In this document: one piece after another, positions 1 to 64,000 of the stretch
Numbering within the stretch: the stretch's first letter is position 1
Layout of the letters: each line of letters begins with the position of its first letter
NCBI GenBank assembly: GCA_002633005.1
Contig: NMRA01000472.1
Location: 39,959 to 103,958, forward strand
Length of the DNA stretch: 64,000 bases
Direction: 5' to 3'
Origin: Phoronis australis
Taxonomy: Eukaryota; Animalia; Phoronida
Made by a program: the position numbers and the translations under genes
Notes under the pieces: generated by a model
What the model saw: the letters and a program-made list of their open reading frames with translations, nothing else
Database searches by the model: none
What the model was told of the DNA's origin: nothing

Positions 1-449
1 TGGAAGCGATTTTGATGCCGACGCTCACGCCGCATGGGAGGCTGTATGGGACTTCATTGTAAGAGTCATGTTCAAGGAAATCTAGTTGCTCTCTTTGTTT
101 CCAAGTTTTTCAAGTGTCTTTTTCAATACAACCTTCAATGTAACAGTGAATAATTATGTTGTTTTAAAAGAACATGGGTGAAGTTTTGTGCCGTATATTT
201 TGTCTGGTGCAGATTTTAAATCACGTATTTGTCAACAAATGTCGTATTGTCATTTCCCTGCTCGAGGCATAATATGATCGGTCGTGGCGATCTCGGCAAC
301 TCGTACTTACGTGTCCCTCAAGCAATAATGAACTGACAGTTCCTTCAAAGCTCAGATAGTAGTAATAGTAGTAGAACTCTAGTATGACGAAGGTGCAATT
401 TTAGACCATAATAATATATAAGTGGTCAAGATCAAAAGTTGTGACATTG

Positions 450-680
450 CAGTGGCGGATCTAGGATATCGCAAGGGGGGCCCAACATTTTGTCCGGCTG
501 TAAGCATTTGCGCAAACCACGATTGTAGATGCGCATAGCACTGAATGGGGGGTGGTCGAGAGGGGGGCTCCCCACCAGCCCAGGAAAATTTTCTGTCTTT
601 TCCTCTAAAAATCAAGCATTTTCCTTGATTCCTGAAGTATTATCCAAGAAAAAAGGCAAAAAACCGGAGAATGTGTCAAA
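450..680 (+). mobile_element. hAT-like MITE left end (CAGTGGCGGATCTAGG family)
   Basis: First ~100 nt nearly identical to 63890-64000; related termini at 27258-27412 and ~34660-34672; right boundary approximate. Confidence 0.6.
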
Positions 681-704
681 CAGGAAAAAATGCAATTATC
701 AGAG

Positions 705-770
705 ACTTGACCTCACGACCTAGCGGATAGAGCGCGCGTGCTTTACCACTACACCACCACGACTTCGCTA
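705..770 (-). repeat. Degenerate tRNA-derived SINE-like head
   Basis: A-box-like TGGTGTAGTGG and a degenerate B box; resembles 13975-14050. Confidence 0.35.
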
Positions 771-1194
771 CTAAATTCATGATAAGAGACCTTGTTGTTT
801 ATGGTCCACAGCGTTTGCGCGCGAAACCTATTTCTTTTTGTAATGCTTATTACACTTTTATATTTTGTGCAATCGGTTCTTAACAATTTTTTTTGTGTCT
901 AAAAGTCTTCAAATGCCCAAAAAACCATATCCGTTTTTCGTGTTGGCAATAATGACGGGATTGCTTTGGAAATCGTCTTAAGTTAAGGTTTGAGAAAGAG
1001 AGAATTATGAGTTTCTGAGTGATTCACTCGGGCTTCTATTAAAATTCACATCTTACCAGCAGCTTCTGTTTTTTCATCGTCACTCAGGTTCCATTTTCTT
1101 TATAAAATGAAGTAAATTTTCTTCATTGCACAGTGGAGCAGACGACGGAAACGGAGTCGTAGTGCGCAGCGCCACTGCCGGTCGCCTGGGATAT

Positions 1195-1821
1195 CGCGGG
1201 AGAACCTATACTTAGCCATTGTTCCGTTTGAATACGCCGTGTTCCGAATTTAACACTTGAAATTGGATCTGAGCCCCCCCCCAAACACTAAAACTGCACA
1301 CATTTAAATCTTTTCTTTTTTCCTCCGTATAATTTTAATTACCGGTGTTAATTAATAAACTCAACATNAAAGTAAGTTTTAAGCAACTAGTCTAGCTTAC
1401 TACATATCTTATCATGCTAAGTTTACACCGTGAAATTATCGTCTACTAAAGTAAGTAACCACTAGTTACTGAGTATAATGCCCAAGTCAATGATGACACG
1501 TTACCTGCATTCAAACTGGAGATCGCTTATTTACGAGCGAGAGAAAATGACAGATAAATTTTACTAAATTGGAGATGTTGTTTTCATTGAAATTTTGCGT
1601 CTTATTTTTCATAGCGTATAAATGTAGGTACAATGCCGTTTGTGATTATACATCGCGAGAGAGCCTATACTTAGCCATAGTTCCGTTACGATTGCGCCGT
1701 GTTCCGAATTTGACTCTTGAATTGGATCTGAGCCCCCCCTCCCAACACTAAAACTGCACACATTTAAAACTTGTTTCACCCATACAATTTTAATTAACGG
1801 GGTTAATTAATAAACTCAACA
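1195..1821. repeat. Local ~170-nt duplication (1195-1367 vs ~1655-1821) around the single N at 1368, enclosing a dispersed-repeat fragment
   Basis: Both copies contain cctatacttagccat...aataaactcaacat. 1375-1650 is a diverged inverted match to ~14110-14390. Confidence 0.6.
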
Positions 1822-2313
1822 TTTCCCCGCGCTCTTGCTGTTTTACATTTTTGCGGCAGCCAAGGGGGGGGGGGGTCTGTAGCTTTCACTCGTGTCTTGC
1901 ATTTGGGGGAACGCAACCCAAGTCAACCCGTCGGAACATTTTGATTAGTTCTCGACTGCGACCTCTTGCTCACAAACCAATCAGACGCCATTTTACCCGT
2001 CCGAGATTCATAAGGCTGGTGAGAGAATCAAATGCAGCCAATACGTACCCTCTGGACCCCCTTAATCCGACCATTGGGGAATACATTCATTGACTACTCA
2101 AAATATGCCTATGCAATGTAATTTACCGACAAATTTGAAATGACTTTAAAAATCATTTGTTTCTCGTTATTTCCAAAAACGTCTTCAGTGTCAACACTAG
2201 ATATGTGAAGATACCGTCCATAACCACGTGACATGTTGCAGTGTACTCCTTGTGCATGTGTGTTGAGGGTTGATGACTCCTGTCTCCTCAGTGAAGGGAG
2301 GTCCAGTGTGCGT

Positions 2314-4020
2314 TAGCCTTAGTGCAAAGCTGTATACTAAATATACAGCTTTGCACCGATGTGGGTAAAAAACTGGCCAAATAAAATCTAATGTCGTTAA
2401 AAGTTACACTCGTCCTTGAGTAAAATATATTATTTACGGGTGTTAGGAAAATTGGCGTTCTAACGTTATTCTTCTGCTAAAGCGATCTTATGCGTCGGCT
2501 TTCGGCGTCATAAAATATTGTGTCACGTATTAGTCAGTTTCTTTTTTCGTTGATTCATAAATCAACTGCTCTTCATCCACCAGGTTGCGAACATGTCATA
2601 ACAAATTATCGCAACTGGTTTCATTTCGTTAAAAGTTTTCAGTATTTTAATTTCGGAACAAACTTTTCTGCTGCGAAGCTGGAACCATTTTCCGAGAGAT
2701 GTCGCAAGAGATTTCGAAAATGGCGCGTGCGCGTGTTACGAGGCTATTGTTTTCAAAACGACGACATACTTATTTGTTGGAAAAGGCTGATAATTATGCA
2801 AGAGCATGACATCTGTTAGATTGTTTTTCATTTAAACGGCTGCAACGGGCAAGGTGAGTGTCGATTGACTCCCGAATTTTGCATGCACCCCCGCTGGTCG
2901 TCAGCTCTACGTGTTGATATAGACGAGGTGACGAGCAGAAGTACCCGAGCGGCATGAAATTTCGAGGTGTGTTGGAGCTTAACACATACAGCTTTATTAT
3001 TCATATAGTTAGCTGTATGAAGACTATCGTCAAAATACAGCTAGGTACCACTGTGTGTTTATCCTCCATATATCCGGCCCGAAATTGCACACAGCCAAGG
3101 TAGTTCTGCTCGTCAACTCGCCGTGAAACCTTTATCAACATGTAGAGCTAAAGACCGGACGGGGTGCATGCAAAATCCGGGAATCAAACGACAATCACCT
3201 TGCCCGTTACAGCTGTTTAAGTGGAAAACAATCTAATAAAGGTCATTTTCTTGCGTAATCCTCCGCCTTTTCTAACAAAGATAGGTTATGTCGTCGCATT
3301 GAAAACAGTACGCTCATGATACGCGCACGCGCTATTTCTTAAATTTTGCGACATCTTTCGGGAGATAATGATAGCTTGGCAGCAACAAAATTTCTTCTGA
3401 AAATCGTTTTTTCGGTATCAAAATTCTAAAAACTTATAATGATTTGAAACCAGTTCCGATAATTTGCTGTGACGTGTACGCAACCTCGCGAAAGAACAAC
3501 AGTTGTTTGAAAAAGAAACTGGGACCTGTTCCAAGAAACTGACTTAAGTTCATTTTTGACTTAGGTTTAAGATTTGTTATAAAAATCCAAACTTTGAAAC
3601 TTCCACATTCTGTTAGTTAGTGAAATTTAAGACAAAACTTACATCACACAGTTAATCCAAACTTAAGATCTCTTTCTTGAATTGGTTTTGAGACAAATTT
3701 AACTTTTATCTTAAAATTTACTAAAATTTAGGATTTGTCTTAGCTAAGCCAGTTTTGTTGGAACAGGCCCCTGGTCAATAAATGACGCAATATTTCATGG
3801 CTATGAAAGCCGTCGCTAAAGATCGCTCCACAACTTTAGCAGCAGAATAACGATAGAACGCCATTTTTCCAACACCGTTAAACAATTTACTTTACTAAAG
3901 GAAGAATGTAGTTTTTAATAACACTAATTTTGTGTCAGATTTTATCTTACCACTTTTTTACCCACATCCGCGCAAAGTTGTATATTTAGTATATAGCTTT
4001 GTACGAAGGCTAGCTGGCTA
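2314..4020. mobile_element. Non-autonomous foldback DNA transposon, Academ(H)-like
   Basis: TAG...CTA termini; perfect 9-bp TSD AGTGTGCGT (2305-2313 and 4021-4029); ~650-nt diverged inverted arms meeting near 3000; no coding capacity. Confidence 0.8.
3522..3770. mobile_element. Harbinger-like MITE nested in the foldback element
   Basis: TIRs GGACCTGTTCCAA / TTGGAACAGGCCC with a CTG TSD. Removing it restores the match to the host's left arm. Confidence 0.75.
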
Positions 4021-5069
4021 AGTGTGCGTAAGTCCAATTTCACCCGGTGGCTTTATACAAGTTTGGTACAATTAAACTAAAAACAGATTTGTAATTACAT
4101 AATGCACGGGAACAATTTAAAATTCAAATTTCACCGGGGCAAAGCCGCTACGAATATCGGTTAGTAATATTGGCAAGAGCGTAAATTATATGGGGTGGGG
4201 GGGGGGCTGTGATGTAAGGAAGACAGAAAAAGTTTGGGGCAGATGAGACTTCAAAATTTGAGAGTTCTCAAAAATGTGGCTTCATGTGAACTCTTCATCC
4301 GTTAGCTTAGTTTTAAATGACAGCAAAAATTAGTTTGGGGCGACCTCGATTAATCTCGTCATAGAGATACGCGTACATATATTAAGTCATTTATGTCGTT
4401 TTTTAACGTATTCAGTAAATTGGATTAACCAACGTCCAAATGAAATGATGTCAAATATTGGTATCGTGAATTTTCACTTTTATCTAAGCATCGAATTACC
4501 TGCTGATTCGTCTTAAAACAGTGGACTGTAATCTTTTCGAAGGTGTTTACTCTGAACTGTATTTTGCTCTCGACTTTAAAAAAAAAACGTTTAGGTCAAT
4601 CCGCACTCGCATAAATCAAGTTAGCGGGTGGTGAATCGTTCCAATGAAGTTATCAATGAACTCCACTTGTTCCACGGTTTTGTCATCTGCAGTTAAGAGC
4701 ACCAGCTCGCGGTCTTAAAACAACACAAGAAGGGGTACCGTCACAAGACATGAACCACTGACAATAATTGTTTTCAAAGATGGTGCTTATGGGTTTGAGA
4801 GTAGAAAAGTGAATTTTTGGGATTAGACTATTATCGGTTACAAGGCTTTTGAAAGTTATTTTCTATATCCAGAGCTCTAAAATAACAAAAATCCGTAGTG
4901 TATCTGTGATTTTATTAGAAATCGCCGATTCCCGACCTTGGCTTCCAGGCATTTGTTGGAGTTGTCTGAAACTCAGGTTGGTGACCTTATCAGTTAAGTG
5001 CGGACGGAGTTTAAATTTTGGACATGAAATTGACATGTTGCTGAAAAATTGTGGTGACAAGTGCTCTCT

Positions 5070-5320
5070 TGTTCGACAAATTGGCTTGTTTATCGACAAG
5101 AATGGTGTTCTTCGTCGTGCAAGTAGATTAGGCAGGGGTGATCACCAACACTGTTTCTCTAGAAACGCTGGTTTACTTATCTTGTGATTGAGAGAGCACT
5201 GTTACATTCAGGTAAAGGTTCAACTATTGTTGAAGTGCGGAAGGTGTTTTGGATACCTTCGTGTAGGGCTAAAGTTCGTAGAGTGCTACAAAAGTGTGTT
5301 ACGTGTTAAAAAGTTATGCC
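5070..5320 (+). mobile_element. BEL/Pao LTR-retrotransposon pol remnant
   Basis: GLFIDKNGVLRRASRLG, then in another frame an integrase Zn-finger-like LLHSGKGSTIVEVRKVFWIPSCRAKVRRVLQKCVTC. Confidence 0.7.
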
Positions 5321-6005
5321 GGGAAATGCTTAAACTACTCTTTACTACAAAAGCGATTTTGTTTAAAAACAGCAACTGCAGAGGCTGTGGGTTCCATTTA
5401 GTATTGGGACTGATTTCAAATTCATGATTGCCGTTGGCAATGTCAGTTTAACAATTCGTAAAACAGGAAATATGGCACTGTGAACAAGTTGCACAACGCA
5501 AGCACTGTATGTCTGACAGACAGAATCACTGCTGTCCTAGTTTTACAACCCGTTTATGGTATCTTTGCTCAAGTGGGACAAAATGCGTGAGCGCACGCCT
5601 TTACGCAGACTGGTTGACGTTTTCGTAAATTGCTCAGTAGGCCACCAATTTCGGTTTGAGAAACTGCTACTTTTATTAATTTCATTTGTTAGACTAGTAA
5701 ATAGTAAAACATGCCAAAATTATCAAAAGGTATTTGAAAGGTGCATTCCAATGATCATGCGCCCTGCATACATTTCATCGTCCAATCTGAACACACTTAG
5801 TATTCTTTCCGAAGTATTAGTACTGCATATTAAAATAAGTTGAGCTAATAATATTTCACTCTCTTCCTCAAACTTAACACTGGACACTGTTCACCTTAGT
5901 GTGTGTAGTAGGCGATGCATCGTTTGCGACACACCAATTTTGATCTACGAAGCAGACGATACATAAGATAATCACATGGACAATGGTCTAAAGATTCATG
6001 CTGCT

Positions 6006-6590
6006 TTACATTGTGCTAGTGAGATCGCTTTTTGCAAAATCCTTTTCTTGAGTCGTAGTTAATTCGGCGTCGACCATGTGTTGATCCGCATCCCTTTTCT
6101 TTGCTATTTGGTATAAAGTATGTCGACATAAGATGATAGAAGACATGGCCACTATAATTTCTATCAAGCCAATAATGGCTTGCACAATGTGAAGGGGGCT
6201 GTAGCTAACTGTAACGTCTAGGTGTTGATAGGAGCGCGGAACAGAATAATACATAGATTCTACGAAAAGTACTAGCGCTGCGAGTACAGCAACAGAAGCT
6301 GCCGCCACGTGTCGCCAAAGTGGTCGTGTGTCGTATGCACACGCTGCCTTGTAACCTGTGAATCCACTTGGTAGGAAAAAGAGCACCGTCCAGATTTCTA
6401 TGAGAGCGGTATCTGCCAAAGGAACGTTGAATACGCTTACAATTATCAAGCCGTTAATGATTCCAGCAAAGATGTCGACGAACTGAACCAGTGACAATCT
6501 GTAAACGTGAGATCCGTCGTCTGGTAAGAGATATTTCGCTGATTTAGCCGATTGTGCGTCAGCGTCGAGTTTATCTGGAGAAGAAGTCAT
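6006..6590 (-). CDS. CD20/MS4A-like four-TM protein, paralog 1 (194 aa from the ATG at 6590)
   Basis: Uninterrupted ORF with four hydrophobic segments. EIWTVLFFLPSGFTG and HIVQAIIGLIEIIVAMSSIILC align with the two neighbours and with the CD20-like W-x-G-x-F...G-x-x-G and TM4 E...S...C pattern. Confidence 0.8.
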   Translation of the reverse strand: MTSSPDKLDADAQSAKSAKYLLPDDGSHVYRLSLVQFVDIFAGIINGLIIVSVFNVPLADTALIEIWTVLFFLPSGFTGYKAACAYDTRPLWRHVAAASVAVLAALVLFVESMYYSVPRSYQHLDVTVSYSPLHIVQAIIGLIEIIVAMSSIILCRHTLYQIAKKRDADQHMVDAELTTTQEKDFAKSDLTSTM

Positions 6591-7071
6591 TTGCACCACT
6601 CACCACTTCACTCTGTATTTGCAACGTTGCTATTACCTTATTGCGTTTAAAATTTTCATCCGAAGAGTATATCTAGCACAAAAAATCAAGCTGACAATTC
6701 TAAGTTGATTGACAACTTTGCTACATAAGCTGAGGAGGAATGAAAGAGAAGTTCGAACTCCACATTCAGTACTCGTTACGACGAGAAAAAAATGGCGTGA
6801 AAACTTACTTTCGAGTTGCATTCTCGCAACAAAAGTATAGTGTTGTTCAAAACGTGCGTTTGACGGCAGCATTAATATGCATGCGTCTGCTGTGACATCT
6901 CAACTACTCTATTTGACAACAATTCTCTTTGTTTTTACGTCATTTAACGCTATCAGTCAAATCATAATCTATGGTCAAATATGAAATTCTTTGCGACATT
7001 TTATCTACGTCACGGACATAACCTTTCCTTGTTTGTCCACTTTTGTTTGCGTACAAGGTGAAGATTTCAAT

Positions 7072-7783
7072 GTCCGGTTGCATGAAACAGTGCCAAATAG
7101 CAATACTATTTGATGTGAATTTGTGTCGCTGTGACCTCCTTTTCGACTAATGACATTTTCTAATAATATAACTAAGTTTAATGAAAACAACTAGGGATTT
7201 GTTACTCAGATTGGGGGGGATTGTTCTAAAAACCGCCCGACACACACGACCCCTCGACCCACAACCCCCACGACCGACGACCCACAATATACTCCATGTA
7301 ACGTTGAGATACTTTTTAGTGACTGAAGAGCAGACGAGACGACTACACTCCGTCGGGAACGACATTTGTAGAGTTGGCGAAGTGTTTTGATTTGATTTGG
7401 TCTCGTTGTTGTTTTTTCCATTAATTGCAAAAACAAGGAAAAGCCAGCCGAGCTCACGGCCAGATTCGTTGGTTCTGTAAGTCAGCGCTTGTTCTATGTT
7501 CAGGTCTAGTCGAGCTTGTGTAGACTGTGTAGAGGGGGTTGTGGGCCGTGGGTCGAGAGGGTCGTAGGTCGTGGGGATCGAGGGATCTGAGAACAATCTG
7601 ATTAGGGGCGTTACATGAAAAGATCTCTATTTGTTTAAATAATATTGAGAATTAAACGTTCACTCTCGATTTGTATCAACGGTTAGTAGTGACATTAAAA
7701 TAGCTTAAGAAAGGACAACCAGTGTAAAGATTTAGGGAACTTGGTTGAATCCCGATTTGGGTTTGTTACAGGCATCCAGGCCC
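7072..7783. mobile_element. MITE (same family as 19790-20198) interrupted by a second MITE
   Basis: Shares ctaatga.attttctaata, catgaaaa...tctatttgtttaaataat and aaggacaa.cagtgt with the 19.8-20.2 kb copy; inverted termini; ends approximate. Confidence 0.6.
7218..7599. mobile_element. MuDR/Mutator-like MITE
   Basis: TIR GGATTGTTCT...AGAACAATCT with subterminal CGACCC/GGGTCG repeats; 9-bp TSD GATTGGGGG / GATTAGGGG (one mismatch). Confidence 0.6.
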
Positions 7784-8436
7784 GGAAGAGCTTGATATTT
7801 TAATAAATTTATTAGATTTTGAGGTAACCGCCAACACTACGGTGCAAGAACCAAATTATCCTGGTGGAGGTCAAATCTCCAACAAGGATATGACATGCAT
7901 CCATGTGCCAACATTCTCAATCTCGAGATTCGTAGTGTTAATATAAACAGAAAAAAACTCCAGTTATTATCCACTCCAGGAAAAGTAGGAAGTGGACGGA
8001 CGACAAAATTAGATTTCGTGTGTGGGTTCGGACCACAATCTAGATTGTGACGAACTCTGTGGTAGTTTACTTTGCAATCCAGGCAAGTTCCGTCATAAAA
8101 GGTGATGTGGAACACTGCAAATTACACGAAAACGTCCACGCCATCCAGCAAAACAGGACCCCATTGTTGTATTATAGGAGGCTGCCAACCTCTTGACCAA
8201 TTCCACTTGTTCTTCATCATGAGAGATAGCACAACATCATTTTTCAAAGTGCATAATCTTTTCTGAAAGAGCTCCAAAGAATTTAACATCTGATATTGAA
8301 AAAGATAAATTGAATTCGCTTTTGTTGCTATTTGAGGTGATAAATTAAAATTGATACGTGATGTTTTACATAAAAAATTAAAACTCTTGTCAAAGAGTTA
8401 TTTTGTTGCTTCGAGTCAATCCCTTGAGCAGGACTG

Positions 8437-9750
8437 TCATGTCAAATCGAGATTTATTGATCGGTTTTCCGGTTCCGCGTTCAAATTCTGCATATCCAAA
8501 ATGTTCATTCCGGGTTCAGGAGTATCAGGTCTGAAGATTTTAGAAGCTGGTGTGCTGTCCTTCAAGTCTTCAAGTTCAAGTGTTTCGGATGAACTGTTGC
8601 GTTCGGTTAGCGATGAGGAGTCTGGTCCTCTGTTATTATCTGTTCTGTTAAAGACGCAATTGGCTTGGTCAGATTCATTGAACGGACAAACTACCTGATT
8701 TCGGCACGATTCAGTTTCAGCCTGACGTTGCACTGTCTTCGCATTCTCGGATAGAGCAATGGGCCTCCCAGTAGATTTACATATTATTGTGGGCGTCCTT
8801 GGAATATTTTGACGTTGGTCAGCTTGCCATTGCTCTGTCGTTGATTTTTCGGCTAAAACAACCGGCTTCCCACTAGATCTACATATCTTTGTGGTTGTCT
8901 TTATCTCAACTGGAGTAGTTGGAGTGTTTTGTTGCTGTTCAACTTGTCCTTGTAATGTCTTTTGGTTTTCGGATGAACAGACGAGATCCGCAGTGATTTT
9001 ACTGGTCTTTTGTGGAACCTTGTCGGGTACCTGATCTCGAGAAGGTGAGACATCTTGACATTGAGCTCGTACATGTGCGGTTCCTGGAAACATATTTTTG
9101 TCCTGTATCAAACGGTCAGTGTCCAGTGGTTCACTTTCTTTTGACACGCTGAGAACTGGGGGTTCTACTTGAGCAATCACATAGTCTAATTTCGCTGAAT
9201 ATTCTGCGCCAACAACGACTGAACTAGTAGAGTCGTTAGGCTCTCCAAACGATTCCGGCTTCTGGATCACTTTCTCCCCTGTTGCTTTACATGTGATTTC
9301 AGTCTGTGTTCCACTATGTGACGCTCTCATCACGTGGAGGCATACAATGATAGACATAACAGAAGTTATCAGTTCGATGATTCCAAACACTGTCAGTGGT
9401 ATATGTGGTTCGCTATACCCAACGTCCTTGCCGTTGACTACTGACGACTCCGTCAAAAGGGACCCGCCGAAAATCAACAAGCCAGAACAACAACAGGAAA
9501 TGACCGATAGAGCAAGATGGTTGATGACGTCTGTGCGCCTGCTAGCGCGTGCTGCCACGAAGCCCATTCCTCCAGTGACGACAAAAAATGGCCCCGTCCA
9601 TAGTTCCAGCGCACCAGTTCTTTCTGGTTTTAGTACTCCTTCAAAGGATATAAACATTCCAGTAAGAAGACTGAGTAATCCCATAAACACATGGATGACA
9701 GATAGTGCCAAAACCGTTCCCGGGGGAACATGTAACGTCTGCGGTGGCAT
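8437..9750 (-). CDS. CD20/MS4A-like four-TM protein, paralog 2, with a long repetitive C-terminal tail (437 aa from ATG 9750; ORF open to 9810)
   Basis: ELWTGPFFVVTGGMG and YSEPHIPLTVFGIIELITSVMSIIVC. A splice acceptor (tttcttacag) lies 13 nt upstream of ATG 9750, and this ATG aligns with the start of paralog 3. Confidence 0.85.
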   Translation of the reverse strand: MPPQTLHVPPGTVLALSVIHVFMGLLSLLTGMFISFEGVLKPERTGALELWTGPFFVVTGGMGFVAARASRRTDVINHLALSVISCCCSGLLIFGGSLLTESSVVNGKDVGYSEPHIPLTVFGIIELITSVMSIIVCLHVMRASHSGTQTEITCKATGEKVIQKPESFGEPNDSTSSVVVGAEYSAKLDYVIAQVEPPVLSVSKESEPLDTDRLIQDKNMFPGTAHVRAQCQDVSPSRDQVPDKVPQKTSKITADLVCSSENQKTLQGQVEQQQNTPTTPVEIKTTTKICRSSGKPVVLAEKSTTEQWQADQRQNIPRTPTIICKSTGRPIALSENAKTVQRQAETESCRNQVVCPFNESDQANCVFNRTDNNRGPDSSSLTERNSSSETLELEDLKDSTPASKIFRPDTPEPGMNILDMQNLNAEPENRSINLDLT

Positions 9751-10655
9751 TATGTTGTCTTTTCTGTAAGAAACAAGATAGCTGTTTGGTAAGCGTTTTC
9801 CTTTTAACATTTGGAGTTATTGACTGGTCAATCGGACAAATCAACGATTCTGTCAAAAAAGTTCCAACCCGTCTTTACTGTCAATTAGAATCCGATATTG
9901 ATCCGAAGACGCTTTCAAAATTAGGGTATGGCTAAACACTATAAGGACGCGTTGCCTTATACAAAAAATCTTGAACAGTCGAATAGTGAGCTTCAAAAAC
10001 TGGTCTCACTGGGGTAAAAATTCTCGTTTTAGTTGTTAAATATCTGGCTTCTAACGCTATTTTAGTTTCACTAAACATTTAACTAAATTGCCATAAAAGA
10101 CTCTACATGTTAGCCAGTCCCATAATTTTATACAGCAGAACGTGAAAATATGCTATGCATAAGTGTTTGAACTTTCGTCTTCACGGCAGGCTGAGTTTCC
10201 TAAAGACTGCTACAGCGAGCTGTACCGCTCACACTGTCGTGAGAAGTTGAATTGTTAACAAGCTTCTGTCGATTGTTTCAAGAACGCACTCACTTTGAAT
10301 ACACTCAATAAACCTCAGAATGTCGCGTTGACTATTGCCCTGTTGCTCACTGCTAAACGCTGTATAGCAACGCCATCACACACCAAGATGCCAATGTCGA
10401 ATAATATCTGACGTCATGTCATTATTGATTAAACGGGCTTGACGCGCCACTGCTAATACGTTTCAAATTAGAGCTTCACTTGCTATGCACTGGATGACTA
10501 ACACTCTCGAGCTTGTCCTGCTATAAATTGCTGGAAGATGTCGCTTTCGGTTGCTCAGTGTCCGCTCTATTCTCAACATCTTTTAAATGTTCACTGTTTG
10601 AAATGCTGGAGGTTTCAATTTTTAGTTCCTCATTGTCTTAAAATTTTCACACCTG

Positions 10656-10805
10656 CCTCCCGTTCAGTAAAGCTAGGATCTCGCTCACAAGTAAGACTTC
10701 GCGAGATTACGGGTGACATTACTGTGTATTTTAAATGAGAACAGGTGACTTTGACTAGATTTTGGCTAGGTCCTAGCGTAAGTCCTAGCGTTACTGAACA
10801 CACGC
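10656..10805. mobile_element. 150-bp Harbinger-like MITE overlapping the stop codon of paralog 3
   Basis: Imperfect TIR CCTCCCGTTCAGTAA / TTACTGAACACACGC with CTG TSD (10653-10655 and 10806-10808); further copies at ~14945-15092 and 55642-55791. Confidence 0.85.
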
Positions 10806-11804
10806 CTGGTCTAAATCGGTCGAAACCCCACTGTACACCTTGTAGCCAGAGTCCTCAATGGGTATAAGATGAAGAGCAACATCACCAGGTCCGAGGGTTA
10901 GAGCGCCTGCGGACGACTGGGCATCCACGGCTGAAGATTTGCGATGGCCTTTACTATCGAAGAGGTCGCTCGTTGTCTCGACAATGGGCTTATTTTCAGT
11001 ACCCATAGCCGAATTAGGAACTGTGTGGTCCGTACTCGTCGTAGAAGCGTTTGCAACAGTATAAGGTATAAAAGTATCCTTTGCATTCTGTCTGCCGTCG
11101 TCACAAATAGATGTCTTTTTTGCAACGTCAACATATTCTTTGTCTATGTCGTTGACTGATGATGCAGCGCGTGACCTTCGACCATTTCTTGATACTGGCG
11201 AAGCGCCTTTGTGCGAAGTTTGCCGTCCGTAAGTTTCTGTGTATCCAGGTGAAGGCAATCTAGATAAACGCGGATGCTCTTTAGTCCTGTTTTCCGAGGG
11301 TGGGTATACTACCCTTCCAGACATTCTGCACACTATTTCCTTCTCTTGTTCAGCGTTCGCTTTTGACAGCGACCTGTGACAAACCAAGATAGACAGAATG
11401 GAGCAGATGAATTCAATGAACGCGAATGCTGCCAATGGAATATGTGGCTCACTGTACTGTAGTCTGGTGTCTTCTGCCACTACCGATGCGGTTGCATCCA
11501 CTAGTAAGGCGCAACCAACCATTAATAGCCCGGCCAAGAAACAGGAAAGAACGGCCAAAGCTAAATAACTCGTGACATTTACACGAGTCTTTAGGCGCAA
11601 TGCAACAATGCCCATTATACCGGTAACGACAAAGAAAGGCCCTATCCACAACTCCAATGCCCCTGCTTTGTTCACATCTAATGCTCCTGACACACTTAAA
11701 AAGACAGCCGTGGTCAAACACAGAATGCCCATGGAGACATGGATCATAGACAACGACAGCATGCTACCACGAGGAACGTGTACGTTTCGCTTAAAAGGTT
11801 CCAT
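10791..11804 (-). CDS. CD20/MS4A-like four-TM protein, paralog 3 (337 aa from ATG 11804)
   Basis: ELWIGPFFVVTGIMG and YSEPHIPLAAFAFIEFICSILSILVC; clearly homologous to paralog 2 over the first ~150 aa; acceptor ctacag 18 nt upstream of the ATG. Confidence 0.85.
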   Translation of the reverse strand: MEPFKRNVHVPRGSMLSLSMIHVSMGILCLTTAVFLSVSGALDVNKAGALELWIGPFFVVTGIMGIVALRLKTRVNVTSYLALAVLSCFLAGLLMVGCALLVDATASVVAEDTRLQYSEPHIPLAAFAFIEFICSILSILVCHRSLSKANAEQEKEIVCRMSGRVVYPPSENRTKEHPRLSRLPSPGYTETYGRQTSHKGASPVSRNGRRSRAASSVNDIDKEYVDVAKKTSICDDGRQNAKDTFIPYTVANASTTSTDHTVPNSAMGTENKPIVETTSDLFDSKGHRKSSAVDAQSSAGALTLGPGDVALHLIPIEDSGYKVYSGVSTDLDQACVQ

Positions 11805-12567
11805 TTTTTGTTTGGACAATTCCTGTAGACTTCAAAACAAATTAAGCTAAAGTAATTAGGTCACCGTGTTTACGATGAAAGTCTCTTTCCAGTACTTTGG
11901 TCTGGATATGCTGTTGACAAATAGGTCGGTGTTAAAATGCCTACTTTGACGTTCATAAATCTTCCCACGTACAAGAAATGTGATTCACAATTAATGCTTT
12001 TATAGCATAAGGTGCGATCTGATTTCACGTGAAGATTGAAAGTTGTCATATCATTTGTGAAGAATAAGACTCGTTCACGCGAATCTTTTTCAGGATTTTT
12101 TTTCCGGAATGTATTCCGAATATTTTTTTGCAAACGTGCAAAAGAGTGAAAAAAGCCAATAATTCCCCAAAATCCGCAAAAAAGATTCCCATGAATGGGT
12201 AAACCGTACCAGTTAATCTGATGGCTTCGACACGTTCATCCATACATAGCATCAGACTATCCAACGTATGCACATTTAATTCGGACGTGTAGTAATGACG
12301 TATCTACCACTAATACGCCGCGACTTGGACCTACACTTAGGAATGGACTTGCACAGTCACATCACATTTTCAATAATTTTGCACGTCTTGGACTTCTTTC
12401 CAAGTCAGGTAAACAAGGATGAACTTGTGTTTCGACAACGGTTGAACCCATTGCAAGCTACCAAAGAGTTGAGAAGGATAACGATTGACCGGGTTCTAAT
12501 CATTTTACTCGAAATGTAACTCGACATTATATTTGGCATTTTCTATTTTACTTTTGTGCGAGCTTAA

Positions 12568-13896
12568 AGGCGAAGGAAACCTTTTTCATGTCATTTTTAG
12601 CAAAAATAAGGTTCCTTTATTATCCCAGACATATTTTTCAGTTATTTACAGCTTTTCGTAATTTAATTAATTACTCGTCGTCCACTCCGGAAGTGACGTT
12701 TTGGGAGGCAAGAATTTCGCGCCAATTTCGTTTCATATAGTTTGAGTGTGAGAGCAGTCGAGTCAATCATTGTTCTACCTTGGTTGTGATAAGTTCGGTC
12801 GTCGTTTGCTTTTGTTTACGAGTCAGTCAACATGCCATGCTGTTGCTGCGTACTGGGATGTACTCATTATCGTCTCACGTACAGAGGAAGAACTGTCCCA
12901 CTTATTTGCCCGAGTGTCCCGCGACACACTCCCACTGGAGGGTGATCTGAGCACTCAAACTGCTTACATCCCGCCGTGTGACTCCCTCGCCACACACCTG
13001 GCACCTTCTAAATAGTTCCAATACAAGTCCACAATAAACTTATCAAACTTAAGCTCACCGATCTGTTCATTGGATGACGAACTGTCCTCTTCACTGGGTG
13101 TCGAATTCGGCCTGCATTCACTCCCACTACTCAACATCGCTGCAGGGCTGCTTACAGGCTCTGGGCTAGATACAACAGCAAAGAGTGAATCACTGCTAGT
13201 TCACGGAATTGCAAGCTATGGGGTACGTTCGGAGGCACGGAGGACAGTAGATGAAGTGCCACCAGTCACTGCATATAGTGGCCACAGTTCGCGAGGCTTC
13301 TCGCTTCAAAAACGCACTTCTCGGGAGTGGCCCCGGGAATCAACAGCGACGGTAGCCTATGGCACCCTTCTTCAGGCGTTGTTTCTCAGGGACCTTCATC
13401 AATTCAGCGTACATATCTCTGTCGTAATCTGACGGCAGAAAATGTTTGCTACACACTCGGTAACCCTCCTCTGCTTTGTACGTTGCGTGGACGGTTAGCG
13501 CTGCGTTTTTCACACGAACGAGCTAGTCAAGTACGACGAAGTGTGTCGTCCTTTGGAAAGCGATGCAAGGTACCCAAAGCGCATGTGAGACGAACACGAG
13601 TACATCCCGGCACGCAGCAGCAGCGTGGCATGTTGTCTGACTCGTAAACAAAAGCAAACGACGACCGCACTAATCACAACTGAGGTAGAACAATTACTGA
13701 CTCGACAGCTCTCATAGTCAGACTATATGAAAAGAAATCGGCGCGAAATTCTTGCCTCCCAAAACGTCACATCCAGAGTAGAGGACGATAAATTATCCAA
13801 ATTACAAAAAGCTGAAATTAAGTGAAAATGTGTCTGGGATAATCAAAGAACCTTATTTTTGCTAAAAGTGACATGAAAAAAAGGTTGCCTTCGCCT
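12568..13896 (-). mobile_element. Non-autonomous Kolobok-like DNA transposon with a THAP pseudogene
   Basis: TTAA TSD (12564-12567 and 13897-13900), AG...CT termini, ~310-bp TIRs. Minus strand from ATG 13631 reads [10 protein letters not shown]...[14 protein letters not shown], then after a frameshift YRVCSKHFLPSDY...RLKKGA (THAP C2CH). Confidence 0.85.
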
Positions 13897-13974
13897 TTAA
13901 GATAAGTGTCTATTATACCACAATATCAGCGTCGAATGGCAGATACAACCGTGTGAGATACCATTCTGGCGGGA

Positions 13975-14050
13975 AACGGAGGCCGGATTCGAACTTGGGC
14001 AGCACGTGTTTCGAGTCGTCGACTTTACCACTGCACCACTCAGCGGTTGC
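13975..14050 (-). repeat. tRNA-derived SINE head or tRNA pseudogene
   Basis: Pol III A box TGGTGCAGTGG and B box GTTCGAATCC at tRNA-like spacing; no convincing acceptor stem. Confidence 0.55.
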
Positions 14051-14944
14051 CGTCATCCAACGTGAAAGTAGAATACTTAAATGAGCACGCGCAACAATCG
14101 CATGTTCAGCAAAGGGCATTGTATCGACACTTATGCGCTATGAAATATAAGACGCATAATTTCCATAAAAACGATATTTCATTTCAGTGAAAATTTTCTT
14201 TCATGTTCTCTCACTTGTAAATCACCAATCTCCAATTTGAATGCGGGTATCGTGTCGTCCTGATCCTTTGACTGGAGCATTATACTCGGTTACCAGTGGT
14301 AACCTACTTTAGCAGACGATATTTTCCCGGTCGAAGCTTAGCGTGATAAAATGTGTAGTAACCTATAATAGTTGCTAAGCCTTAATTTATTGATTCACTT
14401 TATTTCTCCTTAAATTTTCAACTGATTTTGAGTAAAAGCATTATTTGACAAAAATAGCTCAGCTTTTCTTAATAGGTCACGACCTCCGACCCCAGGCCTC
14501 TGACATAGAAAGTAGTTACAAAGCCCAGGCTAGTCGAGAAAGGTAGATCGATTCATTGCAATGTTTCTTGTTCAGTATGTAGTATAAATAGATTATTACA
14601 TATTCTCAGTCGTTATCCCCCTTATTTGAGTCCTCGAGCGATAATTCTCCAAAATCCACTCGGGCTCTAGATAACGGGGGATAACGACTTCGCCATGTAA
14701 TATTTATTCTACGCTCGAGTACATAATATCTTACGTGGATAATTGTTAGGCATAGTTTGCAATTGATAAACCCAACATTAAGGCTAAAAGTTGGAGTTTG
14801 ACCACAAAATTTCGAGTTTTTACTCGAGTTTGCAGCACAAATATAAGGGTCATGAAGCACAAACATAATTTCGAGTTCGTTTCGAGTAAAAAGATTAGAT
14901 TCCTGGATCTGGTCAAAGTCTTTTGAAATTTAAAGTGCTACGTA

Positions 14945-15092
14945 AGCCTGAGTAGAGTTCAAAAACACTAGGACCTCGCTACAGAAGCAAGACTTCTCCA
15001 GATTACGCGAGATATTGTTGTGTATTTTAAATGAGAACACGTGATTTTGGCTAGATTTTTCTAGTACTGACACAGGTACTGAACTCTCAGAC
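14945..15092. mobile_element. Diverged copy of the 150-bp MITE
   Basis: Core tgtgtattttaaatgagaaca.gtga shared with 10656-10805. Confidence 0.6.
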
Positions 15093-15882
15093 CTAATTAT
15101 TATTGTTGTTTTAAGTTTGGCATTTAATTTCATTTAAGTGGGCGCAAAACGTTAAGACGATGTCATACTAAACAGCATAGTAGCTTTTAATTATTGTAGC
15201 AAGCCAACCGCCAAGTTATCAAGTTCAGGGACACCGTGTGTAGCTCTAACTACGAGAAATGTGGCAGAATCTAACTTCAGTGTGAGACCGTCATCCACAT
15301 AACTCTTTGTCAAGGCATCTTGTGAATTAGCCGAGTCTAAAACATAGTTATTGTAATGACTATCCACATGTAGTGACCAGTCCATTCCTTAACACAAAGT
15401 TGAATACCATAGCTTGAAGATATACTAATGTATATGTGTGTGCCTACTTGTTACTTGTGAGGTTTTCATAGTCTAAGGGACATAATATTCGAAGGGCAAA
15501 TGAGGACATAACGTGTCTAGACAGATTGGAAGCATAGTCCCTCCAGATGGGAAGGACGAACATTTAAATGAAGAGGAAGGACCCCAAATAGGAAGGACAG
15601 GCGATAAATGGGAAGGACAGAATCCAAAACTGGGCAGTAGGAACAATAAATGGGAAGAACGGATTGTGACCAGAACGACCATCCAAAATCATACGTACCA
15701 AATTAATTTGAATAATCAGAGTAAAAATGAACACTGGTCAGAGTTCAAAGATAAACGGAGATGTGGTCACAGCTAAAAAATCTATTTTTTTGTTAAATGT
15801 TTTAATACGAAAAACATGATGTAAAATAATTGGAGTTAATCCCAGAAAGCCTTAGAACGACACACCCAATACGTATTCATTA

Positions 15883-15888
15883 TTTATT
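15883..15888 (-). promoter_or_regulatory. Candidate polyadenylation signal for the calpain gene
   Basis: AATAAA on the minus strand about 270 nt after the stop codon; motif only. Confidence 0.35.
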
Positions 15889-16158
15889 AGTCATTTGATT
15901 TCTATAAATGCTGATTGTTACACACAGTACACAGTCAATATCGTTACCACCCCAGACCATTTTAAAGATCCTTAGAGACTTTTACATCCGTAAAATAACC
16001 ACTTACTCCAGCTGCTAAACAACAAAATTAAACCACATAAACCAAGATATCATTCATCTAACTGTCACCACTAATAAGATTGATTTTATACTAATACAAA
16101 CGAAGCTAAATGGAATATCCTCTTCTCTTCAATGTCTCAGTGAACCTCTTCCCAATAA

Positions 16159-16185
16159 CTATAGCGCCACACTGCAGGAGATGAA
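16159..16185 (-). CDS. Calpain terminal coding exon (FISCSVAL-stop)
   Basis: tttattttcag|TTC ATC TCC TGC AGT GTG GCG CTA TAG; length and hydrophobic pattern fit the final penta-EF-hand helix. Confidence 0.8.
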   Translation of the reverse strand, partial: FISCSVAL

Positions 16186-19100
16186 CTGAAAATAAAGCAT
16201 CTATAATCATAATTTGTTATAGCATTTGTTCATTCACTACTTGCACACTTTTGGCGGCGCTGCAAAAAATGATTGTTAAGCATTTTTGTTTAGGACACAT
16301 TGCCTCGTTTTAGCATTAATTTCAACAACCCACACGTGAAAGACCGCGTGTTCTAAAAATGCAGAACCATTGTAGTTTGGGCACGACACCTCGTTGTGAA
16401 GCATGATGACAAATTCGTGCAAGGTGTGACAACTAACATGCTTGATTTTTGTTGGTTTTAACGCTATTCTCCGGCTCTCCTTCCGACTGGTAAAATATCG
16501 AGATGGGAGACCGACCTGTTTGAACTGTTTTTGATATATCAATATGTGAGAAGGAGATCGAGAAATATATGTTATCCTACATGCACAGGAATACTACTGC
16601 CATATCCTACATGCATAGGAATACTACTGCCATATCCTACATGCATAGGAATACTACTGCCATATCCTACATGCATAGGAATACTACTGCCATATCCTAC
16701 ATGCATAGGAATACTACTGCCATATCCTACATGCATAGGAATACTACTGCCATATCCTATCGGTCGCGTTGGGACATTCTCAGATAAAACGAATTCGAGA
16801 TATGAATAAAATTGGCAATAGTATTCCTTGAACTGGTGAAGAAAGGTGTACTATTTTATTATCATGATGTCATTTTTATGTTAAGTAATAGATCTGCAGA
16901 CTCTGAAAACGAGCGTCTTCGACACATTATTTTGGAGCCAAATATCGACTTCATTTTTCTACGAAAAATAATTAAAAAGCATGCGGAATTCCCCCACATC
17001 AGGCCCAAAAATTTCCCCCATTAAAAATTCCTGTGCAAATTAGAAGAATTACTTCCGCAAATTGTTTTGGCCATTTGAAGCGTTGTCGATGAGAGGGATG
17101 GGTTCCTCTCAACCTAAACAATCTTCTCTCAGAAAGCGCAGGCATCTTTCACATCAGGTGAACGAGGGTCCTGCAAAATCTCTCACAAAATATCTTTTAA
17201 CTTGGACAATTTCAACTGAAAGCAATCTAAATGTTGCCATGATTCGGTTTTGTCAAATTTTGGTCAAATAAAAAGTTAACATGAAATCAGTATAAAACTT
17301 TTGTGAACCTTACAGCTGTCTAAGTGGTGACGTCATCTGGTCTTAACTTCTTCCTTACTCAGACCACAGGCGCTTGGGTTTATCTGTTCCTCGATCGCAA
17401 ATGACGTCACTCACTACTACATATAAGAAAACATAAAGGTTGGACACTCGAAATCTGTTTCCTAAAATTTTATACTCAAATGTGCATGGAACTCCACGAA
17501 ACTAGCATCGAACAACTCTTAGAATACCTTCTTTCATTTGATCTCTTCAAATTGCCTTCGAGTGGTGATTTGGCGACAAAAATGCCAAAAGAATGCCAAA
17601 ATCACAAATTCAAGGAACACATTCCGTGATGTCATGGCAGACGGTCTTCACACATCCGGGTTTTTAACGGACGCTCCCGAGCTAAATCCGAAAGTCTATT
17701 TTCTCGCGCCGTCCATCCCTCGATTGGTCATGAGAAGCAGAGAGCACTTTAAAAATATCATTGCCAAATAAATGTAACTACTCAGATATTTGTGTCAAAT
17801 ATAAATTATCCTGATACTGTATTGATATGCGAGGTTTTTTGTATACTGTGATTTCTTAGGAAGGTTTTACTTTTAGCCAAAACCATTGAGTTAACTCGTC
17901 GGCCACACGCAATGTAATACTTGCACGGACTGCGTTTCCTGGCCGAGTGCGTGTTGTGCTTCAATCAAAAAAGTGCGTGATGTCAAGATGAGAAACAAGA
18001 TACGCCAGTTTATGCAATAAAATTCTCAGTTAAGGGCCAAAATGAGCCGTCAGTGGAATAAAGTTACAAATAATCATTAAAATACTAACTTTAACATTCT
18101 CAGTTAGTCGAGTTTTGGATTAGAATTATTGAATTTGAAATATAGGTTGCTTGCTCAAACTCGAGGTTTCACCTACGACAGGCGTACAAGTTGAAGCACA
18201 ACTGAAATCCGCCATGTTTACTATTTCAGGTCCTTGAATTCAGAGTTTTGAGAGTGTTTTGGAAATCCCATCGCTCATTCACCACTCACGAAGACAGTTA
18301 ATGGGATCTAGGAAAGATAAGGCTTCGAAGGTTTATGCAACACCAGACTGAGAGAGGTGCACGCAGATTTTATTTGGATTTTGGACGGTTGAAGTTGGGA
18401 GCCTCGGCTTGGCATAGTTTAAGTGTCCAACCTTTATGTTTCTTATATATGGTTATGAGTGATCTGGAAATCCGAGCGCCTGTGACTCAGACTAAAACTT
18501 ATTTTTGGCTTGGAAAAACTGACAGCTCGTAAAAATTAGGGTTTTCGTCACATAAAAATAACCACGAAATGCCAAGAAAACATGTTGAGCTTGGTCTCCA
18601 GCTGAAAACAACTATCAATTCTTCTCAGTGCCCTGAAAGGTGGGTTTTGAGGCGAAATCCATTTTTTTCAGACTAAGGAAACTGTGTGCTTGAGAACCTA
18701 ATATATTCATTGCAATTAAAGCAAGGTGTGTGCAAATGGTTTCTGTTAAGAGTAACACTGTAGTCAGTTTTAAGCATTTTCTTTAAAATATTGAGGCACC
18801 ATTAACTTTGCTTCAACAGCACCATTTGGCACTGCCAACATCGATATACACAAGCACATGCACACATAGGCACACATGCGTACTCGTAAATCAGTTGGTG
18901 TTAAGATATACTCTCGTGAGACTTAATGACTGTATTGGACACCTTGGCACGTTAACTTAAAAATGTTGATGCAATGAACGATTTGCATTTCTTCGATAAG
19001 TTTCAGCACGCGTACCTCGTCCAAACTGAAAGTTGCCTGTCCTCTGGCTGGATCCTTGTACTTGTCGAAATTCCCTACAAAAAGAAGTGTTCGTTGAAAT

Positions 19101-22100
19101 TATCCCTGAAAGTACTTTACACAATAATGTTGATTCACGCAACCATAACCTTGTAAGGTATGGTTTGTCGTCATGATTGTATATATGTAAGTATTTATGT
19201 ATGTATGTATGTATGTATGTATGTAGAATTTTTTGTATGTATGTATAAATGTATGTGTGTATGTGTAAATGTCTGTTTATGTGTGTGTGTATGTATGTAT
19301 GAACGTATGTATGTATGTATGCATATGTATTTTTGTGTAATGCAAGGTCTGTTAAATAAAATACTGGCTTCTGTCGATTCCAGAGTCCAAAGAATTCTGT
19401 CGTAAGTTCGGAATGTCACATGTTCTTGTATAGGCACACAACGTAGCTGTGCAATATCCATCGCAAAAAACGAAGAAAACATAAACAGATGAACACATCA
19501 TTTACACTTATTTCTGCAACTTTGATCGAACACATCCGTCATCATGAGAGAAAAATCTGGCTCGAGCACAAAATACAGTGATTGACTGTAAATACCTTAC
19601 ACACTGTAAACTTATTTTTAGGAAATAAATCCAATTTTACGAAACCTAGCCAATGAAAAGTAAAAAGGAGAGACTGCACCAACTCAAGAAGCAGAAAGTA
19701 TCACAATAAAGTCGAGTTAACAACTTGCTGACACCAGTCGATGTCTTATGGGTCTAGTGCTGACGCCAGTCGATGTCTTATGGGTCCAGTGCCGAGTTGC
19801 ATGGCACAGTCCTAAATACGGACTTAACTAAGTTCCCTAAATCTGAGTACTTGTGTCTTTGTTTACTCAGAAATGTCATGTTTCTCTATCATTTTATCTT
19901 TATTATGACCCCTTCCTTGACTAATGAAATTTTCTAATAAAATATTTCAAATTAGACCATTATTTCAATGGAAATGAATCAGGACTTAGTCCTAAAAGTA
20001 GGTCCATTGCATGAAAAATTTTCTATTTGTTTAAATAATTCAGAGAATTCAGCGCAGAATTCACTAGCAAACTGACTTGGTAATGGAAATAAAAAGAAAG
20101 GACAATCAGTGTTTTCACAAGTCTACAAATGCGGTGAAATGTTAAGGAACATAGTTGAGTCCCTATTTGGGACTATTTCATGCAGAATATTTAGGCCCTT
20201 GGTGTAGTTGTTCAACCGATTTCTAAAAAGGTAATGAATGATGTGAAGTAATCTATGTCAGCATTTATTTGTTGCAATGTGATAGTTATGATGAAACTCA
20301 TAAAATTGCAAAGCACCTATACGTGGTTAAACACAACTTCTCGCCTGCAACAGGCGAACTTTTAGTAGTAGATATCGTTGCTTTGGAGTTTAGCTGTCAC
20401 TTACTTTATTTAAAAAAGACCTTGTGGTGCCAGGTAGAGCAACGGTCCTACGGGAAAATGTTACATCGAGAAAGAAAAGATGGGAGCATTAGCAGATGAC
20501 ATGAAACAGCAGAGATGGGCAATGAGAAGCGACTCAGTTTTTGTTCATGGATCAGCATGTCGGGACAGATCCAATAACGAAGAATTCGATTCTTTAGGGA
20601 GAAACCTCAATACGACATAGGTTTCGCAAAATATTGTCGACGTGCAAATCAAGATTAGCGGAAGGCACGTGCAGCCACAACTGGCGCTATTACTGTATGA
20701 TAATGAAATGAGATGAGACCAACTGTAGAACAGAATAACATCTAGTGTCTTTATTCCACAAGATAAACGACTGGACGACGGGCATACTCTGCTGGACGTC
20801 GAGCTATATTTCCCCGCCACACAATTCACCACTTGCACGAATTCGCCATTATGCTTGAGAAGGGGGTGTTGCGTCCAAACTACAATGGTCCTACATGTTT
20901 GGAACACGTGCGCTTTCTCGTTTGCGCTGCTAAAATTGATGCCAAAACGAGGCATTTTGCCCTAAACAACAATGCACAACAATCGTTTTTTGTAGCGCCA
21001 CCAAAGTGTGTAAGTATTGAATAACAGTGACATTAATGACCCGGTACAGTCTCATGATCAACTGAGCTAGGGGGACTCATCGAGCATCATGCAGCAAAAC
21101 TGGTGTGTCATGGCAGATAAGGGCCGATGAAGCCAACCGGAAGGTACACAAGTTAGATACACGACTGCACAGGTAACGGGTGGAAGTGTCACAATGAATC
21201 GTATAATTGTGGAGATTGGATGTAGTTTTTGGGGGCAACGAAATAACTACGGAGAGAACATGTCAACATATGTCGCAGCAGAAGCAAACAGCATCAGTAT
21301 ACATCTGCCTGTAAGAAGCAACACCTACCAAAATGACCGTAGCAAGACCAGAGCAATGGACCTACATCAAGTCCGGACGGGAAGTTCGTGATCATGCTCG
21401 CGAGATATTTTAATATTAAAATTTCTTACTAGCGTTATGTTTCGTGATCCACCTCACCAAACCACCCCCAGTGTTCGGAGGAATTTGGAAGTACACACTT
21501 TTGGGAATGACTCATGTACGAAATGGAATGTCGTATTTAAAATCCAGGAAAGCTCCACAACAATGGTGAATACAAATGTATTTCAAAACTAGTGTATTTG
21601 TGATCAGGGACGCCAAAGCTAGCACGTGTGTAAGCATGTAAGCTTATGACTGAATGCAAACTACATGTATAACTAAATGTTCCTGTGACATACACTGTGT
21701 TCCTACGTAATAAAAAGTATCTGCAAACGGCAACGAAATTACTCTCATGTGTTCTTGTAAACCAGTTCAGTTTAGTTGTTTTAATTTCATGATATCGTGC
21801 CTCCAAGAAGTAAAATATAAAGGACCCGTATTTATTTGCCGCATTCCTTGGCTTTTATAAGACCATTGGGGATTTTGGCATTAATTTCCTTTAAAAGGTG
21901 CAATTTTCACTTTCACGTACACGTTTATACAGATCAACCTGCGAAGTATTGCATTATGTGAGACTAATGTGAAGGGTTGACCTTTCGCTTGAGTTTTCGT
22001 AAAATTCGCCATCTTGTAACCAGGAGTACGTGGGGGGATTCATTCACCCTTCCCTCACTGAGAGCCTCGGTCTCACCAGACACAGTTCATGCATACCTTT

Positions 22101-25100
22101 CATTGTCATCAGTCTGGATAGACACTGCACAAAGTCGTCAAAGGACAACTTTCCTTTCTTGTTGTTGTATCTGACCGCCACCTTGTCAAGCGTGCTTTGG
22201 GAAAGGTTGATACCTGAAAGACAAGAGCAACTTCTCACAATGACTAACGTCAAGGAACAATCTGCTTCTGTGTTCTTTTGCAACGCCAGTGTCTTTGTTT
22301 CTCAATAACGTCAACGGATAAGTCTGACATATCAATCAAGCCATTGATTCTAGCTAATCAAGGCTCGGGAACATGCAAACACTCCAATTAGTCCCACAAA
22401 CATCCGTTGTCAACGAAACCAAAAAGTTGATTTTTATTAAGCTTGCGATATCGCGCAGATGTAAGGTTTACGCAGCAAAAAATAGAAGTTTGCTGGATTT
22501 AAAAGCATTAGACTTTACGATTCGCTGAATATACACGAGGAAATGTACGTCTGATAAATGAATCAACCCAAAACGAAATAAATCCACCTTCATAGTATTT
22601 TAAAGTATTTCTCTACTATTATCAGATGTAAATTAAGGTAACAATTAAATATACGGAACATGCGTGGGAGACAGCACATGTTTAACCTACGAAAACGCGT
22701 GCCTTTGTTGTGACATACATTGTCGGATTTTATACTGCTGCCAGGGTGGCAATACGTGTCGGCGTTCGCAGCCTGTATAGTCGCTGCGAGTAGGGACAAT
22801 ATGTGTCGATGGCGACAAGGCATGGAGACACATAGTGATGGCACATACTGTTGTCACATAAGACCATGAACATTTACCGAAATTACTTGGCTCACAGTGT
22901 ACATGAAGCGTGCGCACTACTACTCGTAGGACTAAGTGAAGGCATGGCGAAGTGTGTAGTCGATGAGGGACTCTACCAGTAGATCAGGTGGGTGTGACAG
23001 GGGGTCGGAATGCAGATCCAGAGTTCGAATTGGGGGGCTACCGAAAGTTGAAAGAAAAACAGTTTAGTATCCCAACTACTCCTGATCGCAAAGCCAACGC
23101 TCCCGCAAACGAGGTTGTTACATTCAGGGGAAGTGACAGCATATAGCTTGACAATATTAAATCAAATACTTAAAGATGGCTATTGAATACTTCCCACGTA
23201 ATGTGCAAGAAAAATGTGACCCCTCAACTTGGACTGTCACAAGGAAGGCTCTTTGAGCAGATAAGATATCCCCAGCCGTAGAAAAGACGCTCATTGGCAA
23301 AACGCGTTGCCGGTTACTAACTGATTTTCTATCACTACTGAGGACTATCGTCAATAGAAGTTGACTGCTGGTTTATAGTTGAAGTGATCCCGACGAATAG
23401 TTTACATGTTGGTTACAGAGGGTACAGACTGCTACGTTTTTCTTGTCACTGCTCTAATATGTATAGTACAATACTGGACTCCTGTGAGAAGCCGCTTTTG
23501 TTATACTTCACACACATTTTCGTGAACTTTTACTAGTTCATCTATTTTTTGATCAAACGCAACTAAAGATTCATAGTAACTAAATCAAAAGTTGTGACTG
23601 GCGACCTATTTTCTCTGTTAATTAAGGAACATAATTTATGTTTAGTTACTGTTAGGTGATGCTTATCAAAACCGAGCAGAAAACAAATATTTGTGGACCC
23701 GATGCGCGATTCGAACCGACAGCTCTGGGACACGGTTCTTGATAATTTCGCACACCTGTCACAGCAGTAAAAATAATTTCAGGCGCTCTCGTACACGTTT
23801 TACCAGACTTGCGCCAGCTGCTCATGTGGGCCCAAAGCACTGATCACTTGGGACTATTTTACGCTTTATTAAGCCGTATAGTAAGCTATGAGCCTCTATA
23901 TTTGAGAACGTGCTATGTCGTAACTCGTCATGTTCTCATCTGAATTTGTGCAGCACCCACTCATTTTTTGCATTTTATGGCGCTTTGGGTTGTCCATTAT
24001 ACATGTGTATCAAAGTATATTTGTATTTTGTATGTGTACTATTCCTCTACACATCATAAAAATGGCATATCACTTGAGAGCCATCTTTTTTCCGTTTGAA
24101 ATACAGGCTCTTGGTCCCACCTGCGTTTTACTGTTTTATTCTACCGTGATTGATTGGCATTCCTTCCACCACTGTACCAAAATTATTCGCCGTCACTAAG
24201 CTGTTTTGTGTTTAATCGTACGGAAAAGATTAGGAAGTTTTAAATTAATAAATGTTTTGCCAGTCAGACCTTGCTTGCCTAGTGCACTTCGCAACTCGTA
24301 CATGTCCATAGCGTTACTGTTGTCTTTGTCAAACTCGCTGAATATTTTCTGAAACGAAACGGAAAATAAAACTTATTCATGAATTGAAATGAAAGCTGCA
24401 TTTCACTCAGATATGTTGCCACCAGCAACTTAGCTTTGTTACTTACCACAGTCACAAGCGATCAAATAGTACGACGAAGATCGCCGATCAAATTGAAGAC
24501 CTATAGCCGGTATACGACTTATATATCTACCCAGAACAACACAATATTCTCTGGCAGCATTGCGTTAACGATCAAAATGAGGAAATGCCATTGTTCACAA
24601 GTCCATGAACTTACAAACAAAAAAGTACAATGTCGTTTGTCGTAATTAAACGTAGCACCATCATGTATGTTACAAAAACACTGGAGTACTCTGAACGGAA
24701 CTGAAAAGTTAGTCAAACCCACTTTCAGTTTAATAGATCACAAACACATCGTTTGTCTGTTCATGTTTTATCTGCGGTGGCCAAGGTCAAACAGTGGTTT
24801 CCAATAACAAGGAGGGTATACCTTGAACAAGTGACGCAATTTGCGTTGTTGGGACTAAGCATTCAGAGTTTACTCAATAAAACAGGAGTACGGGACATGA
24901 CGTTCAGATAGCTGTCATGTTTCAAGACTGTTTTCCTAGAAAAACGTGCTTTTACTTTTTGCTTATATTTTTACAACTTTCGTTGCAAAATTATCTCACT
25001 TTTGACCACACGGTATATCTTCTTGTAGTCTGCAAAAGGCTTACTACCAATAGGTTTACGGATCAACACCTACAAAAAGTTAGTATGTTTGAAACGAAAT

Positions 25101-28100
25101 CGTTATGAGTGGCTTTTTCAGGGTACCCTCCTTCAGATTACTTTTTACGAGTCCATTGTCTAAATGCGTGCACACCCAAATTTTGCGAAAATTCACCAGT
25201 TGAAGCTGTCATAGACAGCTATGACATTTGAAAATATCATCATTCCTAGTGAAATAATTTTCGAGACTGAGGGTGGAGTACGAGACTGACTGAATGACAC
25301 ACATATTGATAACTCGGATAATTTCTTGACTTAGAGATGACATTGCATTTATGTATATGGTACATATTTACCGTGTCGTCCCCATGTATCGCTAACTTCT
25401 ATAATTTGTCGTCATTTGGCTAAATGCAAAGGCTTACAGCGTTGCGCAAAGCCTCTAGTTGATACACGCCAATTCCGAACGCGCAATGTAGTTTGATAGC
25501 AACCACGAGTTAAAAACGTTGAATACATACCATCTGATCCTTCACAAGCATCCACAATGTCTTGAATTCTGCATAACCAAGTTTTCCGTTGCTGTCTTCC
25601 TGAGAGTCGAGTTAAGGTAAGCGTTAACGAAAAGTTGGATGAATAACCTCGTAACACCATATCTAAGAAATGGCTGACAGGACACGGGTGAAATTTCTGA
25701 ACTTTCCTCAGTAGACTTTTCCACGTTTGCATAAAGGGATATCGAAAACAACACTTTTATGATTATAATGAAACAAATCAAAAGTTCCGGAAAACAAACA
25801 AATAATAGTCTAGAAAACTCTTACAGCGTTTTTGAGATTTCACATTTATATAAAATGATTTGATTAATTAACAAACAATTTGATAACGACATCACTAAAT
25901 GGTCTAATGTTAGTTTTTGTGAGCTGAGTTTAAGTTGTGTTGTTCATTACTTATTCACCCGTTGTTGGAAAAAATTATGCAGTGAAAAACTTAAGTGGCC
26001 TGTAAGTAGGTCGACAGAAGTCGATTCCTTCACGAAATCAACTGATGTCAGAGCATCCCAATGACTGAGTTCTGCGCCAAGTTTCGCAAATATCAAACAA
26101 TCGGTTTTCTAGATTTTATCCGGCAAGGAATATCTTGTGGAAAATTAAAGATACGCCAAGCGCGTTCCCAGGTATCATCCGGAAAGGTTTTCAGCATCTT
26201 GACCTGTGAAAATGGCTGACATTTGAAAAAGACAATGAAAATAACGCACTTTATTACCTCCCGGACAAAGGAGAGTTCCATCGCTGGTAAAGGCCCTATT
26301 TTATAAAGGCAAATAAAAACTAGTTTTTGAATGTGAAGTTTTTCTGCACAAGGATACGTCTATGAAATTGATCAGGCTGCGACATGCCTCGAGACTGAAC
26401 TCGTTACCCGCCATTACTAAAATAGTACAAAAACACAATACAACATGTCAGATCTTAACAATGCAGCAGAATGCTACACAGTACAATACTACACAATACA
26501 ATACTACACAATTCAATACAAAAAATACAATACTAAACAACACGACACGACACAATACAATGGAATACATATTACTACACAATGCAATACAATACAATAC
26601 AATACTAAACAAGACAACACAATTCGTTACTACAAGTATACGATGCAATACCCAAGGAGTGCACTAAAACGGATGGCCAGACATCTACAAATTCAAAGAA
26701 AGTTAGATACAAGTTTGACACTATTTAACACGCCAAAATACTATCTAGTCTATGAGTTCCAGTCAGAGAAATACCACAATCATCAACACTCGATTTTTTT
26801 TCTACAGGCCAACGATGAATCAAGAAAATAAGCTTAAGTTCTAAGCAATAGACGTTCGATTTCAACCTACCAATTCAGCACCCAAACACACGGACTTCGA
26901 GCCCCTCATAATTTTATACGCCAGGCCTTCGAGCCTATTTCAAACAAGAATGGCTCGACGACGTATTTGAAATAAACACCCTATCCTTAGACAAAACGCC
27001 ACGAAAAAAACTTAGAATGTCAAGAAATAGGGTCACCAAAGAATAGTAGGACAATAATATAAGATAGTGCTGGGTCTTACTAGGCAGACCCGTAGGTAGG
27101 CAAAACTTATTGGGCGGGGGGGGCACAAACCTTTCGACTTCGCCAAACAAGTCCCCCCATCGCCAATACCTCCGTCACCCCACCCCCTCTCGCTCCCGTG
27201 CTCCCGATGCCACCATATTTGTACCGAATCTCCCACGTCCGCCCTATGTGAGGGGCACAGTGGCGGATTTAGGGGTGGCCAAGGGGCCATGGCCCCAGTA
27301 TAATTCCCCCAGATTCCATTTGGCTGTTCGAGGGTGCTAATTTCTGAGGGGTAAAACTTTGACCAATACTCTGCCCTAACCCCCACAACTCAAAATACTG
27401 AATCCGCCGCTGGGACAACCCCGCGGAGATGAAGCCATCAAGAGTTGAGTAACCGTGAACCAACACGGAGAGTAAGAATGGGGCTAGTACCAGTACACGG
27501 ACTGGTAGCGAGGAGCTGCCTCAAATAGCTATAGATGAGATCTAGCAGCAGTGTGAAAATACGAAATTCCTGATAAACTAAAGCTAGTTGCTGGTCAGCT
27601 CAGCTGTGATTCACTTGAGACAGGCAGCTCGTACCAGTCGTCTGCGCTCGCTCTACGATCAAGATTCGTTTTATTGTGATCCAATTTCGGGAAAATTTTA
27701 TTTTATTATGGTCATTCTTTGAAGGATTTTTTTTTTGAAAATGTGAGGTCTCGAAGCCCCTGGTATAGTGCCTTTGGGGCTGTTTCAAAATGCCTAGATT
27801 AAACACGACTGTAATCCAGTTTCTGGTGGCTGGGGAACAGGATAGTATGTGCTAAAAATGAACGCCTGGAGTTCAAATTCAGTTCCCGTGGATCACTGAG
27901 ATTCTGCGCGCCGGGCTTACTGCAGGGTTACATCTTATTTTTAACGAGGGTACGTCAGTCATGACGTGCACGCAAATCAGGACAAGCAATCAATTCCATA
28001 TTGTAAACAAAAATTCATTGCTTAGTACTACTGGAAACTAAAAACACCAAGGAAGTGCAAAGACAACCTTTCCAAGCAATGAGTTTAATTTTATTTATTT

Positions 28101-31100
28101 GAGGATTTTTAAAACGTTTTTTCTATCTACGGTTTGTGAATCCGAATTTCATCAATCTTTGAGAGTTATTTTAGATATGCAAAAATCGTCTACAAGTGTA
28201 CTTAGCTATTTGGGGATCGGATTATAGAGTTTTTCCAACTTCAGGCTGCAATTCACTGAAACATCGTCAATTCTTACAAGATTAGCTTCTAATTGTCAAA
28301 AATCATTTATGAATCTATCGATTTTTCATAGATACATAAACAAGTAAACAAGAAACCAACGAACTTTTTTATAAAAACGGAATGTTGTAAGCAATTTCCG
28401 CATGTATGCCTGCAGACTTTTGATGGGTAACCGGTGGAACTTGGGAGATGGGGCATTCGTATTAAGGTGTATGTTTGCTCATTTCGGAGGTGCCTATAAC
28501 CGTTCACGAGGTAAACTTGAACTCCACTGACAAAAAAAAAAACGCTGAAATCTTTGGTTATCATTGCGAGAGTTTTTGAGTACCCCTTTTCGACATGTAC
28601 TCGGTCATCACAAATAGTAGCCTAGACAGCAGCGTTTTCCACATGTGGAACTAACGATCGGAAATAGTCCTTTTGGGTATTTCACAAATAGTGATCTTCA
28701 CGTTCTTCAAAACTCCACCCTTTCGATGGTGGCAATCCTACTATATTTTTTCACATTTTTGGTTGTTTGGGTCGAATGGCTGTGCTGTGCACGAATGTTT
28801 TGTTTTTTGATGAATTTGGAATCTCAATTTCCATCGTGAATACTTGGCAGTGTCGGATTTACATGTATACAGGGCAAAAGGGACATTTCCCTCGAACTGC
28901 TCCACCAAGAGAGGGTACCATCTGAAATGGGACGCCTTAAGATAAAAAGCTAAACATCATTGAGCTTGGAAAAAAGGGTGACAGTGCATTCCACCGTCGT
29001 GTGGTCCTAAAACGATGCAGGGATTGACCTCCTTCAACATGAAAGCCGGTTGGACGATCTCACAAAAAGCAGGAAAATAGAGGTAATCGAGTCCAACAAT
29101 GGACCCTCCCTCCGTGAGCGGCCACTTAAGAATTTGTCAATAAAAACACAAAAAGGGGACCACTTGAATGTCACCAATAGCTCCTCCAAGGGCGGGGCCC
29201 CTAATTAATGAAAAAATCTACATTTTCAAATATCAGGAAATGCGCAGCAATTGATGTTATCTGTCAGGTCATCATATTTTCTCAAGTAATATACAGTTTC
29301 GAGAGAAAAATAAAGCGTTATCCCTTGCCAGAGAAAGGCATCTGGAAAAATAGAGTTTTGCATTCGCAAAATTGACTTATTGAATTTAAAAATCCAGTAA
29401 ATTAGTACGCTCCGAAAAAGCTTCGTTTCACAAATTTTCTCGATTTTTCGAAATATTATATATATGATTGATTTCGTGCACGTTTAGACGATCTGTGCTG
29501 CAAAAGCGGAAACCCTAACAACCATGTCGAGGACAGGGTCCTCAAAAGGTAAACCATGCACTGATGTAGAGTTGTTAATAATTCCTGAATTTTCTCTCTT
29601 ATCCGTATTTCGCAGTCTTTCTTTTCTCACTGTCCCCGGCTCTACGCCTACATCGGTTTCCACGGCTGAACCCTGACACCTAAAAGTTTTTTGAGAGGGG
29701 GGGGCGTGCCCCCCAGCCCCCCTCGCTTCCTAAGGCCCGGAATTCTCCGTTATGACGGCTGGGCGGAACCGGATTCCACGTCAGATTAGTCTTCTCTCAT
29801 GACCGAGAATGAAGGGGAATTTCAATTCCCTACGAACAGCCAATGACATTCTACACATATTTACTCACGTACTTTTATAAAGTTGCAGTGGACCCGGCTT
29901 CTGTCAAAACTTTTGATTTAGACAACTAATCGTCACAAAAAGGGCTTCCACAACAGATGTATTTGACTTTCAAAATGGTAACACGTAATGGAAAAATGTT
30001 AAAGGAAATGCAGCTTTACCGTGAGTGGGCAAAATGCTATTGAGTCTCAAAATATTCGTGTCGATTAACTGGCTGTATCATTGAACAATTTTTTATTGGT
30101 ATACAGAACATGTGCAACAGAAAAGATCAAGCTATTCTCATTCTTAACTTACAGTCACACACTCACACAAGCACCCGCCCCCCTCAACATATCCACCCAA
30201 TTTAGGTAGGATGTTGTCAGGAAAAAGTTATGGTTAATCAGTGTCTTCAGGTTGCCTGGTTTGGACAATTATTGTCTTTCAAAAAGCATGTTTTATTTTC
30301 TTAGTTACAGGAAATCTCTGTCTCAAATCTTTAAGTTGAGAGATTTCTTAAACTTGAGTTCGATGTCTTAAAAATCCGTGACCTATCGTGTGAGAAGAGT
30401 CATTCTGTGACTACTGATTGTTGACTATTGGTCGAGACCGTACTCAATAGGTTCAATAGCCTTAATCCACTTGGTCACGATTTTATGCTCTGATCAATTA
30501 AGCAATAACAAACTGCTAGCTATTTCCACGCCCATACATCCTGCTATACCAAGGTGCCAGCTGAGGGTAAGAAAGGGGGACAGATTTAAGGGATCCCCAT
30601 AAATCCACCGTGAAAAGTGTACTTTTTGGATGATAAAATTAAGAATAAGAGAGGGTGGACACTTTGTACCGTGGTGATACATTAGATTTTCGGACACCTG
30701 GTCTTACGTGGTACAGAGGAAACGATTTTTCAATCAATTTGTAGGCGTGCGCAATCAAACTGTTGCATTTTGTAAACTTTGAATAAAAAATTCTCTTAAC
30801 TTATCTTGGTGAGGTTGTGACCGTACATACGCGGCCAATGTAGTGTTGGTAACAAGAACTTTGTGCTTACTCTTTTTTGTAGCTGTCGACAAAATTTGTT
30901 GCAGCTCAAAAGCATCAATTTCCTTGTCAACGCCGGCGAGTTTGTCAAAGAGTGCCTTGAAACTTGAGTCCATAGCGGCATCTTCATCAGGAGTGGGTTT
31001 TTGGAACTGAAACAGTTTAACATGTTTAAAGATATCTGAAACCTTATTTACAGAAATAGGCCGTTTTAAAAATATTTCACATGTGTGTAGCAAAACACCT

Positions 31101-34100
31101 TAACCTCATTATCGAATACAAAATATAAGCCATGTAGCGAGAGAAACGATTTAGCAGAACCAATCAAATCGAATCTCCCGCCATAGAGCAGTTCTGTATG
31201 TACCCCTTCGCCCTTTCAATCACCGAGTTAATATAACATTGAGCCAACGAGGTGTACATAGCATAGAAAGATGCTGCGGAAACGAAGATAGGCCGTAGTT
31301 CTTATCCTGAGGGAGTTGTGCGCCTGCCTGCATAAGAACGTTGAGAACGAATACACCGAGTCCAAGTTGCAGCACCGACCCGTGATTTTGTGTTCAATTT
31401 CAACATAGTAAGTTGAGAAAAAAATAAATTCTCACTGAAATGTATTAATTTGATCTGTAATATGACATTTCGCTGTTTCGGTCTCGTGCTTACGGTGTGC
31501 ATTAACCACTGACTTACTTTCTATTGTCTATTTCGTACTTGGTTTCTCGATATCAGTCTCCCAGAGCGTGGTGTATAACAATGAGGCATATTCACAAAAT
31601 TAAAGTTAATTACACACTGCAAATTCAGAATGACATTGCGAGTGAATGTTGGAATAGCGTACATGGTTAAGGCTTATATAGGTTATATTGACCAAAAACA
31701 AGTTTTCACCGAATAATTAAGCGATAACCGCAAGATTTTTAAGACTCGTGGCGTTTTCCGTTTTTTCTTGGCTTTGGCAAATCGACTTAAGCTGAGCTTA
31801 GGAACGCGAGTTTTCGAAAACGGCTCTGTGAAATTCATCGAAACTTTCCAATTTTAATATTTGTTGATCAATCTCAAAAACAATGTTAGGTTTTTCCTTT
31901 TTAGCGCCTAGTTTTTGCATAACCGGAGTAAAATAGACGAATACGACAGCTATGTTTCACAATGAAAATACCTTACGTTTCCCAAATTAATTTGACATAG
32001 AAACACAAATAAGTCAGTTATGAAAAATTCCTAAAAGCATTTTTCATGTAAACTGTGAAGTTTTTATTTAAAAAGTGTTTTATTAAAATCGACCTAAGAG
32101 TTATTTGGTATGAATGTACGTTTCTTTAAAATGAAAAATAAAATTTGACTTAAAAAGTTGGTTAAGTAATAAAAATAATGGCACACAAATATAGTATTTT
32201 TATAATTTCTGATCTTTTTTCATTCAGAAAATATATACTTTTACTAGTTGACATGGCTTGGTTTTCTGATATATGAGTTAGAATAAAGGCCACTGAATAA
32301 GGTTTGAGATAACCGTAAGATGTATAAAACAACAAGGAATCTTCAGAATAAGCCTACAGCAACATTACGAGCCTCCCAAAACAATTGCTTTGAAAAGTAT
32401 TCTATATCTGAGAGGCAAAACAGAGTTTCGCGATACAAGTGTCGATGATATTGGAAAAGTTAATCACGCGATGGTTTCCGGAATGCTTGGATATGGACAC
32501 GTCAACTTTTTACAGAGGTAATGTCTAGCTATATAACAAGTCATTTTAGTTCCTATTATTCACCAAAACGTCCAATGATCCTGGATTTTTTTTCTGTAAG
32601 TCCCCAAAAAACGTTTAATGTTCAGCACTTTTTCTAAGAATTACGTGACTCGATATTGAATGGAATATTAATCATAAAAATAATCAGTTATTACTTAAAA
32701 ATCTAAGACACGGCCTTGACATTCATTCAGCTCTCAAAAAATCCAACCAGGAATAGAATCGTTGGACTCTCTCTCGAGATTCGTTTTTCCAAGTCTGAAG
32801 TCTTGCTCAAGGAGCAATCGCTGAAAACGCAATCTTATATCAACAGTAGAACACTCACCGTTTTGTTCTCCATTTACAGACTGAACAGCGACGTAGCCAA
32901 GTTTCTTCATTTGTTCACTTGAACATGGGAGGCGCAGCACTGAAAAAGTGTGGGGGGGAAAGTCCCCCCCAGCATCGCTGTGGTGCACCGCCAATAGACC
33001 ATGAGTGGCTCAGCACTGAAAAAAGTGGGGCTATAGCCCCCCAGACCCCCATGGAGCACCACCCATATTGAAGGAGTGGGTTGATTGACCAACAATAAGG
33101 GTTCAGACAGGACGTCTTTGCAAGAGTGTTTCAAAAACTGGCGATTGTCAAGAGAACACAACTACTATTTATATCAAGTTAAACTTATTTGAAATCGTTA
33201 CATATTTTGCATCCAGCACAGCCAATACTTTTAAAATGGCAATTACATGTAAATTTAAAAGCGGTGGTAGAACTTACCTTGCGTCTTTCGATCACTGTGG
33301 CTTTGTCATTGGAACTGGAATGAGAAAGTAGTAGTAGTAGTAGTAGTAGTAATACACTTTATTCACTTTAAGTCAAAAACCAAAAAATACAGTTGATATA
33401 AATTTACGCTTATGGAGACTCCGTGAAGGACCAGAGAGGTCCGCTGACCACGGAGCCACCAGAGAATAAGAAAGAAAAAATACAGCGTTACAGATAAGCA
33501 GAACTATAAAAATTAGGTGATGATGTACTTTAAAACTACTTGTGTAAAGACTGGGAGAGATTATCGAAAATAGTTACATACAAAGCAGTTGGGAATAGTG
33601 CACTCAAGTTCATAATTTTCAAAACAAACATTCTTAAAATAATTTATAACAGAGGATAACGAATGGGTAAAAAGTTTTTGGTAGACACTTTCAGGAAGGT
33701 TATTAATGATATGAGGTAGGGCATTTCGAACTGAATCTTCAACAAATGATTTAGTACAACGGGGAGTATGTAAAAGATGTCGTTGCCTAGTGTAATGTTC
33801 ATGAACAGACCCACGAGTAATTAAATTGAACGTGTTAAAAAATAAAGGTAAGTAATTATGAACATATTTGTAGAAAAATTTAATAATAGCAACAACATAC
33901 AAGTCCTTTATTTTGAGTAACTGTGTAGTCTTAAATAAAGGATCTGTATGGGCATTNNNNNNNNNNNNNNNNNNNNNNNNNNNNNNNNNNNNNNNNNNNN
34001 NNNNNNNNNNNNNNNNNNNNNNNNNNNNNNNNNNNNNNNNNNNNNNNNNNNNNNNNNNNNNNNNNNNNNNNNNNNNNNNNNNNNNNNNNNNNNNNNNNNN

Positions 34101-37100
34101 NNNNNNNNNNNNNNNNNNNNNNNNNNNNNNNNNNNNNNNNNNNNNNNNNNNNNNNNNNNNNNNNNNNNNNNNNNNNNNNNNNNNNNNNNNNNNNNNNNNN
34201 NNNNNNNNNNNNNNNNNNNNNNNNNNNNNNNNNNNNNNNNNNNNNNNNNNNNNNNNNNNNNNNNNNNNNNNNNNNNNNNNNNNNNNNNNNNNNNNNNNNN
34301 NNNNNNNNNNNNNNNNNNNNNNNNNNNNNNNNNNNNNNNNNNNNNNNNNNNNNNNNNNNNNNNNNNNNNNNNNNNNNNNNNNNNNNNNNNNNNNNNNNNN
34401 NNNNNNNNNNNNNNNNNNNNNNNNNNNNNNNNNNNNNNNNNNNNNNNNNNNNNNNNNNNNNNNNNNNNNNNNNNNNNNNNNNNNNNNNNNNNNNNNNNNN
34501 NNNNNNNNNNNNNNNNNNNNNNNNNNNNNNNNNNNNNNNNGGGGGGGCAGGGCAGAGTATTAGCCATGATTTTGGCGGTCAGACGTTCACACCCCCGAAT
34601 AGTCAAATGCAATCTGAAGAATTTTAGGGGGGGAGGGCATGGGCCCCTTGGCCCTCTCTAAACCCGCCACTGGTTCTGTCTTAGCGAGTTACTTATTGAC
34701 AATGCTGTGTTTTAGGAAAAAGTTATCTCTGTTTTTTGACTTACGTTGGAGTTGAAAATTCATGTACAACCCAAGAAAAAGTAACCAGACAACATACGGT
34801 TTTCCCGTCTTGACGGTTAATTCTGTAAATAGCAAAATTTGCTGCTTATAAGCCTAATTCACGCAGACAAGAAACGCGCTTCAAAACAAGGCTCTCTACG
34901 ATACCTCCGTTAAATGGCTTGTAGGATAGTAGTGTTCCGCATTGCTCAAACGGCGATAGAAAGAAAACGAACATTCAGCTGTCTGTCTTTTGTACAATCT
35001 CTAATGCCGTTGAGATTCGGAAGCGTTGGATCGTTGTCATACGCCGCGACGAAGGAAAATATTTCCGGGTAAAATTTGTAAATGTTTTCGAAAGTATGGC
35101 CATACTTTGTCGCATCTCAGTTGCCGAGCATCACAGCAACGGCCGGTGAATCTTCGTCCAGCCAGGCTGTGTTTTCATGAATCTAGGTTGAAACATGATA
35201 CATGTGTTTCCAAAAAGGAAAGGGCCCCCAATCCCTTGATTTTGGGGCCGAATATTGGCCCTATTCCCCCCTCAAAAATGTTGAAAAATTATGCGAAATT
35301 CCCCTCACGATGCGTAAAAATTAGTCTGAAGGGATTTGAAACCTAAAACATGAAATATATGTAAGAATTATTAAAAACAAATGGTCAAATAATTTTAGCT
35401 TCAATTACCTGCCTGGTTTTTTATTTTAATAAAAATAATTTTAACAACATCAATCATTCTTGCAGGTTAATGACAAATCAACTGTTAGTCCCAGTAGTTC
35501 CAACTCACTGCAGGACCTAGTAGGCTATGCTTGATGTTAATATTCGTTATCAACAAATTAAACCAAATGTGACTTGCACATGACAGCAAAATGCGATGAG
35601 CCACCACTGTCAAATATATCTGCAACTCGTCAGAAATACGAGCAGATAACCTGGTTGGTGTAGAAAGCACTTTTATCAACAATTTACAAGAACAAACGTA
35701 ACCTGCATTCAGCATATGTACATGTACCTAATCCGTAACACGATCGCCGCAATTTAGTCATATTTACTTTTCATGTTTCGAACCTATTTTTCCGAAAAAA
35801 CACATAAACTTTAGTCAGACAACTCTTTGAACCTTTGACTTGTTCTCTAATGTCTTTTTCTACGTCTATGTGATTAATTATTGACAGATTTTTAGGATTT
35901 AATATCCAAGTTGGATTCGAAAGACCAGCCATTTAACTCACGCAATGTCAACTTCCGCTACGTTTATCGCAGTGAGCCTCGCTTTGGATTTTAATGTCCG
36001 CCTCTTAAATAATAAGTATAACTATTAGGGCGGCGAAATTTTGGCCACCTTACTAACTTTCCTGTTTATTACATGTAGTCTTCATTCTCCGTCATGAGGG
36101 AAGACTACTCTAACGAGGAACTCAGCTTCCGCCCAGACGTCATGACGCGGAATTTTGAGTCATTTTGTCTGAATACTTTTGGCTTGATGCAATGACATTA
36201 TGTAAAATACACCCACGGCTTATGCACGACCTTTGATGAAACAGACTCCAGAATTAACTGATCAAAACTCTGTGAAGTAACGGAGGGAATAAACATGTAG
36301 CACTTTGATGTTAACTTCGCAGTATCTACTTGATCCATTGGCAACATCTGATCTTTTTAGAAATATTTAAAATAATGTAACATATAGCACTCAGCTGAAA
36401 ATGGGAGATACAAGGTGCGGTAGAATCAAATCGATGTTGTTGACATATCAGTACGTTCTTATAACTCAAAATCAGCTGGCATCTCCACGAAAACAACATA
36501 TAAATAAACACAAAAAGGCTTACATGAATCAGATGCAAAAAGCCCACCAAATTTCGTTGAAGGAACTGAAGGAATGGCAAAAAATATGACAGGACGCATG
36601 GACAACGATTTAGCAGATCAAACGCTACACTTAATCATTTTCGCCGGTTCCGCCGGGTCAACAGGCTGAGACACCTGATAGGTTCTCGAAGACGATCTCC
36701 GGCTAACCGATCAATCAGACTGCTTAGCCTGTTGACGTTTTGCGACTTAATTTTTAAACAAACCTGAGTGACACCGGTTTCTCAGAGTAGATGCGCAACA
36801 GGAAATCGCCTTGGTGACCGGGATCGAATGTTGACGGTATAATAGCGTACTTGCCGGGTGCAAGAGAGTGACGGCCGCACACCTCCCGGCTGTTGATGAA
36901 GTTCTGCGACCTCTCGCTGGACTGGTGATACGCGAAGAAGTCGCGGTCAAGGCGTCCACCCTTAAGGTCATCATCAGTCACCTAAAAATACTTGATTATG
37001 CAGGTTGTATTTCACATATACGAATGCAGAATGTTCCACTGTGACTGCGTTCTAACTAATGTGCAGATGTCATACAATCTTGGATGCGCACGATTATCCC

Positions 37101-40100
37101 TAAAACACTGATACACGATTGCATATATTACATTTTTGGCATGTACTTGCATACTGGGGAAATGCACGATTATTTGATTCTACATACACGCCCACCATCA
37201 GTAATGATGGGACAGGTGACCACGTGTTAAATGCTGGTGATGTACTCGTCAATCACGGAGGGACCTTCCGCTAATAATCTGCATAATTTATTCGATACTA
37301 GTGATGAACATGATTTTTTTACAAACAAAAATTCCCTGTACTATGATATTGAATGCTTAGAAATATTTCTTGGCAATCACAAGACCGATTTCTGTTAGCT
37401 CAGCGTAAATATTCAGTCTGCGTTCTAAATTTGATCAACTTCAGGCTATTTTACGAAATATAAAAAAGAAACATTTGCTGCTTGTCTGCATCTGCTTANG
37501 CGCTTCAAAACAAGGCTCACTACGATAGCTCCGTTAAATGGCTAGTAGGATAGTAGTGTTCCGCATTGCTCAAACGGCGATAGAAAGAAAACGAACATTC
37601 AACTGTCTGTCTTTTGTTCAATCTCTATTGCCGTTGAGATTGGGAAGCGTTGGATCGTTGTCGTAGGCCGCAACGGAGGAAAATATTTCCGGGTAAAATT
37701 TGTAAATGTTTTCAAAAGTGTGGCCATACTTTGTTGCATCTCAGTTGCCGGGCATCATAGCAACGGCCGCCGAATCTTCGTCCAGCCAAGATGTATTTTC
37801 ATGAATCCGGCTTGAAACATGATACATGTGTTTCCAAAAAGGACAGGGCCCACAATCCCTTGATTTTTGGGCCGAATATTGGCCCTATTCCCCCCTCAAA
37901 AATGCTGAAACATTATGCCAAATTTCCCTCACGATGCGTAAAAATTAATCTGAAGGGATTTGAAACCTAACACATGAAATAGATGTAAGAATTATTAAAA
38001 ACAAATGGTCAAATAATTTTTAGCTTCAATTACCAGCCTGGTTTTTTATTTTAATAAAAATGATTTTAATAACAAAAATCATTCTTGAAGGTTAATAACA
38101 AATCAACTGTTAGTCCCGGTAGTTCCAACTAACTCACTGCAGGACCTAGTAGGCTATGCTTGATGTTAATATTCTTGATCAACAAATTAAACCTAATGTG
38201 ACTTGCACATGACAGCAAAATGCGATGAGCCACCACTGTCAAATATATCTTCAACTCGTCAGAAATACGAACAGATAAACTGGTTGGTGTAGAAAGCACT
38301 TTTATCAACAATTTACAAGAACAAACGTAACCCGCATTCAGCATATGTACATGTAACTAATCAGTAACACGATCGCCGCAATTTGGTCATATTTACTTTT
38401 CATGTTTCGAACCTAGTTTTCCGAAAAAACACATACACTTTCGTCAGACATTTTTAGGATTTAATATCCAAGTTGGATTCGAAAGACCAGCCATTTAACT
38501 CACGCAATGTCAACTTCCGCTATGTTTATCGCAATGAGCCTCGCTTTGGATATTAATGTCCGCCCTTTAAATAATAAGTATAACTATTAGGGCGGCGAAA
38601 TTTTGGCCACTTTACTAACTTTCCTGTTAATCACATGTACTCTTCATTCTCGGTCATGAGGGAAGACTACTCTAACGATGAACTCAGCTTCCGCCCAGCC
38701 GTCATGACGCGGAATTTTGAGTCATTTTGTCTGAATACTTTTGGCTTGATGCAATGACATTACGTAAAATACACGCACGGCTTATGCACAACCTTTGATG
38801 AAACAGACTCCACAATTAACTGAGCAAAATTCTATGAAGTAACGGGGAGAATAAACATGTAGCACTTTGATGTTAACTTCGCAGTAGGCCTATCTAGATG
38901 ATCCATTGGCAACATCTGATCTTTTTAGAAATATTTAAAATAATGTAATATAGAGCACTCAAACAACTGAAAATGGGAGATACAAGGTGCTAAAATGGTT
39001 GGAATCGAGGTAGAATCAAATCGGTGTTGTTGTCATATCAGTACGTTCTTATAGCTTAAAATCAGCTGCCATCTCTACGAAAACAGGCTAAGACACCTGA
39101 CAGGTTCTCGAAGACGATCTCCGGCTAACCGATCAATCAGACTGCTAAGCCTGTTGACGTTTTGCGAATTAATTTTTAAACAAACCTGAGTGACACCGGT
39201 TTCTCAGAGTAGATGCGCAACAGGAAATCGCCTTGGTGGCCGGGCTCGAATGTTGACGGTATAATAGCGTACTTGCCGGGTGCAAGAGAGTGACGGCCGC
39301 ACACCTCCCGGCTGTTGATGAAGTTCTGCGACCTCTCGCTGGACTGGTGATACGCGAAGAAGTCGCGGTCAAGGCGTCCACCCTTAAGGTCATCATCAGT
39401 CATCTAAAAATACTTGATTATGCAGGTTGTATTTCACATATACGAATGCAGAATGTTCCACTGTGACTGCGTTCTAACTAATGTGCAGATGTCATACAAT
39501 CTTGGATGCGCACGATTATCCCTAAAACACTGATACACGATTGCATATATTACATTTTTGGCATGTACTTGCATACTGGGGAAATGCACGATTATTTGAT
39601 TCTACATACACGCCCACCATCAGTAATGATGGGACAGGTGACCACGTGTTAAATGCTGGTGATGTACTCGTCAATCACGGAGGGACCTTCCGCTAATAAT
39701 CTGCATAATTTATTCGATACTAGTGATGAACATGATTTTTTTACAAACAAAAATTCCCTGTACTATGATATTGAATGCTTAGAAATATTTCTTGGCAATC
39801 ACAAGACCGATTTCTGTTAGCTCAGCGTAAATATTCAGTCTGCGTTCTAAATTTGATCAACTTTAGGCTATTTTACGAAATATAAAAAAGAAACATTTGC
39901 TGCTTGTCTGCATCTGCTTACAGGAAACCTGGATGGATTCGGATGACAATTACAGTTTTTGTAATTTAGAATGCTACAATATGATAAAAAAGACCTAGAA
40001 GCTGACTGTTCCAGACATGGGGGCTTGGTTATTTACGTCAGAGATATAACCAACGTTGAAATAATTAATGATAAAAAGACATACAGAGGTTTAGTAATTA

Positions 40101-43100
40101 AAGTGAAATCGAGCAGTGGCAAACATTCCACCACATTTAACATATATAGACCCAAGTCGAATGCAGAGAGACACTTTGATGACTTCATGTTTGACTTTAT
40201 TCCAACCATCTCAAAGTTCATTGCTAAAGGGAGTGACATTTTGATAGCTGGTGTCTTCAATGCAAATTTACTACAAACTTTCAATAATACAAAATTTGGT
40301 AATTTTCTGACCATATGTTAAACCTGTGTCTTCTTCCTAAGATAACTTTTCCTACTCGTCTCACCAGCAACACATGTACGTGTACCATTGATCAAATTTA
40401 TACAAAATTCTCTCCAACCACGGACATGTCCGAGGCTGGTATAATGTTAAGTAGTTTATCGGAGCATTATCCCATATTTTTGTCTCTCAATATAAATAAC
40501 AAAAATAAACCTCATCAACCTAAATTTATTCAGATAAAGTCACAGCAAAAAATCTCATGCCAATTTTAAAACTGATTTGGGTTTAATTGACTTTGAGTCA
40601 GTCTTAGATGACGATTTGTCTCAAAATCTTAACACAAATTGTAGTCACTTAAGAACAATTATTTTAGATTTGGTAAATAAACATTTTCACTCCAAAACCA
40701 AAAGTTTCAACAACCATAAGCATAAACTCAACGACTGGATTACATTTGGCATATTAAAATCAATAAAAGTGCGAGACAAAATATATAAGAAATAAAAACC
40801 ACATCTCCTCATTCTATTTTTTCTCGCATTTACTCAAAAAAACTGCGAAATCATTACAGTATACTTAAATCTGTAATAAAAGAAGTCAAACGTATGTACT
40901 ATGAAAAACAGTTCAAGCAGCACAAAATGATATACGCCAAACTTGGCAAGTCATCAAAAACGTAATTTCCAACTCATCCTTCAGCAGTGTTCTCCCTCAG
41001 TTTATTACCTCTACTACATCTAGACACGTTACTTGTAAGCAGAAAATAGCTGATTAGTTCAACAACTATTTTATTAACATTGGTAAGAATTTGGCTTCCC
41101 AAATACCGATATGCAATGAATGTTTCGAAAATTATCTTCACGGTTCCCCTGACTCTATCTTTAAGTTTAAAACCGTTGCTGACGACGAAGTAATAAAGGT
41201 AATAAAAAATCTAAAATCCAAATTCAATACAGACAGTGATGGCCTATCATGTTCATTTATCAAAAAATATTTGAACTTACTATGCAAACCAATTTCTATG
41301 ATTATAAACCAATCCGTACTCACGGGTATTTTCCCCGATGGTTTGAAGGTAGCCAAGGTAATCCCCATTTAAAAAGGTAATGACGCCGACATTAACTCTC
41401 TTGTTTACAACAGACCAATATTTATTCTACCTGAAAAAATTGTTCATTATCAAGTCTATTCTCATTTTTCTCACAACTATCTTCTACATTAGTCCCAGTA
41501 TGGTTTCAGACCCAACCACTCCACTGAAGTTGCGGTTACTGAATTCGTCCACACTCTTTAAAAAAACTTAGACAAAGGTTTGAACCCAATTTCGGTATTC
41601 ATGGATCTTTCTAAAGCCTTTGATACCATTGATCACGATATCCTCCTAAAATAAAACATTACTGGCGTTCTAATAATGAATTTTCTTTGTTTCATAGCTA
41701 CCTTGAAAATAGAAAGCAGTTCGTCTGCCTTGATACTGTCACTTCGTCCCATCTTGACATTTCCACAGGTGTTCTATTCTAGGACCTCTCCTATTTTTAA
41801 TCTATGTAAATGACATCATCTTCTCCAACATGGCACGGTTCACTACGTACGCAGACGACACATGCCTGTTAATTCCTTTCCATGTTAATACAAATATTAG
41901 CCCCAACGATCAAACCATCAGAATTAATAATACCTGCAAGATGCTTTTGATTGGCTAAATACCAATAAATAATCGCTCAAGACAAGTAAAACTAAATTTA
42001 TGCTATTGCGTTTTCCCCAAAAAATCAGCGAAGGTGACACCCCTCTAATCAAAATCAACAATGAACTCATTAACAGAGTTGAAAATTTTAAATTTTTAGG
42101 GATTTTCGTAGACAGCCATCCTGGATCAAGCATGTTCAGGAAATTTCTAACAAAATTGACAAAAGTGTCGGCGTCCTCTCCATGCTGAAACACTATTTTC
42201 CCAAACACACACTCCTGATGATATACAATGCTCTTATACCATAACATCTATATTTTGGTATAACACAATGGGGGTTCAATAATTCTACGAGATTGAAACT
42301 TCTGCAGAAAAAAAGCTTTGGGAAATGTTACCACTTCTTCGCTTTTTTCACACACAGAACCAATTTGTAGGGAAATCAAAACACTCCTTCTTGACGACAT
42401 ATTTGACCAAGCTTGTCTAAAATTCTTTTACAAATTCAAACATAATTAATTGTTAACAATTTTATCCAATTCCATCAGTCATCAAGAGATCTTCCTAGAA
42501 TATGCAGTCAACAACTCCTCCTAAAACTGCCCTCCTACAACAGAAAAAGCTGTGGAAATTCCTCAATGGCCAAAATACCGAATCTAATAAACAACTGTAT
42601 CCTTCCGAGATATATGACTGACAAAATCGACACGCATAGTTTATATGGGTTCACCTTGTATTTAAAAATTACATATCAAGCACTTACAGCTCTCAATGTA
42701 ACATTCTACATCGTTATGCATGTTCTTATTTAAGTAAACGTGATCATATGCTTTTCTAATCATGCGGTCTCCCTTGTATCAATAGTCGTCTCTGTGCTTT
42801 ATTCTTAGTAAAGGATATTAATTTACATTTTAAATAAACTAGCACTGCATCTTATTACATTGTAGATGTACTTATTTCTGTTGTTATTTATATTCATTTG
42901 TTCTTCTTAATTGTTAATATCTATTTAACTTATTGTTACTCGGTAGTCAGCTAGTAGCGGCCCGTGCCTTTGCTGGTCATCCAGTCATATCACAAGGTAT
43001 GTTTTATATGCTAATGCTGATCCACGCCATCCATCAACCCGAACGGAAGCCGCTGTTCAACATGATGATCAGGTTTTCCATATGGCCAGCTCGTCTCAAG

Positions 43101-46100
43101 CTCAGTCGGACCAGCACTAGAGGTTAGGCCAAGGCCCGCAAGACAAGTCGTCATGGAAATTTATTTGTTGGAATATCGAAGGTCTAAAGCATAAAATACA
43201 GAGATCTGATTTTGTAAATNATATACAATGCTCTTATACCATAACATCTATATTTTGGTATAACACAATGGGGGTTCAATAATTCTACGAGATTGAAACT
43301 TCTGCAGAAAAAATGCTTTGAGAAATGTTACCACTTCTTCGCTTTTTTCACACACAGAACCAATTTGTAGGGAAATCAAAACACTCCTTCTTGACGACAT
43401 ATTTGACCAAGCTTGTCTAACATTCTTTTACAAATTCAAACATAATTAATTGTTAACAATTTTATCCAATTCCATCAGTCATCAAGAGATCGTCCAAGAA
43501 TATGCAGTCAACAACTCCTCCTAAAACTGCCCTCCTACAACAGAAAAAGCTGTGAAAATTCCTCAATGGCCAAAATACCGAATCTAATAAGCAACTGTAT
43601 CCTTCCGAGATATATGACTGACAAAATCGACACGCATAGTTTATATGGGTTCACCTTGTATTTAAAAATTCAATATCAAGCACTTGCAGCTCTCAATGTA
43701 ACATTCTACATCGTTATGCATGTTCTAATTTAAGTAACCGTGATCATATGCTTTTCTAATCATGCAGTCTCTCTTGTATCAATAGTCTCTGTGCTTTATT
43801 CTTAGTAAAGTATATTAATTTACATTTTAAATAAACTAGCACTGCATCTTATTACATTGTAGTTGTACTTATTTCTGTTGTTATTTATATTCATTTGTTC
43901 TTCTTAATTGTTAATATCTATTTAACTTATTGTTACTCGGTAGTCAGCTAGTAGCGGCCCGTGCCTTTGCTGGTCATCCAGTCATATCACAAGGTATGTT
44001 TTATATGATTTAAAAAAATAAATATCTCTCTCTCTCTGCACGGTTTAGTCCACTGCGTCAAATATGTAATTAAGTAAAATGAGCAAACCAATTCACATGC
44101 GTTTCCCGTTTAAGTAGACAGAATAGTGAAACCAGTTTAAGCCTATAGTTATCGAAAGAAATCGACTAGACTGTCAAAAGGTTACAGTATGTCATTTTAA
44201 AAGCGTTTTCACAAATTCCTTCTTTTTGCTGAGAATCAATTGTGCCCAGTTTTGGAGCGCATGCTGTTGCTTTTAGTATCATTCCTGTAACTATTGGCTT
44301 TTACGCCTAATTTCGCTGCAATTGAAAATTATTGCTATCGTCGATCGCCCCAGCATCGACTGACAAGCGAAGTTGAGATACCGGGGCTACAAACTAAAAA
44401 AATAATTTTGCGTAAATCTCTGTGTCCAAACAACCAGCAATATTCACAGACTGGTGGCATGAATGTATTATAAAGTCTTGTGTTCGACATTTACTCGCCA
44501 CTTTAAGAGAAATCTGCATTTTGATTGCGGGTCTCCATGAAGCGAAATGCAATCTTCAGCTTGTTTACTCTAGCGCACGCGCTGAGCATTCTCAGCTGGA
44601 AACCATGGACTTGTGCATGGAAATAATGGTCGAAATTATGGAGAGGGGTGTTCTTTCAGGTTATCATATTACAACTACGTTGGCGAAGTTAATAAAATCT
44701 CGATCAGCACATGGCACACGAACGACGTCAGTTTAAAAGTCGTAAGTGGCAATGAACTTTTGGAACGTCAATTTCTGGCTGTAACACCATGTGTAGTATA
44801 TATACTGATCATACAACTTGACCTATGTATTCTATCATTACAGCGTGCGATACCAAGACTAGCCGCGAGAATTTGCACAGTGAATTTCCGGATGTTTATT
44901 CGACTTTACCTTGATTGAGTGTTGTAGTTATCAAACCACGCCCAATTTCAACAAACATGATAATTACACTGGCCATCATTTATATGCACCGACCTTTGAC
45001 CCTGGCAAGACGTCGAGAATAATCTGGCCTCCATATCTTTTTCAGTTTGAATCTTAGAAGCACTTTCGAAAAATGGAGAAATAATTACAAATCAAGAAAA
45101 CTTTACTCTGATGACAGTTCTTCTGAAAAAAGTGAAATAGAGAACCTCAATGTTTCAAATAAGCTTCCCCATAATTTTGCTATGGAGTTTGAGGGACCCC
45201 TAGCATATGAAGAACTCTGGTCTGTATTGAACAGCTCAAAAATGAAAAAGCCCCGGTCAGACTGTTTCACAAATGAATTTTTTAAGTTTTTCTTGAAAGG
45301 CTTAGACTAATTTATTTTAAGACACATAAATGAAAGCTATGAAAAAATCGCAAAACGGGGGTTGTAACTTTAATTCCAAATCTAGATAAGGCTAAAAATC
45401 ATAAAACCTGGAGACCAATAACTTTGCTCAACAGTGTTTACAAGTTGGCATCCGGATGTATTGATAGACGAATGAAAAGGCACTGGATATATATTTTCCC
45501 CGAATCAGACGGAATTTATAAAAGGGAGCTGTAAGGGTGAGAACATAAGATTGAACTATGATGGCTGTTATTACAAATAGATTTTGAAAAAGCTTTTGAT
45601 AGTCTGTCATGGAACTTCATAAATAAGGTTTTGGATATTTTTAATTGCAAGGCGTTAAGCGTTGGATTAAAAATTTTATAATTGTCCGGTGTCATATAAT
45701 GATCAAAACGGTTTTTTGTCCAAAAGTTTTACTCTGCACAGGGGCTGTAGACAAGGTAATCCTCTTTCTCCATATGATTTCATTTTATGTGCTGGAATGT
45801 TCGTGCTACTTACGTAATCTCAAATACAGTATTGTGTAATATGAAGACGAAACAAGATAGGGAAATTAAAGGCTTTCAAATAGGAAATGATAAATTTATA
45901 CTTACTCAGTATGGTGATGACAAAACGTTTTTCTAAGATGGTTCTTGGCGTAGTTTGAAAACTACTATGGAAGTTTTGATTAAATATGCAGAATTGTCTG
46001 GAATGAGAGTAAATTCTTCCAAAAATGTTATTTGGATGGGCAGTAAAAAATTTGTAAAGATGTTTTCCATCATGCAAGATGGAAGTCAGAATGGGGCATA

Positions 46101-49100
46101 ACGGAATTTAAGATACTAGGTATCCATTTCAGTGTTAACCTAGAAAAAATAATTAACATCAAATACAATGAGAGGATTGAGGAAATCAATAATTTTATCA
46201 AAATTTGGTCTAGAACAGAAATCTCTTTTTTGGGTAGTTACGGTGGTAAAGATCTTTGTGGTGCCAAAATTATTTACAAAATGACAACCCTGCCTCCTCC
46301 ATCACACATATTTAAGATTGAATTAAACTCAAACATTTTAAAGTTTATTAGGAATAACAAAGTTGAGAGAGTGAAGAGAGACGTATTAACTAAAACTAAT
46401 GAGAAAGAGGGAGGGAAAATGATGAATATAATTCATTTTAACAAGGCTATAAAAATTTCATGGATAAAAAGACTACTTACCTCTGAATAAAAATGTGTGA
46501 AATTATTTGAACTTGAAACATTGGATTGCAAAGTCAAACATTATAAATTTTGGAAATGATTACTTTTAGAATCATACTGAAGTAACCAATCCGTTATGGA
46601 ACGAAATACTAAGTAATTGGTATTTGGTCATAAGTAAACAGCCCCATAAAGATCCGAATGATTTGCTCTAAACAAGTTTATGGCATAATAGACAGAAAAC
46701 CTATCTTCTTTAGCAAGTATGCTAGTGGTGGTGTTCTTTTTATTAATGACCTACTTGATGAAAATAACTGGTTTTACTAATTTACTGAATTTTAAAAAAT
46801 CTCGAATATAGCTACGCACTTTTTGGAATATCGTTCTCTGATTAGGTCTATTAGGCTGTTTCTGAGGAGAACACCATAAAAATGCAGTTAATTAAGATAT
46901 ATGGACCAATAATACCTTTTAATATCCGTAATTTTTAAACTGCACGTCAATATGTAAAATGAAATTGTTTGCACGAACAAAAGTTTGCCTATTGCCCGAA
47001 AAATATTTCAAGAAGAAGGTTATAACTTTGGAAGTGATTACTCGAAAAATTTATATTCGTTGTCTTTTAAAACTACTTACGATTTCAAGTTATGTACACT
47101 GCAGTTTAAACTATTACATAGAATATTTGTGACGCACTCTTTCCTGATGTATGTACTTTCTGCTAGTCACAAACTGAAACAGTGGATCACATCCTTTTCG
47201 AATGTAATAATATAAAAATATGGATAGAAGAATTAGCGCAGTTGAGTGTTGTCGGTAAAAAGTATCAATTTGATTATCGACAAAAAACAATGATTTTTAT
47301 ATTGTCAGTGATAATAGACATCGGCTAATGTTTTACTACAAAGATTTAAGAAAAATAATCCAGCCACATGATAGTTCCATTTTCCCATTCGACTAAAAAG
47401 AAGAAACAGGATGATTCGATTTCAAAATAAAAAACACTGTAGGGAGTTTTTGGTTGTTAGGTCTCCGTTCAACAAAAACGCTGTCCAGACGTTCTTTCAC
47501 CTTTGAGTTCTGGAATGGACCCAGATGTCCCGCGTTTTATCCGGAAATTCCGCTTTTCAATTCAGTTGTCTCGGTTCTTTATTCTCGAGTACTGACAACT
47601 ATGCAACAAATGTTCAAAATAACATTGTCACTTTGTCATGGATATTTTTATTATCCAGAGTCCACTATCTTGAGTAACAGAACATTGCAAAATGTGTTAC
47701 AATGTCTCTTGTTTAGGGTAGCACATATCACACGTATTATGAGCTGCAGAAACAGGCTTATTTGTAAACAGCTATGGAAAGTCCTACACTGCAACCTGTG
47801 TAATGGTCTCTACATTGTTCATTTCAAAGCTACATAATAGACGCTTGTTCGTTTTTTATCTTTCAGAAAACTTTATCTGCAAATTTCGAATATGTAGTGG
47901 GAGTAATTAGCTCATCACGTTGTTGTAGATGTCACTGCCTCATGAATTTTTACTAAAGAATTGTATCACACGTGACCCTATGGCCCAATTAATATGGAAA
48001 GATGTAACTATGATTTGGGATGAACGCCTAGGTAAATTTTTCACAGCAACTGTGACTGGTCCATATTCTTATAAGTATTTGTCTTGATAGGGTAGAAATG
48101 TTTTGAATCATCAAAATTCTTTCCCTGATGGTTTAATAAGTCATTTATAAACCCTTCCTGGTTCGTTACTATTACACCTTGCTATTTTTTGCATTTCGGC
48201 AACACTATGAATTTTAGAATTAAAAAAAAATGAGCTGGTCAGGCATGAGATATAATAATTATTCATGAATTAATGTAATGTATTTATCGTTTGCTTCTGG
48301 TATAATCATACACCGTTAAAAACTGCCGGATGAAGAGCTTTCTTATGATATGACTCTAATTGGTTCAAAAACGGCGGAGTTTTAGTGATAGTAAATTCTA
48401 TAGCATTAACCAACACCGGAACAAATCAATGTAAACAAATTCCGCTTTCTCAAAACAATATAATCGTAATGCAATAAATGAAGATTTTTTTAACAAAATA
48501 AACAGGATTTGTTAAAAGTTTCTATTTTTGGTTTACACGTGGTGAAACAGCGAAATGCCGTCTAAGTTAATCGTCTCTGAACTACATTTTTCACAAAATA
48601 ATAAAATTTCAGTGTAAAAACGCATGCTTACACGTTTGACACTGAAGCGTAAATTGAAGCACAAATTACACACAACACACAGATGTACAATATAGGCCCA
48701 GTGTGATTTATATTCAATATTTAATCATTTTCATTGTTAATACAATTAGAGTTATTGATTTCAATCACTACTTAACTTTAGTTGCTGATGTTATATTATG
48801 GAAATTTACCTTGTATATACTGTAGCCTATGCACAACAGAGGGACACCAGTTTCTCTCTTCATCTTTCGTCGATTCTTTTGCATTAAACCGATGACAAAG
48901 GAGCAAAGGTCATCCGTATCATCGTCAGTGTCCTCGGCGTTGACGACGAACTGGGGATTAGTGGCAAAGGTATCTGAAGTTTCGAGAAAAGAAGTCAGGC
49001 AGATAAACGTGCAGAGGTTTGCCAAACATTGATAGATTGTATAAATACGGACAGATCCCTAGTTCGATATCAGCTTGAATGGCTACCTGGAGAGCAATTC

Positions 49101-52100
49101 CTGTTCCACGATGAATAATTGATTGGCTTGAGGGATCGGTCTGTATTAGTTATGACATACGACCATCGAAATTTCATTTATCTGATTTTTCACTTGTTAT
49201 TATTGGGTTGGTATTTTCTTGCCTGGTAATTTGATGTACTGGCATCGTCTACTCGCAATGTTGTCAGGCAGAGTTTTGTAGTTTCAGCAGCCTTATTGGT
49301 TCTGGCGTCTTGAATTAAAATTAAAAGTGGTATTTCGTCACGGCCTAGCCGGTTGACGTTGCGCCGTAATGATAGTTATCGTACCGCCTGTTACCCAAAC
49401 ATAGAACAGAAGTATGAATGATCGTGAGATAAAACAGGGCAAAAGTTACATCTGGTTCAGCATTGTTATTACTCAGTGAGAACCAAGACACCGAGACTTT
49501 GGTTGAAAACTTGACTACCAGTTTAGCCTCGCAAACACCCTGTTCTAGAAACTGGCTATGTGTTTGGCTGACAATTCTGCAAGCGTTATGTAAGTATCGA
49601 AGTGGACAGCTTAAATCCTCCTAGTCATATGGATTTCAGGAGTAGATAGCGCGGTCAGTTTGACGTTTACTATGTTACATGTGAATTCAAAAAAGCCAAA
49701 TGTCAGGCAGGTAGCTATGTTGTTACATGCAGCTGGGCTGGACTGGCAGACAATTACTAAAGTTCCGTTAGCAAAATTTGACGATCACTACTAACGGAAA
49801 AAAACGTTGTGTCTGAACGTTAACCTTTGTGTATGCGTGATCAACGCTGGAAAGAAGCCGCACAGTATTTGGTGACGGTCCTCAGAAGGAACATTCATTA
49901 GCGAAAATTGACGACATCTTCAGGGCTGCTTAGTCAGCAAGGAAACAGATTTCAGTCATGTCAGTACACTCTTTCGCGGTGATACGAAAGGTAGCACTGT
50001 GGAGTGTTGTTCAACATGGCTTCTCATTGGTTAGCTAATGAAATCGACGTCATGACATTCAGTCATTCCCATTGGTTGAAATCTGGGAAACCCTTTCAGT
50101 TTACCGTTACGCAGCATGGCGACCACCTTTGACCTGAATAGTTGCAATTTATTAAAACGGGTAGTGATCGAAGTAAATAAAATCAAGAGAACCCCGATCC
50201 CGTGTACTGTTTATAATGTTTCCACAGGGCCACTTTTCAGTAAAGGTGGCGCTGTGTCAGAGGGTACCATGTCAAATTGACAAGTGTGACGTCACTGAAG
50301 CAGTTATGCTTACATACAGGAGATGGACACACGTAAGGCATGAAAAAGCATCCGGTATGAAACAAAACCGAAAGGGCCACCCACCAGCCGTTTCATTAGT
50401 ATGGTGCAAAACGTAAAGGGGGCCAGCGTATGGACAAGACTGCAGCAAGTATAATGAGAAAATCACTTCCGCAAAGTATGCAAGGGCGGTAGTTTGTAAA
50501 CATGTAAAGACACTCAAACTTAACGGCGTGAACATTGTAGTTAAGCTCGTCACAGGCGCGCTGAAGAGAATACGATTACACTTTCAGAGTATGAAAGACT
50601 TCTTAGTCCTGACCTCATCGTCTGTGTTGGTTTCAAAGTGAAGCAACTTGGCAAAGTACTTCTGGGTGTGTCTGCATCAACTTCAGGCGTCATGATTCAA
50701 GATGTGACTGATATTAATAGCCTACTGTTTTTGAGTGAGTTCTCTTGAGACCAATTAATAGGTAGTTCAGCGCACTATTCATGCCAGTCAAACAACCCCT
50801 GTATTCTCGTCATCCACTTGGATAATCCAATGTTTTCTCAGGGCTGGGTAAATATGAGACCAAATACCACATAAAACAGCTTATCTTTTTAAATGCCTTA
50901 ATTTTATTAAAATGACACCATAAAAAACATTTTCGAGACTCGAAAGTGAGTCTCTATATTAATATAGGAACCCACCGAGGACCACCAAGAGTGTGGCCCT
51001 CTATATTGATATAAGGGTCACAGAGTTTTGGACGCGTTCAGTCAGAATGATCTACATCAATATAGAAGGCTTCTCTTTTTGGCCGCTTTCCAATGGGCCG
51101 CCTATGTTAATATAGGTCCCCACTTTTGAGGCCTAAAATGGATGTCATTCTAATAAAAACGAATTAAAATAAATAGCTCTTATTCAAATAGGCAGCAATT
51201 CATTTTGAGCCTCACAAGTGGGAATCCCTTTACTAATATAAGCGGCCCCCCGAGGACCACCAAGAAAAGGCCCCTATATTGGTTTAAGGGTCAAACTTTT
51301 TGTTCGCCTTCAGGTTGGGCCTCCATACTAATATAAGCGTTTCCGCTTTTTGGCCGCTTTCAGGAGGGGTCCCTTAAATTAATAATGGAATTAAATGCTA
51401 AAATCATGTCATCCCCACTTCCCATGTGTACAAGCAACGTTAAGTGGTACATTGTTCTGTAGTATAATTGGCACACAAGATGCGTCGTGGTGGCTGATGA
51501 CAAGTCATACTGTTCGAACACTTTTGACGCTCCTTGGAGAGGAAAAGATTTGCGCGCATGTCATTTAGCATCTAATCTGACAGTGACGTCAATTCAAAGT
51601 GCAATGAGCAAACCTTTGATGACATCCCTGGTGTCCTCATTATTGCAAATGTGTGATTATGGCTGCCGGCAGTGAGATCGAGCATGATGTCATTCTTAGG
51701 AATGTGATGGACCGTACGCGCAAAAGTACATTGGGTTCAATCGGTCCACAATTCAGTCTAAATTGAATACTGTCATATACATCGTCAACGTGATCTGAGT
51801 AGATGGCTTTGCTCTTTTCCCAAGAAAGCAGAGGCTATCAGACACATCGCAGTCTCATAGTTTGGTCTTGGGTCATGCCTACACCTAGATGGCGCTTACT
51901 ACCTATACATCCGCTGTCTTGTGCTAACCTTGCTGGCGATGTTGCTTGTCGTCCGTCTCCACACATGGAAGCGATTGTTCATGCTTTTATGCAGTCAGCC
52001 CCTGTCTCTAGCACAGAGCTGGTATATTTCAAATCTGCTACTGTGAATGATCATGACATGCAAACCTACGTCAACACACTTTGCAAGGTTGGTCGGACGC

Positions 52101-53481
52101 GCTTTCTGCTGTGAGCCCTGAACTTATTAGTTTCTGGAATTTACGATCTGGAATGAGGCTGAAGGCTTAATTACTGTTTTACATTGATCGCATCATTGTT
52201 CTACTGTTTTGCGGAAATCAATGCATCACCACGACATTTGTGGCCACATCACCACGGTGGCATTCGGTGTTGGTAAGCTTGTTGTCAAACAGTGCTTCTC
52301 AAGGAAAGCATTGACACTGACAAGGAGTTCGTCTGTCAACAATAGTCTAAGATCAGAAAATATTTTGTTGAAATAACAGTTTGGCTTTCACTAGGGGGGT
52401 TGGGGGTGATAAATGACGACGAGGAATGAAGTGCTTAATAGCTTTTCTGTTTCTCTTGCATCCGTGTTCTCTGATTATGGGACAAATGATTGTAACACAC
52501 ACCCAGGCACGCATACACACACAAGCACACACGTCACTTATCTATTTACCTATACATCAAATTGGCTGGAAATTACTGCTGAACATATTTAAGCTTTGTT
52601 TATTTTTCTCAATTTCTTAATATGTACACGTATTAATACTTCTTTGTCCGCAATGAGGATTGGAAGGAAAATTGTGCGACGTTTGGATGACTAAGGAATA
52701 GCACATTGTGCGCAAGGGAATATGTGTTTCAAAAGACGACCAACAAACGTTGTTTCCACTTTTTGATTTAAAATTTCCATCAATTTTTTTACTGTACTGG
52801 ACATGCCTTTCTTTGCCAGTTTGGAATCTACACATATTGGATTTCTTATCCCATTTCCATTGCTTTTGGGAAGTTTGTACTTGTTAATCACCGTTCTTAC
52901 TGAGAAAGTTGCGACAGCCTCCAGCGCTAAATCCTTTGAGCCACTTTCCTGTTTCTTGACGCCCCTCCCATGACTTCGCCGAGATATCGCCGGTCACTGA
53001 ATCTGGTCCCAAGGTACAAATTTCCAACTTGTCGAAGTATCTCATGAAGTCGCTGAATGACATCCTGTGATAATTGAGTTAAGAAAGTCCTAGCATAGAG
53101 TATCACAGACCGGAACTCATTCATTCACCCAAAACATGTCGAGGAATGTCCTAACTAATGCATTTGTCGGAAGTGTTCATTGACTTTCCATGCGCAGTCA
53201 GCCTAAAATATAGGGGGGCTAGAATTTTTCGGTATGCGGACCTTTTACTGAAAGAAGTTCACAAGGACTAAAAAAACGGGGCCACTAGGTTCAGGCCGAC
53301 GCACCGTGCATCCGCACCGACTTCCCGTGAATTTTATGGACTTTTGTCTCGTGTACTCGGACTTTTTGTTTCACTGAGGCGGACCTTTTTGCCCAATTCG
53401 CCAAATTGCCCCTACCCCCTCCTGGGTGCGCCTATGGTTACGTACACTGTAGTGCAAATTGTCATATATCTATACGTGTGT

Positions 53482-53519
<38 letters not shown>

Positions 53520-56500
53520 GCGTGTGCGTGTGTGTGTTAACGAAGAGGGTGCTACCAAACTGTTTGGTAGCAGCCCGCGGTCATTTTGTACACCAACATG
53601 GCCGAAAAATAATTCTAAGCAAGAAATAGCTAATAATAGCACCATTCACTATGTTGAAAATCACACGTTTCGGCTAAAGATTTTGGAATCGCTATTGATC
53701 AGTCATGAAAAACCTGTGTTGAATGAGCAGCTCACAGGTGTGTAACGCACGCTGGCTCTGTTTCGGTAGGGTTGTGGCTTCCCACCGTGTGTTGCATTCA
53801 CACTCTCTGCTATTACGCCCCCCCCTTCCCGCTGTCGCGTGTATTTCATTGTTTAATTCGCTACGTACATGTATATGATCATTCCACTTATTGCCTGATG
53901 ACGAGACATGCAGTCTCGAAACATAGCTAGTATTTTAAATAGAGAATCCAGCACGATTCTCAGGTTTATGACATGGGCAAAATCGGAAATAGCCTCGGGA
54001 TTTTGACGAAATTTCCTTGAGGTTTTGTCCATGTCATAAATATGAGACGACTGTAGGATTTGTTTTCTTAAATGAACCGTAAAACGATCTTTTTTGCTGA
54101 AAAACTCGACGTTTCTAAAATTTTCAACCACACGACGCAACACGCTTTCGCAATGTAAAGTAATTCAGTTACTTTTTGCTAATAAGTTTATTTTAAGCTT
54201 AACAATTGTAAATTGCATTCAACTTTTGTAGCAAATATTCAACTAATAAATAGTGTTTGAAGTTGTAATATTAAAACTTTAAAAAATATTATAAATAACA
54301 GCCAGCAAGGCTTACCCGCGCGTGAGCACTGAACTGACCTTGAGACAGCACAGCTAGACAGTCTCACCGCGTTTCTTGAGTTTGGCTCTTCTCCGTTTGA
54401 ATGAACGTGGGTATGGAATTCGCCGCTGAAGATGGGTCCGTATAAGAAGTTGTTTGCATGTCATTCCGATTGGGAGTGTGTACACTTGCGACACCCGATT
54501 TGTCAGTCATAACCTTGTCACCTCGGAATTCCGGCATTGTTTGATTGGCGCTCGTTTGGTTGTTTTAGTGTTTTGCAGACGATAAAATGTGTGGCATATG
54601 GATTTCTACTTTGCACCACTTTGTGATTTGCAAATGTAATATAAAAAATTACGTACTTGGTGTTATTAACCAGTCGTGTCTTAACACATTCCAGGTCATG
54701 TGAGAATTTGTTTGTTCGTTATGTCTCTTGGTGTTTTCACACCTAGCCCGGAGAGAATGTTGAGAGTTGTTGCTGTTATTTCACACAAAAAGTACATAGG
54801 CAAATCTAATGCAGCATAAGATAACACTATCTAAAAGTAAGAATCAACACGGAATTCAGCAGTACGAAAAATATCACCAAAAAGAAAAAAAAAACAACAC
54901 ACAGAGCTAAGCAGACAGAAACACAGAATCCCTATTAAAACTTCTCCAGGTAAGCTTTCTAAAGTAATTCACAAGAGAGATACAACATTTAAATATTTTC
55001 ACCAGTTTCTTTAGTTTTGAAAATTATCAATTCCCACAAAATGCCTTTTACATTAAAATCGTTGTCTAACTAAATAAAGAATTTACCCGACGTTTGACAC
55101 GACTTTTCAAAGTACGAGATACCAAAAGCTGGTAACTTACCAAAATTCACCATCATCTTCAAAGGTTAGCCCCATTTTTCGCTTTTCAGAGTCGCTCAAT
55201 CCCCTCCACTCGCTAGACCTGGAAATAGATCGTTTCTTAAGATGCAGCATATGCACGCATAAGGTCTGATTGATTTTTTGTGAGATATGAAGCAAGGTAC
55301 GTGGATTCCAGTCCCGCTCCCCTTGACGTGTACTGAGCTAACCTGAGCAACGTGCCGAGTAAACAATAAGATTTATCATATTAGCTTGTATCGACAGGAA
55401 AAAATCTTCAAATAGAACAAACACCGAATTCAATCCCACAATTCGTCAATTCAGCCCCATCGACAAATCACTTCAGTTGCTACGATAGGCCAATTAGCTT
55501 CCGAGAAAACTTGCGAAACACTAGCTCGCTTTTCATTCGTGTAATTTTGCGAGGTTTTGTGAGATCTTACTTTCTTGCAAGAAACGCTCTTCGTGTACTT
55601 TTCAACGGAAGTGCGTGTGAGGTTTGTAAGTTCTAATGCTGGCGTGCGTACAGTAACGCCAGGACCTACACCAACACCTTGCTAAAATCTATCCAAAGTC
55701 ACGTGATCTCATTTAAAATACACGGCAATATCTCACGTAATCTCGCGAAGTCTTGCTTTTTAACGAGGTCCTCGCATTACTGAACGGGAGGCTGGTTTTG
55801 TACATGCAAACAAAGAGCAACGCATACACGACCATCTTGTGAATTATACGCAGTCTTCGTTACTCACGGTAGATTAAAAGTCATTTATGCGTGTACCTAG
55901 GACTATTAGCATCTATTTCTAGAAGTAGTCTCCACTTCTGCCGCGGCTACCAACAAACAGCACACATACCAGGCATTTACTTCGAAAACCAACAATAGTG
56001 TTTATTCTATATACGGATTTTGGTCAGAATCATATTTGCATGTTGCCAAATATGGGTGTAAGGTTATCATTACCTCACAATCTCGGACATCGAAAGCAAT
56101 GCCAAGTGATCATTTATAGTTTTGGTAACTGGATTTTATGACTAGCTGCAACTACTCTCAGTCATGTTTTTTCAATCTCGATTTAGTACGATTTTTGTCG
56201 AACTATTTTTGAACGGACTCACCAATGTCGCCCATCCCTTCCACAGGTTACAAAAGTGTCCATACTTGAAAATGAAAAAGCATTTAGGCCATACCGCAAG
56301 GAGCCAATTCCAATAGCACCCCACAATAACCTAATGGAACTTTATGTGTTTATGCATGAACATTGAAAATAGAACAGGGGCAATGGGAAGACAAAAAAAA
56401 ACGTACGATTAATTCAATTTCGATGTGCTTGTTAATAAGCGAGACATTTTGAAGGCGTGACAGGACATGTGCCAAAGATTAAGAGCCCGAAGCCCCATTA

Positions 56501-59500
56501 AAAGCTGGATAGTTGGCAAGTATACCTTGTTTGGCACTTCTTGGTGAGCTGACTCGCTGGTCAAGCTGATATCGTCACCTGGTGAATGAGATACAAGAGC
56601 AATCTCAAAGTAGAGGTACCTATGTTAGCTATGGAGGTGGATTTCGAGAGGGACTTACTTGTCACCCCACGCCCCATCCCATTCTCTCTCGTTTTCCCAT
56701 GGGTTACGGACACGTACAAGTTCCACGCTGTTGCCACGAAAGTTCACAGACGTTGCACCCGTGACGCTATATGGATGACCTTTAATCAGACCGTGATCGG
56801 CTTTTGCTTGAATTTCATTTGGAGCCGCCTGAAATGTGACATGAAAGCACTGTAAAGCTTAAAGGTGAAGGCAACCTTTTTTCATGTCATTTTTAGCAAA
56901 AATAATGTTCGTTGATTATCCCAGGCGTGTTTTTCACTCATTTACTGCTTTTCGTAATTACTCTCCGCTTACACGCGCAGAGTACTGTTGTTCCTGGGTT
57001 TTCTTCAATTTTATTACTGTGCGCGTGTAAGCGCAGAGTACTGTTGTTCCTGGGTTTTCTTCAATTTTATTACTCTGCACGTGTAAGCGCAGAGTACTGT
57101 TGTTCCTGGGTTTTCTTCAATTTTATTATTATTCTTATTCTTATTCTTATTCTTCTTATTCTTCTTCCGACCATCTTTGAGGCTTAATAACTCCAAATTG
57201 GGTGCAGGTACGGTCTTTAAATTCAGCATATGACTTTTGACAGTATATAAATTTTGATTGGTTATATAATCATATTCCATATTGCACCGGAAAAGGTCGT
57301 TTGGTGCAAAGGTCATATAATTTTCAAAATGCTACTCCTCCTTCAGTTTTAAAGCTATCTTTTTCAAATTCGGTGCACAGGTATAAGTCAACATGACAAT
57401 TTAAAAAATTACTTTTCTAAGTAATCGGGTCATCNNNNNNNNNNNNNNNNNNNNNNNNNNNNNNNNNNNNNNNNNNNNNNNNNNNNNNNNNNNNNNNNNN
57501 NNNNNNNNNNNNNNNNNNNNNNNNNNNNNNNNNNNNNNNNNNNNNNNNNNNNNNNNNNNNNNNNNNNNNNNNNNNNNNNNNNNNNNNNNNNNNNNNNNNN
57601 NNNNNNNNNNNNNNNNNNNNNNNNNNNNNNNNNNNNNNNNNNNNNNNNNNNNNNNNNNNNNNNNNNNNNNNNNNNNNNNNNNNNNNNNNNNNNNNNNNNN
57701 NNNNNNNNNNNNNNNNNNNNNNNNNNNNNNNNNNNNNNNNNNNNNNNNNNNNNNNNNNNNNNNNNNNNNNNNNNNNNNNNNNNNNNNNNNNNNNNNNNNN
57801 NNNNNNNNNNNNNNNNNNNNNNNNNNNNNNNNNNNNNNNNNNNNNNNNNNNNNNNNNNNNNNNNNNNNNNNNNNNNNNNNNNNNNNNNNNNNNNNNNNNN
57901 NNNNNNNNNNNNNNNNNNNNNNNGCCAATTTCTTTTCATATAGTCTGGCTGTGAGAGCAGTCGAGTCAGTCATTCTTTTACCTCGGTTGTGGTAAGTTCG
58001 GTCGTCGTTTGCTTTTGCTTACGAGTCAGTCAACATGCCACGCTGTTGCTGCGTACTGGGGTGTACTCATTATCGTCTCACGTACAGAGGAAGAACTGTC
58101 CCACTTGCTCGAGTGTTCGGCGACACACCCCCACTGGAGGGTGATCTGAGCACCCAAACTGCTTACATCCCGCCGTGTGACTCCCTCGTCACACACCTGG
58201 CACCTTCCAAATAGCTCCAATACAAGTCCACAATATCAAACTTACGCTCACCAATCCATTCATTGGATGACGAACTGTCCTCTTCACTGGGTGTCGAACT
58301 GGGCCTGTATTCACTCCCACTACAACATCGCTGCAGGGCTGCTTCCAGGCTATGCCGGGGCTAGAGACAACAACACAGGGCGAATCACTGATAGTTCCCG
58401 GAATTGCACCCAATGGAGTACATTCGGAGGCACGGGTGACAGTAGATGAAGTGCCTTCAGTCACTGTATATAGTGGCCATAGCTCGCGAGGCTTCTCGCT
58501 TCAAAAACGCACTTCTCGGGGTTGGCGACTGGGCACTGCCGGGAATCAACAGCGACGATATGGTACCCTTCTTCAGGCTTTCGCAGGGACCTTCATCAAT
58601 TCAGCGTATATATCTCTGTCATAATCTGACTGCAGAAAATGCTTGCCACACACTCGGTAACCCTCCACTGCTTTGTACTTTGCGTGGACGGGTAGCGCTG
58701 CGTTCTTCACATGAACGAGCTAGTCAAGTACGGCGAAGTGTGTCATCCTTCGGAAAGCGACGCAAGATACCCAAAGCGCGTGTGAGACGATAATGAGTAC
58801 ATCCCGGCACGCAGCAACAGCGTGGCATGTTGACTGACTTGTAAACAAAAGCAAACGACGACCGAACTTGTCACATCCGAGGTAGAACAATGACTGACTC
58901 GACAGCTCTCACCGTCAGACTATAATGAAAAGAAATTGACGCGAAACTCTTGCCTCCCAAAACGTCACTTCCGGAGTAGAGGACGAGAAATTAATCAAAT
59001 TACGAAAATCTGTAATTAAGTGAAAAATGTGTGGGATAATCAACGAACCTTATTTTTCCTAAAAGTGAATAAAAGGTTGCCTTCGCCTTTAACATTTAAT
59101 GTCGGTAATGCAAATTAAATACAAAGGTTACAACGTAACTACGGAGAGCGCTTATATTTCGGGTGTTTAAAGCTACCTTTGGCAAGATTTGACTGAGTAA
59201 AGACGACAAAGAGACAGTTTACTAAATAAAACTTTGCCTTGAAGGCATTCTATTTCCGTCACCTAATTCAATTTTCGGTTTTAACATCTGATAGGGCGAG
59301 ACGCAGCTTTAAAGAACATTTTTTAAAGTGTAATCCAATAACAATTGTTTTTTTCTTAAACTAACAAATTTTGTTTAGAACACAAATGCTGCAAGTAACG
59401 TATAGACGAGTTACACAGCGGAAAATCCTGCAAGGTGTGTCGTCTAGGAGGCGGTTTCAAAAATAACACAGACATCCCTGATTTTCGGGGTCCACTGTAC

Positions 59501-61871
59501 AGTGGTATAAAGCTGTCTTCAACTTACGTTGATTGAGCATCCCATTAGCGAGCCTCGCCTCAAAGACTTCTGTATTATCGTGAACACGCCAGATGGATCC
59601 TTTTTCAAATCAACTGTCTGAGATAACCCACCCGTGAGGTCCTCCATGGCTTCTATGGTTTGGCCGCCCTTCAGCGCCTCATAGGAGCCTACAAGTCTGT
59701 GACAATGGAGTACTCAAATTGAATACAACGTTGCTGTTTGACATTAACAGTCAGTCTACTGGGACACTTGGATTCACGTTTGAAAATTGCTCACATTTAG
59801 AGAGAGAGAGAGTGTGTGCCAGAGAATGTTTCACAATAACCTACAACCAAAATCGTGAATAAGGTCGCTCATTTTATATTTGGTGGCGCCTGGCTTAATT
59901 ACTGCAAAATAGCTAGTACATTGAGCAACTATGGAAAACTTTTGGTAGATAAGTCACCGTTTTCACATTTAACCCGATCTTAACGGAAAATGAAGCTATG
60001 CAAGAAAAGCTTTATCAATGTTAAACTAACCAGTGAACTCCATTCGGTTCATGGTTTCATCATTTAAAACTTGGCAGGCTAACTCGGCGTACGGAAGAAC
60101 CAAACAAGTAAAAAATGAGGTCCATCCCAAAATATGAACCAAAACTGCTTTGTTAAAATGGTGCTGCATGGGTTTTAAGTTGAGTTAATCGACATCTTTG
60201 ACATCGAATCACACGATCACCTTGTGACATAACGAGGAAGCATTTAACTATGAAAATACCTTAGTATCTCACGGAAAGGGTCCATTTTACAACGAAAGGA
60301 GATTGAATCATTTCTAGGTGAAATAACCAAAATAACCGTCAGCGTTCGTTCAAGTACACTGTGTTCACTCACTTGGCGTAGGCCTTCTCCAGCAAAGGAC
60401 TCCAAAACTCATTCTTGGACTCGGAGTGCAGGAACACCATCTTATTATTGTACGTCGGCAGACGGTCATCAACAACCACTTCTACCCACTTGCCGTACTG
60501 CCAAAAGTGGAATACGAACATACCACAGTAGTCCTTGTCAAATGACTGGTGAGGTGGCACGACACGATAGAGCAATTTTTCTTCAAGCGTAAGCGACGAG
60601 ATTGCAGCTAAAAGCCAGCTGTCGCCTGCGAACGAGTAAAAGGAGTCCATAGTACTTTCCTTCAGAACAGAAAACGGGTTTGGAGAAGGGCTCCTGCACA
60701 TGATAACGCTCAGGCCATCCCGGTTCAGATTCAGGAGCAAGAAAACGTGTCACCTTTAAGGTAACTGACTAACTTCGGTAACAAGGACCAATTTCTTTTA
60801 TTATTTTCCGAATCGCTTAGATTCAAACCTTCAAACGACACATTCTTTGGTGAGCAACTTTTTCCTGCATGAAATCGGATGAACGCATTTCCTATCTTTC
60901 TAGTCACGTAATTGAGTTTTTTTCAAAAATGTATCTTCCTGCGTTTTGCTCGGACGTAATTCTAACCTTGAGGGAATATTCAATCACTACGGGAGGGTAA
61001 TTTTAAGACTTGATGAGAGCAATTTTGTGTGATTTTCAAATACTTTTTCATAGAGGAATATATTCGCCCTCCAAAATCGAGGCATTGAAGGCCCTGGCTT
61101 TACAGGTTTTCTTCTTAACCTGGTCTGAAACATCATCTATGTGGGATAGTCATTGATGTTGTACAGCACAGAGAAAGAGCACAGTTTGTGAAAATTGTCA
61201 AAATCGAGCTGCCCATAAAAAAATGCGTTTCATCCGAGAGCACTCGCTACAAGGACTTTGCTCCAGGCAATAGTTCGCCGGGAATTTTTAACGGCGGTGA
61301 CCTGTTCAGACTCTAGTATGGAAAGGTGCTGTGTCACAACGATGACGTCAATATTCCAGTCGAGGCTGATTTTTCAAGAAGATGAAGGACGTTCCCCACG
61401 TGGGGAGATAAAATGAGAGGCAAAATGCGTCGTAATTAATTAGTGACTGTGTGCAATAAAAGAAATCAACATATGTGTTGCACACGAAAGTGCATATATG
61501 TTTAACATGTCTAAAAGACATTTGGCCTATGTTTTTCAAACTTTAGCTAGTTTAGATTTGTTTATTCTCTCTATTTCTTGCTTATCTAGTACTTTCTTTT
61601 AGTTGCGAAGAGTCAATTTGATATAGCAGTAATTGCCAATAATCGGTCCCACAGCCCGGCACCGCCGCCGACGCATCATTGTTAATGTTTACGTAAACAA
61701 TTTCCTCTGAAAATTATGGACAGCCGTTGCCGGGTGTGGGACGCTCACGTACACTGTACCTGCTAAGTATCAATGTATAAAGTGCATATTGAAGCACCCA
61801 CCTAACATCCCTTGATTGACATCGAATCGACTGGCTCCTCCAACGAACATTTGTGGATTATCGACTATTTC
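16159..61871 (-). CDS. Classical calpain-family gene (CysPc, C2-like domain III, penta-EF-hand); multi-exon, 5'-partial; catalytic Cys replaced by Ser
   Basis: 16 exons, all GT-AG with compatible phases: 61871-61802, 60625-60373, 59696-59528, 56828-56659, 55218-55141, 53064-52901, 48973-48810, 39403-39186 (or its copy 36981-36764), 33314-33278, 31006-30871, 26416-26358, 25599-25531, 24348-24270, 22213-22097, 19074-19016, 16185-16159. Total 1869 nt = 622 codons + TAG. Calpain motifs include [75 protein letters not shown] and the EF-hands. No first exon found in 62-64 kb. Confidence 0.95.
16232..16425. repeat. Dispersed repeat, inverted relative to 20832-21022
   Basis: About 190 nt of visible reverse-complement similarity, e.g. 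accattgtagtttgg / ccaaactacaatggt and aattcgtgcaag / cttgcacgaatt. Confidence 0.75.
16573..16759. repeat. 30-bp minisatellite, ~6.2 copies (TATCCTACATGCATAGGAATACTACTGCCA)
   Basis: Near-perfect tandem array with one variant base in the first unit. Confidence 0.97.
19016..19074 (-). CDS. Calpain EF-hand 5 exon ([19 protein letters not shown]), 59 nt
   Basis: ctttttgtag|GG AAT...GAC GAG|gtacgc. Confidence 0.9.
19175..19340. repeat. (TGTA)n/(TG)n microsatellite
   Basis: Direct reading. Confidence 0.9.
19790..20198. mobile_element. MITE (family of 7072-7783), preceded by a 32-bp tandem duplication at 19726-19792
   Basis: Inverted ends tgcatg...agtcctaaat / atttgggact...catgca; internal similarity to the 7.1-7.8 kb copy. 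Confidence 0.55.
20832..21022. repeat. Dispersed repeat, inverted relative to 16232-16425
   Basis: Reverse-complement similarity to 16232-16425. Confidence 0.75.
22097..22213 (-). CDS. Calpain EF-hand 4 exon ([38 protein letters not shown]), 117 nt
   Basis: tctttcag|GT ATC...AAA G|gtatgc; lies in ORF 22044-22283. Confidence 0.93.
24270..24348 (-). CDS. Calpain EF-hand 3 exon ([27 protein letters not shown]), 79 nt
   Basis: cgtttcag|AAA ATA...CAA G|gtctga. Confidence 0.93.
25531..25599 (-). CDS. Calpain EF-hand 2 exon ([23 protein letters not shown]), 69 nt
   Basis: ctctcag|GAA GAC...CAG ATG|gtatgt. Confidence 0.93.
25600..26357 (-). other. U12-type (minor spliceosome) GT-AG intron, 758 nt
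   Basis: 5' splice site GTATCCTT. Branch sequence TTACCTTAAC (25620-25611) ends 11 nt before the exon, with little pyrimidine tract. Confidence 0.92.
26358..26416 (-). CDS. Calpain exon ([20 protein letters not shown]), 59 nt
   Basis: attttag|TA ATG...ATA GAC|gtatcctt; matches the calpain FSxExCRS motif. Confidence 0.92.
26425..26650. repeat. Degenerate (AATAC)n microsatellite immediately upstream of a calpain splice acceptor
   Basis: Direct reading. Confidence 0.85.
27258..27412. mobile_element. Short hAT-like MITE
   Basis: TIR CAGTGGCGGATT / AATCCGCCGCTG; no clear TSD. Confidence 0.6.
30871..31006 (-). CDS. Calpain EF-hand 1 exon (FQKPTP...[20 protein letters not shown]...), 136 nt
   Basis: tgtttcag|TTC CAA...AAG A|gtaagc; lies in ORF 30755-31093. 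Confidence 0.92.
33278..33314 (-). CDS. Calpain linker micro-exon ([13 protein letters not shown]), 37 nt
   Basis: ttctcattccag|T TCC...CGC AAG|gtaagt; bridges phase 2 to phase 0, as the flanking exons require. Confidence 0.85.
33328..33956 (-). mobile_element. 3' end of a CR1/L2-group LINE running into the gap
   Basis: ORF2 C-terminus HEHYTRQ...HSLSS...CTIPNCFVC, a 3' UTR, AATAAA (33363-33358) and a (TAC)8 tail. Confidence 0.8.
33957..34540. other. Assembly gap
   Basis: Run of N. Confidence 1.
36764..36981 (-). CDS. Calpain domain III exon, copy A (VTDDDL...PSTFDP...), 218 nt; allelic or tandem duplicate
   Basis: Same splice sites as copy B. Three substitutions: GTG/ATG, GAT/GAG and a silent GGT/GGC. 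Confidence 0.75.
39186..39403 (-). CDS. Calpain domain III exon, copy B (MTDDDL...FINSREV...PSTFEP...YSEKPVSL), 218 nt
   Basis: tttttag|ATG ACT...CTC AG|gtttgt. Confidence 0.92.
39690..43010 (+). mobile_element. Degenerate CR1/L2-group LINE ORF2 (APE endonuclease + RT), antisense in a calpain intron
   Basis: [96 protein letters not shown]; many stops and frameshifts. Confidence 0.92.
43011..43219 (+). mobile_element. Fragment of a different LINE (start of an APE domain), truncated at the N join
   Basis: [18 protein letters not shown] resembles the W-N-I-x-G-L start of an APE endonuclease; absent from the duplicate at 43221-44010. Confidence 0.45.
43221..44007 (+). repeat. Duplicate of 42221-43010 (LINE 3' end) after the single N at 43220
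   Basis: Colinear, with a few SNPs and indels. Confidence 0.93.
45060..47300 (+). mobile_element. Degenerate L1/Tx1-type LINE RT region
   Basis: [82 protein letters not shown]; multiple lesions. Confidence 0.88.
48810..48973 (-). CDS. Calpain domain III exon (TFATNPQF...EDTDDDTDD...IGYSIYK), 164 nt
   Basis: acttcag|AT ACC...TAC AAG|gtaaat; lies in ORF 48768-49025. Confidence 0.94.
50925..51390. repeat. Two diverged ~200-280-nt tandem units, each internally palindromic (MITE/satellite-like)
   Basis: ccgaggaccaccaaga, taagggtca and ctttttggccgcttt occur in both units; ccacttttgaggcctaaaatg is inverted against cattttgagcctcacaagtgg. Confidence 0.6.
52901..53064 (-). CDS. Calpain exon ([18 protein letters not shown]...SAGGCRNFL), 164 nt
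   Basis: atcacag|G ATG TCA...CTC A|gtaaga. Confidence 0.94.
53476..53537. repeat. (TG)n/(TGCGTG)n microsatellite
   Basis: Direct reading. Confidence 0.95.
53610..53945 (+). mobile_element. Penelope-like element 3' remnant (GIY-YIG C-terminus) followed by a hammerhead-like core
   Basis: [20 protein letters not shown] matches the E-x-x-x-I...P-x-L-N end of PLE endonucleases; CTGATGA-stem-GAAAC lies about 150 nt downstream. Confidence 0.65.
53885..53940 (+). ncRNA. Hammerhead ribozyme-like motif, probably degenerate
   Basis: CTGATGA (53895-53901), extra C, stem GAGAC/GTCTC, GAAAC (53918-53922), palindromic TAGCTA; stems I and III imperfect. Confidence 0.5.
55141..55218 (-). CDS. Calpain exon ([26 protein letters not shown]), 78 nt
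   Basis: tttccag|G TCT...TTT TG|gtaagt. Confidence 0.94.
55642..55791. mobile_element. 150-bp Harbinger-like MITE, opposite orientation to the 10656-10805 copy
   Basis: GCGTGCGTACAGTAA...TTACTGAACGGGAGG flanked by CTG on both sides. Confidence 0.8.
56659..56828 (-). CDS. Calpain exon with catalytic His and Asn ([11 protein letters not shown]...[19 protein letters not shown]), 170 nt
   Basis: atttcag|GCG GCT...GAC AA|gtaagt. Confidence 0.95.
56959..57434. mobile_element. Nested non-autonomous element (Helentron/HINE-like by structure) with a triplicated 56-bp terminal unit and (TTATTC)n
   Basis: Interrupts the Kolobok TIR at a TT. Each 56-bp unit starts with a 26-nt hairpin and a microsatellite follows. 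The other end is lost in the gap. Family assignment is inference. Confidence 0.55.
57435..57923. other. Assembly gap
   Basis: Run of N. Confidence 1.
59528..59696 (-). CDS. Calpain exon ([23 protein letters not shown]...GSLMGCSIN), 169 nt
   Basis: cacag|A CTT GTA...ATC AAC|gtaagt. Confidence 0.95.
60373..60625 (-). CDS. Calpain exon (G-DSWLLAA...[13 protein letters not shown]), 253 nt; nucleophile position is Ser
   Basis: ttcgcag|GC GAC AGC TGG...GCC AA|gtgagt; lies in ORF 60369-60740. Confidence 0.96.
61802..61871 (-). CDS. Calpain exon ([24 protein letters not shown]), 70 nt
   Basis: ttttgcag|GAA...TTAG|gtgggt; contains the oxyanion-hole Gln. Confidence 0.93.
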
Positions 61872-62814
61872 CTGCAAAAGAGCAGAGACAATTAATTAAT
61901 GAGCTCTGAACTGTAACAGAGCTTATCGTGTGTACTTTCACTTGGCAATCTACTTTTTCCTGTATAACGCAATGAGGTATTTCCAAATCTTCACAACAGC
62001 GCTAACATTGAGAAGTAAGTCAAATTAAATGAAGTCAAACTGAATGAAAACTAAGACATGTACGAATGGCAATTGCAATTATAATTCACACGAAAAGCAT
62101 TCATTCTTAATCCAGAAAAATTGACAAGTATCTCGAACCGCTGCCTAAGGGATGACAAACTCGCCAGAGTTCACTTGGTCACATGATACAAATCCTAACT
62201 ACTTAAAGCCTACCCTGAATAGGCAATTTATCCCATACGCGTTGAATGACTCGAGTGCAATACGGCCACGTGATATTTTTTCCGTATTCACCTCCCCCAC
62301 TACTTCAACAGTGCCTTCTGACATGGAAAGTTTAAAAGGTAGGTCAATGTCGACTCGACGTCGTTAGCTGGTTCGATCATCAAACTTTCCGAATATAGTA
62401 TTACAATTACAGCTCAGTATAAATAACACTCAACATGCAATCAGGTTCCAAACGTAACATCTGGTATAAAACTGATAATTGACACTTCTGTCTCAGTTTT
62501 CAAGTGCTAAATATTATACCGTCTGCAACTCAGGTGCCGATTCCTCATTAACTACAATATCAAATAATTGTTGTTATTTAACTATTTTAATGAAATGTTA
62601 CATGTTCAATGTTCGTTGTTATCTCTTTTCAAGTAAGAAACCGCTGCATTTAAAACTGTTTCTTTTACTAGAGAACACTTGTAACCTAACGCGCAAGTAT
62701 ATATTACATATACATGTATATATAGGATGTAATCCGCCACGTGAACAGCCTGGGTGAAGGATAAAATCTGCCGAAAAAAATGAAAGAAACTTAGGAATTT
62801 GGGAAGCGTATGGG

Positions 62815-62975
62815 TTAAATACAAAACGTACCTAGATTGGAGTAGATGGAATAACATCCCACTCTACATTATTCCGCATATCGACCGAGACCGAAGGTCG
62901 GGGTCGATATGCGGAATAATGTCTCGTGGGATATCAATTCATCTACGCCACTCTCGGTACGTTTTGTGTATTTAT
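62815..62975. repeat. ~160-nt palindrome with a perfect 21-bp inner stem
   Basis: ACATTATTCCGCATATCGACC (62866-62886) pairs with GGTCGATATGCGGAATAATGT (62902-62922); apical GACC-GAA-GGTC; imperfect outer arms. Confidence 0.9.
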
Positions 62976-63889
62976 TTCCTCCAATATATCAAAAGCATCA
63001 CTCTGACCACAACGAAGTCAAAGAGAACGATTAAGCTTAGTGGCCGACTTTCGTCAACTGCCACCGCAAGAATTCCTAACTACGAACGAGACCCTTCCGG
63101 ATTGGTGTCCTTAGATGTACTGCGGTACCCGCGGCAAATATTTACCGGGGTACCTCTACCGCGGGTACCGGCTAATGTTCGTAACTAGTGCGAACCACCG
63201 ATATGTTTTATTGTTCTGTAGATCTGTTTTATTTTTCTGTTGTTCTCACGGCGTCGTCATATGGCTAATTAATTTATCATAATTTTACTAACCGCGGTAG
63301 GAGTGTAAGATCTTCAGCGACTCGAGAAAACGTTTAGGAGTGTTGGCCAACCTAAAAATTGCGATATCTAAAATGGCGCACGTGCGCATTGTCTGTGACT
63401 TGGTAATGGAAATAGAATTCTTTCACGGTAAAGAATATTACGAGACCGATTTCATGAGAGTAAGAGCTCCAATTCAGCGTCTGTTTTATTGACCCAGTTC
63501 AAAATGACGAATGCAGCTTAAATGCGCGTTTTTTGTCCTGGGAAAGCAATCGGCTGTGACTATCAGAATTATCCAATACATCGAGGATAAGCAAAGTCCA
63601 TTCGCGGAAACCTTTGAATTTACTTCGAGATTCACTAGGAATGTTTCACAAAGACTGTTAAAAATGGTGTCAAGTTGTTCCTTTCTCAGATGATAACAAA
63701 GGAGGCGAGTAGCAGTTGGCAAGAACAACAACTTTGTATTGAAACTGTTGTTGGTCCTAGTGTTGTTCGTGCCAAGCCGCCTGTGCTTTCTTTTAGTCAG
63801 GTGAAAGATCTGGCGACTACACGTATCTCATATAAGCAGATAAATGTGAAAACTGCTGTAAAATCCACATCAGCAGAAATACGTGGAAC

Positions 63890-64000
63890 CAGTGGCGGAT
63901 CTAGGATATCACAAGGGGGGGGGCCCAACATTTTGTCCGGCTGTAAGCATTTGTGCAAACTGAACCACGATTGTAGATGCGCATAGCACCGAATGGGGGG
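63890..64000 (+). mobile_element. hAT-like MITE left end, same family as 450-680
   Basis: Near-identical to 450-552; cut by the window edge. Confidence 0.7.

Follow-up and report, generated by a model that had tools for sequence, protein, structure and literature searches.

A transcribed classical calpain gene of Phoronis australis with serine at the catalytic cysteine position

What becomes of a calpain whose catalytic cysteine has turned into serine while the rest of the enzyme stays in place? The question is raised by a gene on the minus strand of a 64,000-nucleotide stretch of Phoronis australis DNA (here, the window), in which the nucleophile codon at 60620-60618 reads AGC, giving GDSW with Ser. 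An initial annotation had described this gene as a full-length classical calpain of 622 codons in 16 exons, and had read it as either a pseudo-protease or a serine-nucleophile enzyme. We find a transcribed and spliced gene for which a non-catalytic role is the likeliest reading. Its features are as follows, with stranded RNA depths and read counts given in the order of three RNA runs.

61802 to 61871, minus strand: first exon in the window (EIVDNPQ...QGML, with the oxyanion Gln), 70 nt; RNA depth ~14, 22 and 1
60373 to 60625, minus strand: nucleophile exon of PC1 (GDSWLLAA...EKAYAK), 253 nt; PF00648 at 130.8 bits; RNA depth ~10, 24 and 2
60618 to 60620, minus strand: AGC (Ser) at the catalytic Cys position, aligned to the Cys of calpain-8 (2nqa) and to the Ser of calpain-2 chains 1mdw and 1u5i
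59528 to 59696, minus strand: PC1 exon ending GCSIN; joint to the next exon in 26, 30 and 2 RNA reads
56659 to 56828, minus strand: PC2 exon with His at 56777, His+1 Pro at 56774 and Asn at 56705; NPWE in the window, NPWG in RNA reads
55141 to 55218, minus strand: PC2 exon with EDDGEFW, from homologue alignment and RNA
52901 to 53064, minus strand: end of PC2 and start of C2L, from homologue alignment and RNA
48810 to 48973, minus strand: C2L exon with the acidic loop; at 48940 Asn in the window, Thr in all RNA reads
39186 to 39403, minus strand: C2L exon, copy A of a tandem block, from sequence comparison
36764 to 36981, minus strand: C2L exon, copy B, the one in the model; PF01067 at 68.3 bits
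33278 to 33314, minus strand: linker exon, 37 nt, from frame and GT-AG only
30871 to 31006, minus strand: PEF exon with the EF1 loop, from tblastn with homologues; no Pfam hit by itself
26358 to 26416, minus strand: PEF exon, from homologue alignment
25531 to 25599, minus strand: PEF exon with the EF2 loop, from homologue alignment
24270 to 24348, minus strand: PEF exon with the EF3 loop; EF-hand_6 at 24.8 bits, just below the cut-off of 25
22097 to 22213, minus strand: PEF exon with EF4; PF21875 at E 0.0003, below cut-off
19016 to 19074, minus strand: PEF exon with EF5, the top-scoring candidate
16159 to 16185, minus strand: probable last coding exon (FISCSVAL and stop), the least certain, chosen by pyrimidine tract and length

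The sixteen exons give 1869 nt, or 622 codons and a stop, with zero internal stops, in agreement with the initial annotation. Fourteen of them, bounded by GT-AG introns, provide 594 open codons, and the exons at 19074-19016 and 16185-16159 bring the total to 622. The 218-nt C2L exon occurs twice (39403-39186 and 36981-36764, three differences between copies), and the frame is open only when one copy is used; with both it shifts. The tandem block of ~2.5 kb that carries them (within 34876-40000) has copies 91-99% alike and adjoins an N and an assembly gap, and it likely represents both haplotypes assembled side by side, a recent duplication being the alternative. The description as full-length is not borne out: the model has no initiating Met and opens near residue 84 of its 700-aa homologues, and a search of 61872-64000 gave no scoring N-terminal exon. 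The first ~80 residues, and with them at least one preceding exon, must be encoded beyond the window. The CysPc domain is found by PF00648 on two exons (130.8 and 55.5 bits, cut-off 23.8) and the C2L domain, or domain III, by PF01067 (68.3 bits, cut-off 21). EF hits on single exons fall just below Pfam cut-offs, and the PEF domain is identified by colinear 54-57% identity across ~625 residues with PEF-bearing calpains.

The introns and flanks hold other elements. A high-copy element is present in two copies, 88-94% alike, at 57924-59026 (in a calpain intron) and 12721-13828, on opposite sides of the 3' end of the gene; the broken frames of the former resemble a THAP domain, and a 27-aa piece of it gave no Pfam hit. 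Further intronic sequences at 39965-41369, 45023-46487 (plus strand) and 33564-33956 (minus strand) look to us like LINE endonuclease or reverse transcriptase fragments. Downstream of the calpain on the minus strand lie three single-exon ORFs (6009-6599, 8440-9816 and 10794-11831), two with weak CD20/MS4A-like Pfam hits below cut-off and a third of similar appearance with no hit.

At the catalytic site, QGMLG-DSW is assembled across the GT-AG intron 61801-60626. The catalytic His codon (CAT) lies at 56777, followed by CCA (Pro) at 56774; the catalytic Asn codon (AAC) lies at 56705, and the Glu codon of NPWE in the window (GAA) at 56696. Every motif named in the initial annotation (oxyanion Gln, EWxGxWxD, EDDGEFW, acidic loop, EF loops) is in the model. 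The acidic motifs of the core and EF loops, which we take to be Ca2+-binding, are thus present in the model sequence. The residues expected of an active calpain protease (MEROPS C2), namely oxyanion Gln, His, Asn and Trp, are all retained, and the catalytic Cys is replaced by Ser. A dead calpain has been defined by replacement of at least one triad residue (PMC11387712), and this gene has one. On residues only, Ser with His and Asn kept would also suit Ser-type papain-fold enzymes of the silicatein kind.

We considered whether splicing could bring back a Cys. The start of the intron reads GGCF, but there is no donor between this TGC codon and a stop; a second GT combined with an inner AG yields GGW; and a second copy of the nucleophile exon is absent from the 64-kb window. 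The Ser codon itself creates a CAG (60621-60619) seven bases past the true acceptor, which would throw the transcript out of frame if spliced to the normal donor, and no joint using it is among the RNA joints listed.

Is the gene transcribed, and do other samples carry the same residues? Three RNA runs (same species label, from other samples in another study) and DNA run X3 were aligned to 48700-62000, a region covering seven of the 16 exons, with 18-19% of each RNA run read. Exon-bin RNA depth came wholly from one strand in all three RNA runs, which fits a minus-strand transcript, and intron repeats drew RNA reads from both strands. Expression over five exons was ~1-20 reads per kb per million, and the joint 56827/59527, the sole exon joint among those listed, was crossed by 26, 30 and 2 reads. 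Like known dead calpains, the gene thus has an open frame and is expressed, RNA having been assessed over those seven of the 16 exons. Among the differences listed, four exon positions differ from the window in every covering RNA read: 61809 and 56688, both silent, 48940, where Asn in the window is Thr in the RNA (15/15, 29/29 and 14/14 reads), and 56695, where Glu (GAA) is Gly (GGA) in 7/7 and 26/26 reads, the third run being without coverage. NPWE is therefore an allele of the window's haplotype, and transcripts read NPWG. The initial annotation had counted three active-site changes; with NPWE withdrawn, only Ser and the His+1 Pro remain as likely shared ones.

To place these two residues among calpains, we compared 340 fetched proteins. 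At the catalytic position, covered in 334 and uncovered in 6, 321 have Cys and three have Ser: Plakobranchus ocellatus 'calpain-a' (GFO35617.1, P0129), an Okeania-MAG protein (F6K23_09440, P0003) and a Priapulus 'calpain-C-like' protein (P0324). P0129 and P0003 keep His and Asn, and P0324 is also without His. By this sequence comparison Ser at the calpain nucleophile site is rare, not unique, and the earlier remark that natural inactive calpains use other substitutions was too strong. Pro after the catalytic His occurs once among the 340, in P0121, whose Cys is replaced by Ala, and never among the 247 with an intact triad. Our literature search found no published account of a classical calpain with a natural Ser-His-Asn triad, but cases may be listed in Table S1 of PMC3315469 or of PMC3563603.

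The gene has no near relative in the databases. Its best full-length identity to any database protein is 57%, and the closest row by identity, P0129, reaches 61% over 424 columns. Searches with the Ser exon returned no orthologue among proteins of 148-2000 aa (best 78%), among those of 46-147 aa (best 76%; of 60, 21 have Cys, 39 are without the motif and none has Ser) or among 50% representatives (best 71%), so the Ser change cannot be dated and no dN/dS is obtained. The pattern GDSW[LF]LAA, restricted to AGY codons, matched 36 loci in metagenome contigs, of which none was a calpain; relatives of P0008 were absent from viral contigs, and an ESM Atlas search returned generic Peptidase_C2 clusters only.

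Published experiments bear directly on what a Cys-to-Ser change does to a calpain. It is reported to abolish autolysis and activity in Aplysia CCal1 (PMC5650170) and to inactivate the CAPN5 core (PMC7001764), and calpain-8 C105S is described as inactive yet intact and as keeping calpain-9 stable and active (PMC2912385). For calpain-3, complete loss is said to need Cys-to-Ala (PMC11387712, citing Ye 2018), so trace activity may be possible after Cys-to-Ser. Dead calpains are reported to be common, some with phenotypes (PMC3315469, PMC11387712): one survey counts 344 inactive calpains (PMC3315469), over half of calpain variants are given as inactive in some protists (PMC3563603), and inactive calpains have arisen several times in insects (PMC11387712), where fly CalpC interacts with CalpA and CalpB (PMC11387712).

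Our preferred reading, held at about even chances, is that this classical calpain, transcribed and spliced with Ser in place of the catalytic Cys, gives a dead, calcium-binding and non-catalytic partner of an active calpain. The pseudo-protease half of the initial annotation is thus its likeliest part, given expression, splicing, an intact frame, retained Ca2+ motifs and the inactivity of published Cys-to-Ser calpains. The Ser hydroxyl would be unable to stand in for the thiolate, and proteolysis would be lost, while the retained acidic residues of the core and EF hands would still bind Ca2+. The PEF domain could pair the protein with itself or with a Cys-type paralogue, which it might stabilise, localise or damp; this pairing is proposed by analogy with calpain-8 C105S and calpain-9, and with CalpC and CalpA/B. 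The cleft may meanwhile be drifting, with Pro at His+1 and, next to the catalytic Asn, an allele with Glu for Gly, which would favour a role as scaffold or subunit over one as substrate trap. In the cleft, the position after His (Ala263/273) is given as one of the calpastatin contacts (PMC4057710), and Pro at this position argues against a faithful substrate trap; that suggestion of the initial annotation is weakened.

A less probable but substantial alternative is that the gene is a dispensable calpain paralogue, recently inactivated by one transversion, still transcribed and with no selected role. TGC to AGC needs one base, and a single recent substitution would leave the remaining protein equally conserved. 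Constraint on the sequence speaks to both sides. Compared with 94 intact calpains, the model departs from them in 10 of the 138 columns that are highly conserved, and its conserved/variable ratio of 0.135 (median 0.06) ranks 75 of 92; judged from the alignment, conservation is inside the range of intact calpains but in their lower quarter, which suits a dispensable copy. Four residues are absent from all 94 (Ser26, Met86, Pro183 and Glu209), three of them at the active site. Ser aside, two of 18 columns near catalytic residues are changed and one of 119 elsewhere (p 0.045, post hoc), and that single change among 119 counts against a gene released from selection. This pattern hints, at the level of the alignment, that constraint was lost on the cleft alone. 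The argument from clustering of active-site changes, made in the initial annotation, loses NPWE, however, and what remains is weak: without the allele-specific Glu209 p rises to 0.25, in other windows p is 0.06-0.27, and 10 of the 94 intact calpains likewise carry a residue of their own no more than 3 positions from a catalytic one. The two amino-acid differences between the window's haplotype and the RNA samples (Glu209 and Asn313) are both off the family consensus; as derived alleles they favour a dispensable copy and, as sequence changes, may also fit relaxed constraint. Introns that hold transposon-like repeats and a duplicated exon block also favour a dispensable copy. On the other side, Ser and the His+1 Pro, never seen in intact calpains and lying in separate exons, appear common to other samples, all 1869 nt and the splice sites are intact, and expression is moderate in 3/3 RNA runs.

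It is improbable that Ser is a segregating allele, with Cys in other individuals or on the other haplotype and the gene an ordinary active calpain. The species is highly polymorphic here, as NPWE versus NPWG and the 91-99% identical copies of the duplicated block illustrate. Among the RNA differences listed, however, none falls at the Ser codon (60618-60620) or the Pro codon (56772-56774), and a fixed Cys in the RNA samples would likely have ranked beside the four fixed exon differences, which are of similar depth; an allele at half frequency would not have, and could escape that list. As indirect evidence, all three RNA runs have some reads that cover 61809, a position 7 nt ahead of the joint to the Ser exon, and show no other difference. 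The His+1 Pro, found in 0/247 matches with an intact triad, also argues against an ordinary active enzyme.

Very unlikely, in our judgement, is a calcium-gated serine hydrolase, in which Ser-His-Asn and the oxyanion Gln would have gained esterase, peptidase or other chemistry in the manner of silicatein, the Pro would have remodelled the pocket, and the sea-slug and cyanobacterial-genome Ser-His-Asn calpains (P0129 and P0003) would be convergent cases. The existence of those two proteins, the retention of Gln, His, Asn and Trp, and the reported need for Cys-to-Ala in calpain-3 (PMC11387712) speak for it. Stallmach et al. state that they know of no cysteine peptidase scaffold with significant activity after Cys-to-Ser, and they describe SERA5, a precedent cited in the initial annotation, as non-enzymatic (PMC4671257); the serine-nucleophile half of that annotation finds no support. 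The window's haplotype also tolerates Gly-to-Glu next to the catalytic Asn. The predicted fold of P0121, used as a proxy for the His+1 Pro (pLDDT 78.8), has this Pro opening the strand that follows His and is uninformative on activity.

Phylogeny likewise resembles loss and not a switch of chemistry. In a 28-row tree of hand-picked rows, with broken-triad rows included on purpose, the model falls inside a 14-row clade (94/96) with no supported sister; the clade holds Nematostella P0134 (XP_001632256.1, by accession the NEMCCAL1 of Hastings 2017), proteins from jellyfish, a crinoid and sea slugs, and four with bacterial labels. The clade comprises 28 rows (0.974) in a 133-row tree, eight with broken triads, lost variously to Ser, Ala, Asn, Val, Phe and by His-to-Leu. 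Outside it 4 to 9 of 105 are broken (p 0.0004 to 0.009), with counts read by eye from a set biased by its queries, and counting the four bacterial-labelled rows as one weakens the enrichment (p 0.013 to 0.14). Grouping the three Ser-His-Asn proteins (the model, P0129 and P0003) as one clade is rejected (p 0.0003), mainly because the sister of P0003 has Cys; grouping the model with P0129 (p 0.35) or with P0324 (p 0.15) is not. P0324, the sole CalpC-like row and a long branch, joins the model's clade in one tree (90/98) and falls outside it in the 133-row tree. The gene may thus belong to classical calpain family C, the CalpC orthologues, for which Hastings et al. describe inactive members in fly, Daphnia and Branchiostoma (PMC5650170).

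Four proteins in these trees form an observation of their own. P0003, P0008, P0121 and P0137 are animal-type classical calpains that form one group (support of 96/96 for three of them and 85/96 once the fourth is added), each with a broken triad: Ser in P0003, His-to-Leu in P0008, Ala with the His+1 Pro in P0121 and Asn in P0137. Two of them carry bacterial labels (Okeania, Myxococcota). In the Okeania sp. SIO2C9 MAG (L001:5001-6416) the calpain gene is intronless, has a GC of 0.47 versus ~0.38 and lies amid bacterial-looking genes; it ends at residue 471, adjoining an ORF that we presume to be TnpB-like. Dead calpains may have passed from animals to bacteria, and our literature search found nothing on such a transfer. 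As a clade, these intronless classical calpains from bacterial-labelled contigs, all with broken triads, may merit separate study.

A sequencing or assembly error at 60620, conceivable for a single base in an assembly with gaps and a duplicated block, can practically be set aside, since all 36 sampled words of 60360-60700 are present in each of four DNA runs from a single 2017 sample (which may be the source of the window, and so is not independent of it, with a ~2% chance, if sampling was random, that no sampled word spans the base) and no fixed RNA difference there is among those listed.

How does the gene compare with known systems? Plasmodium SERA5 and sponge silicatein likewise have a papain fold with a natural Ser nucleophile, but they are family C1-like and have no Ca2+ domains, and silicatein condenses silica (PMC4671257), a chemistry of which there is no indication here. 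Were the Ser catalytic, this fold would gain its first calcium-gated serine enzyme; nothing here points there. Within its own clade, Nematostella NEMCCAL1 and hydrozoan and scyphozoan calpain-9-like proteins have the NPWGNEREW-type insert in common with it but, unlike it, an intact Cys-His-Asn triad. P0129 and P0003, from the same broad clade, share GDSW with His and Asn; they differ in being truncated records without PEF, and P0003 is of independent origin.

Drosophila CalpC, Rhodnius CalpA/B2 and B4, CAPN6 and C. elegans CLPR are also expressed calpains with replaced triad residues (PMC11387712, PMC3315469, PMC5650170). CalpC is, as here, a PEF-bearing classical calpain, whereas the dead Rhodnius forms are without EF hands. 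In contrast to these natural dead calpains, the nucleophile is the only triad residue changed here, with His and Asn in place, and the gene is far less diverged, with an end branch of 0.5 versus 1.84 for the Priapulus calpain-C-like protein.

The closest parallels are engineered. Calpain-2 C105S and calpain-8 C105S (PDB 1mdw, 1u5i; PMC2912385) likewise combine Ser-His-Asn with a CysPc-C2L-PEF architecture and are reported as inactive and structurally intact; the gene differs in being natural, in adding the His+1 Pro and in being an invertebrate-type paralogue with ~57% best database identity. Dead calpains as a class are already known and common, with 344 proteins in the survey of PMC3315469. 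If this gene is a kept pseudo-calpain, it would reproduce in nature the C105S mutant made in the laboratory, with all five EF hands and a core close to normal, and would offer a clean test of what a dead calpain does, as subunit, scaffold or trap, a matter as yet unsettled for CalpC and others.
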